DNA from: Mobula hypostoma
Lineage: Eukaryota
Direction of reading: 5' to 3'
Assembly: GCF_963921235.1 (NCBI RefSeq)
Contig: NC_086108.1
Span: 71,674,001 to 71,738,000 of the forward strand
DNA: 64,000 bases
The translations under genes were made by a program, and so were the position numbers. The notes beneath the pieces were generated by a model. The model was not told the origin of the DNA, did no database searches, and saw only the letters and a program-made list of their open reading frames with translations. Position 1 is the first letter of the stretch, and every line of letters starts with the position of its first letter. Shown here piece after piece: positions 1 through 64,000 of this stretch.

Positions 1-1415
1 ATTTTGTGGGGACAATCTCATACACAGCTGTTTTAATAAAGTCTTTAACAACCCTGGTGTCGTCATTCAGGCCTTCAGAGGTGTTCTTGAACACGGCCCA
101 GTCCACTGGCTCAAGTCAGTCTTATAACTGTTCCCCTGTCTCCTGTGACCAGCTGTTAGTTGTCTTGATGTCTGGAGCCTTGCTGTTTAAGCTCTGTCTA
201 TATGCAGGTAGTAGGAGTACAGCCAAATGATCCCTCTTACCAAAATGCAGTCGTGGGAAGGAGCGTTGAAGCATTCCTTATTGTAGTGGAACAGTGGCTT
301 AGTATGTTAGGACCTCTGGTGCAACAGGGCACCTGCTGTTGATAATTGGGCAGGATTTTCTTCAAACAGGGCTGGTTGAAGTCGCTGACTATAATTCGAA
401 ATGTGTCGGATGGGCATTTCTGGTTTGCAGACAGCACCGTGCAGTTTTGCGAGTGCTTGCTTATAGTCGGCTGCTGGTGGTATATAAACTGTGGTCAGGA
501 TCATGGATGCGAACTCCTGAGGCAAGTAGCATAGCTTACATTTAATCATTAGTTGTTCTAAGTCAGGGCGACAAGAAGTGACATAACCCCGACATCCATG
601 CTCCAACGAGAATTGACTCAAAAGCGCATGCCACCACCTCTTTCCTTGCCAGAGTTTGAGGTTTGATTCATTCTGAAAATTGTAAAACCTTCTGGTCAGA
701 TAGCTGCATCCGGTGTGTTCACTGTTAGCCGAGTAAAGCAATAAACATTTGAGATCTGTCTTTGATACAGCAGCCTTTCCCTGAGATCGTCAGTCTTACT
801 TTTTTTTTGGCATATGCCTGCGTGCGTGCGAGTCTGCATCTGCGTGTGTGTGTGCGTCCGTGATGATGTCTTTTTTCATGGCTTTTACAAGGCGCAGAAT
901 GAGAGAGAGCGCCCCACTCCTCACACAGACATTTTCGCAGTATTTTCCCTTTTTATTTTACGAGCTTGAGTTGTGATCTTGACATTCAACCCGGCACGGA
1001 TGGAAAGCGTACTCGGGAGCGGACCCGACCGGCTTTGAACCCGGGAACTTCCGCTCCCGGGTCAGGCGCTGATGTCATTGTGCCACCAGCCTTATTTTCA
1101 AGTGACTGTACATTCACCAACAAGATGCTCAGACGGGGAGGCCTCCTTCCCCATGCTTCAGCCAGGTTTGAATCCTGCCTGTCCTGCATTCTTGGCCATG
1201 GCCATAGCATTGACCCTTAAAGGTGCCGTGCTTAACTGCTTGGCATTTAACTCTTGAATGTGAGGGCTGAAGATCATTGATGGAGTTTCGTAGTCTGTTG
1301 CTAAGAGGAAATTTACATGTTAGATTGCAGTGAAAGTAGATCAAAAGCAGTATATTTTAAGAGGAAAATTTCCAGCGGCCCGCAGAGAGTCCGGTGTACA
1401 CTGGCGCCATCTTGG
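1..1415 (-). mobile_element. Rex1/Babar LINE, 5' part with degraded APE endonuclease domain, interrupted by a SINE
   Basis: Minus-strand peptides LSILLVNVQSLENK / KTDDLRERL and CKLCYLPQEFASMILTTVYIPP match the Rex1 EN pattern (CRPFYLPREF..AVYIPP). CAAGATGGCG lies near the 5' end (~1405-1414). Confidence 0.8.
800..1091 (-). mobile_element. tRNA-derived SINE with (GCAC)n-rich segment and A-tail
   Basis: Minus-strand head GGCTGGTGGCACAATGACATCAGCG...GGGTTCAAAGCC (A/B boxes), oligo-A tail, and imperfect TSD CTTACTTT (795-802) / CTTATTTT (1091-1098). Confidence 0.75.
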
Positions 1416-2541
1416 CTCATCTTAGACTTGATAAGATAAGTTCTGCTGAGGTGTTCTAAATTGATTTGATTACACTTTTGACTGATTTTTAAATCTTCTA
1501 AAACATCTATCTTAATATTTGATTGGCTGAGTGTGTGTGGTCATTTAAGCCATTGATCCAATTCAGTGCTCGAGAATGTTCCCTGTTAATGTGTGTCGAC
1601 TGATTATTTGACTGAAATTTTTTTTACCATTTCAATCTCCTAAAAAGAAGCTCATTTGGGAATAGCGGAGGAATATGCTGCTCATTTTATGTGTGTTTGG
1701 TGAATCATGAGCATGATTTAGAACAACTTGTAACTTCGATGCATCTTTTCCTTTATCTTCCTACACTTTTTCTACCTCTTGTAGATTTTGGAACAATGTC
1801 TCACAAGCTGAACAACATATCATAGAGTTTGTGAACCATGAAACAAATTCCTGCATCCTACTCCCATTATTTGAAATTACAATAGTGTTTTATCATAGCT
1901 TTGCAAAACAAATAGGACTACCTTCCATGGGCATCTTGGTGAGCATGGACAAGTTGGGCTGAAGAACTTTTCTACATTCCTCTGATAAAATGGAAAAATC
2001 TAGGTTTAAAAATCGAGATCTGTATATTTTCTCATGTTTGTTAAAAACTGCGGAGCTCTGTTGCTACAAATGATAATTTCATTGCTGGTATTCTTAATTG
2101 GCACTTGTTTTAAAATAATTCTATTATAAAATATTTGGATGGCATATTGTAAACTGTGCTAAAGACCTTTTATGTGTTGCTGCATTGGCATTGTTGGTCA
2201 CAATGCTCTTTGTCCATGCAAACTGGAGGCCAAATGGTTGGTCTGAAGACTGAAACTTTTGTTAGAAGTTATTTTGATGGCATAGTTGAATGATTCTTCT
2301 GGTTGGGTCAGATTAACATTTGAGATGTTTCAAGCAGCTGGTCCACTGCAGAGATTGTTTGAAGGATGCCAAAAAGGATTTAAAAATAAAACAATGAATG
2401 CTGTTTTGTTGAGAGATGTATTGATTTGTACCTTGATCGCAATTTCAGTTTTATTACAGAACAAATATCACACATATAAATTCTGATATTTTTGTGTAGT
2501 CGTCACCAGGATAACACAGAATATTATGTTTATTTTAACAG

Positions 2542-2612
2542 CTAAAAGATAATAAAGTGTATGATATCCCAGTAGCAGTAATAGCAGGGAACAGGCCTAA
2601 CTACCTTTACAG
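2542..2612 (+). CDS. POMGNT1: POMGNT1 coding exon, first in window (71 nt): LKDNKVYDIPVAVIAGNRPNYLYR
   Basis: acag|...|gtgaga boundaries; peptide matches POMGNT1 VPVAVIAGNRPNYLYR. Confidence 0.97.
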
Positions 2613-3327
2613 GTGAGATTACTTATTGTTAATGTGGTTCATGCAGATGATAATTGAATTGAAAATACATGTATTTAATTTGTTTGTTAATGTTAACATG
2701 AGTATTTCAACATATCCTTATTTCATTGTTTTGCTATATTAAGAATATATTTCAGAATTCTATGGTTCCTGTCTCATGTACAGGTAGTTGTGTATCATCC
2801 TGATCTATGGCTATCTAGCTAACAACAGGTCTGGAGATTTCTAATTCTTCCTGTTAAAGGACATTTGACTGAATAGTCAGGCTATATATGAATTAGAGAG
2901 TACGAAATAGAGACTCTCAGAGATTATATTCATGAAGATTTAATAAGATGTTGGGAGAATATCTATACTTGGGAGTCACTGATGGGAGGTGTCATTGTTT
3001 TTAAAATGTCTCTGGAAAGGCTTTATGCATAACTTTTTTGCAGCTTGGAATGTTTTGCCATGAGAATTGGGGCAATGGAGAAAATCTTGTGGCATTGGAA
3101 GTTGAAAAAGATTCTGGTCTATGGGCACACACATAACAGTGGCTGATTTTTGGACTGCCTTCTCTGCAAACCAGGTCCAATTCTAGTTGGTCTAAAATAA
3201 AATCCTGAATTTTTTTAAATTTTTGATTTGTTTTAAGTCCCCAAGATTTTAATATATCCAAATGTATCTGATTAGGAGAGATGATAAAATAAACCGCAAT
3301 TTTGAATGTAGCTTTGCTTTTTTGCAG

Positions 3328-3403
3328 GATGTTGCGTTCATTACTATCTGCACAGGGTGTGAATCCAGAGAAAATCATTGTTTTCATTGATGGCTACTAT
3401 GAG
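3328..3403 (+). CDS. POMGNT1: POMGNT1 exon (76 nt): [25 protein letters not shown]
   Basis: tttgcag| and |gtgaga; phase-compatible with neighbouring exons. Confidence 0.97.
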
Positions 3404-3917
3404 GTGAGAATTTACTTTATTCAAAAGAATAGGTGTACATAAATCAAACCCTCTGAAAATGTAATATCCAAATGAACTATTTTTCCTTTTTCTCTATAGC
3501 ACAGATAAACTTAACTGTATTCTGATTCACTTTTGATTCTTTATGGAGATATTTAGAATATTAATGTTTTTGTAAGTGCAGAGAAAATCTGATTATTATT
3601 AGAGAGATAATAAGAATTCTATTGTGCTCATCCTAAAGAGGTGTGAGTAACCAAACTGCTTTATTTATACATGTTTCTACTCTCTCACCTTTGGTTACAA
3701 TATCTCTTCCAAAGCCAGACCCCAGGTTTCATATCCAAACTGCAGTGTTCAAATATGTTCTTTGTTTTGGTTTGATATTATTCCGATTGATATTTAATAA
3801 AATAAATTATAATATGCTAGACATGGTATTTTCTTCAGGTTTAAAAATAAAATGAAAATTATATAATTTCAAGTAAATCTGTGCTTTAATGTTCGATGTT
3901 TCTCTTCCCTCTTTTAG

Positions 3918-4001
3918 GAGCCAATGGATGTGGTAGAACTCTTTGGCTTGAAAGGTGTTCAGCATACTCCCATTAGTATTAAAAATGCTCGAGTGTCACA
4001 G
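3918..4001 (+). CDS. POMGNT1: POMGNT1 exon (84 nt): [28 protein letters not shown]
   Basis: cttttag| and |gtaaca; peptide match. Confidence 0.97.
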
Positions 4002-4327
4002 GTAACAGTTTAAAGTTTTAGTAATCTGCTTGCCTTCTCTATTTTCTTTGTCTACTAGCAGTTCAAGTAGGATCCTTTTCCATCAGTGTTTCCTGATTTT
4101 AATAGTTCAAAGGACACAAACAATGATGAATTAAAATCTGAACTGCTTGTGCTGCTGAATGAAGACAACTTCATTTGTCTTCAAAGACAACTTCATTTAC
4201 AAAAAGAAGGACCACTGTAACTGTACTTGTTAGTGTTGTTAACTTACTGTATATAAAGAGGATGGGTTTTGTCTATTAACCCTGATCAGCACTTGTATTT
4301 CTTTGTAACTTCTTTTTCTCTTCACAG

Positions 4328-4369
4328 CATTACAAAGCCAGTTTGACAGCCACTTTCAATTTACATCCG
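4328..4369 (+). CDS. POMGNT1: POMGNT1 exon (42 nt): HYKASLTATFNLHP
   Basis: ttcacag| and |gtaagt; peptide match. Confidence 0.97.
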
Positions 4370-5049
4370 GTAAGTAGTGAAACCATTCTGTACAAGATTC
4401 TTTTAAAGTGTAAACTACTATGGCCCACTTAGGACTCAATCCTACAGGTAAGTATTGATGATTCCAAATGGAATTTCCAGCATTAATCTGTTTAAATGGA
4501 ATCAAGTTGGGGGGCTTCGTGTGTGTAAAGTCCTGAAGTTACTGATCGATTTGTAATGCAGTTTTCTCCATCACTGGACTCAGTTATCTTGTTCACATTC
4601 CGAGGTGTCTCAGATCCTGTGCTAGATTAGACCCCCCTCTCACTGAAATCAATGTGGGCATGTTAATAATAATGTGAAAGAGAGGGCAAAATCTTTTTTT
4701 ATTTATTATTTGATTTTGTTTGTTTTAAGTGTTTGCAGCAAATGTTTTTAAAAGTATTTTTAAATGTTTGTAGTTTCATCTTTAGTAGTTTTCCAAAAGT
4801 TGCACTTAATATTCATTTTTTCCAAATTGACTAAGTTGCTAGTTTACAGTACCATTTGCTTGCATTTGGCCAATATTCTAAACCTTTCCTATCCATGTAC
4901 CTCTGCATATGTCTTTTAAAAATTGTAATTGTACTTGTACTTGCCTCTACCAAAGCCAATATGCACTGTGTTTTGGAGAGAATCTTGCTGCTCAGATTCT
5001 ATTTAAATCTTTCCCCACTCACCTTTAATCTACACACTTTAATTCCTTA

Positions 5050-5395
5050 TGCTGGGAAATACATTCTCATAATTTTATAAGCCTCCATGGTTATCCCTGA
5101 ACATGATTCATTCCAGGGGAAATGGTCAAATCCTATCCCATCGCTCCTTATAACTCAAACACTCCAGTCTAGGCAACAGTCCTGTGAATCCTATTTGTGT
5201 TCTCAGGAGCTTGATCATATCCTTTCTCTGGCGTAGCAACCAAAACTGCACAGAGTACTCCCAGTAGAGTCTAACAAATAATTTGTACATTTCTACCAAG
5301 ACATTCCAACTCCCATACTCAGTGTCTCAGCAGATGAAGGTGACAAGCATTCCTTACTCCTTCACTACTTTGTCTACCTGTGCTGCTCTTTTCGG
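5050..5395 (-). mobile_element. Old CR1 LINE fragment (RT C-terminal region)
   Basis: caaaactgcacagagtactccc is the reverse of the CR1 LEYCVQFW coding motif; heavily decayed. Confidence 0.55.
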
Positions 5396-5619
5396 GGAAT
5401 GAGATGCCAAAAAAAACAACTGTTGGAAGAACTTAGTGGGTTGAGCCAGCATCTAGTTTGGGGGGGGGGTGGGAGTGGTAGTGGGGAAGAGGAGCGAATA
5501 GAGTGCAGAGTACTGACTCGAAATGTCACCAATTCCTTCAGCCAGAATGAATGTATACGTTTGCACACATACGCACACACCGGTCTCTTGTGTTTCCCGC
5601 TGCTGCCACATAACAACAA

Positions 5620-6545
5620 TTGGGAGACCACAGTCAGTGCGGATTGGAAATAACATCTTCTCTTTGCTGACTGTCATCACCTGCAGACCTCAAGGATATG
5701 TGCTTAGCCCTCTGTGCTATTCTGTCTATGCCCATGATTGTGTGGCCAGGCGCAGCTCAAATGCCATCTATAAATTTACTGATGACACAGCAATTGTTGG
5801 CAGAACTTCAGAAGATGATGAGAAGGTGTACAGGAGTGAAGGTGGATCAACTGGTTGAGTGATATTGCAACAACAAACTAGCACTCAAAGTGAGTAAGAC
5901 CAAGGGATTGATTGTGGACTTTGGGAAGGGTAAGTTGAGCAAACACACCAGTCCTCATCGAGGGATCAGCAGTAGAAAGGGTGAGCAATTTCAAGTTCCT
6001 GGGTGTCAACTTCTCTGAAGATCTATCCTGGGCCCAACCTATTCATGCAATTACAAAGAAGGCACAACGGTGTATATATTTCATTAGGAATTTGTGGAGA
6101 TAAAGTTAGTATAATTATTGAAATGTATCACAATATGTGCCAGTACAAGAAAATGCGAAGTCTGAGGAAACTTGGTATATCATGAAAGACTCTCAAAAAA
6201 TTTCTGCAAATGTTCTGCGAAGTGCATTCTAACTGGTTGCAACACCTTTCTGGTATGGAGGGGCCACTGCGCAGGATCGGAAAAAGCTGCAGAAAGTTGC
6301 AAACTCAGCCAAGTCCATCATAGGCACTCGCCTCCCTACTGTTGAGATCTTCAAAAGACGAAGCCTCAAAAAGCAACATCTATCATTAAGAACTCACATC
6401 AGCCCTCTTCTCATTGCTACCATTACGGAGAAGTACAGGAGCCTGCAGACAGACTCAATATTTTAGAAACAGCTTCTTTTTCTCTGTGATCAGATTTCTG
6501 AATGGACAATGAATCCATGTATACTACCTCACAATTTCTTTATTT
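5620..6545 (+). mobile_element. Rex1/Babar LINE 3' fragment
   Basis: PQGYVLSPLCYSVYAHDCVARRSSNAIYKFTDDTAIVG (RT motifs), with frameshifts. Confidence 0.85.
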
Positions 6546-6619
6546 TTTTGCGGTAGTTATTTAGTTTATATGTATATATACTATATGTGTTTGTATGTGC
6601 ATATGTATATATGTGTGTG

Positions 6620-7935
6620 ATCAAGTGCATCTTCAAATTTTGTGGGAGGCTAGAGAAGTAGTAGAGGAGGCCCTTGTGGTGAAGTTTGCTTTATCATTAG
6701 CCACTGGTGAAGTTCCTGTAGGCTTGAAAGTGGCTTGTGTTGTTTCATTATTTAAAAAGGGTAGCAAGGGAAACCAGGGGACTACAGGCCAGTCAGGCTG
6801 ACATCATTGGTGGGAAGTTACTGGAGGGAATTCTGAGGGGGCAGGATCCACCAGCAGGGTCTGACTAGAAGGAGTCAGCATGACTTTGTGCGTCGAAAGT
6901 TGTGCTTGACGGATTTGAGTTTTTTTTTGAAGAGGTAGCTGAAGAAGGTTCAGAGTAGGGCAGTGGATGTTATCTGTTTGGACTTCAGCAAAATCTTTGA
7001 CAAGGTCCTCAGTGGTAGGCCGTTCTGGAAGGTTAAGTCCAGGCACTACTAGTTAGATAGATTGAAGGTAGGAGGCAGAGGGTAGTGATTGAAGATTGTT
7101 TCTCTGAATGGAGGCAGTAACTGGTTGTGTGCTGTAGGGGGTCAGTATTGGGAACTTTGCTATTCATTTCTTAGATAAATGTCTTGTTTCTGAATGCACA
7201 AGGTTTGATCAGTAAGTTTGTGGGTGACATAAAGTTAGGAAGTGTTGCTAAGACCATAAGACACAAGAGCAGATTTAGGCCATTTAGCCCATTGAGTCTG
7301 CTCTGCCATTTCATCATGGCTGACTTATCCCTCCCAACCCCATTCTCCTGCCTTTTCCCTGTAACTTTTGATGGGGAAATGGGCTGTGAAGTGGTAAATG
7401 GTTTTCAGTATAGATTTCCAAAATGCATTGTAAAGTCAAGTCCTCATAGGACTTGCAGTATGATTGCTAGGGCACTAGGTACTGAAATAGAGGGACTTAG
7501 GAGTACAAGTACGCAGTTTATTGAAAGCTGCATCAGAGGTGAATAGGGTAGTGAAAAAGGCATTGGCATGCTGGCTTTATCAGCCAGGACATTATGTTGC
7601 AGTTGTATAAACTGTTGGTAAGGCTGCATTTGGATACCATGTACAGTTCTGTTATAGGAAAGATCTGGTTAAACTGGAAGGGGTGCAAAAAGGATTTACA
7701 GAAATATTTCTAGGATTAGAGGGTCTGAGTTATAGGGAGAGTTGGCCAGGTTAGATCTTTATTCCTTGGAACATTGGAGAATGAAGGATTATCTTATAAA
7801 AGGGTATAAATATTGAGAGGCATGGGTAAGGTGGATGGTAATAATTTTTTATCCCCCAAGGAGTGCAAAATCTGGTGCAAAGATTTAGGATGAGAGGGGA
7901 AAGATTTAAAATGATGAGGGAGCTTTGTTACATCA
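6620..7935 (+). mobile_element. Degraded CR1 LINE (RT region), with an inverted CR1-type 3' tail at ~7250-7370
   Basis: SLATGEVP..ACVVSLFKKG, DFSKIFDKV and ISKFVGD-type motifs. Confidence 0.8.
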
Positions 7936-8073
7936 AGGATCTTATCAGTCCTGGATGATTGGTATTTGACGTTTCTGTTCTTTGGTAGTGGTTAAAACAC
8001 TACCTTTTAATATTTTTAAATTAATTTGCCATTGCATAATATTCTCCTGTTTATTTTTTGTATGGTATCCTAG

Positions 8074-8132
8074 GATGCAAAGTTTACTGTGGTACTTGAG
8101 GACGACTTGGATGTCTCAGTGGATTTTTTCAG
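8074..8132 (+). CDS. POMGNT1: POMGNT1 exon (59 nt): DAKFTVVLEDDLDVSVDFFS (metal-binding motif)
   Basis: tcctag| and |gtgagt; peptide match. Confidence 0.96.
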
Positions 8133-8207
8133 GTGAGTACAAAAATTTTTCCTGTTTCAAATGGGAAACAATGTAAGTTAGTTTTGTAAGGTATTGATTT
8201 ACTTTAA

Positions 8208-8549
<342 letters not shown>

Positions 8550-9019
8550 TGAAAGATTTGTTTTGCATCTGAAGGGTGTGAAAACTCCTGACACTGCCAG
8601 GTGAATGCCAAGTTTAATCTATCTCTGGAGAAATTCTTCATTTTAATTGGAAGTCTAAATTCTAAATGTTCATGGAGGTGCTGGATAAATGTCCTTCCTT
8701 CAAATTCAGTATAAGGCCATGTAAACCAAGCAAGTTCCGTATGTTCTTGCTCCATTCTAAAAGGGAGAAACCATTTATTTTCTGTCACTTTTTTGTATCC
8801 ACAAAAATCTGGAACATTGTAAATATGAAGCAAGAGAAGGGTAACCTCAGATTTTGTGGTCACCCAGATGATTAGCCTAAGCATTCTTCCAAATCCCATG
8901 TAAAAGACTAAAGTGTTGCTCCTGTATCTGGAATAATTCCCCATCAAAATGGTGGTTCAGAAATTAAAAGAATGGGTGTTTGGGCAAGGAGTTGGCATTT
9001 CAACTCCTCTACTTTATTA

Positions 9020-9420
9020 AGAATTTGCATAGGTTCAGCATGTCACCAAAAACTTTGATAGACTTTTATCGATGTACAGTGGAGAGTATCCAAAATGGCT
9101 ACATCTCCTAGTATGGAATTATCAATGCCCGGGAATGAAGAAGACGACAGAAAGTAGTGGATACAGCCCAGTCCATCACAGGCCTTCCCACATGGAGTAC
9201 TGCTACAGAAAAAGAAAGAACCCATCATCAAAGACCCCAACCATCCAGGCCATGCTGTCTTGCTACTACCATTGGGCAGGAGTTACAGAAGCCTTGGGTC
9301 CCACAGTGTTTCCATAAATTCTATGGTATTTATTTACTTTCCCTGTAATTTCCTGCAAGAAAATAATCTCAAAATAGCATATGTTAACATACTTTGATAA
9401 TAAGTTTACTTTGAACTTTT
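9020..9420 (+). mobile_element. Rex1/Babar 3' end fragment
   Basis: Decayed C-terminal coding region followed by an AATAA..TTTACTTTGAACTT tail, like other Rex1 ends in the window. Confidence 0.65.
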
Positions 9421-9619
9421 GATCAAACTACAGAAAAACATATATAAATAAAAGATGAATTTTCTGTTGTATGTCCTTTATAATTCCATTGTTTGATCTC
9501 ACTACCTTCCTTCTCAGTGAAGAACATGAAAGTAAAAATGATCATTTCACTGTACAGTACAATTCCCGTTTGATCTCCCAATGCTGCTTCTGCTGTATTT
9601 GTAGCTTTGAAACACTACC

Positions 9620-10190
9620 TAATTTCCCAGTGGCCACACATTTTAATTCCACATCCCATTCCCATTCTGATATGTCTATCCATGGCCTCCTCTACTGTAA
9701 AGACGAAGCCACACTCGGGCTGGAGGAACAACACCGTATATTCCATCTGGGTAGCCTCCAACCTGATGACATGAACATTGACTTCTCTAACTTCCGCTAA
9801 TGCCCCACCTCCCCCTCGTACTCCATCCATTATTTATTTATTTATATACACACATTCTTTTTCTCTCTGTCCTTCTCACTATACCCCTTGCCCATCCTCT
9901 GGGTTTTCCCCCCCTCCCCCTTTTCCTTCTCCCTAGGCCTCCTGTCCCATGATCCTCTCATATCCCTATTGCCAATCAACTGTCCAGCTCTTGGCTCCAT
10001 CCCTCCCCCTCCTGGCTTCTCCTATCATTTCGGATCTCCCCCTCCCCCTCCCACTTTCAAATCTCTTACTAGCTCTTCCTTCAGTTAGTCCTGACCAAAG
10101 GTCTCGGCCCGAAACGTCGACTGTACCTCTTCCTATAGATGCTGCCTGGCCTGCTGCCTTCACCAGCAACTTTGATGTGTGTTGCCGAAT
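9620..10190 (+). mobile_element. Penelope-like element 3' end (GIY-YIG C-terminus plus terminal repeat with hammerhead motif)
   Basis: PVATHFNSTSHSHSDMSIHGL...LEEQHRIFHLGSLQPDDMNIDFSNFR*; near-identical to 28590-29240. Confidence 0.9.
10087..10122 (+). ncRNA. Degenerate minimal hammerhead ribozyme (PLE-associated)
   Basis: AGTC-CTGACCA-AAGGTCTCGGCCC-GAAAC-GTC-GACT: stem I AGTC/GACT, core CTGANGA with one G>C change, stem II, GAAA, GTC cleavage triplet. Confidence 0.7.
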
Positions 10191-11699
10191 TTATCTATCA
10201 CCTCTTCATCTGCAACACTTGCAGCTCCACTTAATTTGCTGTACATTCTGCATTGAACTGCTGCTGCTGTTAACAAATTTCACGTCACATGCCGGTGATA
10301 ATAAACCCGATTCTGATTCTGAATTTGGTTTTGAGCTTCAGTTTGCTAGCTGACATTATCTAAGTGAAAACTATTTGCAACAGTTTCTCCCATTTTCCAT
10401 CCTTCCACAACCCAAAATGTTCAACGTGACTTTGATAAAAGTTCCCCTTTCTCATTACAGGTGCATTTTTCCTGCGTCCTTTGCATATTTGCTATGCCAG
10501 ATTTTTCCACGATTTCCCCGTTTGATTTCAGACAGACATATTTCCCTCATTTCTGCTTTGCCATAACTAATTCTTCTTTTACCCTCCTATAGCCTTTGTG
10601 TGTGACAGTGGGTGCGTTCTTCTCTATTCATTCCAATTGTTCAAATCTCTAGACTGCTCTTGCTCAATTCCGTCCTGATTTGTAAGCAGCGTCTCTCCTA
10701 ATGACTTCCCTTTCCACACCTGTAACACTGTACCATGCCTCCTGTAAGGAGGGAGTCATGTTTTCTGTCTCCTTTCTTTTGGTTTGAGTTTCAGCATTCA
10801 CATGTGGGAATGAAAGGACAAAGCTGCATTTAAATGCCGTGATGGCCTGTGACTTGGATGGAATTGCAGATGTTACCATTCATGTGCATCAGCTATGTTT
10901 GTCCTTGTTGATAGTGATTTTTTTTTAAATGGTGGAAGCTTTCATAGAAATTTGAGTTGATAGAGCGCATTGAATAGAACGGTGCATACGAAGAGTCAGA
11001 TTATGTTGCTGCATTGGGGAATAAATGAATAGGCAGTGGTTCAGTTGACATCAACCAAGCTGCTTTGTCTTAGATTGCTGAGCATCTGGATTGTTATTGG
11101 CATTGCACTCATCAGGCAGGAGGAGAGTATTTTGCCACATGTGTGTCTTGAAGATGCTTGGAAGGCTATGCAGGCCAGAAGGTTAACTAACTACTGGTCT
11201 TCTAATTGCAGTATTGGTGGCTTGTTCAGCTAGTCTCTGGCTCCTCGGGGAGATTTGGTGATGGTAATGATGTCAAATGCAAGGGGAGATGGTATCTCTC
11301 TTACCTGGCACTCCTGGGGTTCACCTGGTTACCTATCAGCTGGGACATGAATATGACCAGATATAGCTGCATGCAACCAGGGATTGCTTCATTTTTCTGA
11401 GGGGCTGTATGTAAAGTTCAATTTCTAAACTTGTAATGGAGGAAACAACAGAAGACCGATGTTTGTAGCACATTATGTTTGAATGCTCTGAAATATATTC
11501 TGCAGTTGAATATTGAGGATCCCACTCATCCCAAAATCTCTTTAACTCACTACTGTCAGAAGGGAAGTTCAAGAGCATCAGGACTAGGACTGCTAGACTG
11601 GGTAACATTCTGTGTATCAGTTCCCCGGGAGATGTTGGATTGTGCAAATTGGGTATTTGACAAGGGCCAATAAAAAGAAGTTAGTTTTAAGTGGAGTGG

Positions 11700-12975
11700 T
11701 CATTGTGTGAGTGTGCCAGTGTTAAGAGTGGGGAGTTCAGGCTTTGGCTCATAGAGGCTTTGGTGAGGAGAGGTGGAGGCCATAGGTAGATCTTTTTCAT
11801 TTATTTTTTCTTTCTTTCTTTATTGCACAGTTAGAGCAGTGGGGGTGTCAGGCAGGAGAGTGGAATGCTTCTCTTGCAAGATGATGGAGACCTCCAATGT
11901 CATTAATGACTGCACCTGCAAGAGTGTGTGTGTGTGTGTGTGTGTGTCTGTCTGTCTGTCTGGGTGTGCGTGTCTGTGTCATTAACAGAGGGGTCTATGG
12001 ACCCCAGATTGGGAACCCCTGTTCTAAAGGGGAGATGAGGCTATCACGGCTGACAAGGGAAGTAAAACACAGCATTAAATCAAGAGAGAGACCATATAAT
12101 ATGGCAAAAATTAGTGGGGCGTTATGTTATTGAATTGGAAGACTGAATTGGTGGCTAAGGAGCCAGGTTTGCAGATGATATGAAGATGGGTGGAGTGGCA
12201 TGTAGTGTTGAGGAAGCAAGAAGTCTGAAGAAGGACTTCTTCAAAGATGTGGCAGATGGAATATAGTGTAGGGAAGTTTATGGTCATAGAAGAAATAAAG
12301 GTGCAGCCTATTTTCAAATCAGGGAGAAAATTAAAAAGAAACCGTTGTACAAAGGGATTTAGAAGTCTTCAAGCAGGATTCCCTAATGGTTAACACTACA
12401 GGTAGAGTTGGTGGAAGAAAAGCAAATGCAATATTAGCATTTATATTGATGGGATTAGAATATAAAAGCAAGGATGTAATGTTGAGGCTTTATAAGGCAT
12501 TGTGAGCAGTTTTCAGCCCCTTTTCTAAGAAGAAGTGTGGTGGCATTGAAGGGAGTACAGAGGAAATTCATGAGAATGATTCTGGGAATGAAAGAGTTAA
12601 TGTATGAGGGGTGTTTGATGGCTCTGGGCTTGTACTTGCCATCAAATATTGAATGGCTTAGATAGAGTGGATGTGGAGAGGATGTTTCCTATTGTGGGGG
12701 GAGTCTAGGACCAGAGAGCACAGCCTCAGTATAGAGGGATGTCCATTTAGAAAAGAGATAAGGAATTTCTTTACCAGAGGATAGTGAATTTGTGGAATTC
12801 ATTGCCACAGATGACAGTGGAGGCTAAGTCATTGGGCATTTTTAAAGTGGAAGTGGATTGGTTCTTGATTAGTGATGGTGTCAAAGGTTACGGGAAGAAG
12901 GCAAGAATGACGTTGAGGGGGATAACATCAGCCATGTTGGAATGGCGGAGCAGATTTGAAGGACTGAATGGCCTT
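11700..12975 (+). mobile_element. Internally deleted, degraded CR1 LINE (5' leader/ORF1 start and 3' end) interrupted by a GT microsatellite
   Basis: AVGVSGRRVECFSCKMM (ORF1 zinc-finger start) and NLWNSLPQMTVEAKSLGIFKVEVD (CR1 C-terminus). Confidence 0.75.
11924..11980. repeat. (GT)n/(GTCT)n compound microsatellite
   Basis: Seen directly in the sequence. Confidence 0.9.
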
Positions 12976-13294
12976 ATGGTAACAGCTACTTCCCTCAGGT
13001 TCTGAGACTAATGAATACCCTACAACAACTGAGGTCTTGTCACTAGGACTGCGAGCTGTTCACTCGTGCAGCATACTACATTCACTTTGAATTATATTTC
13101 ATTAACTTAATATTTTATTTAATGTGTTGTGTGTAATATGTTTTGTGGGTGCACCAAGGTGCAGAGGAATGTTGTTTCTTATGTTCATATGTATGTAGTC
13201 AGTTGACAATAAACTTGAACTTGAAATTATTGTTCCAGGATCCGGAATATTATTCCTTTTGTGCTGGGTATCGCTTCAGCCACAAATAGATATT

Positions 13295-13780
13295 CAGAAT
13301 CAGAAACAGGTTTATTAAAATTGGCATGTGTTGTGAAATTTGTTGATTTGTGACAGCAGTACAGTGGAAGAAAAATGTTATTCTAAGTTACAATAAAAAT
13401 AAATAGTGCAAAAAAAAAAGGATAACAAGATAGGATTCATGGATCATTCAGAAGTCTGATGGCGGGGGGAGAAACTGTTCCTAAATCACCTTTGGTGAGT
13501 CTTCTGGCTTCAGTTACTCCTCCCTGATGGTAGTTATGAGAAGACGGCATGTCCCAAGTGGTGAGGGTCCTTAATAATGGTTGCTGCCTTCCTGAGACAT
13601 TGCCTTTGAAGATATCCTCATTGGTGGGGAGGGTTGTGTCTGTGATCGAGCTGGATGAGTGTCCAACCCACTGCAGCCACTTCCAGTCTTGCGCATTGGA
13701 GCTTCCTTACTTGGCGGTGATTAACCAGTCAGAATACTCTCCACGTTTCATTATGTATACTCTGTATGCATTTGCTGGAG
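13295..13780 (-). mobile_element. Rex1/Babar 3' fragment
   Basis: Starts with the reverse tail CAGAATCAGAAACAGGTTTATT; body resembles 17576-18100. Confidence 0.7.
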
Positions 13781-15480
13781 TCTTTAGTTGTGCCAACCAG
13801 CTGGTGGGAATATTCAAGGACATGGTTCAATTTCTCACTGCTGCGATAGAAGGTTCCCACCATCTTCGATCATGCCAGTGCCCAAGAGGAGCAGGGTGAG
13901 CTATTCAATGACTATCTACCGGTGGCACTTGCATCTACTGACCTGAAATGCTTTGGAAGATTGGTCATGGCTCGAATTAAACTCCTGCCTAAGCAAGGAC
14001 CTGGACCTGCAATTTACCTATTGCCCTAATAGGTTCATAGTGGATGTAAGTTTTAGTGCATGGCCAAGTGGTTAAGGCGTTCGTCTAGTGATTTGAAGGT
14101 CACTAGTGCGAGCCTTGGCTGAGGCAGCGTGTCTGCCCTTGAGCAAGGCACTTAACCACACATTGCTCTGCGACGACACCGGTGCCAAGTTGTATGGGTC
14201 CTGATGCCCTTCCCTTGGACAACATTGGTGGCATGGAGAGGGGAGACTTACAGCATGGGCAATTGCTGGTCTTCCATACAGGCCTGCGACCTGGAAACCT
14301 TCCAGTGTGCAAATCCATGGTCTCATGAGACTAATGGTTGCCTATAAGTGGATGCAATCTCACTGGCTCTCCATTAGATCACCTGGACAATAAGTAATAC
14401 CTATGTCTGGCTGCTGTTTATTGATTACAGCTCAGTGTTCAACACAATCATACCCTCGGCTCTAATCAACAAGCTCCAAAATCTGAGCCCCTGTACCTGC
14501 CTCTACAACTGGATCCTTGACTTCCTCACCAGGAAACCACAATCTATGCGGATTAGAAAGAACATCTCCTCGCTGACAGTCTACAGGGGCACATCTCAAA
14601 GATGCGTGCTTAGCCCACTGCTGTTCTCTTTCTGCACACACAGCTTTGAGGTTAGGCACAGCTCAACCACCATCTGTACATTTGCTGACAACACAAATAT
14701 GGTTGGCAGAATTTCACATGGTGACCAGGAGGCATACTGGTGTGAGATAGATCAGCTGGTTGAGTGGTGTTGCAACAAAGGCTTTGCTCTCAAGGAATTG
14801 ATTGTGGACTTCAGGAAGTTGAAGGAACACACCTCAGTCATCATTGAAGGATCAGCAGTGGAAAGGGTGAGCAGTGTAAAGTTCCTGGGTGTCATCTTTG
14901 CTGAAGATCTATCCAGGGCCCAACAATTACAGAGAATGCTTGATGCAATTACAAGGCGGCATGAAAGGATCTATATTTCATTAAAAAGTTGAGGAGGCTT
15001 GGTATGTCACCAAAGACACTTGCAAATTTCTACAGATGTGCCATGGAGAGCATTCTAGTTGGTTGCATCTCCATCTGTTATTGAGGTACCACTGCAATGG
15101 AGCAGAAACAGCTGCAGAAATTTGAAAACTCAGCCAGCTCTATCATCGGCACTAGCTTCCCTAGTATTGAGGAAGCCTTCAAAAGGCAATGCCTCAAAAA
15201 GGTGACATTCATCATTAAGGACTCCCACCACCTTATTGCTTTCATCAATAAGGAGGTATAGGACTGCCTGAAGACACTCATTCAGCACTTCAGGAACCGT
15301 TAATTCCCCTCTTCCATCAGATTTTTGAATGGACAATCAATCCATGAAAACTACCTTATTTTATTTATATTTATTATAATGTATAGTTTTTTTTGTTACT
15401 GTGTTTTGCACTGTACTGATGTCGCAAAACAACAAATTTCATGGGATATGCCAGTGGTATAAACTTGATTCTGATTCATA
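13780..15480 (+). mobile_element. Rex1/Babar LINE RT fragment interrupted by a CORE-SINE
   Basis: FNTIIPSALINKL...SQRCVLSPLLFS...FADNT; TTCTGATTC tail at ~15470. Confidence 0.85.
14050..14346 (+). mobile_element. tRNA-derived CORE-type SINE
   Basis: A box TGGCCAAGTGG, B-box-like AGTGCGAGCC, CORE-like CCTTGAGCAAGGCACTTAACC; TSD AGTGGATG(T/C)AA at 14039-14049 and 14347-14357. Confidence 0.85.
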
Positions 15481-16514
15481 TGAAGTATCGCCATTGGTGT
15501 GCCTTCTTTGTGATTGCATCAATATGTCGGGCACAGGAGAGAGTCTGTGAGATATCAATGACCAGAAACTTGAAGCTGCTCATCTTTTCCACTACTGACT
15601 CCTCAATGGGTTATGTTCTCCAAACCTCCCCCTGCTAAAGTCCCATTGACTTTAGGTTTACCAGATTTCCATTATGCTGCACATGCAACCTTGAATTCAG
15701 CTGTTCTGATTCACATTTGGACTAATTTTCAGTTTTCTGGTGGAGCCAGATCATGTAAAATTGGTTGATAAATGATACTTGATAGAAGTGTCAATGGTCA
15801 TTAAATGGATAGATAGTATGGTATTTAGGTATACTTGAAAAGAGAAAAGTGAATGCTGGAAATTTGTAATAAAAGCAGAGAATATGGTAGTGGATGTGCT
15901 GGTACTGCTGATTATTTTAGCTGTATTGGATTTGTGGACAACACATACCAGGACCAGTATTCATATTCAGCATGGTAGTTTGGGTAGAGGAATGACAAGT
16001 CTTAGACCAGCATGGCCGAGGGTTCTTATTTTCCATAACTTTCAAGTAATTTTGATGTCATTTGAGTCATGTATAGTGGATCAGATTAGCATCTGTTATG
16101 GAGAGGATCATAGAAGTGGGGGGGACAGATTGTGTACTTGGGTTTTTGATTCAAAATGATGGTTGCTACCACTTTAGCTATGTTTCGTGTGTTCAGCTGC
16201 TCTACTTGTATTAGGAAATCACTGCCTCTTTATTACACATCTTTTCCATTGAAGTGTTTGTTCTAAATGACAATATTAAATTAAAATTTGTGATAATTTA
16301 ACTGTGTTTGTAAAGGTAAATGGAGAAAGTTACCTTCTGTTTTAAAGCATTTTGATACATGTATGTTCTTACTGCATGGTTGATTTTCTTTCTGCTCTAC
16401 AGATTATCTGTGAATGATGCTGTTATCAGATCAGCATTGCTTGTTGATTACTTGCTGTTCTCCATGGTTGAGAATGAGTGATACTTTGTTAATGACTTTG
16501 TGTGTAAACCTTAG

Positions 16515-16643
16515 GGCTATGAGCACACAGCAGAGGACATTGCTTTACTCTATCGAGTGGAGAGTATGCCAGGGCTTGGATGGGTTCTAAAGAAGAGCCT
16601 TTATAAAGATGAGCTGGAGCCAAAGTGGCCAACACCAGAAAAG
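16515..16643 (+). CDS. POMGNT1: POMGNT1 exon (129 nt): [43 protein letters not shown]
   Basis: ccttag| and |gtaagg; PGLGW motif. Confidence 0.98.
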
Positions 16644-17169
16644 GTAAGGTTGTTTTAATTCCTAGTCCATTGATTCAATGTTTTTTCCTATGTGTTATTC
16701 TAACAGCTGTTTTCATTTTTCCATAATGATCACTTTGAGTGTATCAGTGTGACAATATTTTGTACTTTCCCCTCTCTCTTTTCACATTTTTTTCTTGCCA
16801 GGAATTGTAGAAGAAGTATCTTAAATACGTATGCTATCTTTCCTTTTGGATTTTTATGCATTAGTGGAACTGTACAGTAATTATTTACAGACAAATTATT
16901 TTAATTTGTTATGGGGATGAGAGAGATGAAGTCCAGGAAAAAAAATGCAGAAATACCATGTCCAACTTTCTCTTTCTCCTTTCAATTCCTTTTGCCTTTG
17001 CAGTAAGGCATCTCTTCCGAGAATGATCCTTTAAATGGATTTTTTGTCTTCAGTGGTCAATGTACTTGAGTTTAGACTATCAGACAACTATTTTCTCTCT
17101 TACCTGCGGCCAGATCATTTGCTTTGTACAGCTAAGGAAAAATTAAAAGAAACCATAGTAATTTAGTGG

Positions 17170-19240
17170 GGTGAATATCAGACACCACATAATGTATGTA
17201 CGGAACAAGGCGGTGTTCCTCGAGGGGAAGGGGAGGCGGAGTGTTGCTCTCAGGTTGCTGGCAGCCATCGTAAAGCACCAGCATATGATGATCACAGAGA
17301 GAGCTGGAGACAGCAAGTCTCAAGAATAAGGTGGTTGTGCTGCACCAGCATTGTACCACCATGGGGGAAGCTCCTCGTTCAGCACTGACCCAGGTCAAAG
17401 TGCTAGAGGGCTACGAAGATAGCCTGTCAGCTAGTGAAGGTGGAGCAATTGGAGGCTGCCCGACGGGCTAACTGGCAAACGGATTCTATTAAGGTTTGAG
17501 CCTTGTTGCTGCAGGGAGATGATCCAAACATGCTGATTGGGGATTGGGATATCTGGCTAGATGGTGAGGATGGAGGAATCAGAATCAGCTTTATTATCAC
17601 CGGCATGTGACGTGAAATTTGTTAACTTAGCAGCAGCAGTTCAATGCAATACATAATCTAGCAGAGACAAAATAATAATAATAAGCAAGTAAATCAATTA
17701 TGTATATTGAATAGATTTTAAAAAGTCCAAAAACGGAAATACTGTATATTTTTAAAAAAAAAGTGAGGTAGTGTCCAAAGATTCAATGTCCATTTAGGAA
17801 TTGGATGACAGAGGGGAAGAAGCTGTTCCTGAATAACTGAGTATGTACCTTCAGGCTTCTGTACCTCCTACCTGATGGTAACAATGAGAAAAGGCCATGC
17901 TCTGGGTACTGTAGGTCCTTAATAATGGATGCTGCCTTTCTGAGACACCGCTCCCTGAAGATGTCCTGGGTACTTTGTAGGCTCGTACCCAAGATGGAGC
18001 TGACTAGGTTTACAACCTTCTGCAGCTTCTTTTGGTCCTGTGCAGTAGCCCCTCCAAACAGACAGTGATGCAGCCTGTCAGTATGCTCTCCACGGTACAA
18101 CTATAGAGATTTTTGATGAGTATTTGTTGATATGCCAAGTCTCTTCAAACTCCTAATGAAGTATAGCCACTGTCTTGCCTTCTTTATAACTCCATCAATA
18201 TGTTGGGACCAGGTTAGATCCTCAGAGGTCTTGACACCCAGGAGCTGCTCACTCTCTCCACTTCTGATCCCTGTGAGGATTGGTATGTGTTCCTTCTTCA
18301 TACCCTTCCTGAAGTCCACAATCAGCTCTTTTGTCTTACTGACGTTGAGTGCCAGGTTGTTGTTGTGGCACCACTCCGCTAGTTGGCATATCTCACTCCT
18401 GTGTGCCCTCTCGTCACCACCTGAGATTCTACCAACAATAGTTGTATCGTCAGCAAAGTTATAGATGGTATTTGAGCTGTGCCTAGCCACACAGTTGTGT
18501 GTATACAGAGGGTAGAGCAGTGGGCTAAGCACACTCCCCTGAGGTGCGCCAATGTTGATCGTCAGCGTGGAGGATATGTTATCACCAATCTGCACAGATT
18601 GTTGTCTTCCAGTTAGGAAATCGAGGATCTAATTGCAGAGAGAGGTACAGAGGCCCAGGTTCTGCAACTTCTCAAACAGAGCAGAGGTTGTATGATTCTC
18701 TCTCTACAGCTCAGATCTATGACCACATGATCCCATACCCAGCACAGGGTCCCTGGGAAATGTCAGAGGAATACTACAGTAGGCCCTTCCAAGGCGACAG
18801 AGATCAGGGGGTTCTCCCCTAAGGAACTAGAGGGGTTGGCGGATAGGTACAAGCAGAAGCTGGGAAGGCCTCTGGCTACGTGTTTGTTGAGGATATGGAT
18901 GATAGGGGTACTGGAGTGAGTCTATCTAATAGAAAGAAGGGCGCCTTAGGGGGTCTGTTGTTCCAACATGTGATCAACAACACCCACAGAATGCTGCTCG
19001 CTCCCTGTAAGTGTAAATAAATCCTTATGGGATTGGGTGGCAGTGTCGGTCAAGGTCAGATACCCTTCCCACCTTGAGTAGGATTTAAAGCCTTTGGCAG
19101 AGTGAAACACAGAAGAGAAAGGGACCAGGGCTCTTTGCCAGTGGTTTTGTGCTTTCTATGTAGTTTAGTGGGGTGCTTGTGGGGGTTATAGTGGCCTGTG
19201 GGCTGACTAGTCATGGTGTTGTATCTTTTGAGGGGTGAAA
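17170..19240 (+). mobile_element. Degraded endogenous retrovirus internal region with ERV-L/Fv1-like gag, split by a Rex1 insertion
   Basis: IKV*ALLLQGDDPNMLIGDWDIWLD (from 17488), EIRGFSPKELEGLADRYKQKLGRPLATCLLRIW (from 18800), SLWDWVAVSVKVRYP and E*NTEEKGTRAL, in the same order as ERV-L gag motifs. PPT GAGGGGTGAAA at 19230-19240. Confidence 0.75.
17576..18676 (-). mobile_element. 5'-truncated Rex1/Babar LINE
   Basis: GAPQGSVLSPLLYPLYTHNCVA...FADDTTIVG; reverse (TTCTGA)n tail at 17576. Confidence 0.92.
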
Positions 19241-19754
19241 TGTAATGTAAAGGATAAACTTGCCTACTGATGGAAGGCTGCTTCCACGGTGCCGGTCGCT
19301 GATTGGCCCATTTGAAAGATGTGGGAGCTCTCTCCCATTAACTGGCTTTCACACTATAGCACCAACTTCTGGTTTCGGGCACCCCAGCAGTATAAGAATA
19401 GTGCGTGCCAGACATTCTGACTCTTGGCTAGGGTCTGGCTCCCTTCAGACTGGGTCGCGACCAGGGCTGATGAGCCACTGGGAAAGTGCTGCAGATATAA
19501 GGGCCCCAGAACAGAGACAGACAGTTAGTTATAGTGTTATAGTTGTGAAACTTGAGGGGCTTAACAAAGTTCCTGTTTGAGTTAGAAATGTTATTGACTG
19601 TTTAGTGTTGCAGTTTTGTTATAAGTACTTGTTTGACTTAGATGTTTGGTTGAGTGTTTCACTGTTGGTTTGTAAATAAATAGTTATCGTACTTACTCAC
19701 AATCAGTATCTTCTATTCCATTGACCGAATCCGCAAATCTGCTTCTGCGAAACA
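19241..19754 (+). mobile_element. Putative 3' LTR of the ERV
   Basis: Starts TGT directly after the PPT; TATAAG at 19391, AATAAA at 19675-19680; ends ...GAAACA. The 3' boundary is inferred. Confidence 0.6.
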
Positions 19755-20480
19755 AAGTCTTAGTTTTTAAAATGAGTGAGATCCATGTTCATTCTCATAG
19801 ATGGCAAATTTTTAATAGAAACATGAATATTTATGAAATTCTAATAACATACAGTAATCATACATCAGATAAATGTCAAGAACAGGGGCTAACTTGTCAA
19901 GTCTGTGCTATGGGGAATTGCCGTGTATACCTGCTTGAACCAGAATGTTTGTGACATTGACATCTTGCCAAGTGTGGATGAATATACCGACAATTGTTGC
20001 CCAAATCAAAGACACTGCAAATTATTAACACAGTAAGTGCCACTGATGTTATCTGGGAAGTTTAAAAAAATCGATGGACAGCAACTCATTTACTTCCAAG
20101 TGGTTTTATCAACACTTTGTTTTGATAAGAGATGTCAGCACAATTGCTTTGAGTTAAACGCTTTTTTTTACATATTTAAACACTCCATTTGAAGAAATAT
20201 TTTAAAAAATGTCTTCATACTATCATGCATTGCACAGTAATTCTATGAGATAAGAATTTATTTTCTATTTACCAAAGCAAATTTAAGAGTTTATCATGGT
20301 CATGGTGAATACACCCTTAATGTGCATAGTATACAAACTTGGCATTGAACCAGGATCAGGAGCATCATGCAGGCTGAGTGTATTGTTTTGGACAAGAGAA
20401 GTAAATAAAAATGCAGCTATATACCCTCATATTTACTTTAAAGAAGATTATTTGGGTTTTAACTTCTGACTTCTTCACAG

Positions 20481-20606
20481 CTCTGGGACTGGGACATGTG
20501 GGTGAGAATGCCTGAGCAAAGGAAAGGTCGGGAGTGTATTATCCCAGATGTATCCAGATCGTACCATTTTGGCATCGTTGGACTCAATATGAATGGGTAT
20601 TTTCAT
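20481..20606 (+). CDS. POMGNT1: POMGNT1 exon (126 nt): [42 protein letters not shown]
   Basis: ttcacag| and |gtaagt; contains the catalytic WDWDMW region. Confidence 0.98.
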
Positions 20607-20865
20607 GTAAGTATTAGGTGGTTGTATTAATATAAAGCTGCTCTGATGGGATGATTTAGGGTTGATCAAACCAATTTAGTTTCAGTGATAAACAGCTGAT
20701 GTGTGCTGTGACCTTTCTGGTTGGCTTTTGTATAGTCAGCAGTACTGTCAATAGCTGAATAATTAGTGATTAGGGCTTAATTTTAATCTGCTTTAATTTG
20801 AGTTGTAATGTTTTGTCGTTCTGAAATAACACATTTTATGTAATTCACTTTTTTTCCTTTTGTAG

Positions 20866-20930
20866 GAAGCTTATTTCAAGAAACACAAGCTCAACACTGT
20901 TCCAAATGTGCAGCTCAAAAACGTAGATAG
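20866..20930 (+). CDS. POMGNT1: POMGNT1 exon (65 nt): [22 protein letters not shown]
   Basis: ttgtag| and |gtatct; peptide match. Confidence 0.96.
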
Positions 20931-20984
20931 GTATCTTGTACTTTTATCCATCTGTGGCTCTTTCGACATCTCATTCTGTCCCAA

Positions 20985-23900
20985 ATAGAAACATAGGAAA
21001 CCTACAGGCCCTTCAGCCCACAAAGTTGTGCCGAACATGGCCCTACCTTAGAAATTACTAGGCTTACCTTTAGCCCTCTATTTTTCTAAGCTCCATGTAC
21101 CTATCTAATTGTCTCTTAAAAGACCCTATTGTATCCACCTCTACCACCGTTGCTGGCAGCCCATTCCACGCACTCACCACCTTCTGAGTGAAAAAACTTA
21201 GCCTTGACATCTCCTCTGTACCTACTCCCCATCACCATAAACCTGTGTCCTCTTGTGGCAACCTTTTCAGCCCTGGGAAAAAGCCTATGACTATCCACAC
21301 GATCAATGCCTCTCATCATCTTATACACCTCTATCAGGTCACCTCTCATCCTCCGTCGCTCCAAGGAGAAAAATCCGAGTTCACTCAACCTATTCTTATA
21401 AGGCATGCTCCCCAATCCAGACAACATCCTTGTAATTCTCCTCTGCACCCTTTCTATGGCTTCCACATCCTTCCTGTAGTGAGGCGACCAGAACTGAGCA
21501 CAGTACTCCAAGTGGGGTCTGACCAGGGTCCTATATAGCTGCAACATTACCTCTCGGCTCCTAAATTCAATTCCACAATTGATGAAGGCCAATACACTGT
21601 ACGCCGCCTTAACCATAGAGTCAACCTGCGCAGCTGTTTTGAGCGTCCTATGGACTCGGATCCCAAGGGCCCTCTGATCCTCCACACTTCCAAGAGTCTT
21701 ACCATTAATACTATATTCTGCCATCATATTTGACCTACCAAAATGAACCACTTCACACTTATCTGGGTTGAACTCCATCTGCCACTTCTCAGCCTAATTT
21801 TGCATCCTATCAATGTCCCGCTGTAACTTCTGACAGCCTTCCACACTATCCACAACACCTCCAACCTTTGTGTCATCAGCAAACTTACTAACCCATCCCT
21901 CCACTTCCTCATCCAGGTCATTTACAAAAATCACGAAGAGTAAGGGTCCCAGAACAGGTCCCTGAGGCACCTCACTGGTGACTGACCTCCATGCAGAATA
22001 TGACCTGCCTGCAACCGCCCTTTGCCTTCTGTGGGCAAGCCAGTTCTGGATCCACAAAGCAATGTCCCCTTGGATCCCATGCCTCCTTACTTTCTCAATA
22101 AGCCTTGCATGGGGTACCTTATCAAATGCCTTGCTGAAATCCATATACACTATATCTACTGCTCTTCCTTCATCAATGTGTTTATTCACATCCTCAAAAA
22201 ATTCAGTCATGCTCGTAAGGCACGACCTGCCCTTGACAAGGCCATGCTGACTACTCATAATCATATTATACCTCTCCAAATGTTCGTAAATTCTGCCTCT
22301 CAGGATCTTCTCCATCAGTTTACCAGCCACTGAGGTAAGACTCACTGGTCTATAATTCCCTGGGCTATATCTACCCCTTTTCTGAAATAAAGGAACAACA
22401 TTCGCAACCCTCCAATCCTCTGGAACCTCTCCCATCCCCATTGATGATGCAAGGATCATCGCCAGAGGCTCAGCAACCTCTTACCTCGCCTCCCACAGTA
22501 TCCTGGGGTACGTCTCATCTGGTCCCGGCGACTTACTCAATTTGATGCTTTCCAAAAGCTCCAGCACATCCTCTTTCTTAGTATCTACATGCTCAAGCTT
22601 TTCAGTCTGCTGCAAGTCATCACTACAATCACCAAGATCCTTTTCCATAGTGAATACTGAAGTAAAGTATTCATTGTGCTATTTCCTCTGGTTCCATACA
22701 CACTTTCTCACTGTCACACTTGATAGGTCCTATTCTTCCACATTTTATCCTCTTGCCCTTCACATACTTGTAGAATGTCTTGGGGTTTTCCTTAATCCTG
22801 CCCGCCAAGGCCTTCTCATGGCCCCTTCTGGCTCTCCTAATTTCCTTCTTAAGCTCCTTCCTGCTAGCCTTGTAATCTCTAACATTACCTAGCTCTCTGA
22901 ACCTTTTGTAAGCTTTTCTTCTTGACTAGGTTTATTACAGCCTTTGTACACCACAGTTCCTGTACCCTACCATAACGCCCCTGTCTCATTGGAACGTACC
23001 TATGCAGAACTCCACACAAATATCCCCTGAATATTTGCCACATTTCTTCCATACTTTTCCCTGAGAACATCTGTTTCCAATCTAAGCCTCTAATTTCCTG
23101 CCTGATAGCCTCATAATTCCCCTTACTTCAATTAAATCCTCTTCTAACTTGTCTGTTCCTATCTCTCTCCAATGCTATTGTAAAGGAGACAGAATTATCT
23201 CCAAATGCTCTCCCACTGAGAGATCTGACACCTGACCAGGGTCATTTCCCAATACCAAATCAAATATAGCCTCTCTTCTTGTAGGCTTATCTACATATTG
23301 TGTCAAGAAACCTTCCTGAACACACCTAATAAAGTCCACCCCATTTAAACCTCTCACTCTAGGGAGATGGCAAATGATATTTGGGAAATTAAAATCTCCC
23401 ATCATGACAACTCTGTTATTATTACACCTTTTCCAGGATCTGTTTCCCTATCTGCTCCTCAATATCCCTGTTACTATTGGGCGGCCTATAAAAATCACCC
23501 AGTAAAGTCATTGACTCCTTCCTGTTCCTAACCTCCACCCACAGAGACTCCATAGACAATCCCTCAATGGCGTCCACCTTTTCTGCAGCCGTGACACTAT
23601 CTCTGATCAACAGTGCCACGCCCCCACCTCTTTTGCCTCCCTCCCTGTCCTTTCTGAAACATCTAAAACCCAGCACTGGAAGTAACCATTCCTGTCCCTG
23701 AGCCATCCAAGTCTCTGTAATGACCACCACATCATATCTCCAAGTACTGATCCACGCTCTAAGCTCATCTGCTTTGTTCACAACACTCCTTGGCGTTAAA
23801 ATAGAAACATCTCAAACTTTCGGTCTGAGCGCATCCCTTCTCTATCACCTGCCTATCCTCCCCCTTGCATTGTCTACAAGCTTTCTCTATCTGTGAGCCA

Positions 23901-24970
23901 ACCTCCTCTTTCCCAGTCTCTTCAGTTCAGTTCCCAGCCCCCAATAATTCTAGTTTAAACTCTCCCCAGTAGCCTTAGCAAACCTGCTTCTCAGCTTCCT
24001 TCCTAACTCCCTGTAGTCTTTTTTTCAAGACCTCTTCCCTTTTCCCCCCTATGTCATTGGTACCAATATGTATCATGACCTCTGGCTGTTCTCCCTCCCA
24101 CCGCAGGATATCTTGGACACAGTCTGAAACATCCCGGACCTTGGCACCTGGGAGGCAAACTTCTCTCTGAGTTTCTTTCTTGTATCCACAGAATCGCCTG
24201 TCTGACCCCCTAACTATAGAGTCCCCTATCACTACTGCCTTCCTCCTCCTTTCACTACCCTTCTGAGCTACAGGGCCAGACTTCGTGCCAGAGTGACGTC
24301 CATTGCCGCTTCTCCCAGGTAGGCTGTTCCCCCCCAACGGTACTCAAACAGGAGTACTTATTGTCAAGGGGTACAGCCATAGGGGTACTCTCTCGTACCT
24401 GACTCTTCCTCTTCCCCCTCCTGACTGTGACCCATCTGTCTGTCTCCTGTGGCCCTGGTATGACCACCTAACTATAACTCCTTTCTATCACCTCCTTGCT
24501 CTCCCTGACCAGGCGAAGGTCATCAAGCTGCATCTCAGGTTCCCTAACTTGGTCCCTCAGGAGTTGCAGCTCGACATGCCTGGTGCAGATATGGCCGTCC
24601 GGGAGGCTGGGAGACTCCACGACCCCCCCACATCTGACACTGAGCACAGAAAACAGGCCTCACACTCATATTACCTCCTTTCTGCAATTAACACATTTAA
24701 ACCTGTCCCGTTACTGCCTAAGCCCGTTGAGCCAAAGCCCTACCACACTGCCGCCTCTCACTCGGCTGCCTGCAGGATACGGCTGTCTTTTTAAACCTTT
24801 CGCGCACTACTAGCTGACGTCATGTGCCTTCGCAGTCTCGCTTCTCTTTTACCCCGAGCAGTAAAAAAACTCACTTCACTCCGAAAAATCAGCCGTTCAC
24901 TCACAGCCTTCTTGCTCCGAATCAAAAACCTTTGAAGATTCCTTGCCTTTTTAAACCTTTCGCACACAAT
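20985..24970 (-). mobile_element. Near full-length CR1 LINE (ORF1 SGNH esterase, ORF2 EN+RT), frame-disrupted
   Basis: VIGDSIVRG..HIGTNDI (ORF1); ITETW, MGDFNFP (EN); [26 protein letters not shown] (RT); octamer-repeat 3' tail. Confidence 0.95.
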
Positions 24971-25177
24971 AGACTTATGTGCTTCATTTACCTAATGTTG
25001 GTATCTGACTTTTAGGCATTTTTTTGAACCTGAAATTTACTTGTGCCCCATTCTTGTATTTAGATCAAAATCTATTTGTTTTTACACTTTATACTAATGA
25101 TTCTTAAAGCCATTTTAAAACATTGTTGATAAAATATCTTTGCGTGCTCATGGGCTCAAACTTGACCTCTTTTCCAG

Positions 25178-25222
25178 TTTGAAAAAGGATGCGTATGAGA
25201 ATGAAATTCACAAGCTGGTAAG
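25178..25222 (+). CDS. POMGNT1: POMGNT1 exon (45 nt): LKKDAYENEIHKLVR
   Basis: tttccag| and AAG|gtaaag; only this donor keeps the frame. Confidence 0.93.
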
Positions 25223-25588
25223 GTAAAGTAGTGCTTTGTTTAAATAAAACTGCTCTCCTTCTCACTCGTTTTCTTTCTGATCCTGTTTCCTGTTGAATAT
25301 TTATATAGAATAAGAGGACAGGTTATAAAAGAAGCTACAGCATTGTTTAGCTTTTCATTTCAAGAATTTCTGTGATTGGAAAATGTTTACTCACTTGTCA
25401 TACCATTATCTTTAATAAGCAGCGATCGTGTTTAACTACATCTTGGTTAAGAAATTATCCTTAGTGGTAATCAAACAGTTCGGTAATTGTTGATGAACTA
25501 AAATGAACCTGTTCTTTGCAGTGTATACAGTGTAGCTCAGCTTCTGTAGGCCTCTTGGATTTCTAATAATTGGTGGTTATTCCTACAG

Positions 25589-25724
25589 GGAGGCCAAGGT
25601 TCTAGACCATACCAAAAACCCCTGTGAAGATAGTTTCATTCCAGACACCGAAGGAAAAATCTACATAATGTATATTCGAATGGAACAGGAAGATGATTTT
25701 ATTACATGGACACAGTTAGCAAAG
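25589..25724 (+). CDS. POMGNT1: POMGNT1 exon (136 nt): [45 protein letters not shown]
   Basis: cctacag| and |gtaaga; peptide match. Confidence 0.97.
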
Positions 25725-25929
25725 GTAAGAGGGATTTTCTTCTTCCGATTTGAGCCTCAAAGAGTGACTCATAGAGAGGCGCAAGAAATACTAGTCTGAC
25801 ATTAGAAGGTACTTGACTGTGTAAGCATGGTGTATCTGCATTATGTTTGGGAAAATCCCATACTGATTTGTGGTTCAGCAGACGAAATGCGGGGTTTTCC
25901 TCCTGTTTAAGGAATGGTAAAGCTAAGAG

Positions 25930-26780
25930 AGACCTGATCATTGTAAAGGGATTTATCTTGATTGGAATGTAAGTCAAGAGTTTTGGGGGAATGATTTAAG
26001 TAGTTTGCAGATGATACCAGAACTGACTTGTTACTGTTGTAAAGCTGTAGAATTTAGGAAAATATAAGTGATTTGCTTAGGGTGAAGAAAAGTGGCAATT
26101 GGAGTCTATGGGATTTGTTTGGGAGGTGGCAGGGGAAGGGGAAGGGTGAAAACAAGGCAAAGGAATAAATGGAAATAGGGGAAAGATGAAGTGCAGAAGA
26201 CCAAATGATATTTTACAGATTCCTCAAGATAGCTTGCAGGTCAGTAAGGTAATTACAAAGGTAGTTTATCAGTGGAGAAATGGAATGTAAAAGGAAGGAA
26301 ATCATGCTAGAGTTGTGTGAAACATTAAACGTACAGTTTAGAATTCTGCGTAGCTCTGGTCATTGCATTTCAGGAATTGTGAAGCACTAGAGATGATGAA
26401 GAGGATATGTACAGGTTACCATGGCTGAGAGAAATGGTTATGGGAAATGATTAACTAGGTTATGCTTGGTTTCTTTAAAACAGAGAAAGCTGCGGCAGGA
26501 TTTAATCAAGGTGCATAAAATAGTGGCATAGAAAGATTCTTTATATTTTCCCTTTCCTTCCCAGAGAAATTGTATCACCTTAATGGTAAGGTAACAGGAT
26601 TATAAAAGAATTGAACACGTTCTTCTATCCAGGTTCAGTGAGGACAGAAGCTTTTACTGCATTTAATTAGTGGACAAGCAGTCACTGGGTTATAACCTGC
26701 AAGGTTGGGGGAAGAAAATTGGGATATGTGGTTACACTAAGTAGTATTTTCAGACTAGATGGCCCAGTTAGTTGCCTGTG
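25930..26780 (+). mobile_element. Very old CR1-like 3' fragment
   Basis: agtttgcagatgatacc (FADDT) plus decayed downstream CR1 motifs. Confidence 0.55.
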
Positions 26781-26952
26781 AAGTAATCTTCTGATTTAAA
26801 TTGAAGTTTAAGAGAGAGTTGGTGACAATTCCTTCTGGAGTTTTTGTGCCAGTTTTAAAAGATGAACAGGGCCTGTTCGGACTCGTCTGTGGAGCGGGAG
26901 ATCACCGAGAGAGTTGGCAATAATTCCTTGTTTAGTTGCTGTGCCAATTGAA

Positions 26953-27076
26953 GTCTCGGCCCGAAACGTTGACTGTACCTCTTCCTAGAGATACTGCCTG
27001 GCCTGCTGCGTTCACCAGCAACTTTGATGTGTGTTGCTTGAATTTCCAGCATCTGCAGAATTCCTCTTGTTTGCGT
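26953..27076 (+). mobile_element. Solo Penelope terminal-repeat fragment starting inside the hammerhead
   Basis: GTCTCGGCCCGAAACGTTGACTGTACC... matches 10101-10185 and 29169-29271. Confidence 0.85.
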
Positions 27077-28025
27077 TAGAAATCCAGGAGTCACTTAAAA
27101 GAGCCTATCGTATCCGCCCCCACCACCGTTGCTGGCAGCCCATTCTACACACTCACCGCTCTCTGCGTTAAAAAAACAACAAATTATCCCTGATATCTCT
27201 TCTGTGCCTACTTCCAAGCACCTTAAAACTGTGCCCTCTTGTGTTGGCCATGATCCAGGCATAATGGCATGTTCTTTGAGAGATGAGGGAACTCTGGGAG
27301 ATCACCAGTCTCCCTGATAACTACATCTGCACAAAGTGCTTCGAGCTGCAGCTCCTTAGAGACCATGTTAAGGAACAGGAGCTCCATCGGGATGACCTTT
27401 GCCTCATACGGGAGAATGAGATGGTGATATATAGGAGCTACAGGGAGGTAGTCACCCCTAAGTTGTTGGGGGCAGGTAGCTGGGTGACTGTCAGAAGAGG
27501 GAAAGGGAATAAGCAGCTAATGTAGAGTCACCATTCTCCTCAATAATAATTATACCGCTTTGGATACTGCTAGGAGGAGGGGGGATGACCTACCAGGGGA
27601 AGATGCAGTGACTGGCATTGAGTCTGGCTTTGTGGCTCAGAAGGGGAGGAGGGAGAAGAGATGTGCAGTATTGGTAGGGGATTCCGTAGTTAGAGGACAC
27701 CCTGATGGTATGCTGCCTCCCAAGTGCCAGGGATGACTCTGATTAGGTCCACACCATTCTAAAGGTGAACAGATGGATGTTGTGCTACATATTGGTTACC
27801 AACAACATGGGTAGGAAAAGGAATGGGGTCTTAAAGAGAGAATATAGGGAGTTAGGTAGAAAGCTGAAAAGCAGGGCCTCAGGGGTAGTAATCTTGATTG
27901 CTGCCGGTGTCTTGTGCCAGTGAGGGAAAGAATAGAATGATCTGTCAGATGAATGTGTGGCTGAGGAATTGGTGCTGGGAACAGGGTTTCAGATCTCTTC
28001 TGGGAAGGTATGACCTGTACAAAAG

Positions 28026-29271
28026 TCCTCCTTTTTTAAAGAAAGGGGCTTCCCTTCCTCCACCATCAACTCTGCTCTCAAACGCATCTCCCCCATTTCA
28101 CGCACATCTACTCTCACTCCATCCTCCCGCCACCCCACTAGGAATAGGGTTTTCCTTGTCCTCACCTACCACCCCACCAGCCTCTGGGTCCAACATATTA
28201 TTCTCTGTAACCTCCGCCACCTCCAATGGGATCCCACCACTAAGCACATCTTTCCCTCCCCCCCCCCCCGCTTTCCGCAGGGATCGCTCCCTACGCGACT
28301 CCCTTGTCCATTCGTCCCCCCCATCCCTCCCCACCGATCTCCCTTCTGGCACTTATCCTTGTAAGCGGAACAAGTGCTACACATGCCCTTACACTTCCTC
28401 CCTTACCACCATTCAGGGCCCCAGACAGTCCTTCCAGGTGAGGCGAAACTTCACCTGTGAGTCGGCTGGGGTGATATACTGCGTCCGGTGCTCCCGATAT
28501 GGCCTATATATTGGCGAGACCCAACGCAGACTGGGAGACCGCTTTGCTGAACACCTACGCTCTGTCTGCCAGAGAAAGCAGGATCTCTCAGTGGCCACAC
28601 ATTTTATTTCCACATCCCATTCCCATTCTGATATGTCAATCCACGGCCTCCTCTACTGTAAAGATGAAGCCGCACTCAGGTTGGAGGAACAACACCTTAT
28701 ATTCTGTCTGGGTAGCCTCCAACCTGACGGTTTGAACATTGACTTCTCAGACTTCCGCTAATGCCCCACCTCCCCCTCGTACCCCATCCGTTACTTATTT
28801 ATATACACACATTCTTTTTCTTTTTCTCTCTCTCCTGTTTCTCCCTCTGTCCCTCTCACTATACCCCTTGCCCATCCTCTGGGTTTTCCCCCCCTCCCCC
28901 TTTTCTTTCTCCCTAGGCCTCCTGTCCCATGATCCTCTCATATCCCTTTTGCCAATCAACTGTCCAGCTCTTAGCTCCATCCCTCCCCTTCCTGTCTTCT
29001 CCTATCATTTTGGATCTCCCCCTCCCCCTCCTGTCTTCTCCTATCATTTTGGATCTCCCCCTCCCCCTCCTGTCTTCTCCTATCATTTTGGATCTCCCCC
29101 TCCCCCTACCACTTTCAAATCTCTTACTAGCTCTTCTTTCAGTTAGTCTTGTCGAAGGGTTTGGGCCCGACTGTACCTCTTCCTAGAGATGCTGCCTGGC
29201 CTGCTGCATTCACCAGCAACTTTAATGTGTGTTGCTTGAATTTCCAGCATCTGCAGATTTCCTTGTGTTTG
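28026..29271 (+). mobile_element. Penelope-like element (Neptune-type), 5'-truncated, GIY-YIG endonuclease region open
   Basis: FRRDRSLRDSLV..GTYPCKRNKCYTCPY..VIYCVRCSR.GLYIGETQRRLGDRFAEH (Cys linker plus GIY-YIG), followed by the terminal repeat. Confidence 0.93.
28991..29107 (+). repeat. 3 x 39-bp tandem repeat
   Basis: Unit CCTGTCTTCTCCTATCATTTTGGATCTCCCCCTCCCCCT; single-copy in the sister PLE at ~10011. Confidence 0.95.
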
Positions 29272-32200
29272 GGTTACACCTGAACTTGAGAGGCACCAGC
29301 ACCAATAGAGCTGTTTGGAAGGGTTTAAACTAGTTTGGCAGTGGGATAGGAACTGGAGTGATAGGGCTGAAGATGGGGCAGGCGGTACACAAGTAGATGC
29401 AGTGTGCAGTGAGACTGTGAAGAAGGACAGGCAGATCATATAGCAAAATTGCAGTCAGTGGGGTGAGTTGAAGTATGGGGAGGCGCAAAATCAAAAACTG
29501 ATTAAAAACAGAACTGAAGATGTTATATTTGAATGCACACAGTGTGTGGAAGAAGGTAGATGTTCTTGTAGCACAGTCAATGATTGGCAGGTGTGACATT
29601 GTGGATATCACTAAGTCGCAACTGAAAGAATATCATAGTTGAGAGCTTAACATCCAAGGATATGTGTTGTATTGAAAAAATAAGCAGGTAGGGAGAGGGA
29701 GTGGTGCTGCTCTGTTGGTACAAAATGAAATCAAATCTTTAGAAAGGGTGACATAGGACCTAAAGATGTAGAATCCTTTTGGGTAGAGTTAAGGAACTAC
29801 AAGGGTAGAAAGACCCTGATGGGAGTCAAATACAGCCCTCTGAACAGTAGCTAGGATGTGGGGATTAACTTACAGTGTGAGATAGAAAAAGCAGGTGGAA
29901 AAAAAGAATGTTACGGTAGTCATGAGTATTTCAATATGCAGATTGGGAAAATCAGGTTGGTGCTGGATCCCAAGAAAGGGAATGTGTAGAATGCCTACGA
30001 GATGGCTTATTAGAGGAGCTTGTGGTTGAGTCTATTAGGGAAAAAACAATTCTAGTTTGGGTGTTGTGCAATTAACCAGATTTGATTAGGAAGTTAAGAT
30101 AAAGGAACCCTTGGGAAGCAGTGGTCATAATATGATAGAATTCACCCTGCAGTTTGAGAGGGAGAAGATAAAGTGAGATGTATCAGTGTTACAGTGGAGA
30201 AAAGGGAATGAGAGAGGAGCTGGCCAAAGTTGATTGGAAGGGGTCTCTAGCGGGATTGACACCAGAACAGCAGTGGCTGGAGTTTCTAGGAGCTATTTGG
30301 GAGGCATGGATAGTTACATCCAAAGAAATAGTATTCTAAAGGGAGGCTGAACAACTGTCATTGATGAGGGGGTCAAACATGGCATAAAAGCAAAAGAGAG
30401 GGTATATAATATAGCAAAAATTAGTGGGAAGTTAGAGGATTGGGAAACTTTTAAAAACTAACGGAAGACAACTAAAACCATAAGGAGAGAAAAGATGAAA
30501 TTTACGGATGATATGAAGATAGATAGAGGTGCAGATAGTGTTGAGGAAGCAGGAAGTCTGCCTAAGGAATTAAATGGAATATTCTACACTATTCTAGACA
30601 GAAGGACTTAGTGGCAGAGGGAATATAGTGTAGGGAAGTGTTTAGTTATGCACCTTGGTAGAAGGAGTAAGGCATTGACTATTTCCTAAGCAGGGAGAAA
30701 ATTCAAAAATCGGAAGTGCAAAAGGACTTGGAAATCCTCATGCAGGATTCCCTAACATGCAGGTTGAGACAGTGGTAAGGAAGAAAAATGCAATGTTAGC
30801 ATTAATTTCAAGAGGTCTAGAATATAAAAGCAAGGATGTAATGCTGAGGCTTTATAAGGCATGGGTCAGACTGTACTTGAAGTGTTGTGAGCAGTTTTGG
30901 TCCCCTTATTTAAGAAAAAATGTGCTGGTATTTTTGTGGGGGTGGGAGGGGTTTGTTGCCTTGCTGCTGCTTTTGTGTGGGAGGGGGGAACCTGGGGGGT
31001 GGTCTTTGGGGTTCTAACATTTTAACTTGCCATTTATTCTGTGGGGCACTTCACTGTTTCTGTGGATGTCTGCGAAGCAAAAGTAGTTCAGGATGTATAT
31101 TGTATACATTTCTCTGACATTAAATGCACCTATTGAAACCTATTGAGAAAGTCCAGAGGAGGTTCATGGAAATAATTTCAGGAATGAAAGGGTTAAAGTA
31201 TGAGGAGTGTTTGATAGCTCTGGACCTGTACTCACTGGAGCTTAGAAGAATGAGAGAGGATTTCATTGAAACTCATCAAATACTGGAAGGACTAGAAACT
31301 GTTTCCTGTAGTAGTGGAGTCTCGGACCAGAGGGCACAGCCTCAGAATAGAGGGATGTCCATTTAGAAAAGAGATGAGGACTAACTTCTTTAACCAGAGG
31401 AAGATGTATCTGTAGTATTCATAGCCATAGATGACTGTGGGGGCCAAGTCATTAGGTATATTTATAGTGGAGGTTGATAGGTTCTTGATTACCTAGGGTG
31501 TCAAAGATTACAGGGAGAAGGCAGTCAGGATAGAATAGCAAAGCAGACTCATTGGGCCGAATGGTCTCTGATTCTGCTCCCATGTCTTCTCTCATGGTTT
31601 TAAATTGGAAAATCCCTTTAGGTTATAATGGATCAATTAAAAAGATGGTTGTCTTTTTGTGATGTTTTATTCTGCCATTGAATGCTATCGATATGTCCCA
31701 ATTGGAAAAAGTCATCTGTTATTTTATGGCATTGTGTAAAAATAAACAATTTCTGGAACAGCCCTGTTGCACTTAGTTTTCTTCTGGTGTTCTAGAAATT
31801 GTACTTTTTTTACACACCTGGAAGAAGACTCTTGGAGTTTAAATTAGAAGCCAATTATTTGTGCTAACTCCTTGAAATCAATCCCATCCAGCTCTTATAT
31901 TAGCAATGGAGACAGTATGAAACTGATTCACTGGACTATTTCCTGGAAAGAAAAGGTGTCCTGTTAAGAGTGGCCAAAAAAATTAAGTCTAAATTCTTTC
32001 GAGTTTAGAAAAAGGAGAGCTGATTTTATTGAAACACAAGATCCTGAGGGGCACAGCAGGGTACATGCTAATATCTTTTCACTGATGGTATGAACTTGAA
32101 TGAGGGAAAATAGTTAGAAGTTTAGAGAATAGTCATTTGAAGTTGGGGTGCAAAGGAATAACTTGAGAGTTTGATGAATCTCTGGAACTGTTTACCCTGG

Positions 32201-32860
32201 AGTGTTGTGGAAGCTAGTTAAAGAAGTAAAGAAAACTCTGGGAATTAAAGTTTATGGGGAACTGGCACAGAAGAGGTGAGGAGGCTGGGAACAAATGAGT
32301 CGTGGTTACACTAATGGTGAGACAGGCTTGAGGACAAGTCTCCTAACCCTGATGGATTTTTTTCTTATGTCCTTGCACCAGAGCTTAAATTTGCTTCCAC
32401 TGCCCTTCCAGCTAATATATTTGGCACAACAATTTGTATTTGTTGCCTCTGACTGTAATAAGACAGAAATTGCTAGGAACACTCTGGATTAATAGCATCT
32501 GTGGAGATAGAAACCAAGTTCATGTCCTTTCACTTGTAATTAGAAATGTTTAAGAACAAGTTCTGCTGAAAGCTCATCTACTTGAAACTTTAAACCAGTT
32601 CTCTCTCCACAGATGCTTCCTGGTCTGCTGAATGTTTTCAAAATTTACAGCATTTTATTTTTTGCATTTTGATTGTCTCAAGCTTTTTGCAATTTTCCCT
32701 TAACCTGTATCCTATTTCTGGTGCCATTTTCTAAAATTCATTCCATGAAAATCAACACCCACTAATCGTCCTCTTAATTTTCCTTATTTGAAGGAAAACT
32801 GCCCCCTTTCTGGGCCTTCCACATAAATGAAATCCCCAATCCTAATGAATACATGAAATC

Positions 32861-35800
32861 CCAATAACTACTCCTGCTTGAGTACTGTTGGGGGGACGGC
32901 CTATCTGGGGGAAGCTACAGTGGCCGCGCCTCTGGCACAGAGTCTGGCCCTGTGTGTCAGCAGGGCAGGGAAAAGAAGAGGATGGCAGCAGTGATAGGGG
33001 AACTATAGTTAGGGGGTCAGACAGGTGATTCTGTGTTGCAGGAAAGAAGCACGGATGGTAGTTTGCCTCCCAGGTGCCAGGGTCTGAGATGTTTCTAATC
33101 GTGTCCACGATATCCTGAAGTGGGAAGGAGAACGGCCAGAAGTTGTGGTAAATATTGGTACCAATGACATAAGCAGGAAAAGGGAGGAGATCCTGAAAGC
33201 AGACTATAGGGAATTAGGAAGGAAATTGAGAAGCAGGACCACAAAGGTAGTCATCTCAGGATTACTGCCTCTGCCACGTGACAGTGAGTAGAGGAATAGA
33301 ATAAGGTGGAGGATAAATGCGTAGCTGAGGGATTAGAGCGGGGGCAGGGATTCAGATTTCTAGAACATTGGGACCTCTTTTGGAGCAGGAGTGACCTATA
33401 CTAAAAGGATGGGTTGCACTTGAATCCCAGGGGGGCCAATATCCTGGCGGGGAGATTTGTTGAGGCTATTGGGGAGAGTTTAAACTAGGATTGCTGAGGG
33501 GTGGGAACCGAACTGAAGTGACGAAGGAAGAGGCGGTTGGCAAACAAATAGAGAAAGCTTGGAGACAGTGCGAGAGGGAGGATAGGCAGGTGATAAGGGA
33601 AGCAATCAGACCGATGGTTTGAGATGTGTCTATTTTAATGCAAGGGGTATTATGATCAAAGCAGATCAGCTTAGAGTGTGGATCAGTACTTGGAGCTATG
33701 ATGTTGTGGCCATTACAGAGACTTGGATGGCTCAGGAGCAGGAATGGTTACTTAGAGTGCCAGGCTTTACATGTTTCAGAAATGACAGGGAGGGAGGCAA
33801 GAGAGGTGGGGGCGTGGCGCTGCTGATCAGAGATAGTGTCATGGCTGCAGAAAAGGAGGAAGTCATGGAGGGGTTATCTGCAGAGTCTCTGTGGGTGGGA
33901 GTTAGGAACAGGAAGGGGTCGATAACTCTACTGGGTGTTTTTATAGACCACCCAATAGTAACAGGGACATCGAGGAGCAGATAAGGAGACAGATTCTGGA
34001 AAGGTGTAATAATAATAATAGGGTTGTTGTGGTGGGAGATTTTAATTTCTCAAATATCGGTTCGCATGTCCCTAGAGTGAGGGGTTTAGATTGGGTGGTT
34101 TGTTACGTGTGTTCAAGAAGGTTTCTTGACACAATATGTAGATAGGCCTACAAGAGGAGAGGCTGTACTTGATCTGGTATTGGGAAATGAACCTGGTGAG
34201 GTGTCAGATCTCTCAGTGGGAGAGCAGTTTGGAGATACAGGTTTCTCCCGCCATCCGAAGGTAGAGCGTTCCTATGAAATGGTTTGTAAGCCGGAATGTT
34301 GTAAAGTGAAGAGACAATTACCATTTATTTGTATGGGAAAAATTTGTGAGCGTTCGCAGACCCAAAAAAAACCTACCAAATCATGCCAAGTAACACATAA
34401 AACCTAAAATAACAGTAACATATAGTAAAAGCAGGAATGATATGATAAATACACAGCCTATATAAAATAGTAATACTTTTCTACAATCATTGCCGCACTG
34501 TTCTCCATAGCGGAAATCTCACGCAAGCGCTCTCGGCAGAAACACTTTCTCCAGTAACCTTTAAGCTATGAAGCTGCCAAATCATACCAAATAAGACACA
34601 AAAATACACAGTCTATATAAAGTAGAAATAATGTATGTACAATGTAGAATCACTTACTGGAATTGAGAAGTCAGCACCAAGCACACTGATGATGGTGTGT
34701 TAGGCTGAGTCGTCGGAGGTTGGGGTGGTGTAGTGGTCCCCAACCTCCGGGCAGCGAACTGATACTGATCCAAGGAGAATGCAGCAGTAGCCGGGACGCA
34801 CCCAGCACATCTTTAAGAAAAAAGCCTAAATAAACAAGCTAATTAATTAGGTGCTGCCTGGCACGTAAATGTCGGCCCAGATCAGAGGTGACGCAATTGC
34901 CTCTGATCTGGTGTTTTCACGCAGTTGCTCCTGGATGACTTCACTTTCAGTCCGTTCGTTACTGCATTCGGTTTCGATTGTTATCCTTTCCCCTTCCAAT
35001 TGCATCAGCTCTTCATCTGTCAGTTCTTGGTCATGGGATGCCAAAACCTCTTCAACATCATCTTCGTCAACTTCCACAAGCCAAACTCACTTTGTCCTTG
35101 CTTCATTCACCACGATCAAAACGCTTAATTATGTCTAGTTTTACGCTAAGTGTAACACCCTTACGGGCTCTTTTAGGCTTTTCCGATACCTTAGAGCTCA
35201 TCTTGCTAACAGCTGCTCGCAGGCATGTGTTTAAGCAATGCCGGCTGGAATGCAGTTCCGAGGGAGGAGCTTGACTGCTCTTTTTTCGTAACAGTGAAAA
35301 CACCTTCTGTTAGCGAAAACAGGTAACTAATGTAGGTCTTTCGTAACAGTGAGGTTTCGTAAAGTGAACGTTCGAAAAGCGGGGGACACCTGTAGTGATC
35401 ACAATTCTACCTCCTTTACCATAGCATTGGAGAGGGATAGGAACAGACAAGTTATGAAAGCGTTTAATTGGAGTAAGGGGAAATATGAAGCTATCAGGTA
35501 GGAACTTGGAAGCATAAATTGGGAACAGATGTTCTCAGGGAATTGTTTGGAAGAAACATGGCAAATATTCAGGGGATAGTGTGGGGTTCTGCATAGGTAT
35601 ATTCCAATGAGACAGGGAAAGGATGGTAGGGTACAGGAACAGTGGTGTACAAAGGCTGTTGTAAATCTAGTCAAGAAGGCTTACGAAAGGTCAAAAAACT
35701 AGGTAATGATAGAGATCTAGAAGATTATAAGGCTAGCAGGAAGGAGCTTAAGAATGAAATTAGGAGAGCCAGAAGGGGCCATGAGAAGGTCTTGGCGGAC

Positions 35801-37617
35801 AAAATTAAGGAAAACCCCACGGCATTCTACAAGTATGTGAAGAGAAAGAGGATAAGACGTGAGAGAATAGGATCAGTCAAGTGTGACAGTGGAAAAGTGT
35901 GTATGGAACCAGAGGAGATAGCAGAGGTACTTAATGAGTGCTTCAATATTCACAAGGGAAAAGGATCTTGGCGATCGTAGGGATGACTTGCAGCGGACTG
36001 AAAAGCTTGAGCATGTAGTTATTAAGAAAGAGGATGTGCTGGAGCTTTTGGAAAGCATCAAGTTCGATAAGTCTCCGGGACCGGACGAGATGTACCCCAG
36101 GCTACTGAGGGAGGCAAGGGAAGAGATTGCTGAGCCTCTGGTGATGATCTTTGCATCATCATTGGGGATGGGAGAGGTTCCAGAGGATTGGAGTGTTGTG
36201 GATGTTGTTCCCTTATTCAAGAAAGGAAGTAGAGATAGCCCAGGAAATTATAGGCCAGTGAGTCTTACTTCAGTGGTTGGTAAGTTGATAGAGAAGATCC
36301 TGAGAGGCAGGACTTATGAACATTTGGAGAGGCATAGTATGATTAGGAATAGTTAGCATGGCTTTGTGAAAGGCAGATCGTGCCTAATTGAATTTCTTTG
36401 TGGATGTGACTAAACACATTGATGAAGCTAGAGCAGTAGATGTAGTGTATATGGATTTCAGCAAGGCGTTTGACAAGGTACCCCATGCAAGGCTTATTGA
36501 GAAAGTAAGGAGGCATGGGATCCAAGGGGACATTGCTTTGTGGATCCAGAACTGGCTTGCCCACAGAAGCAAAGAGTGGTTGTAGACGGGTCATATTCTG
36601 CATGGAGGTCAGTCACCAGTGGTGTGTCTCAGGGATTTGTTCTAGGACCCCTACTCTTCGTGATTTTTTTATAAATGACCTGGATGAGGGAGTGGCAAGA
36701 TGGGTTAGTAAACTTGCTGATGACACAAAGGTTGGAGCTGTTGTAGATAGTCTGGAGGGCTGTCAGAGGTTACAGCGGGACATTGATAGGATGCAAATCT
36801 GGGCTGAGAAGTGGCAGATGAAGTTCAACCCAGGTAAGTGTGAGGTGGTTTATCTTGGTAGGTCAAATATGATGGTAGAATATATTATTAATGGTAAGAC
36901 TCATGGCTGTGTGGATGATTAGAGGGATCTTGGGGTCCGAGTCGATAGGATACTCAAAGCTGCTGCGCAGGTTGACTCTGTGGTTAAGAAAGCACATGGT
37001 GCATTAGCCCTCATCAATCGTGGAACTGAGTTTAGGAGCCGAGAGGTAATGTTGTAGCTATATAGAACCCTGGTTAGACCCCACTTGGAGTACTGTGCAC
37101 AGTTCTGGTCGCCCCACTATGGGAAGGGTGTGGAAACTATAGAAAGGGTGCAGAGGAGATTTGCAAGGATGTTGCCTGGATTGGGGAGCATACCTTATGA
37201 GAATAGGTTGAATGAACTCAGCCTTTTTTCTTGAAGCGACGGAGGATGAGAAGTGGCCTGATAGAGGTGTGTAAGATGATGAGAGGCATTGATCATGTGG
37301 ATAGTCGGAGGCTTTTTCCCAGGGCTGAAATAGCTAGCACGAGAGGGCACAGTTTTAAGGTGCCTGTAAGAAAGTACAGAGATGTCAGGGGTAAGTTTTT
37401 TGCACAGAGAGTGGTGAGTGTGTGGAATGGGCTGCCTGAGACGGTGGTAGAGGTGGATACAATAGGGTCTTTTAAGAGACTCCTGGACAGGTACATGGAG
37501 CTTAGAAAAATAGAGAGCTATGGGTAACCCTAGGTAATTTCTAAGGTAAGGACATGTTCGGCAGAGCTTTGTGGGCCGAAGGGCCTGTATTGTGCTGTAG
37601 GTTTTCTATGTTTCTAT
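32861..37617 (+). mobile_element. CR1 LINE, same family as 20985-24970, 5'-truncated in ORF1, interrupted by a Tigger
   Basis: [52 protein letters not shown] tail. Confidence 0.95.
34238..35392 (-). mobile_element. Internally deleted Tigger/pogo DNA transposon
   Basis: TA TSDs (34236-37, 35393-94); imperfect TIRs CAGGTTTCTCCCGCCATCCGAA / CAGGTGTCCCCCGCTTTTCGAA; transposase N-terminus MSSKVSEKPKRARKGVTLSVKLDIIKRFDRGE next to C-terminal EDDVEEVLASHDQELTDEELMQLE. Confidence 0.92.
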
Positions 37618-37705
37618 CTCTTTACTTTCTCTGCAACCATTAATATGTTGTTTTTCCTCCTTCATGTAGTCATGATATAATGGAACTTTTGGGACAGAGT
37701 TGGCA

Positions 37706-38578
37706 TTTACTTTACTTTCTACTTTATTATCACCAAACAATTGATACTAGAACATACAATCATCACAGCGATATTTGATTCTGCGCTTTCCGCTCCCTGG
37801 ATTTTAAATATTAAAAATTAATAAATATTAAAAATTTAAATTATAAATCATAAATAGAAAATAGGAAAATGGAAAGTAAGGTAGTGCAAAAAAACCGAGA
37901 GGCAGGTCCGGATATTTGGAGGGTATGACCCAGATCCGGGTCAAGATCCGTTCAGCAGTCTTATCATAGTTGGAAAGAAGCTGTTCCTAAATCTGGCCGT
38001 ACGAGTCTTCAAGTTCCTGAGCCTTCTCCCGGAGGGAAGAGGGACGAAAAGTGTGTTGGCTGGGTGGGTCGTGTCCTTGATTATCTTGGCAGCACTGCTC
38101 TGACAGTGTGCGGTGTAAAGTGAGGCCAAGGACGGAAGATTGGTTTGTGTGATGTGCTGCGCCGTGTTCATGATCTCCTGCAGCTTCTTTCGGTCTTGGA
38201 CAGGACAACTTTCAAACCAGGTTGTGATGCATCTAGAAGAATGCTTTCTATGGTGCACCTATAAAATTTAGTGAGGTTTTTAGGGGACAGGCCAAATTTC
38301 TTTAGTTTTCTCAGGAAGTAAAGGTGCTGGTGGGCCTTCTTGGCAGTGAACTCTGCTTGGTTGGACCAAGTCAGGTCATTTGTGATATTGACCCCGAGGA
38401 ACTTAAAGCTTTTGACCTGTTCCACTTGCGCACCACCGATGTAAATTGGGTCGTGCGGTCTGCTACTCCTTCTGAAATGAACAACAATTCCTTCGTCGTT
38501 GAGGGATAGGTTATTGTCTTCGCACCATGCCACCAGGTTCTTAATTTCCTCTCTGTACTCAAACTCATCATTATTCAT
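37706..38578 (-). mobile_element. 5'-truncated Rex1/Babar LINE
   Basis: Near-identical reverse complement of 57630-58500. Confidence 0.92.
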
Positions 38579-38912
38579 CAACTACTGAACTTCTAGATTG
38601 TTTTCTTTCTTTAGTACTGTAGTTAGTGTTTGCATTATTACTTGGCTTTAAAACTGTTGCACTTGCCTATGTTGTGACATTGAGGTCAAAAACGTGGCAT
38701 TGAGTCTCTGGTTATGGATAATGAATAACTCTTGCTTGTTCTCCTTCTATAAAGAAATGCTTAAATATGATTCAATTGCAGGAAATGACTCCTTAGTAAA
38801 TCTATATAGTGAAGATTATACTGTTAAATGTTGAATTGATGATGCTGATTTTGTGTTGTCTATCATTGGCTTATACTGATTGTCTAAAAATTACAGTAAT
38901 TCTATTTTTCAG

Positions 38913-39022
38913 TGCTTGCACATCTGGGACCTAGATGTCCGAGGTAACCACAAGGGTATGTGGAGGCTGTTCAGAAAAAAGAACCACTTGCTTGTTGTGG
39001 GGACACCTTCCTCTCCTTATTC
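38913..39022 (+). CDS. POMGNT1: POMGNT1 exon (110 nt): [37 protein letters not shown]
   Basis: tttttcag| and |gtaagt; peptide match. Confidence 0.98.
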
Positions 39023-39268
39023 GTAAGTCTCATTCTCTCATTAAGCCAGTTTTAAATTGAAGCATTTCTTTTATATGATTCTTTACGGTTTACTTGAGAA
39101 GTTTCTGATCAGTTGGAAGATTTTGTTTTAAAGTTAAATGAGATATAACCAATTTTCAGTGACTACATGCAGTTGAATTTTGCTGTGTATAAGCCTCTTC
39201 ATAGAATAAAACATTTTCCAAATGTCTTATTGATATCTTCAGGACATTTCTTTCTTTTTTTTAAACAG

Positions 39269-39341
39269 GGAAAATAAGCCTGCATCTGTTATGCCAATAT
39301 ATCTTGAGCCACCTCCAAAGGAAGATGTGGAAATGAACTGA
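39269..39341 (+). CDS. POMGNT1: POMGNT1 last coding exon: ENKPASVMPIYLEPPPKEDVEMN*
   Basis: Strong polypyrimidine tract ..aaacag|; matches KP.SV.PI.LEPPPKE; TGA at 39339-39341. Confidence 0.95.
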
Positions 39342-39575
39342 AGGGGACAATCAAGAAATTTAATAATGACGTTCTTGACTACTTTATACCACTATATTTA
39401 ATGTACTGTTATCATGATGTTTACATGTTAAATGACCTGCTTCAACAAAAGAAAACAAAGTTAGAAATGGCTAATACTTGATTAATTGTAAAGCTATTAT
39501 AGATTTTAGTTTTATAAATTATGGATTGATATATTTATTTTACCTGAATGCTGAAACCACATTTTCTGAAATATT

Positions 39576-40460
39576 AGAACATAAGAAGATAAGAAACAGG
39601 AGCAGGAGTAGGCCATCTGGCCTGTTGAGCCTGCGCTGCCATTCAATAAGATCATAGCTGATCGGGCCATGGTCACCTACCAGCCTTTTTTCCATTACCC
39701 TCAATTCCTCTACTATGCAAATACCTATCCAACCTTGTCTTGAATATATTTACTGAGGTAGCCTCCACTGCTTCATTGCGCATAGAATTCCATAGATTTA
39801 CCACTCTGGGAAAAGCAGTTCCTCTTCATCTTTGTCCTAAGTCTACTCCCCTGAATCTTGAGGCTATGTCGCCTATTTTTTGTCTCACCTACCAGTGGAA
39901 ACAACTTTCCTGCCTCTATCTTATCTATCCCTTTCATAATCTTATATGTTTCTATAGGCTCTCCTCTCATTCTTTTGAATTCCAGTGAGTACAATCCCAG
40001 ATGACTCAAATCTCTTTTCAGTCTAACCCCCTCATCTCTGGAATCAACCTGGTGAACCTCCTCTGCACTGCCTTCAAAACCAGTATATCCTTCCTCAAGT
40101 AAGGAAACTGGAGTGATGCATAGTACTCCAGGTGCCTCAGCAGTAGCCTGTACAGTTGCAGCATAACTTCCCTGCTCTTAAATTCAACACCTCTGGCAAC
40201 AATGAAGGCCAACATTCCATTTGCCTTCTTGATGCCTGCAAACCAACCCTTTGCAATTTATGCACAAGCACTCCAAGTCCTTCTACACAGCAGTAATCTG
40301 CAATCTTTAACTGTTTAAATAATCTGCTCTTCCATTTTTCCTTCCAAAGTGGATGACCTTGCATTTACCAACATTGTACTCCATCTGCCAGACCCTTGCC
40401 CACCTTAGCCTATCTATATCTCTCTGCAGACTCTCCATATCTTCTGTACAATTAGCAATG
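39576..40460 (-). mobile_element. CR1 3' fragment in the POMGNT1 3' UTR/flank
   Basis: LGLYSLEFKRMRGE, VMLQLYRLL and WQMEYNVGKCKVIHFG on the minus strand. Confidence 0.9.
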
Positions 40461-41253
40461 CCAATCATGTGGTTAGATAGTTTAACTGATGTATCCAAGA
40501 GATAATGAATGGGGTTCTGATTTATTCAAGCTAAATGTTATTGTTGAATTTGACAAAACAGATTTCTTCAAGCTAGTGTATTTTCTTACACCACAAGTGT
40601 TTCTACTGTAATTATCTTGCTGTATTTTGTACAGATTGTTAGCCAGAATTTTATCTCAAAGCTTTATCATGTCTTCAAATTCTAGAATATGTTAAGTATT
40701 AAGTATGTAAGCTTTTGAGGTTTTGTTTTAAAAAAAGGGATTTGTTTATTGGGAGTAAAACTAAGAAAGAATGATCTAGTATCCTGCTGGACTGACATAT
40801 TTAAAAGAAAGCACTAACATTAAGGAGCAGGACAATCTAACATTAATTCTTGTTAACTGGAATTGCCAGGTTGTTATTTAATTAACCTCAACTTGGACTA
40901 ATTATTATTTCCTGACCTGTTTTATATAGAAGAGAAGTTTGTTTATTTGCTTATCTTGAATTGTGTTGTCCATTTATAAATAATTAATGTTTATATTTGT
41001 ATATAAAAGAAGCCAGTAAACTATTGGTACCTTTTCGAACCACAGTGTTGTTCTGGGCTGACAGAAAGCCATCTGAGCTCCTTGAATGTTTAAACCACTT
41101 ATTTCAAGCAGGTGCTTTTCCCTTTGTTTTATTTCTCCCATGTTGTACCCCAGCACAATGCCAACAGCAAATTGTATAGCTGAAGTTTTGTTTGCTTCAG
41201 AATGAGCTGCCTGATTCAAATTTACAAGATTATAAAACAGTAATCCTAATTTT

Positions 41254-41259
41254 AATAAA
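41254..41259 (+). promoter_or_regulatory. First canonical AATAAA I found after the POMGNT1 stop (candidate polyA signal)
   Basis: Seen directly; further AATAAA at 42935, 43095, 43336 and ~43840. Usage unknown. Confidence 0.4.
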
Positions 41260-44256
41260 ATGTTTTTAAAGCCTCATTAAAGCTGCTGATGGTTGATGGA
41301 ATGGTAGAGGTAGATTGTGGGCGAGGCCTAGAACATCATCCATTTCACACAACAAGCAATACAGTATATACTTGTTTGGTCTACAAAATTCTTAGCAAGA
41401 ATTTTTCAAAATGTAGTGTGGAGGATATTTAAACATGGCAAATTGATCAGTTCTTTGCTCGTTTCTGGTGAGAGAGAATATTTAACGCAAATTAATTATG
41501 TAGCATCCATCTATATTTTCCTGCAGTGCAGTATCCAGGCCAGTTCCATTCATAATCTGTTGCTGTTATTTTTAAAAATACACTAGAACTTGGAACCTCA
41601 TTGTAAAATGCTTACTTAATAGAATTTCGTCTACAGAATGATGAGGTGGACCTTTTTTTGTCTAAATTTTAGAGCTGACCTTTTGAGTTCTCGTTATCAA
41701 CAAGTCCCAGGTGGCAGTTGCTGTAGAAAGATCTATTTGGATAGTTGCTGAAAGACGTTATCTCCAAAAATATGTATACATCTACCAACAAGATAACAAA
41801 CAATACTCAAGATAATTGGACATTACTAATTTTAAAATGTTTCTTGTCATCTACTAATCCCTAATTTCAAAGTTTGTAGAAATGCTAGTTTTCAAACTGC
41901 CAAATTCATTGTGCCTCAGCTGAAGTAGCAATAAGATTTAATCATGTGTTAATCCTCAAGTTTTTATTACCTGTGGAAGCTATGTTGGAGTTTAGCAGTT
42001 CCTTATTCAACCTCTTCTGGAGCTTTAACTGCCATGGTGAATTTATCTCCCCATAACCTTCACAAATGATTCTCTGAATGATGAGCAGACAACACACTAG
42101 TACAGTTCCAATTCTTCAACCAGTTTGAAATTTAGAGTAGCAGAGACTCTCTTATAAGAATCCTTTGCAAAAAATGGATGATTCTATTCAACCTGAAATA
42201 GAAAAGACTTTTAATATTTTGTGCTTAACCCACTGAGGCAGATGAGAACCTAAACCTGCTTTGCCCTTGAAGTGAGTTGAAATAACTCTGCGGTAGTTAT
42301 CTTGCAATTGAATTGGATTGATTGTTCCAAAGATCTTGACCTAAATCATAAGGAGTGGGCCCCATGCAACATTTTCAATCTAACATCAAGCTAGCAAATC
42401 TAATAGTTACTTAAAGTTATTTGTTTGCCTCCAGACAATCTAGTGTTTGTATCAGAAGATGGCTACCAGATTTTGATTATTGACTAAGCATTATAATAAG
42501 TGGAAATTAGTATTAAACACCAGGAATATAAGCTACCAAATTTTGGACTAACTCTTCTAATGACGTTTGGGCAGTTTTTTCCCTTGTACCTTTGTGATTG
42601 TACTTTGTGGAAGGTGCTTTATAAATGCAGCTTTAGAAGTAGAATTAGAACAGTCTAAAAGGAGAATGTGTTTTGAACTAAGGCCACTGGAGCTCTTACT
42701 CTGCACTTGCTTCGTAGGCTAGTGTGAGAGAAAGTTTCTGCTACCTATTAGTATTCAGTTAATTGGGTCTGTTTCAATTTGACTCAGATCATCGTCAAAT
42801 TCAAATATTGAGTTTGACACTATGCACAGAGCAAGTTAAATTTGCTGATGTGAATTGATTGGCTCTGAACTGAGCTGTTGGTCACATTAACAGTAGTTAA
42901 TTACTCAAAGCTGCAAAGGTTGCTGCTTCTCATAAATAAAAAGTTCTCTCACAAATGTGTTGTCCTCAAAATGCGAGCATTTCTGAAGATCTATGCATTC
43001 TCTATACCTATCTCCATTGTGGCCTTTAGTTAACTTTGGTATTTCAGATACTAAAGCAATCCATTTCCTAATAGGGATCAGACTAGTTGACAACAATAAA
43101 GAGATTGCATTTTCATACATTCGATAGATTACTGCACTGTAAAGCTCCTTCACTGTAATGTTATCTGCACGATGAGCTTCAGTTGCATCTACAGCTTTAG
43201 ACTGCTTCCTTCAATACTTTAATTTGCTTAATGCAATGTCATTTCTTGCTACATGTACTAAACATAATGGAGGAAAAAGGATTGTGTAGGTCATGTTGTG
43301 ACTACAACCTACCATTAGCTTCGGATCAGCATTTGAATAAAACATTTTGTATATCGTAAATAAGCAGATGCTGACAATTAAACCGTATTGTATGTGTTTT
43401 CAGTATATCCTTCCTTCCATCGAAGATGTTTTTTATGTTTGTATTTTGCAAATGCATTTTTACTTGGTTGATGTTTCTTTCGGTCATCATACTACTTGTA
43501 GTGACTCGAATTAGCATTGTGAATCCAACTATTAAGAAGGGTAAACCATTTTGATGCGAACAATGTTAACTCAGTATAGTTTTAGCTTGACCTTGAATCT
43601 TGTTAGTTTAGGACTTGAGCCAGTGATTTTATACTTGTTATCTATAAACTTATCTAGCAATCAATTGGGGAAAGTTCTCATGTCCCACGTTGGAAATGCA
43701 AATAGCTGGATTGAGACAATTTTGATAAATTCAATCTAATTGGGGCTACCAATGAAACGAATTTGGGAGATGCGTGTCTGATTACATAATTTGGGGATTA
43801 TTTTTGAAGATAAAAAGTGCTACACATCAGGGACTGCCAAATAAAATTTAAAGACTGACTTCACAAGTTTCAGTGAGACATTTTAGAGGTTAAAACCTAA
43901 AGACTTATCTGAAGTCCAAAAATGTGCAAGACTGTCTGCAATACTTGTTACCTTTCGTTTTGTGTGCCTAGCAATCCCCCCCCCCCACCTTTCTACTCAT
44001 TTTACACTCATGATTGTGTGGTTAAGCACAGCTCCAAGCCATATGACACCACTATCAAAGGCCGTGATGAATCAGCGTATAGGAGGGAGATTGGAAATGT
44101 GGCTGGAGAGGGTCAGCAACTTTAAATTCCTCGGTATCATTTCAGAAGACCTGTCCTGGGCCCAGCACGTAATTACAAAGAAAGGACAGCAGCATCTCCA
44201 CTTTCTTAGGAGTTCACGAAGATTTGGCATGACATCGACAACTTTATACAAGTTTG

Positions 44257-44695
44257 TTGTATACATACATCTATTGATGCTTCTGGACACATCTTCAGTG
44301 ATGTTCCTGGAATCATCGGGTGTTTCGAGTCTTTCAACATCATACAACCTCCTCTAGGTGACCCAGCCGGGGCTGATCAGACCCCAGCTTTGGTCCAGAT
44401 GGCTAGCTACTTATGACTCCATGGCTCCCCTCTTTTGAGCCACAGCCATCTTGAGGCCCTCTCTGCCGCATCAGTGGTACTGCAGATGGCTCTCCTCTTC
44501 CTCTCTCCCTCAATGCCCAAAATGCTGAAGGCTCTAACTAAAGAATGGGCTACGAATCCCCTACAACCAACCTCCACTGGGACAATAATTGTTGTCATGG
44601 CTTGCGGCTTCCTATCAACCCCTCCCTTCGCCGTTGCCTCCAGAGTTTGGTTAATATCTTCATCACACTGCTTCTACAGTGAAGTCATGTTGTCA
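44257..44695 (-). mobile_element. 3' fragment of an RLE-type non-LTR retrotransposon (Hero/NeSL-like)
   Basis: PVEVGCRGFVAHSL...AERASRWLWLKR, typical of a restriction-like endonuclease C-terminus, followed by a 3' UTR ending in a TATG repeat. Confidence 0.75.
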
Positions 44696-44921
44696 GATCT
44701 ATGGTGGAGAGTATATTGCCTGGCTGGATCACAGCCTGGTAGAAACACCAATGCCCTTGAATGGAAAAGCCTACAAAAAGTAGTGGATAAGGCCCAGTTG
44801 ATCACAGGTAAAGCCCCCCCCCATCACTGAGCTCATGTACACTGAACATTGCAAAAAAGCAGTAACTGTCATCGGGAATCCCCACAACCTCGGTAATGCT
44901 TTCTTCTCACTGTTGCCATCA

Positions 44922-45452
44922 ATGTATGGGGTGTCAGGGAGGGGTAGCACCTCTGGTGGGGGAACATGTCATGTCCTTCGCAAGGCGGTTAGTCCACCTT
45001 CGGTCCCCACCTGGCACTCAGCTCTCACCTGTGGCTCCCCGTAGCTGTTCGCATGCGATAGCAGCCACACCCCGGGCAATGGCTTCTACAAGCCGGCTAA
45101 ACCAGGCGAGGATAGCCGACGGGTCTCAAACCCTCAGTGAGATAGGGAGTTGCCTATCCCAGCATGTGAAGACAGAGTCCGGCGGATTGAGCGGACGAGA
45201 CCTATGGAAGGTCCAACGGTCAAGAAGGTGGTCTCTGCAAGCGTCGTGGAACGTGTAGAGCAGGACAAGACAGAAGACGTCCTGGTCATCCACTGCATCT
45301 TATCCCATCTCCAGCCGTCTTGCCACTGGATCCAGATGGGAATTGAGAAGAGAAAGTGAGGCTTTCCCTCACTTAAATCCAAATCGCGCGCTAGTCTCGA
45401 CACCATCATAATAGCATCGAGGTCCTCAGGGACATCGACGATGGATGAACAC
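44922..45452 (+). mobile_element. Non-autonomous ~530-bp retroposon, probably RTE-derived
   Basis: Flanked by TSD TGCCATCA (44914-21 / 45453-60); internal similarity to 59530-59765. Confidence 0.6.
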
Positions 45453-45759
45453 TGCCATCAGTAGGAAGGTACAGCAACCTCAGGACTCACGTGACTAGGT
45501 ATGGGGACAGTTATTACCCCTCAACCATCAGGCTCTTGAATCAAATGGAATAAATTCACTCAACTTCACCTGCCCCATTATTGAAGTGTTCCCAGAATTT
45601 ATGGACTCACTTTCAAGTACTCTTCATCTCATGTTCTCGATATTTATTGCTTATTTATTTCTTTTTGTATTTGTACGGTTTGTTATCTTTTGAACACTGG
45701 TAGAACACCTCAGTTGGTGTCTTTTACTGATTTTATTATGGTTATGGATTTATTGAGTA

Positions 45760-46637
45760 TGGTGGTGTTGTAGATAGTGTAGAGGATTGTCGCAGATTGC
45801 AGAGAGACATTGATAAGATGCAGAAGTGGGCTGAGAAGTGGCAGATGGAGTTCAACCCGGAGAAGTGTGAGGTGGTACACTTTGGAAGGACAAATTCCAA
45901 AGCAGAGTACAAAGTAAATGGCAGGATACTTGGAAGTGTGGAGGAGCAGAGGGATCTGGGGGTACATGTCCACAGATCTCTGAAAGTTGCCTCACAGGTA
46001 GATAGGGTAGTTAAGAAAGCTTATGGAGTGTTAGCTTTCATAAGTTGAGGGATAGAGTTTAAGAGTCGTGGGGTAATGATGCAGTTCTATAAGACTCTGG
46101 TTAGGCCACACTTGGAGTACTGTGTCCAGTTCTGGTCGCCTCACTTTAGGAAGGATGTGGAAGTATTGGGAAGGGTACAGAGGAGATTTACCAGGATGCT
46201 GCCTGGTTTAGAGAGTATGCATTATGATCAGAGATTAAGGGAGCTAGGGCTTTACTCTCTGGAGAGAAGGAGAATGAGAGGAGACATGATAGAGGTATAC
46301 AAGATTTTAGGAGGAATAGATAGACTGGACAGCCAGCGCCTCTTCCCCAGGGCACCACTGCTCAATACAAGAAGACATGGCTTTAAGGTAAGGGGTGGGA
46401 AGTTCAAGGGGGATATTAGAGGAAGGTTTGTTACTCAGAGAGTGGTTGGTGCGTGGAATGCACTGCCTGAGTCAGTGGTGGAGGCAGATACACTAGTGAA
46501 ATTTAAGAGATTAGTAGACAGGTATATGGAGGAATTTAAGGTGAGGGGTTATATGGGAGGCAGGGTTTAAGGGTCAGCACAACATTGTGGGCCGAAGGGC
46601 CTGTAATGTGCTGTACTATTCTATGTTCTATGTTCTA
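45760..46637 (+). mobile_element. Relatively young CR1 3' fragment
   Basis: Nearly open frame WAEKWQMEFNPEKCEVVHFG..LEYCVQFWSP; (TTCTATG)n tail. Confidence 0.93.
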
Positions 46638-47619
46638 AAATGAATCTCAGGATTTTATATGGTGGCATATTGTATTTTGATAATAAACTTACTTTGAACT
46701 TATGCTGCAGTGCCTCTTACACCAAGTTCTTGTACTGAATCAACTGCAGCCTTGCTTTGAAGGGTTATTTCCTAATTTTAAGCAGATTTCTTGAGCTAGA
46801 GGTTATTCTTTGAAAATGGGTGTTTTGCCAGGCGAATTAAATGGTCCTACACAAATTACCCATTGTAATTCATGAGTCTTTGCAGGATCCAAGTAATCAA
46901 AATTGACTTTGCCTTTGCTTTCCAGCATTTATTTGTGATAAGCCAAATATAATTTGTGACAATTGATTGTTTCTTGATTGACATCCATTGATCAACCAGT
47001 AAGTGCCATCTACAATAGTTAATTGCCTATACTATATCAACAACAGCTTCCAAACCACTAATGTTGCCACAAAAAAAAAATGAGCAGTACATATTTGGGA
47101 ATGCCACCACCTACAGATTTTCCTCCAAATCACACACCATCCTGCATAATTTGGAAATATGAAAAAAAAGTAAAAGTAAGTCTTTTCATCTCTCTCTGGG
47201 GCAAAATAATCACGATTTCTTTGTGCTTCTATGAAAAATTGTTCTGACCATTGCATTAATTTCTGATCTTGTTCATGGATGACTTTGTGCCTCCCAGCTA
47301 AAGAATCTTGACCACTGGATGGTCTATTGAAGGCAGTGTTCCACCATCTGTACCAACAGTCACCAGTCCAGAACAAGTTTATCCCACTGCATTGCAGGAG
47401 AGAAAAACATTGCAAGCACTCACCACAAGATCAAACCCGCTTTATGAATTACAAAAGGTATCTGCACCAACAGTATTTAAATACAAGATTCAATGGTATT
47501 AAATGACTTCAATAGTCATTCTCATATTTCATTAATATAAGATGCCTTTAATGTGGAGAAATGTGATGTGCTTCATTTAGAGGAATCAAAAGGCTGAATA
47601 GAGACTGCAAATAGGTAAA

Positions 47620-48125
47620 GACCACAGAACAATGCAGCATTTGGTGCCGTTGTCATGCAATCTATGTAAATTTATTCAACCCTTCCCTCATACACGGGTC
47701 CGAGCCCTGCCTTTTTTTCACATTCAGTTGCCTTTCCATGAGCCTTTAGATGTCTCCATCGTATCAGCCTCTATCATCACCCCGGTAGTACTTTCTATGT
47801 ACCCACCAACTTATGTAAAAAAAATACACACAAACCAACTTCCTCTGACATCTCCTTAAACTTATCTCCACACCTTTACTCTCCTTAAACAGATGATCTG
47901 GGAAAAAGGTGCTGGCTGGATTATGTCTCTCATATTATACACCTTCAGGTCACGTCTCATCCTCCGTTGCTCAAAAGAGAAAAACCTTAGCTTGCTCATA
48001 AGACATGTTCTCTAATCCAGGCAGCATCCTGGAAAAATCTCCTCTGAATCTTCTCTAAAGCTTCCGCATCCTTCCTATAAATGAGATGACCAGAAATGAA
48101 CACAGTACTCCAAGTAGGGTCTAGC
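47620..48125 (-). mobile_element. Older CR1 3' fragment
   Basis: Reverse LEYCVHFWSS motif and decayed 3' end. Confidence 0.7.
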
Positions 48126-48126
48126 C

Positions 48127-51100
48127 AGAACGTAGAACACAACAGGCCCTTCGTCCCACAATGTTGTGTCAACCATGTAACCTACTAGAGAAGCTGCCAA
48201 GAAATTCCCTACCGCATAGCCCTCTATTTTTCTAAGCTCCATGTACCTATCTAAGAGTCCTTTAAAAGATCCTATTGTATCTCCCTCTACCACTGTTGCT
48301 GGCAGTGCATTACATGCTCCCACCACTCTCTGCGTGAAAAACTTACCTTTGACCTCTCCCCTGTACCTACTGCCAAGCATCATAAAACTACGCTCCTTTA
48401 TGTTAGCCATTTCAGCCCTGGGAAAAAGCCTCTGGCTATCCACACGATCAATACTTTTCATCGTCTTATGTACCTCCATCAGGTCACCTCTCATCCTCTG
48501 TCACTCGAAGGACAAAAGGCTAAGTTCACTCAACCAATTCTCATAAGGCACACTCTCCAATCCAGGCAACATCCTTGTAAATCTCCTTTACCCTCTCTCT
48601 GTTGTATCCACATCCTTCCTGTAGTGAGGTGACCAGAACTGAACACAGCACCCCCAAGAGGGGCCTGACCAAGGTCTAATATAGCTGTAATATTACCTCA
48701 CTGCTCCTGAACTCAATCCCATGGTTGATGAAGGCAAACCCACCATATACCTTCTTAACAACACTGTCAACCTGCACAGCAACTTTGAGTGTCTTATGGA
48801 CATGGACCCCAAGATCTCTCTCATCCTCCACACTGCCAAGAGACTTGCCATCAATATTATTTACTGTCTTCAAATTTGACCTACCGAAGTGAACCACTTC
48901 ACACTTATCTGATTTGAACTCCATGTGCCACTTCTCAGCCCAGTTCTGCATTCTTTTGATGTCTCCAGGCTATCCACAACACCTCCAAGTTTTGTGTCAT
49001 CGGCAAACTTGCTAACCCACCCTTCTACTTCCTCATCCAGGTCATTTATAAAAAATCACAAAGAGGAGGGGTCCCAGAACAGATCCCTGCAGAACACCGC
49101 TGGTCACTAACCTCCATGCAGAATAAGAACCATCTACAGCCACCCTTTGCCTCCTGTGGACAAGCCTATTCTGGATCCACGAAGTAAGGTCTCCTTGGAT
49201 CTCGTGCCTCCTTACTTTCTGAATGAGCCTTGCATGCTGAACCTTATCGAATGCCTTAATGAAATCCATATGCACTACATCCACTGCTCTACCTTCAGCA
49301 ATGTGTTTTGTTACATCCTCAAATAATTCAATCCAGCTTGTAAAGCACAACTTGCCCCGACAAAGCCATGCTGACTATCCCTAATCTGATTATGTCTCTC
49401 CAAATGCTCATAAGTCTTGTCTCTCATGATCTTCTCCAACAACTTACCCACTATTGAAGTAAGACTCACTGGTGTATAATTTCCTGGGTTATCTGTTCAC
49501 CCTTTCTTGAACTGGGGAACAATGTTTGCAACCCTCCAATTATCCGGTACTTCTCCTGTCCCTATTGATGATGCAGCGATGATCGCCAGAGGCTCAGCAA
49601 TCTCCTCCCTCGCTTCCCACAGTAGCCCAGGGTACATCCCGTCTGGACCCGGCGATTTATCTGACTTACCTCCCACAGTAGCCCAGGGTACATCCCGTCT
49701 GGACCCGGCGATTTATCTGACTTACCTCCCTTGCTTCCCACAGTAGCCCAGGGTACATCCCGTCTGGACCCTGCAATTTATCTAACTTAATGCTTTTCTA
49801 AAGCTCCAGCACATCCTCTTTCTTAACGTCTATATACTCAAGCGTTTCAGTTCACTGTAAGTTAACCCCACAAATGCCAAGGTCCTTTTCCCTGGTGAAT
49901 ACTGAAGCAAAGTATTCATTAGGTACCTCCGCTACCTCCTCCTACTCCATGCACACATTTCCACTATTGCAGCTGATTGGTCCTATTCTCATTTGGCTCA
50001 TCCTCTTGCTCTTCACATCCTTGTAGATTGCCTTGGGGTTTACCTTAATCCTGCTTACAAAGGTCTTCTCGTGGCCCCTTCTAGCTCATTCTTGAGCTTC
50101 TTCCTGGCACCCTCGTAATTTTCTAGAACTCTAACATAACCTAGTTTCCTGAACCTTTTGTAAGCTTTTCTTCTTGACTAGATTTTCTACATCCTTTGAA
50201 CACCATGCCTCAGTGGAACATACCTACTTGCATAGTGTTCTGCGTGTTCCCTGATCATTTGCCACATTTCTGCTGTGCATTGCCCTGAGAACATCTGCTC
50301 CCTGTTTATGCTCCCAAGTTTCTGCCTAATAGCATCATATTTACTTCTACCTCAATTAAATGTTTTCCAAAATTGTTGTCTGCTATTCCTTTCCAGCACT
50401 ATGGTAAAGGAGATGGAGTGGTGATCACTACCTCCAAAATGTTATCCCACCAAGAGATCTGACACCTGACCAGCTTCATTTCCCAATACCAGATCAAGTA
50501 CAGCCTCTCCTGTAGTTGGCTTATCTACATATTGCAACAGGAAACCTTCTTGAACACACCTAACAAACTCCACCCCACCCAAACCCTTTACTCTAAAGAG
50601 AAGCCAGTCAATATTGGGAAGTTAAAATCACCCATTAGAACGACCCTATTATTATTGCACCATTCCAGAATCTGCCTCCCTATCTGCTCCTCGATGTCTC
50701 TGTTACTATTGTGGGGAGGTTTATAAAAATCACCCAGTAGAGTTATTGTCCCTTTCCTGTTTCTGACTTCCACCCACACTGACTCAATAGACAATACCTC
50801 CACGACTTCCTCCTTTTCTGCAGCCATACTATCCCTGATTAGCAATGCCATGCACACACCACTTTTGCCTCTCTCCTCATTCTTTTTGAAACATCTAAAA
50901 CCCGGCACACTCAGCAGTCATTCCTGCCCCCGAGACATCCAAGTCCCTGTAATGGCCACAATGTCATAGTTCCACATATTGATCTAAGCTCTGAGTTCAT
51001 CCGCCTTGTTTATGGTACTCCTTGCATTAAAATAGACACACCTCAAACCATCTGGCTGAGTGTGTCTTTGCTCTGCCTATCCACCCTCACAAGCTCTCTA

Positions 51101-52330
51101 CGAGCTGTCACTATGTGTGTGTCAACCGTCCCATCCTCTGCCTCTTTATTTCGGTTCCCACCCCCCTGCAAGTCTAGTTTAAACCCTCCCCAGTAGCATT
51201 AGCCAACCTCCCTCTGAGGATATTGGTTCCATTCCAGTTCAGGTGCAATCTGTCCCGCTTGTACAGGCCATTCCTTCCCCAGAAAAGGTTGCAATGATCA
51301 AAGAACTTGAAACCCTGCTCCCTGCACCATCTCCTCAGCCACTCATTCGTCTGCGCTAATCTTCCTCTTCTGTCCTTCCCTGTGGCACCAGGAGTAAACC
51401 GGAGATTACTACCTTGGTAGTCCTGCTCTTCAGCATCTTTCTGAACCCCCCGAACTTACTGCGCAGGACCTCTACCCCTCTCCTGCCTATGTCATTGGTA
51501 CCACAACATGTACCACAACCTCTGGCTGCTCACCCTCCCCTTCAAGAATATTCTGCACCTGGCCAGAGACATCCTGGACCCTAGCACCCGGGAGGCAACA
51601 TACTATCCTGGCATCACTTTTGCTGTCGCAGAATCTCCTACCTGTCCCCCTAACTATCGAATCCCCTCTGACTATTGCTCCACCTGACTTCACCCTACTC
51701 TTCTGAGGCTCAGAGCCAACTTCAGTGCATTGGTCTGGCTGCGGCTGCCTTGCCCAGACAGGTCACCCCCCCCCCCCAGCAGTAACCAAATGAGTATACC
51801 TGTTGCTGAGGGGAATGACCACAGGGGGACCCTATGCTGACTTCTTTCTGCCTTTACCTCTCTCGGTGTTCACTCATCTACTCCCCTAATTCTGCATTCC
51901 GGGTGTAACCACCTGCTCAAGAGTCTTGTCTATCGATTGCTCTACCTCGCAGATGATCCTTAGTTCATCCAACTCCAGCTCCTTACTGCGGTCTTTCAGG
52001 AGCTGGAGTGGGCTGGACTTACCGCAGGTGTAGTCATCAGGGAGACCATCAGGTTCCAATGAATTCCCACATCCTACAGGAGGAGCCTTCCACAGCCATA
52101 TCTGCCACCCTGCCTGCACTGCAGGCAATCAAGACCAAATCAGCAATAACGAAAGAAAGAGCCTACCCTTCTTACCCGTCCCTTTGGCCTCAGCCTCTAA
52201 GTTCCCACTCTGACTTTAGCCCCCACTCAGATAAAGGCCACTCTGCTAGGCCCTACCTCTTGTTTACGGTTTTAAAAAGGGTCCAATGGTTTAGAGGGTC
52301 CAATGAAGCTTTCACGTGTGGTTCAAGGTA
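48127..52330 (-). mobile_element. Near full-length degraded CR1 LINE
   Basis: ORF1 LPDDYTCGK and GDSIVRG; EN MGDFNFP; RT DFIKAFDKV and QGSVLGPLLF. Confidence 0.92.
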
Positions 52331-52434
52331 AGTCAGGACCAGCCCCTCTAGCACTTCATTGCATGAGATGTGACGGCAATTGGTCTGTAGTCATTAAATT
52401 CAGATGGAGTTTGTATTTTTTCCTGACTCCCTCA

Positions 52435-53360
52435 GGGTACGTCCACACTACACCGGATAATTTTGAAAACGAAGCTTTTTCTCATCGTTTTACCCTCCCG
52501 TCCACACTGAGCCAGCGTTTTCAGCCCCCGAAAACGGAGATTTTCGAAAACACTCTCCAGAGTGAATAAATCTGAAAACGCTTAATATCCGGCGTAGTGT
52601 GTACGGGGTAAACGGAGAGATTTAAAAACGCTGTCATGGCAACACAACAAGAATGCTTTTTTCTGCTTCTGCTTGGTACTGCGCAAGCTGTTATAACATG
52701 CAGTCGGTGTGAACAGCGTGAGAGTTAAATTGTAAAGTCAGCTTTTTTGACTATTTAAAAATGCTGTCATGACGTGCCGGAACAGATGTTCGTTGTTTGA
52801 ACAACGAAGGGAAGAAGTGAATAAGTATACTCAGTTCGCCCTGTTTTCTGTCCTTGCTTGTATGAAGGTGGTTTACCTATTTATGCAAGTACTTCTCTGA
52901 CAATAGATGTGTAACCGCCTAATGTAACATTGTATGGAAATACAAGATAACGCTGATGCAGACGTTTTATACATTTAACAAGGTGCTTTATTAATGCAAC
53001 AGAGTTAGTCAGTTTTTCAATGTTCGTCGTCAGCTGGGTCATACTGTCCGTGAGCTCCCTGTTGGTTGCCTCCATACGCTCCGGTATTTGTTTTTTTTTA
53101 AGTTTTAAATCCTCCTGCGCAACAGCCAAGGGCAATTCCTTTGAAGTTTTTCTACTCTGTAACTGGACAAACTCGCACTAAGTATATCGTTTCCTCTTCG
53201 CTTGTTTTCTGTGTCCTGCGCATGCCCAGTAGGAGGAGATTCGCCCAAATATCCGCCTAATGTGGACGGAGATATTTTGAAAAACGCTTAGTGTGGACGC
53301 CTGTCGTTTTTACTCGAAACCGGCGTTTTCAAAATTATCCGGCGTAGTGTGGACGTAGCC
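52435..53360 (-). mobile_element. Non-autonomous PIF/Harbinger DNA transposon
   Basis: TIRs GG(G/C)TACGTCCACACTAC(A/G)CCGGATAATTTTGAAAACG; 3-bp flanks TCA/TAA; subterminal TIR-like repeats; remnant coiled-coil peptide LAVAQEDLKLKK..MTQLTTNIEKLTNSV. Confidence 0.85.
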
Positions 53361-53363
53361 TAA

Positions 53364-53915
53364 GACTCAGATTGTAAAGATGCTGCAAAATATCAGACAG
53401 CTGGCTTGCACAGGCCTTCAGTACCCTGGGGCCGGTATTGTCTGATCCAGCAGTCTTGCCTTGATGTGGTCTCTCTAGCTGTCTCGTAAGCTGACCTGCA
53501 GTCAGAGTTTGGTGGGGGAGAGTGGTCATCCCCATGGAGGCAGGATACTCCAAAGTTGGGAGGTGGGGGTGGTTTGGAACACAAACACCAGAGGGGAGAG
53601 AGTGGTGGAGGGAGAAGGCTTCAGGGGCAGGGAGTGTGTGTAGTCTGGGCAAGTGGGGGGGAGGGGACAGCAGGCAGTCCCGTGCTGAGCCTGTCGAAAA
53701 ACAAGTTCAATTCATTGACCTTATCCAGACAGCTTTCGATCTTCCTTGCCTTAACCTTGAAGCCAGTGATCTGCTTCATGCCCGACCACACAACCCTTAT
53801 GCTATTCTGCTGGAGCTTGTATTCCAGCCTCCTCTTGTAGGATTCTTTACCCCCTCAGCTTTACCCTCAGTTCACTCTGTACTCGCCTCAATACTTGTCT
53901 ATCCCCAGACCTGAA
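53364..53915 (-). mobile_element. Rex1/Babar fragment (EN-RT linker)
   Basis: GKTAGSDNTGPRVLKACASQLSDILQHLYNLSL. Confidence 0.8.
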
Positions 53916-54529
53916 GGCTTTCTTCTTCTTCAAAGTTCTTTCAAATATGGTTATAATATAAAATGGGTGCAGCGGAATTTCTTCACAGGGTAGTGAATTT
54001 CTGGAATTCTCTGCCCCATAAGATTGTCAATGTGTTTAAAGTGGAAGTAGATAAATATTTGAAGGTTTGAGGAGTTAAAGGGATATGGGGATCAAAAGAG
54101 AAGTTGAGGCCATTACAGATCACCTGTGATCATGTTGAAAGCAGGATGGATGGGCCAGATGGCCGAACATGAACAGAGTGCTGTTGCTGTTAATTTTGGA
54201 TCAGTTACGTCATGAGTAAAGGGAGGTGCAGTCTCTTTACACAGAGTTTGTTTATTATTTGTTGGCAAGCCAGGAGCCAAGCTGTTCCAAGACACTTGGA
54301 ATAAAATCCATATTTACTTTTATCTGAAAGGAACTTGTAGGTTGAAAACAGATATTGGATCATATTTGCAAACAGATAGTTAGAAAAAAAAATCAATCCA
54401 GGAAGCAAAACATTTGATGCTCTCTTTCACAACTGCACCCAGTATTTGCATTGTGAGTTCCAGGTTCGCTAATTAAAGCTGGTTCAGCAGGACAGAATTG
54501 CATGAGATATGTCGATGAGAAATGCCATG

Positions 54530-54652
54530 TTCTGGCTCCTTCCCCTTCCATTTTAGTTCTGATGAAGTGTCTCGGCCCAAAATGTCGACTGTTGATTCCT
54601 TCCCATAGATGCTGCCTTATCTGCGGAGACCCTCCAGCATTTTGTCTGTGTT
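54530..54652 (+). mobile_element. Solo Penelope terminal-repeat fragment with degenerate hammerhead
   Basis: AGTT-CTGATGA-AGTGTCTCGGCCC-AAAAT-GTC-GACT...AGATGCTGCC. Confidence 0.75.
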
Positions 54653-55165
54653 ACTCTTGGACCTATTGGTCTGGTTTCAGTGTGTGAGTCAACTTCTGCT
54701 AAAGTACAATGAAGAAATGAATTCGATGGGTGCATAGTGATTATTTAATAGCTTCCCTTCCAAATTATTTTGTGACATTTGGGAGATAAAATGTGATTAT
54801 TACTGAAGTAGTGTTACTGAAATGTTAAATGAAAGAGGTGTGGGTGAAAGAGAATGTGATCTGGAATCTTAACCCTTTTGGGATAGGAAGTCAGAACTAA
54901 AATAACAGCTTTGTGCTGACTGGGAGAAGAAAAAAGGCAGCAAATGAAATCCAGGGGCTTGCTGTTAATATAACTTATAAAAGCCTGGTTCTGCTAGCAG
55001 GATTGGATATGTGGGTCTTGGACTGAATTCAAACTGGGAAAACATTTTTGCACCGCAGACTATTAGTTTAGGATATGCTTTACCGCAAATGGCGATTGTG
55101 ATAAAGATGACCATATTAATTATAAAAGGAGTATTTGAAAATGTAGAATATGAGAGGATCTAGGT

Positions 55166-55214
55166 CAGGGGTCCCCAATCTTTTTCGCACTGTAGACTGG
55201 TTTAATATTGATAA
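55166..55214 (+). mobile_element. hAT/Charlie (MER1-like) MITE, left part; right part at 58504-58680
   Basis: Terminus CAGGGGTCCCCAA after an ATCTAGGT Charlie-like target; resumes after the Rex1 with ..TATTCTTGCGG..GCGGCCCAGTGGTTGGG. Confidence 0.7.
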
Positions 55215-58200
55215 TTACCTGAGAAACCCTTCTAAACCTCCAATCTGCTACATCTAGCAAGATCAACAACACCCTGGCGAAGCTACTGACCGAGCTGGAG
55301 ACCACCACGCCAGAACTGCTTCTTAAACTCCGGACCACACCTGGACCCGACCAGTGAGGCCCACCACGTTCCCGGAGACCCGCGGTCTGCTACCGTGCCG
55401 GAGCGCTTGGCGACACGGCCCATTCCGACCAGCACCTCTCCGGAGCAGACGACCACACAGAAGAGACGGCGGAGACCTCAAGGTGCCCCAGACGCTTCCC
55501 CGGAGCGACCACTGTAAAGCCCTGTTGGTGGCCATCCAGTTGCCGGAAGTGAGGCCTCCGCTGCCGACTTCGGAAATTGAGCCCAAGGCTCAGCTGGAGC
55601 GGAGGCTTCCGCAACCATGACTCGACTTACGGACTTGTTTCAGCCAGGAGCCTGGCCATCCGGGATTAAGTGCCGGCATTGGGGCCCGTCCCAATTGACA
55701 GCCCGGGCCCCCAGCAGCTGGAAGTGGCAGCGGAGCCTCCCCCGTTACTCGGCCTAACCCGGAGCGTCAGACAACGCGACCCACCGATCGATCCCTGCGG
55801 GATGCGTCCACCTACCTCAAAGAGCTGCCAACAACACACTGCATCAATGGAAACCTGGAAAGATGCACTATTTACCGAGGAAGCGTGGGAAAAGAGCTGG
55901 GCTGCTGGTCAGATTGAAGCTGAGGGGCTTCAGGGTCCCTATGCCCACCATCCTTCTAGCTAATGTGCAAGCCATCGAGAACAAGGTGGATGATCTTAAA
56001 GGGAGACTCACCTACTGCAGGGAGATGCAGAACTGCTGTGTATTCTGTTACACCGAGACCTGGCTTTCCCCTGCCACCCCCGACTGTGCCATCTGACCGG
56101 AGGGATTTTCAATCCATCGAATGGACTGCAAGGCGTCTTCCGGCAAGACGATGGGAGGTAGTGTCTGCCTACTGATCAACACTGGGTGGTGCTCGGACAC
56201 AATGGCACTGACAAGCTCCTGCAGCCCGGAACTGGAACACCTGTCGGTGAAGTGTCGTCTCTACTATCTGCCACGGGAATTCACCTTGGTCATACTGACG
56301 GTGGTCTACGTTCCTCCTAGGCGGACATGGAGTGTGCTCTGAACATACAGTATGCTAACATCTTTGAACTTGAGACCAGGTATCCGGAGGCTTTGCTCAT
56401 TACAGCCGGGACTTTAACCAGGTCAACCCCAGAAAGGCGCTGCCAAAGTTATACCAACATGTCTCCTGCTCCACTAGAGGCCTGAGTATACTTGACCACT
56501 GTTACACAGCAGTCAAGGTTGCCTACCGTTCTGTCCCACAACCTCACTTAGGAAAATCGGACCATCAGGCCGTACTCCTCCTCCCGGCTTACAAACAGAA
56601 TCTGAAGAGGGAGGTCCAGGGATACCAGTCGCTATACGGAATCCAGGCGTGCACTCCGGAAGGGCGCCAAGAGGAAATATCGAGCCAAGTTGGAAGCCCA
56701 GGCTAACCAGAGGGATGCCAGTAGACTATGGCAGGGTCTGAATGAGATCACTGGGCGCAAAGAAAAGGCTGGGAATATCAATAACTGTGGTGCTACTCTT
56801 CCTGACGAACTTAACGTATCCTATGCAAGATTCGAACAGAAGAGGAGTGTCCCGCTCCCTCTGGATGAACCGGACCTGGTGGCATCGAGATTCATCGTCA
56901 CCGAAGAGGACGTTAGAAGGGCCTTCCTGAAGATAAATCCAAGGAAGGCGACGGGCCCAGATGACGTCCCAGGACGGGTTCTCCGGGCCTGTGCAAGTGA
57001 GCTAGCTGGAGTGTTTGCTGACATCTTCAACTGCTCCTTGCTTCAGTCTAAGATCCCCTCATGTTTTAAGAAGGTAACGATAATCCCAGCACCGAAGAAG
57101 AGCAAGGTGGCATGCCTGAATGACTATCGACCTGTGGCTCTGACATCAATTGCTATGAAGTGCTTCAAGAGATTGGTTATGGCACACATCAACCACAGCC
57201 TACCGGTCAACCTCGATGCTTTGCAATTCGCCTACCGGAGCAACAGGTCAATGGCAGATGCCATCTCTCTGGCCCTACATTCCTCCTTAGAACACCTGGA
57301 GAATAAAGACACATACGTAAGGCTCCTTTTCATTGACTACAGCTCTGCCTTTAATACCATCATTCCAAATAAACTGATTCCTAAGCTCCGGAACCTGGGC
57401 CTTAGCACTCAGATCTGCAGCTGGATCTTCAACTTCCTCACAGACAGGATCCAGGCTGTAAAAATAGGGGACAAGCTCTCCTCTACAATCACTCTGAGCA
57501 CCGGTGCCCCACAAGGCTGTGTACTCAGCCCCCTGCTGTACTCACTGTATCCCCATGATTGTGTAGCCAAGTTTCCATCAAACTCAATATACAAGTTTGC
57601 TGATGACACAATCAATTGTAGGCTGTATCTCGGGTAATGATGAGTTTGTGTACAGAGAGGAAATTAAGAACCAGGTGGCATGGTGCAAAGACAATAACCT
57701 ATCCCTCAACGTCAGCAAGGTGAAGGAATTGGTTGTTGACTTCAGAAGGAGTAGCGGACCGCATGACCCCATTTACATTGGTGGTACACAAGTGGAACAG
57801 GTCAAAAGCTTTAAGTTCCTCGGGGTCAATATCACAAATGACCTGACTTGGTCCAACCAAGCAGAGTTCACTGCCAAGAAGGCCCACCAGCGTCTTTACT
57901 TCCTGAGAAAACTAAAGAAATTTGGCCTGTCCCCTAAAACCCTCACTAATTTTTATAGATGCACCATAGAAAGCATTCTTCTAGGGTGCATCACAACCTA
58001 GTATGGAAGTTGTCCTGTCCAAGACCGAAAGAAGCTGCAGAAGATCGTGAACACGGTGCAGCACATCACACAAACCAATCTTCCGTCCTTGGACTCACTT
58101 TACACCGCACGCTGTCGGAGCAGTGCTGCCAGGATAATCAAGGACACGACCAACCCAGCCAACACACTTTTCGTCCCTTTTCCATCCGGGAGAAGGCTCA

Positions 58201-58503
58201 GGAGCTTGAAGACTCGTACGGCCTGATTTGGGAACAGCTTCTTTCCAACCATGATAAGACTGCTGAACGGATCTTAACCCATATCTGGGCCGTACCCTCC
58301 AAATATCCGGACCTGCCTCTTGTTTTTTTTACGCTACCTTACTTTTCATTTTTCTAATTTCTATTTATGATTTATAATTTAAATTTTTAATATTTAATAT
58401 TTAATATTTGTAATTGAGGGAGCCGGAAGCACAGCATCAAATATCGCTGTGATGATTGTATGTTCTAGTATCAATTGTTTGGCGACTATAAAGTAAGTAA
58501 AGT
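55215..58503 (+). mobile_element. Long Rex1/Babar LINE (5' region, EN, internal deletion near 56620, RT, tail)
   Basis: PTILLANVQAIENKVDDL, FCYTETWL, YLPREF..VYVPP; 315-aa ORF with DYRPVALTS, FIDYSSAFNT, PQGCVLSPLL, KFADDT; (TAAAG)n-like tail. Confidence 0.95.
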
Positions 58504-58680
58504 ATATTCTTGCGGATTGGACGACGGGGGGGGTGGTGCTCAAGTTCAATAGTGCGTGACAGGGAATGAGGAAAGGTGCAGCTGACTCATATCATTTCAT
58601 ATCGCCAAATCATATCATTTCCCGGCAGCCCAGTAGCACATCTTTGCGGCCTTGTACCGGTCTGCGGCCCAGTGGTTGGG
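58504..58680 (+). mobile_element. hAT/Charlie MITE right part, terminus truncated
   Basis: Ends GTACCGGTCTGCGGCCCAGTGGTTGGG, partly complementary to the left terminus. Confidence 0.65.
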
Positions 58681-58689
58681 TGGCCTCAC

Positions 58690-59400
58690 TCTTGTTCTGG
58701 GAATTAAAATGTCTGGCCTCCGGGAAGTCCTGCTTTTGGCGGATGGTGCAGAGGTGCTCGATGCAGTTGTTCCCCAGTTTACAATTGGTCTCACCAATGT
58801 CCAGGAGGCCACATTGGGAGCACCAAACACAATAGACAACTCCAGTAGATTGGCAGGTGAAGTGTTGCCTCACTTGGAAGGACTGTTTGGGGCCTGAATG
58901 GAAGTGAGGAAGGAGGTGTATGGGCAGGTGTAGCACTTAGGCTGCTTGCCTGGAGTGGGATTAGTGGGGAGGGACAAATGGACAAGAGAATCATGGAGGG
59001 AGCAATCTCTGTGGAAAGTGGAGGGGTCTGGAGGTAAAGATATGTTTAATGGTTGGATCACTTTAGAAATGGCAGAAGTTGCAGACGATAATGTGTTGGA
59101 TGCAGAAGCTGATGGGATGATAGGTAAGGTCAAGAGGGATGGGAAGATGGGGTGAGCGTGGATGTGCGGGAAATGGAGGAGTTGGAACAGATGCAGTGGA
59201 GGTGAAGAAACTGAGAAAAAGGAATAGCATTTTTGCAGAAGATAAAAGTGGGGACAAGTATAGTTGAGAAAACTGTGGGAATCAATAGGTTTATAAAAGA
59301 TGCCGGTTGATAGTTTGTGTCCAGAGATGGAGAAGAAGAGATCGAGAAAGGGGAGGGAGGTGTCAGAGATGGTCCAAGTGAATTTAAGGGCATGAAGCAA
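58690..59400 (-). mobile_element. Degraded Penelope-like element (RT C-terminus plus GIY-YIG)
   Basis: LKFTWTISDTSLPFLDL..YKPIDSH; GVVYCVWCSQCGLLDIGET. Confidence 0.88.
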
Positions 59401-59529
59401 CACCAATTCAGTCAAACATTTAAATTTACTTCCTGATTGAATGGCCTTTGATCAGCACATTCCTGGAAATACATTTACAACTTAACTGGACCATGTAGTA
59501 AGTTATGTGGATTAGAAAGTGTTTTGCTC

Positions 59530-59765
59530 ATCCCAGCATACGAAGACTGCTTCGGTGGATCAGGCGGAGGAAACCCTGGGGGGTCAACGGCTGAGAAGGC
59601 GTTGCAGCAGCGAATTGTGGAGTGCGTAGGGCGCGGCAGAGCACTTAAGAAGATGCAGCCAAGGAAGTTGCCAGACGTAACGATTCTTCGTGCCACTGGA
59701 TCCTGACTTCTGAGGCTGAGAGAGAGGGATCGTCTCTGTGCAAGGCTTCTCCACTTTAATATCTT
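59530..59765 (+). mobile_element. Fragment related to the 44922-45452 element
   Basis: Shared blocks ATCCCAGCAT..GAAGAC, CAACGG..AGAAGG and TGCCACTGGATCC. Confidence 0.55.
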
Positions 59766-59794
59766 TCATGCACTGGTTACATTGTGCAGCAAAC

Positions 59795-59890
59795 GGTCGG
59801 CTGGTGGCACAGTGAGATCAGCGCCGGGCTCGAGAACGGAGGTTCCCGAGTTTGATCCAGTGACAGGCTTCCCCCGATATAGCGTCTTCA
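59795..59890 (+). mobile_element. tRNA-derived SINE head, related to 800-1091
   Basis: GGCTGGTGGCACAGTGAGATCAGCGCC..GGTTCCCGAGTTTGATCC. Confidence 0.6.
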
Positions 59891-60099
59891 CTGTTGCCAA
59901 AGTGATTAAGTAATAAATGAATAAAGCAGTGAGTTTCTGTGTGGTAGTAAGATCAGAAGGTGATGAGGTTACAGCCATGCAGTGGGCTCAATGATGCAAA
60001 GTTTATTGACTACCTTGCCACAATGCCAACTCCAGTATAATTTTATAACACTGGAAATGATACTATTTTGGCACAGATCACTTAATTGTTACTTAAGAT

Positions 60100-61184
60100 C
60101 ACTGAAGCTGACAGCGATGCAGGTGGATGCTTTCCTGGTGTCATGGATTCTTGATTACCTGACTGGCAGACCACAGTACGTGTGCTTGCAACACTGTGTG
60201 TCCGACAGAGTGATCAGCAGCACTGGGACTCCACAGGGGACTGTCTTGTCTCCCTTTCTCTTCACCATTTACACCTCGGACTTCAACTACTGCGCAGAGT
60301 CTTGTCATCTTCAGAAGTTTTCGGATGACTCTGCCATAGTTGGATGCATCAGCAAGGGAGATGAGGCTGAGTACAGGGCTACGGTAGGAAACTTTGTCAC
60401 ATGGTGTGAGCAGAATTATCTGCAGCTTAATGTGAAAAAGACTAAGGAGCTGGTGGTAGACCTGAGGAGAGCTAAGGTACCGGCGACCCCTGTTTCCATC
60501 CAGGGGGTCAGTGTGGACATGGTGGAGGATTACAAATACCTGGGGATACGAATTGACAATAAACTGGACTGGTCAAAGAACACTGAGGCTGTCTACAAGA
60601 AGGGTCAGAGCCGTCTCTATTTCCTGAGGAGACTGAGGTCCTTTAACATCTGTCGGACGAAGCTGAGGATGTTCTACGAGTCTGTGGTGGCCAGTGCTAT
60701 CATGTTTGCTGTTGTGTGCTGGGGCAGCAGGCTGAGGGTAGCAGACACCAACAGAATCAGCAAACACATTCGTAAGGCCAGTGATGTTGTGGGGATGGAA
60801 CTGGACTCTCTGACGATGGTGTCTGAAAAGAGGATGCTGTCCAAGTTGCATGCCATCTTGGAAAACGTCTCCCATCCACTACATAATGTACTGGTTGGGC
60901 ACAGGAGTACATTCAGCCAGAGACTCATTCTACCGAGATGCAACACAGAGCGTCATAGGAAGTCACTCCTGCCTGTGGCCATCAAACTTTACAACTCCTC
61001 TCTTGGAGGGTCAGACACCCTGAACCAATAGGCTAGTCCTGGACTTATTTCCTGGCATAATTTACATATTACTATTTAACTATTTACGGTTTTATTAGTA
61101 ATTAATTATTTATGGTGCAACTGTAATGAAAACCAATTTCCCCCGGGATCAATAAAGTATGGCTATGACTATGAGTATGACTAT
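60100..61184 (+). mobile_element. 5'-truncated Rex1/Babar LINE with ~310 uninterrupted RT/C-terminal codons
   Basis: SWILDYLTGRPQYV..PQGTVLSPFLF..KFSDDS..YKYLG; AATAAA followed by a (TATGAC)n tail. Confidence 0.93.
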
Positions 61185-61379
61185 TGTTAACAAGAAAAAC
61201 ATCACACAAATGATTTGACTAAAGCTGGACGTCTGGACTCTACAAGTCTTTACAATTTCCTGACAGCTCTAAATGAGGGTGTATAAAATTAAATGCTAGG
61301 GATACTGATTTGGGAAGAACATTTTTAAAGAGGAAATAGATTACTTTCATTCAAGCTGGTTTTGTATTATTGGAACATA

Positions 61380-62347
61380 GTGTACATTGCACTGAAAACA
61401 GTTTATTAAAGAGCATTTTTAGGCTGTTGTCAGCCCATTAGTGATTAGTGCCCTTGATGTGAGAGAAGCAGGCATCTTTGTGCTCTTTTGCTTGGAAAAT
61501 AATGTAACCTATTAGGTGTCAATACTTGGGCTGAGAGTACTTCCATAACATCTTGTGCTTTCTTCTTTGAAACAGAGTTTTGTGATGAGGCTGAACTCCA
61601 AGCATTTGGACAAAAGAAGCCTTTAGAGATGACCTGCTTTATTCTTTCCTTGCTAATTGTACCTTGCCAAATGGTTGTTTCCCTTTGCACTTTGGTGTTT
61701 CAAATGGGAAGATCAATTTGTGTCCATTTTGGGATGCAGACAAGGGGACTTTTCAAGATCACCATTTTAGTAGGCCTTGTCCAAATCTTCAAACTTTGGT
61801 GCATGTGCACTGATAACCAAAGTGTGCTGGTTCCATATTGGGTGAGTGAAAGGATCATAGCTGTGCAGGACTTCTGCAAAATCCTCCAAGGTAACTGGAA
61901 AGAAAAGCAAATTGACATCTGTATCTTACCTCAGGCCAATATACTCCATATCAACGATCTAGTGGTATTCAGTCAGTCACACTGGGCAGACTTCACATCC
62001 AACACCAGATTCCCGAAGTCGACATGCATTTCTGAGCTCTATTGTGGATAGAGTTTTCCATGCAGAAGGATGTGCTCAAAACCTCCTGGAAGTTGTGCAA
62101 CATTCCCATGGACTCTTGGGTGTCTTTGATCCCAGTCCATTCAGAAGCGTTGAAAAAGCATTCTGCGTTGTACTTAGAACCTTAAGTCTGAACTGTGGGA
62201 GGAGGACTTCAGTTTGGAATGTATCCACCTTCCTGCTTTGTTGGTATTTTCCTACCCGATGTACGGTGTCTAAAGAAGCCAATAGATTTTCAATGTTGAC
62301 TATGTCAGCCACTTTGTAACCCACAAAACGTGAAGTCATCATCAATT
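61380..62347 (-). other. Candidate terminal exon of an unidentified convergent gene
   Basis: Minus-strand acceptor CTTCTTCCTCCTTTGCCTTAG| at 62348, ~1 kb of unique sequence, AATAAA at 61407-61402. Product not recognised. Confidence 0.3.
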
Positions 62348-62759
62348 CTAAGGCAAAGGAGGAAGAAGTATATATAAAAATATTTAAGAAATCTCAACTT
62401 GAGTTAATAATTTGTGAATATATTTACACTCAATCTGAACTCTATTTTATTACAGTCTGCCCTTGGTTACAAGTTGCATGGAAACTCATTTGGCTCATGT
62501 TGTAATCAAATACAATCACGCAGTGAAATTGTATTATAGGCATAGTTTGAACAAGCCAGGTAATATCGTTATGGTCCGTAAAATTCCATTGTATTATTAT
62601 GTGGAAACACAACTCAGCTGTATTTCAGACGCATTGATTGTAGTTAAGATTTCATTCAGTGCCACAGTTTTTGACCCAAGACTTGTAGGGAGGTTGTTTT
62701 TCCTCCCCAGCTCTGATTTGATGTCACTGTATTGCTAGATAGCACTTTGCTAGTGTCTT

Positions 62760-63150
62760 TAATACCGGTTTCTTAAGTTGTACTGTGAAAATTTCTACAG
62801 GTGTACCGTGGAAAGCAGTCTAATTGACTGCATCACCTTCTGGTATGGAAGGGCCTCTGCAGCAGATCAGAAAAAGCCGCAGAGGGTTGTACACTCAGCC
62901 AGCTGGATCCTAAGCACGAGCCTCCCTACCATTGAGGACCTCTTCAAAAGGTAATACCTCAAAAAGGCAGCATCCGTCATAGAGGGCCACCAGCACCCAG
63001 GACGTGCCCTCTTCTCATTGCTACCATTGAGGAAGTGGTACAGGAGTCTGAAGACACTTGCTGAACATATTAGGAACTGCTTCTTCCCTCTGCCATCAGA
63101 TTCTGAATGGACGATGAACCCATGTACACTACCCCACTATTTTTTCTCTC
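62760..63150 (+). mobile_element. Rex1/Babar 3' fragment
   Basis: Similar to other Rex1 ends (LLPLRKWYRSLKT..RNCFFP). Confidence 0.75.
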
Positions 63151-63204
63151 TTTTTGCATATATATACATTAAAAAATATCCTTTTCCTTTTTGTTTCCAG
63201 AAAC

Positions 63205-64000
63205 ACAGCCATGATTGGGATCTCTTCTGGGGGAAGTATGACCGGTTCACAAAGGACAGGTTACACCTGAGCCCGAAGGGGACCAATATCCTGGCAGGAA
63301 AGTTTAATAGAGCTGTTAGGGAGGGTTTAAACTAATTTGGCAGGGAGATGGGAACCAGAATGACAGAGCGGAGGAAGGGGAAAACAGAAATAAATCTAAG
63401 ATAGTGAGCAGTAAAGATGTCAGGAAAGACAGGCAGGTGATGGGGCAAATTTGTAGCCATTGGGATGAGTTGCAGTGCAATAAAGTTGCAGTGAAATCAA
63501 AGCAAAAAGTATCAAATACTGGTCTTAAGGTGTTGTACTTAAATGCACGCAGCATGAGGAATAAGGTGGATGATCTTGTTGTACAGCTACAGATTGGCAG
63601 GTATGATATTGTGGCCATCACTGAGACCTGGCTAAAGGATGCATGTCTCTGGGAGCTGAAAGTCCAAGAACACACAGTGTATCGGAAGGATAGGAAGGTA
63701 GGCAGAGGGGGAGGCATGGCTTTATTGGTAAGAAATGATATTAAATCATTAGAAAAAGGTGATGTAGGATCGGAAGGTGCAGAATCTTTATGGGTTGAGC
63801 TAAGAAATCACAGGGGTAAAAGGACCCTGATGGCAGTTATTTATAGGCCTCCAAACAGCTGCAGGGATGTGGACTACAAATTACAACTGGAAATAGAAAA
63901 GGCTTGTCAGAAGGGCAGTGTAATGATAATTGGGGAATTTAACATGCGAGTGGATTGGGAAAATCAGGTCGGCACTGGATCTCAAGAGAGAGAGAGTTTG
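63205..64000 (+). mobile_element. CR1 LINE ORF1 end and ORF2 endonuclease start, running off the window
   Basis: DWDLFWGKYDRFTKDRLHLSPKGTNILAG; LYLNARSMRNK..VAITETW..YRPP. Confidence 0.9.

Follow-up and report, generated by a model that had tools for sequence, protein, structure and literature searches.

A dead provirus in a POMGNT1 intron of Mobula hypostoma and the class III, ERV-L/ERV-S-type family to which it very probably belongs

A dead provirus lies at 17167-19754 of the 64,000-nucleotide stretch of Mobula hypostoma DNA analysed here (the window; contig NC_086108.1, 71,674,001 to 71,738,000), on the plus strand, sense to POMGNT1 and within one intron of that gene. It is, with high confidence, a doubly deleted member of a multi-copy class III family of the ERV-L/ERV-S type. 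The family seems to form a branch of the ERV-L/ERV-S group that has no name as yet, is confined to rays and stands apart from the branch of sharks and teleosts; the group is already known from fish, sharks and amphibians, and the family adds a new branch to it and is no surprise. The window locus itself is an ordinary fossil, and what it offers lies in its relatives elsewhere in the genome.

The copy in the POMGNT1 intron

The initial annotation had placed the element in a POMGNT1 intron, and the two flanking exons, which match consecutive POMGNT1 residues of PDB 5ggf, bear this out (Table 1). It had also described an internally deleted element with neither pol nor a 5' LTR, as is indeed the case: missing from the window copy are the 5' LTR, the primer site, pro, pol and most of env.

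Table 1. Features of the provirus and of its flanks, in window coordinates
Feature	Position	Strand	Evidence
POMGNT1 exon 5' of the element	16515..16643	+	PDB 5ggf residues 338-380, E 1.9e-21
gag N-terminal part, 5' end cut, several stops and frame changes	17167..17577	+	multi-copy, 68-79%
LINE fragment, 3' end with tail, inside gag	17578..18676	-	RVT_1, E 1.3e-10
gag capsid-like part, decayed major homology region, two frame changes, stops	18677..19144	+	alignment A1, gag profile, multi-copy
env last codons (end of membrane-spanning segment, stop 19189-19191) and short 3' spacer	19144..19229	+	matches other copies
Polypurine tract	19230..19240	+	read from sequence
3' LTR, 514 bp, TGT...ACA, TATAA 19391, AATAAA 19675	19241..19754	+	multi-copy, paired around internal genes
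POMGNT1 exon 3' of the element	20481..20606	+	PDB 5ggf residues 381-422, E 8.3e-26

All the peptides quoted in the initial annotation are found, and in the order given there: IKV*ALLLQGDDPNMLIGDWDIWLD at about 17490-17565 in the first frame, then EIRGFSPKEL...LLRIW, DDRGTGV...GGL in the second frame, and SLWDWV...RYP and LAE*NTEEKGTRAL back in the first. The two frameshifts that it allowed for are present, but the 5' piece holds further frame changes near 17300 and 17410. The purine tract, the TGT...ACA unit, the TATA and the AATAAA all lie where they had been reported, and the hydrophobic stretch proposed as a possible env tail matches the env end of other copies, its peptide recurring in the env frames of loci L047 and L036.

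Homology to other copies starts at 17161-17184 in 20 of 23 of them, so that the window copy has been cut off at its 5' end and begins within gag. To the left of the element, the 520 bases (16644-17170) match none of the fetched loci, and thus show no sign of a leftover 5' LTR or other repeat. As the left end is lost, no target duplication can be read at this copy; the 5-mer of the right flank occurs once to the left of the element, at 16929, which is within chance. Further in, homology to the 23 copies breaks at about 17571-17590 in most cases and earlier in four, continues past this point into a second LINE insert in one, and picks up again at 18676-18678 in the two alignments that are cleanest. 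The capsid-like part of gag ends at the internal deletion, across which gag is joined to env with an overlap of 0-4 bases. Set against locus L032, the window copy matches 1116-1445 and 1613-1985, skips 3.1 kb (1985 to 5076) and matches again at 5076-5714, though L032 itself is without RT.

The LTR begins with TGT at 19241 and ends with ACA at 19754. Its TATAA at 19391 is kept in 17 of 28 aligned LTR copies and its AATAAA in 20 of 26, while the other TATAA, that at 19496, survives in 0 of 25. Polypurine tracts similar to that of the window copy precede the 3' LTR in L004, L032, L034, L044 and L104.

Gag type and anatomy of the family

The proposal of a class III, ERV-L/Fv1-type gag has held up, both through matches to a gag profile and through the RT of the family, which falls within the ERV-L/ERV-S radiation. 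The profile corresponds to alignment A1 of 22 natural frames, the window pieces included, and a HMMER search with it returned 239 proteins among 1.84 billion (representatives searched), matching Fv1-like as well as ERV-L-type gags. Twenty of the 239 were checked by name: 'Friend virus susceptibility protein 1-like' proteins come from electric ray, pipefish, killifish and cats, that of the electric ray being the second-best match to the profile (E 1.4e-36), and further named matches come from frogs, possum, snake and birds. The mammalian KVRALIGKEWDP motif is present in two proteins that the profile matches. In the reverse direction, when all six frames of the 64 kb window are searched with a profile made from nine mammalian gags of the ERV-L/Fv1 type, 18788-19078 is the one stretch that matches (E 1.6e-5), a test that is not fully independent because the reference proteins were picked with a profile that includes the window pieces.

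Shuffling gave 14 bits at best in 100 trials, whereas the gag pieces of the window reach 43; they match mammalian gags in a set of 192 proteins at a moderate E of 1.5e-5 to 4e-4. Closer relatives are found in rays: the N-terminal part matches residues 67-185 of the stingray gag-pol P0065, in three frames, and the protein P0008 with E 1e-11. The major homology region can be recognised in A1 and is exact, by eye, in 3 of the 17 rows that span it. Neither the four window gag pieces nor the 22 rows of A1 match a gag family in Pfam, the best match of the gag profile in the PDB has an E of 0.77, and pairwise BLASTP between a 45-aa window gag piece and the cat Fv1-like protein is not significant (E 0.66). 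The stingray relative falls below the cut-off for the Fv1-associated family PF17687 (E 0.004); a word-seeded protein search with the stingray gag returned only two proteins, both from rays, and a feature search with that relative's gag gave leads that are all below 0.9 and mix foamy gag, RTL/Gypsy gag, Arc and Fv1. No relative of the family was present in the viral contigs searched.

A side observation concerns PF17687 (DUF5535) itself. This family marks the P0221 cluster, a mammalian protein that is conserved and goes by two names, 'Friend virus susceptibility protein 1-like' and 'C19orf48 homolog'. By the gag profile this protein is a class III gag derivative (E 2.3e-12), so that PF17687 is likely a gag C-terminal domain.

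Searches for further copies covered the 3.48-Gb genome. The 514-bp LTR has at least 41 other matches at 68-80% identity, the best 40 of 544 candidates being scored; both gag pieces are multi-copy and adjoin each other in other loci, and paired LTRs enclose gag, pro, pol and env pieces in other copies, which answers the call of the initial annotation for a genome-wide check of the LTR. Locus L032, for instance, reads LTR, gag, pro with RNase H/integrase pieces, env, LTR. Because no fetched copy has every gene unbroken, the layout of the family is read from several partial copies: an LTR of about 510-550 bp, a tRNA-Ser primer site, gag, pro, RT, RNase H, integrase, env, a polypurine tract and the second LTR. 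In 11 of 12 LTR pairs the K2P distance is 0.20-0.31, the twelfth, with 74 aligned bases only, having been set aside. Exact 5-bp target duplications flank the solo LTRs L016 and L018 (2 of 29 LTR loci) and the provirus L034, and no perfect duplication of 4 or 6 bp was found at the LTR loci.

The primer site consists of 18 bases behind the 5' LTR that are complementary to the 3' end of the host tRNA-Ser(AGA), and all six fetched host tRNA genes that match it are Ser(AGA). It is present in 20 of 82 loci at up to four mismatches (best, one), in most of them directly behind the LTR end. In env, a CWIC motif near the start can be read in the L057, L036 and L033 frames, an immunosuppressive domain (ISD) and CX6CC in L057, and TLV_coat reaches 24.5 bits in L057 against a cut-off of 22.5, which is passed in one of six loci scanned; judged by such sequence features, the env of the family is gamma-type. 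Mouse and caecilian dUTPase queries detected no dUTPase in the 82 loci, of which 31 are integrase-positive, and a third dUTPase query matched three loci only by its last 50 residues.

Two observations on neighbouring elements were made along with these. One family provirus, whose LTRs are 75-80% identical, harbours a Gypsy element in the opposite orientation at L031:1699-6681; the LTRs of the Gypsy element form a pair of their own, 84% identical. A sister ERV family forms blocks of 7-10 kb at L060, L061, L062, L070 and L072 that are 94-99.6% identical and lie on the small contigs C122, C123, C137 and C140, with similar matches on C135, C148, C162 and C163; each block carries an 81-bp tandem expansion inside RT, and the blocks look like the product of amplification within a larger repeated unit rather than of infection.

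Phylogenetic position and known relatives

Searches with the RT-RNase H frame of a sister family as query returned 64 and 51 proteins, and the pol relatives found come from birds, amphibians, reptiles, lungfish, bichir, teleosts, white shark, three rays and mammals. Two of them can be tied to described elements: P0071 clusters with mouse proteins and has the motif spacing of the ERV-L column in Table 2 of Yedavalli et al. 2021 (PMC8278194), and P0086, from Xenopus tropicalis, has that of the XtERV-S column in the same table. Over 139 aa, an RT piece from the family shares 47% identity with P0071 (MuERV-L); over RT and connection, decayed family copies are 32-45% identical to MuERV-L and sister families up to 53%. 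Against the PDB the family RT scores higher with foamy RT (72.5 bits) than with MLV (49.9) or Ty3 (44.1). Spumavirus-like traits are nevertheless not what the family displays, given its gamma-type env and the RT identity to MuERV-L just cited, a comparison made with no foamy row in the tree; a search of the host genome for the foamy protease family gave no match, its control being silent too.

The final tree was computed from 45 rows and 438 columns under LG+G4 and includes 13 of the 47 pol-bearing loci, host copies having been laid on MuERV-L coordinates before alignment. The trees are without snakehead-retrovirus (SnRV), foamy-virus or verified HERV-S rows; the rows from mole and chicken may be kin of HERV-S. 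Queries that resemble the family were used to collect the references, and this biases the sampling towards kin. As the window copy has no pol, its place is borrowed from relatives 67-80% identical to it in DNA. Placed in this way, it belongs to the ERV-L/ERV-S radiation. Eight family copies form a clade (100/99), which joins five other host loci and three ray proteins in a ray clade (99/92); the ingroup that also holds MuERV-L and XtERV-S has a support of 100/99 in the final tree and 99/100 in an earlier one, and the family is set apart from the Gypsy and gamma-type rows at 100/99. Two earlier trees give the same placement of family, ray clade and ingroup. A link of the ray clade to the XtERV-S side has 88/62, 82/73 and 86/76 in the three trees and is never starred. 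Approximately unbiased (AU) tests reject neither a ray clade that is sister to all others (p 0.21) nor one that is sister to mammalian ERV-L (p 0.21), the latter an arrangement not seen in the best tree.

A single clade for all cartilaginous-fish rows is rejected (AU p about 1e-51). The white-shark element lies outside the ray clade, together with elements of killifish and other teleosts, and the ray clade is probably a second elasmobranch lineage besides the shark one. As a separate observation, on P0009 and P0079 in the trees, the white-shark pol sits among teleost elements of killifish and mudskipper with starred support, and this nesting suggests a shark-teleost host switch. The nearest named relatives in both pol and gag are the RefSeq predictions P0008, P0011, P0065, P0024 and P0186 from Hemitrygon akajei, Hypanus sabinus and Narcine bancroftii, and one ray relative in RefSeq carries the label 'Friend virus susceptibility protein 1-like'. 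These predictions are members of sister families; the window family forms its own clade (100/99).

The label ERV-L-like, given initially, is apt for the class III gag and RT, but the Ser primer site, the gamma-type env and the lack of a dUTPase make ERV-S/XtERV-S a better fit than ERV-L proper. The primer site is that of serine in HERV-S and of tRNA-Leu in ERV-L. With MuERV-L and HERV-L the ray family shares a gag that includes the WDGD.W and MHR blocks as well as the 5-bp duplication, and its RT has the 47% identity to MuERV-L given above, yet it differs from them in having env, in having no dUTPase and in its Ser instead of Leu primer site; ERV-L is described as being without env and with a dUTPase after integrase (PMC8278194). 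According to the discussion of the same paper, ERV-S/HERV-S elements have env and no dUTPase, as the ray family does. The likeness extends to XtERV-S of Xenopus tropicalis, the anatomy of which was described by Yedavalli et al.: ERV-L-type gag and pol, a TGT...ACA LTR, a 5-bp duplication, a tRNA-Ser primer site (AGA/TGA in XtERV-S, AGA in the ray family), CWIC near the SU start, ISD and CX6CC in TM, and many internally deleted copies in both. XtERV-S differs in being recent and intact, whereas the ray family is old and decayed, in its LTRs of 705 bp, and in a structure-predicted dUTPase-like segment that has no detectable counterpart in the ray family. Sharks and skates go unmentioned in the available parts of the text and supplements of that paper. 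Fv1, for its part, is an intact host gene, unlike the broken gag of the window.

The initial annotation had taken this gag type to be best known from amniotes, and so implied that its presence here was new. That premise is weak, because RefSeq already contains gags or pols of the type from rays, white shark, teleosts, bichir, lungfish and amphibians, and because a whale-shark ERV is listed beside HERV-L by Xu et al. 2018 (PMC6001957). In the relevant part of their S2 Fig, Rh_ty_ERV3 (whale shark) and No_fu_ERV1 (killifish) come directly before HERV-L and MuERV-L, so that an elasmobranch ERV stands beside HERV-L, MuERV-L and HERV-S by order of labels, not by branches; no skate label occurs in that part, and the sequence sets in the supplements could contain skate members of the ray clade. 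The same authors state that clade Huo occurs in all major vertebrate groups and that cartilaginous-fish ERVs are basal in no clade. Passages of other papers report 2843 clade III RT loci, the majority of ERVs, in six chondrichthyan genomes (Blanco-Melo et al. 2024, PMC11089739), SnRV-like and epsilon-like lineages in elephant shark (Han 2015, PMC4422223), and HERVS/L-like elements, described as present in tetrapods (Naville and Volff 2016, PMC4977317), the picture on which the initial annotation had drawn. No paper naming a ray ERV-L/S family was found in the full-text literature, a scope that leaves aside most subscription journals and Repbase/Dfam.

The family is one data point on the timing of env loss and dUTPase gain in ERV-L, and it also bears on how often ERV-L/S viruses switched hosts in water. 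It would matter more if it were basal in a rooted tree, or if orthologous insertions predated the ray radiation. The boldest reading, which we consider unlikely, is that the ray clade is a batoid-wide, env-bearing, Ser-primed class III branch, sister to all other ERV-L/ERV-S-like viruses and present in cartilaginous fish since their split from bony fish. Were it true, the ERV-L/S/Fv1 lineage would be marine and over 400 million years old, env would be ancestral and dUTPase a later gain.

History of the copy, alternative readings and the LINE insert

We infer that an env-bearing, tRNA-Ser-primed retrovirus entered the germ line repeatedly and that one of its copies integrated in the POMGNT1 intron. 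Two losses would have followed, one of the 5' LTR, the leader and the start of gag, the other of the span from late gag to late env; the copy would also have taken up a younger LINE and presumably decayed neutrally, with no function of its own. Its age may be approached by t = d/2u; with d of 0.20-0.31 and the two rates quoted in Han 2015 (PMC4422223), the result is 45-70 or 450-700 million years, depending on the rate. A host function of the window copy appears unlikely, because its gag frame is broken.

The form of the copy, gag followed directly by an env tail, might be that of a non-autonomous, MaLR-like subfamily that spread as such and not the outcome of a one-off deletion. Many copies are in fact internally deleted, and several pass from gag to env or LTR without pol; nonetheless none of 39 other matches (from the best 40 of 164 candidates scored) crosses the gag/env junction, all 39 ending by query position 459 of 551, the breakpoints vary among copies, and the window copy has no primer site, which copying needs. 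Such a subfamily is therefore quite improbable. Another reading is that of a gag kept as an Fv1-like restriction gene, or of an LTR that serves POMGNT1 as a poly(A) or promoter element: Fv1 and the C19orf48-type mammalian gene derive from the same gag type (PMC8278194), the element is sense-oriented and its AATAAA is kept, but against this the gag has no start, is split by a LINE and contains stops and several frame changes, and the LTR, 68-80% identical to its relatives, is as decayed as LTR pairs are mutually. We take co-option of either kind to be highly improbable.

It is very unlikely, too, that the family is some other lineage of clade Huo, SnRV-like or of the reptile-type class III, that resembles ERV-L/S through unsampled neighbours. 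Neither SnRV nor foamy viruses anchor the trees, the ingroup base shifts from one tree to another, and an SnRV-like lineage is reported in the elephant shark (Han 2015, PMC4422223), all of which would suit such an origin. What speaks for ERV-L/S instead is the identity to MuERV-L in the family and its sister families, the Fv1-type gag, and a set of features shared with XtERV-S, namely the Ser primer site, the 5-bp duplication, CWIC, ISD and CX6CC. That the peptides are Gypsy gag or chance and the LTR a Gypsy LTR has, finally, a negligible probability: the mixed feature leads for the gag of the stingray relative could be read in this way, but the LTR encloses retroviral pol and env and not Gypsy genes, the trees split the family from the Gypsy and gamma-type rows, and the shuffle control, the type of env and the RT tree together refute a Gypsy or chance origin. 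None of the three outcomes named beforehand as speaking against the initial annotation occurred, be it the want of a class III gag match, best matches to Gypsy or non-retroviral proteins, or a single-copy LTR that is never paired around gag/pol. A dead provirus of an ERV-L/ERV-S-type family is thus the reading that we keep.

The LINE within gag is presumably a Rex1 element, as it was first named. It is absent at the same site in 26 of 28 copies spanning it, and its 3' end has matches of up to 94-96% elsewhere in the genome, an identity that suggests that the insert is younger than the provirus. Another LINE copy, at L042:1819-2171, occupies the same GA-rich spot in gag as the insert at window position 17578, so that 2 of the 28 spanning copies carry a LINE there; the left junctions of the two lie within about 2 bases of each other, and the inserts are 77-82% alike and of unequal lengths. 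Since each has closer relatives elsewhere, this degree of likeness rules out a common origin, and the shared spot likely reflects a weak insertion preference. Long LINE copies with RT frames, 72-95% alike, also occur at 21058-24238, 33039-37533 and 45760-51678 of the window, where they sit in neighbouring introns in both orientations as ordinary repeats.
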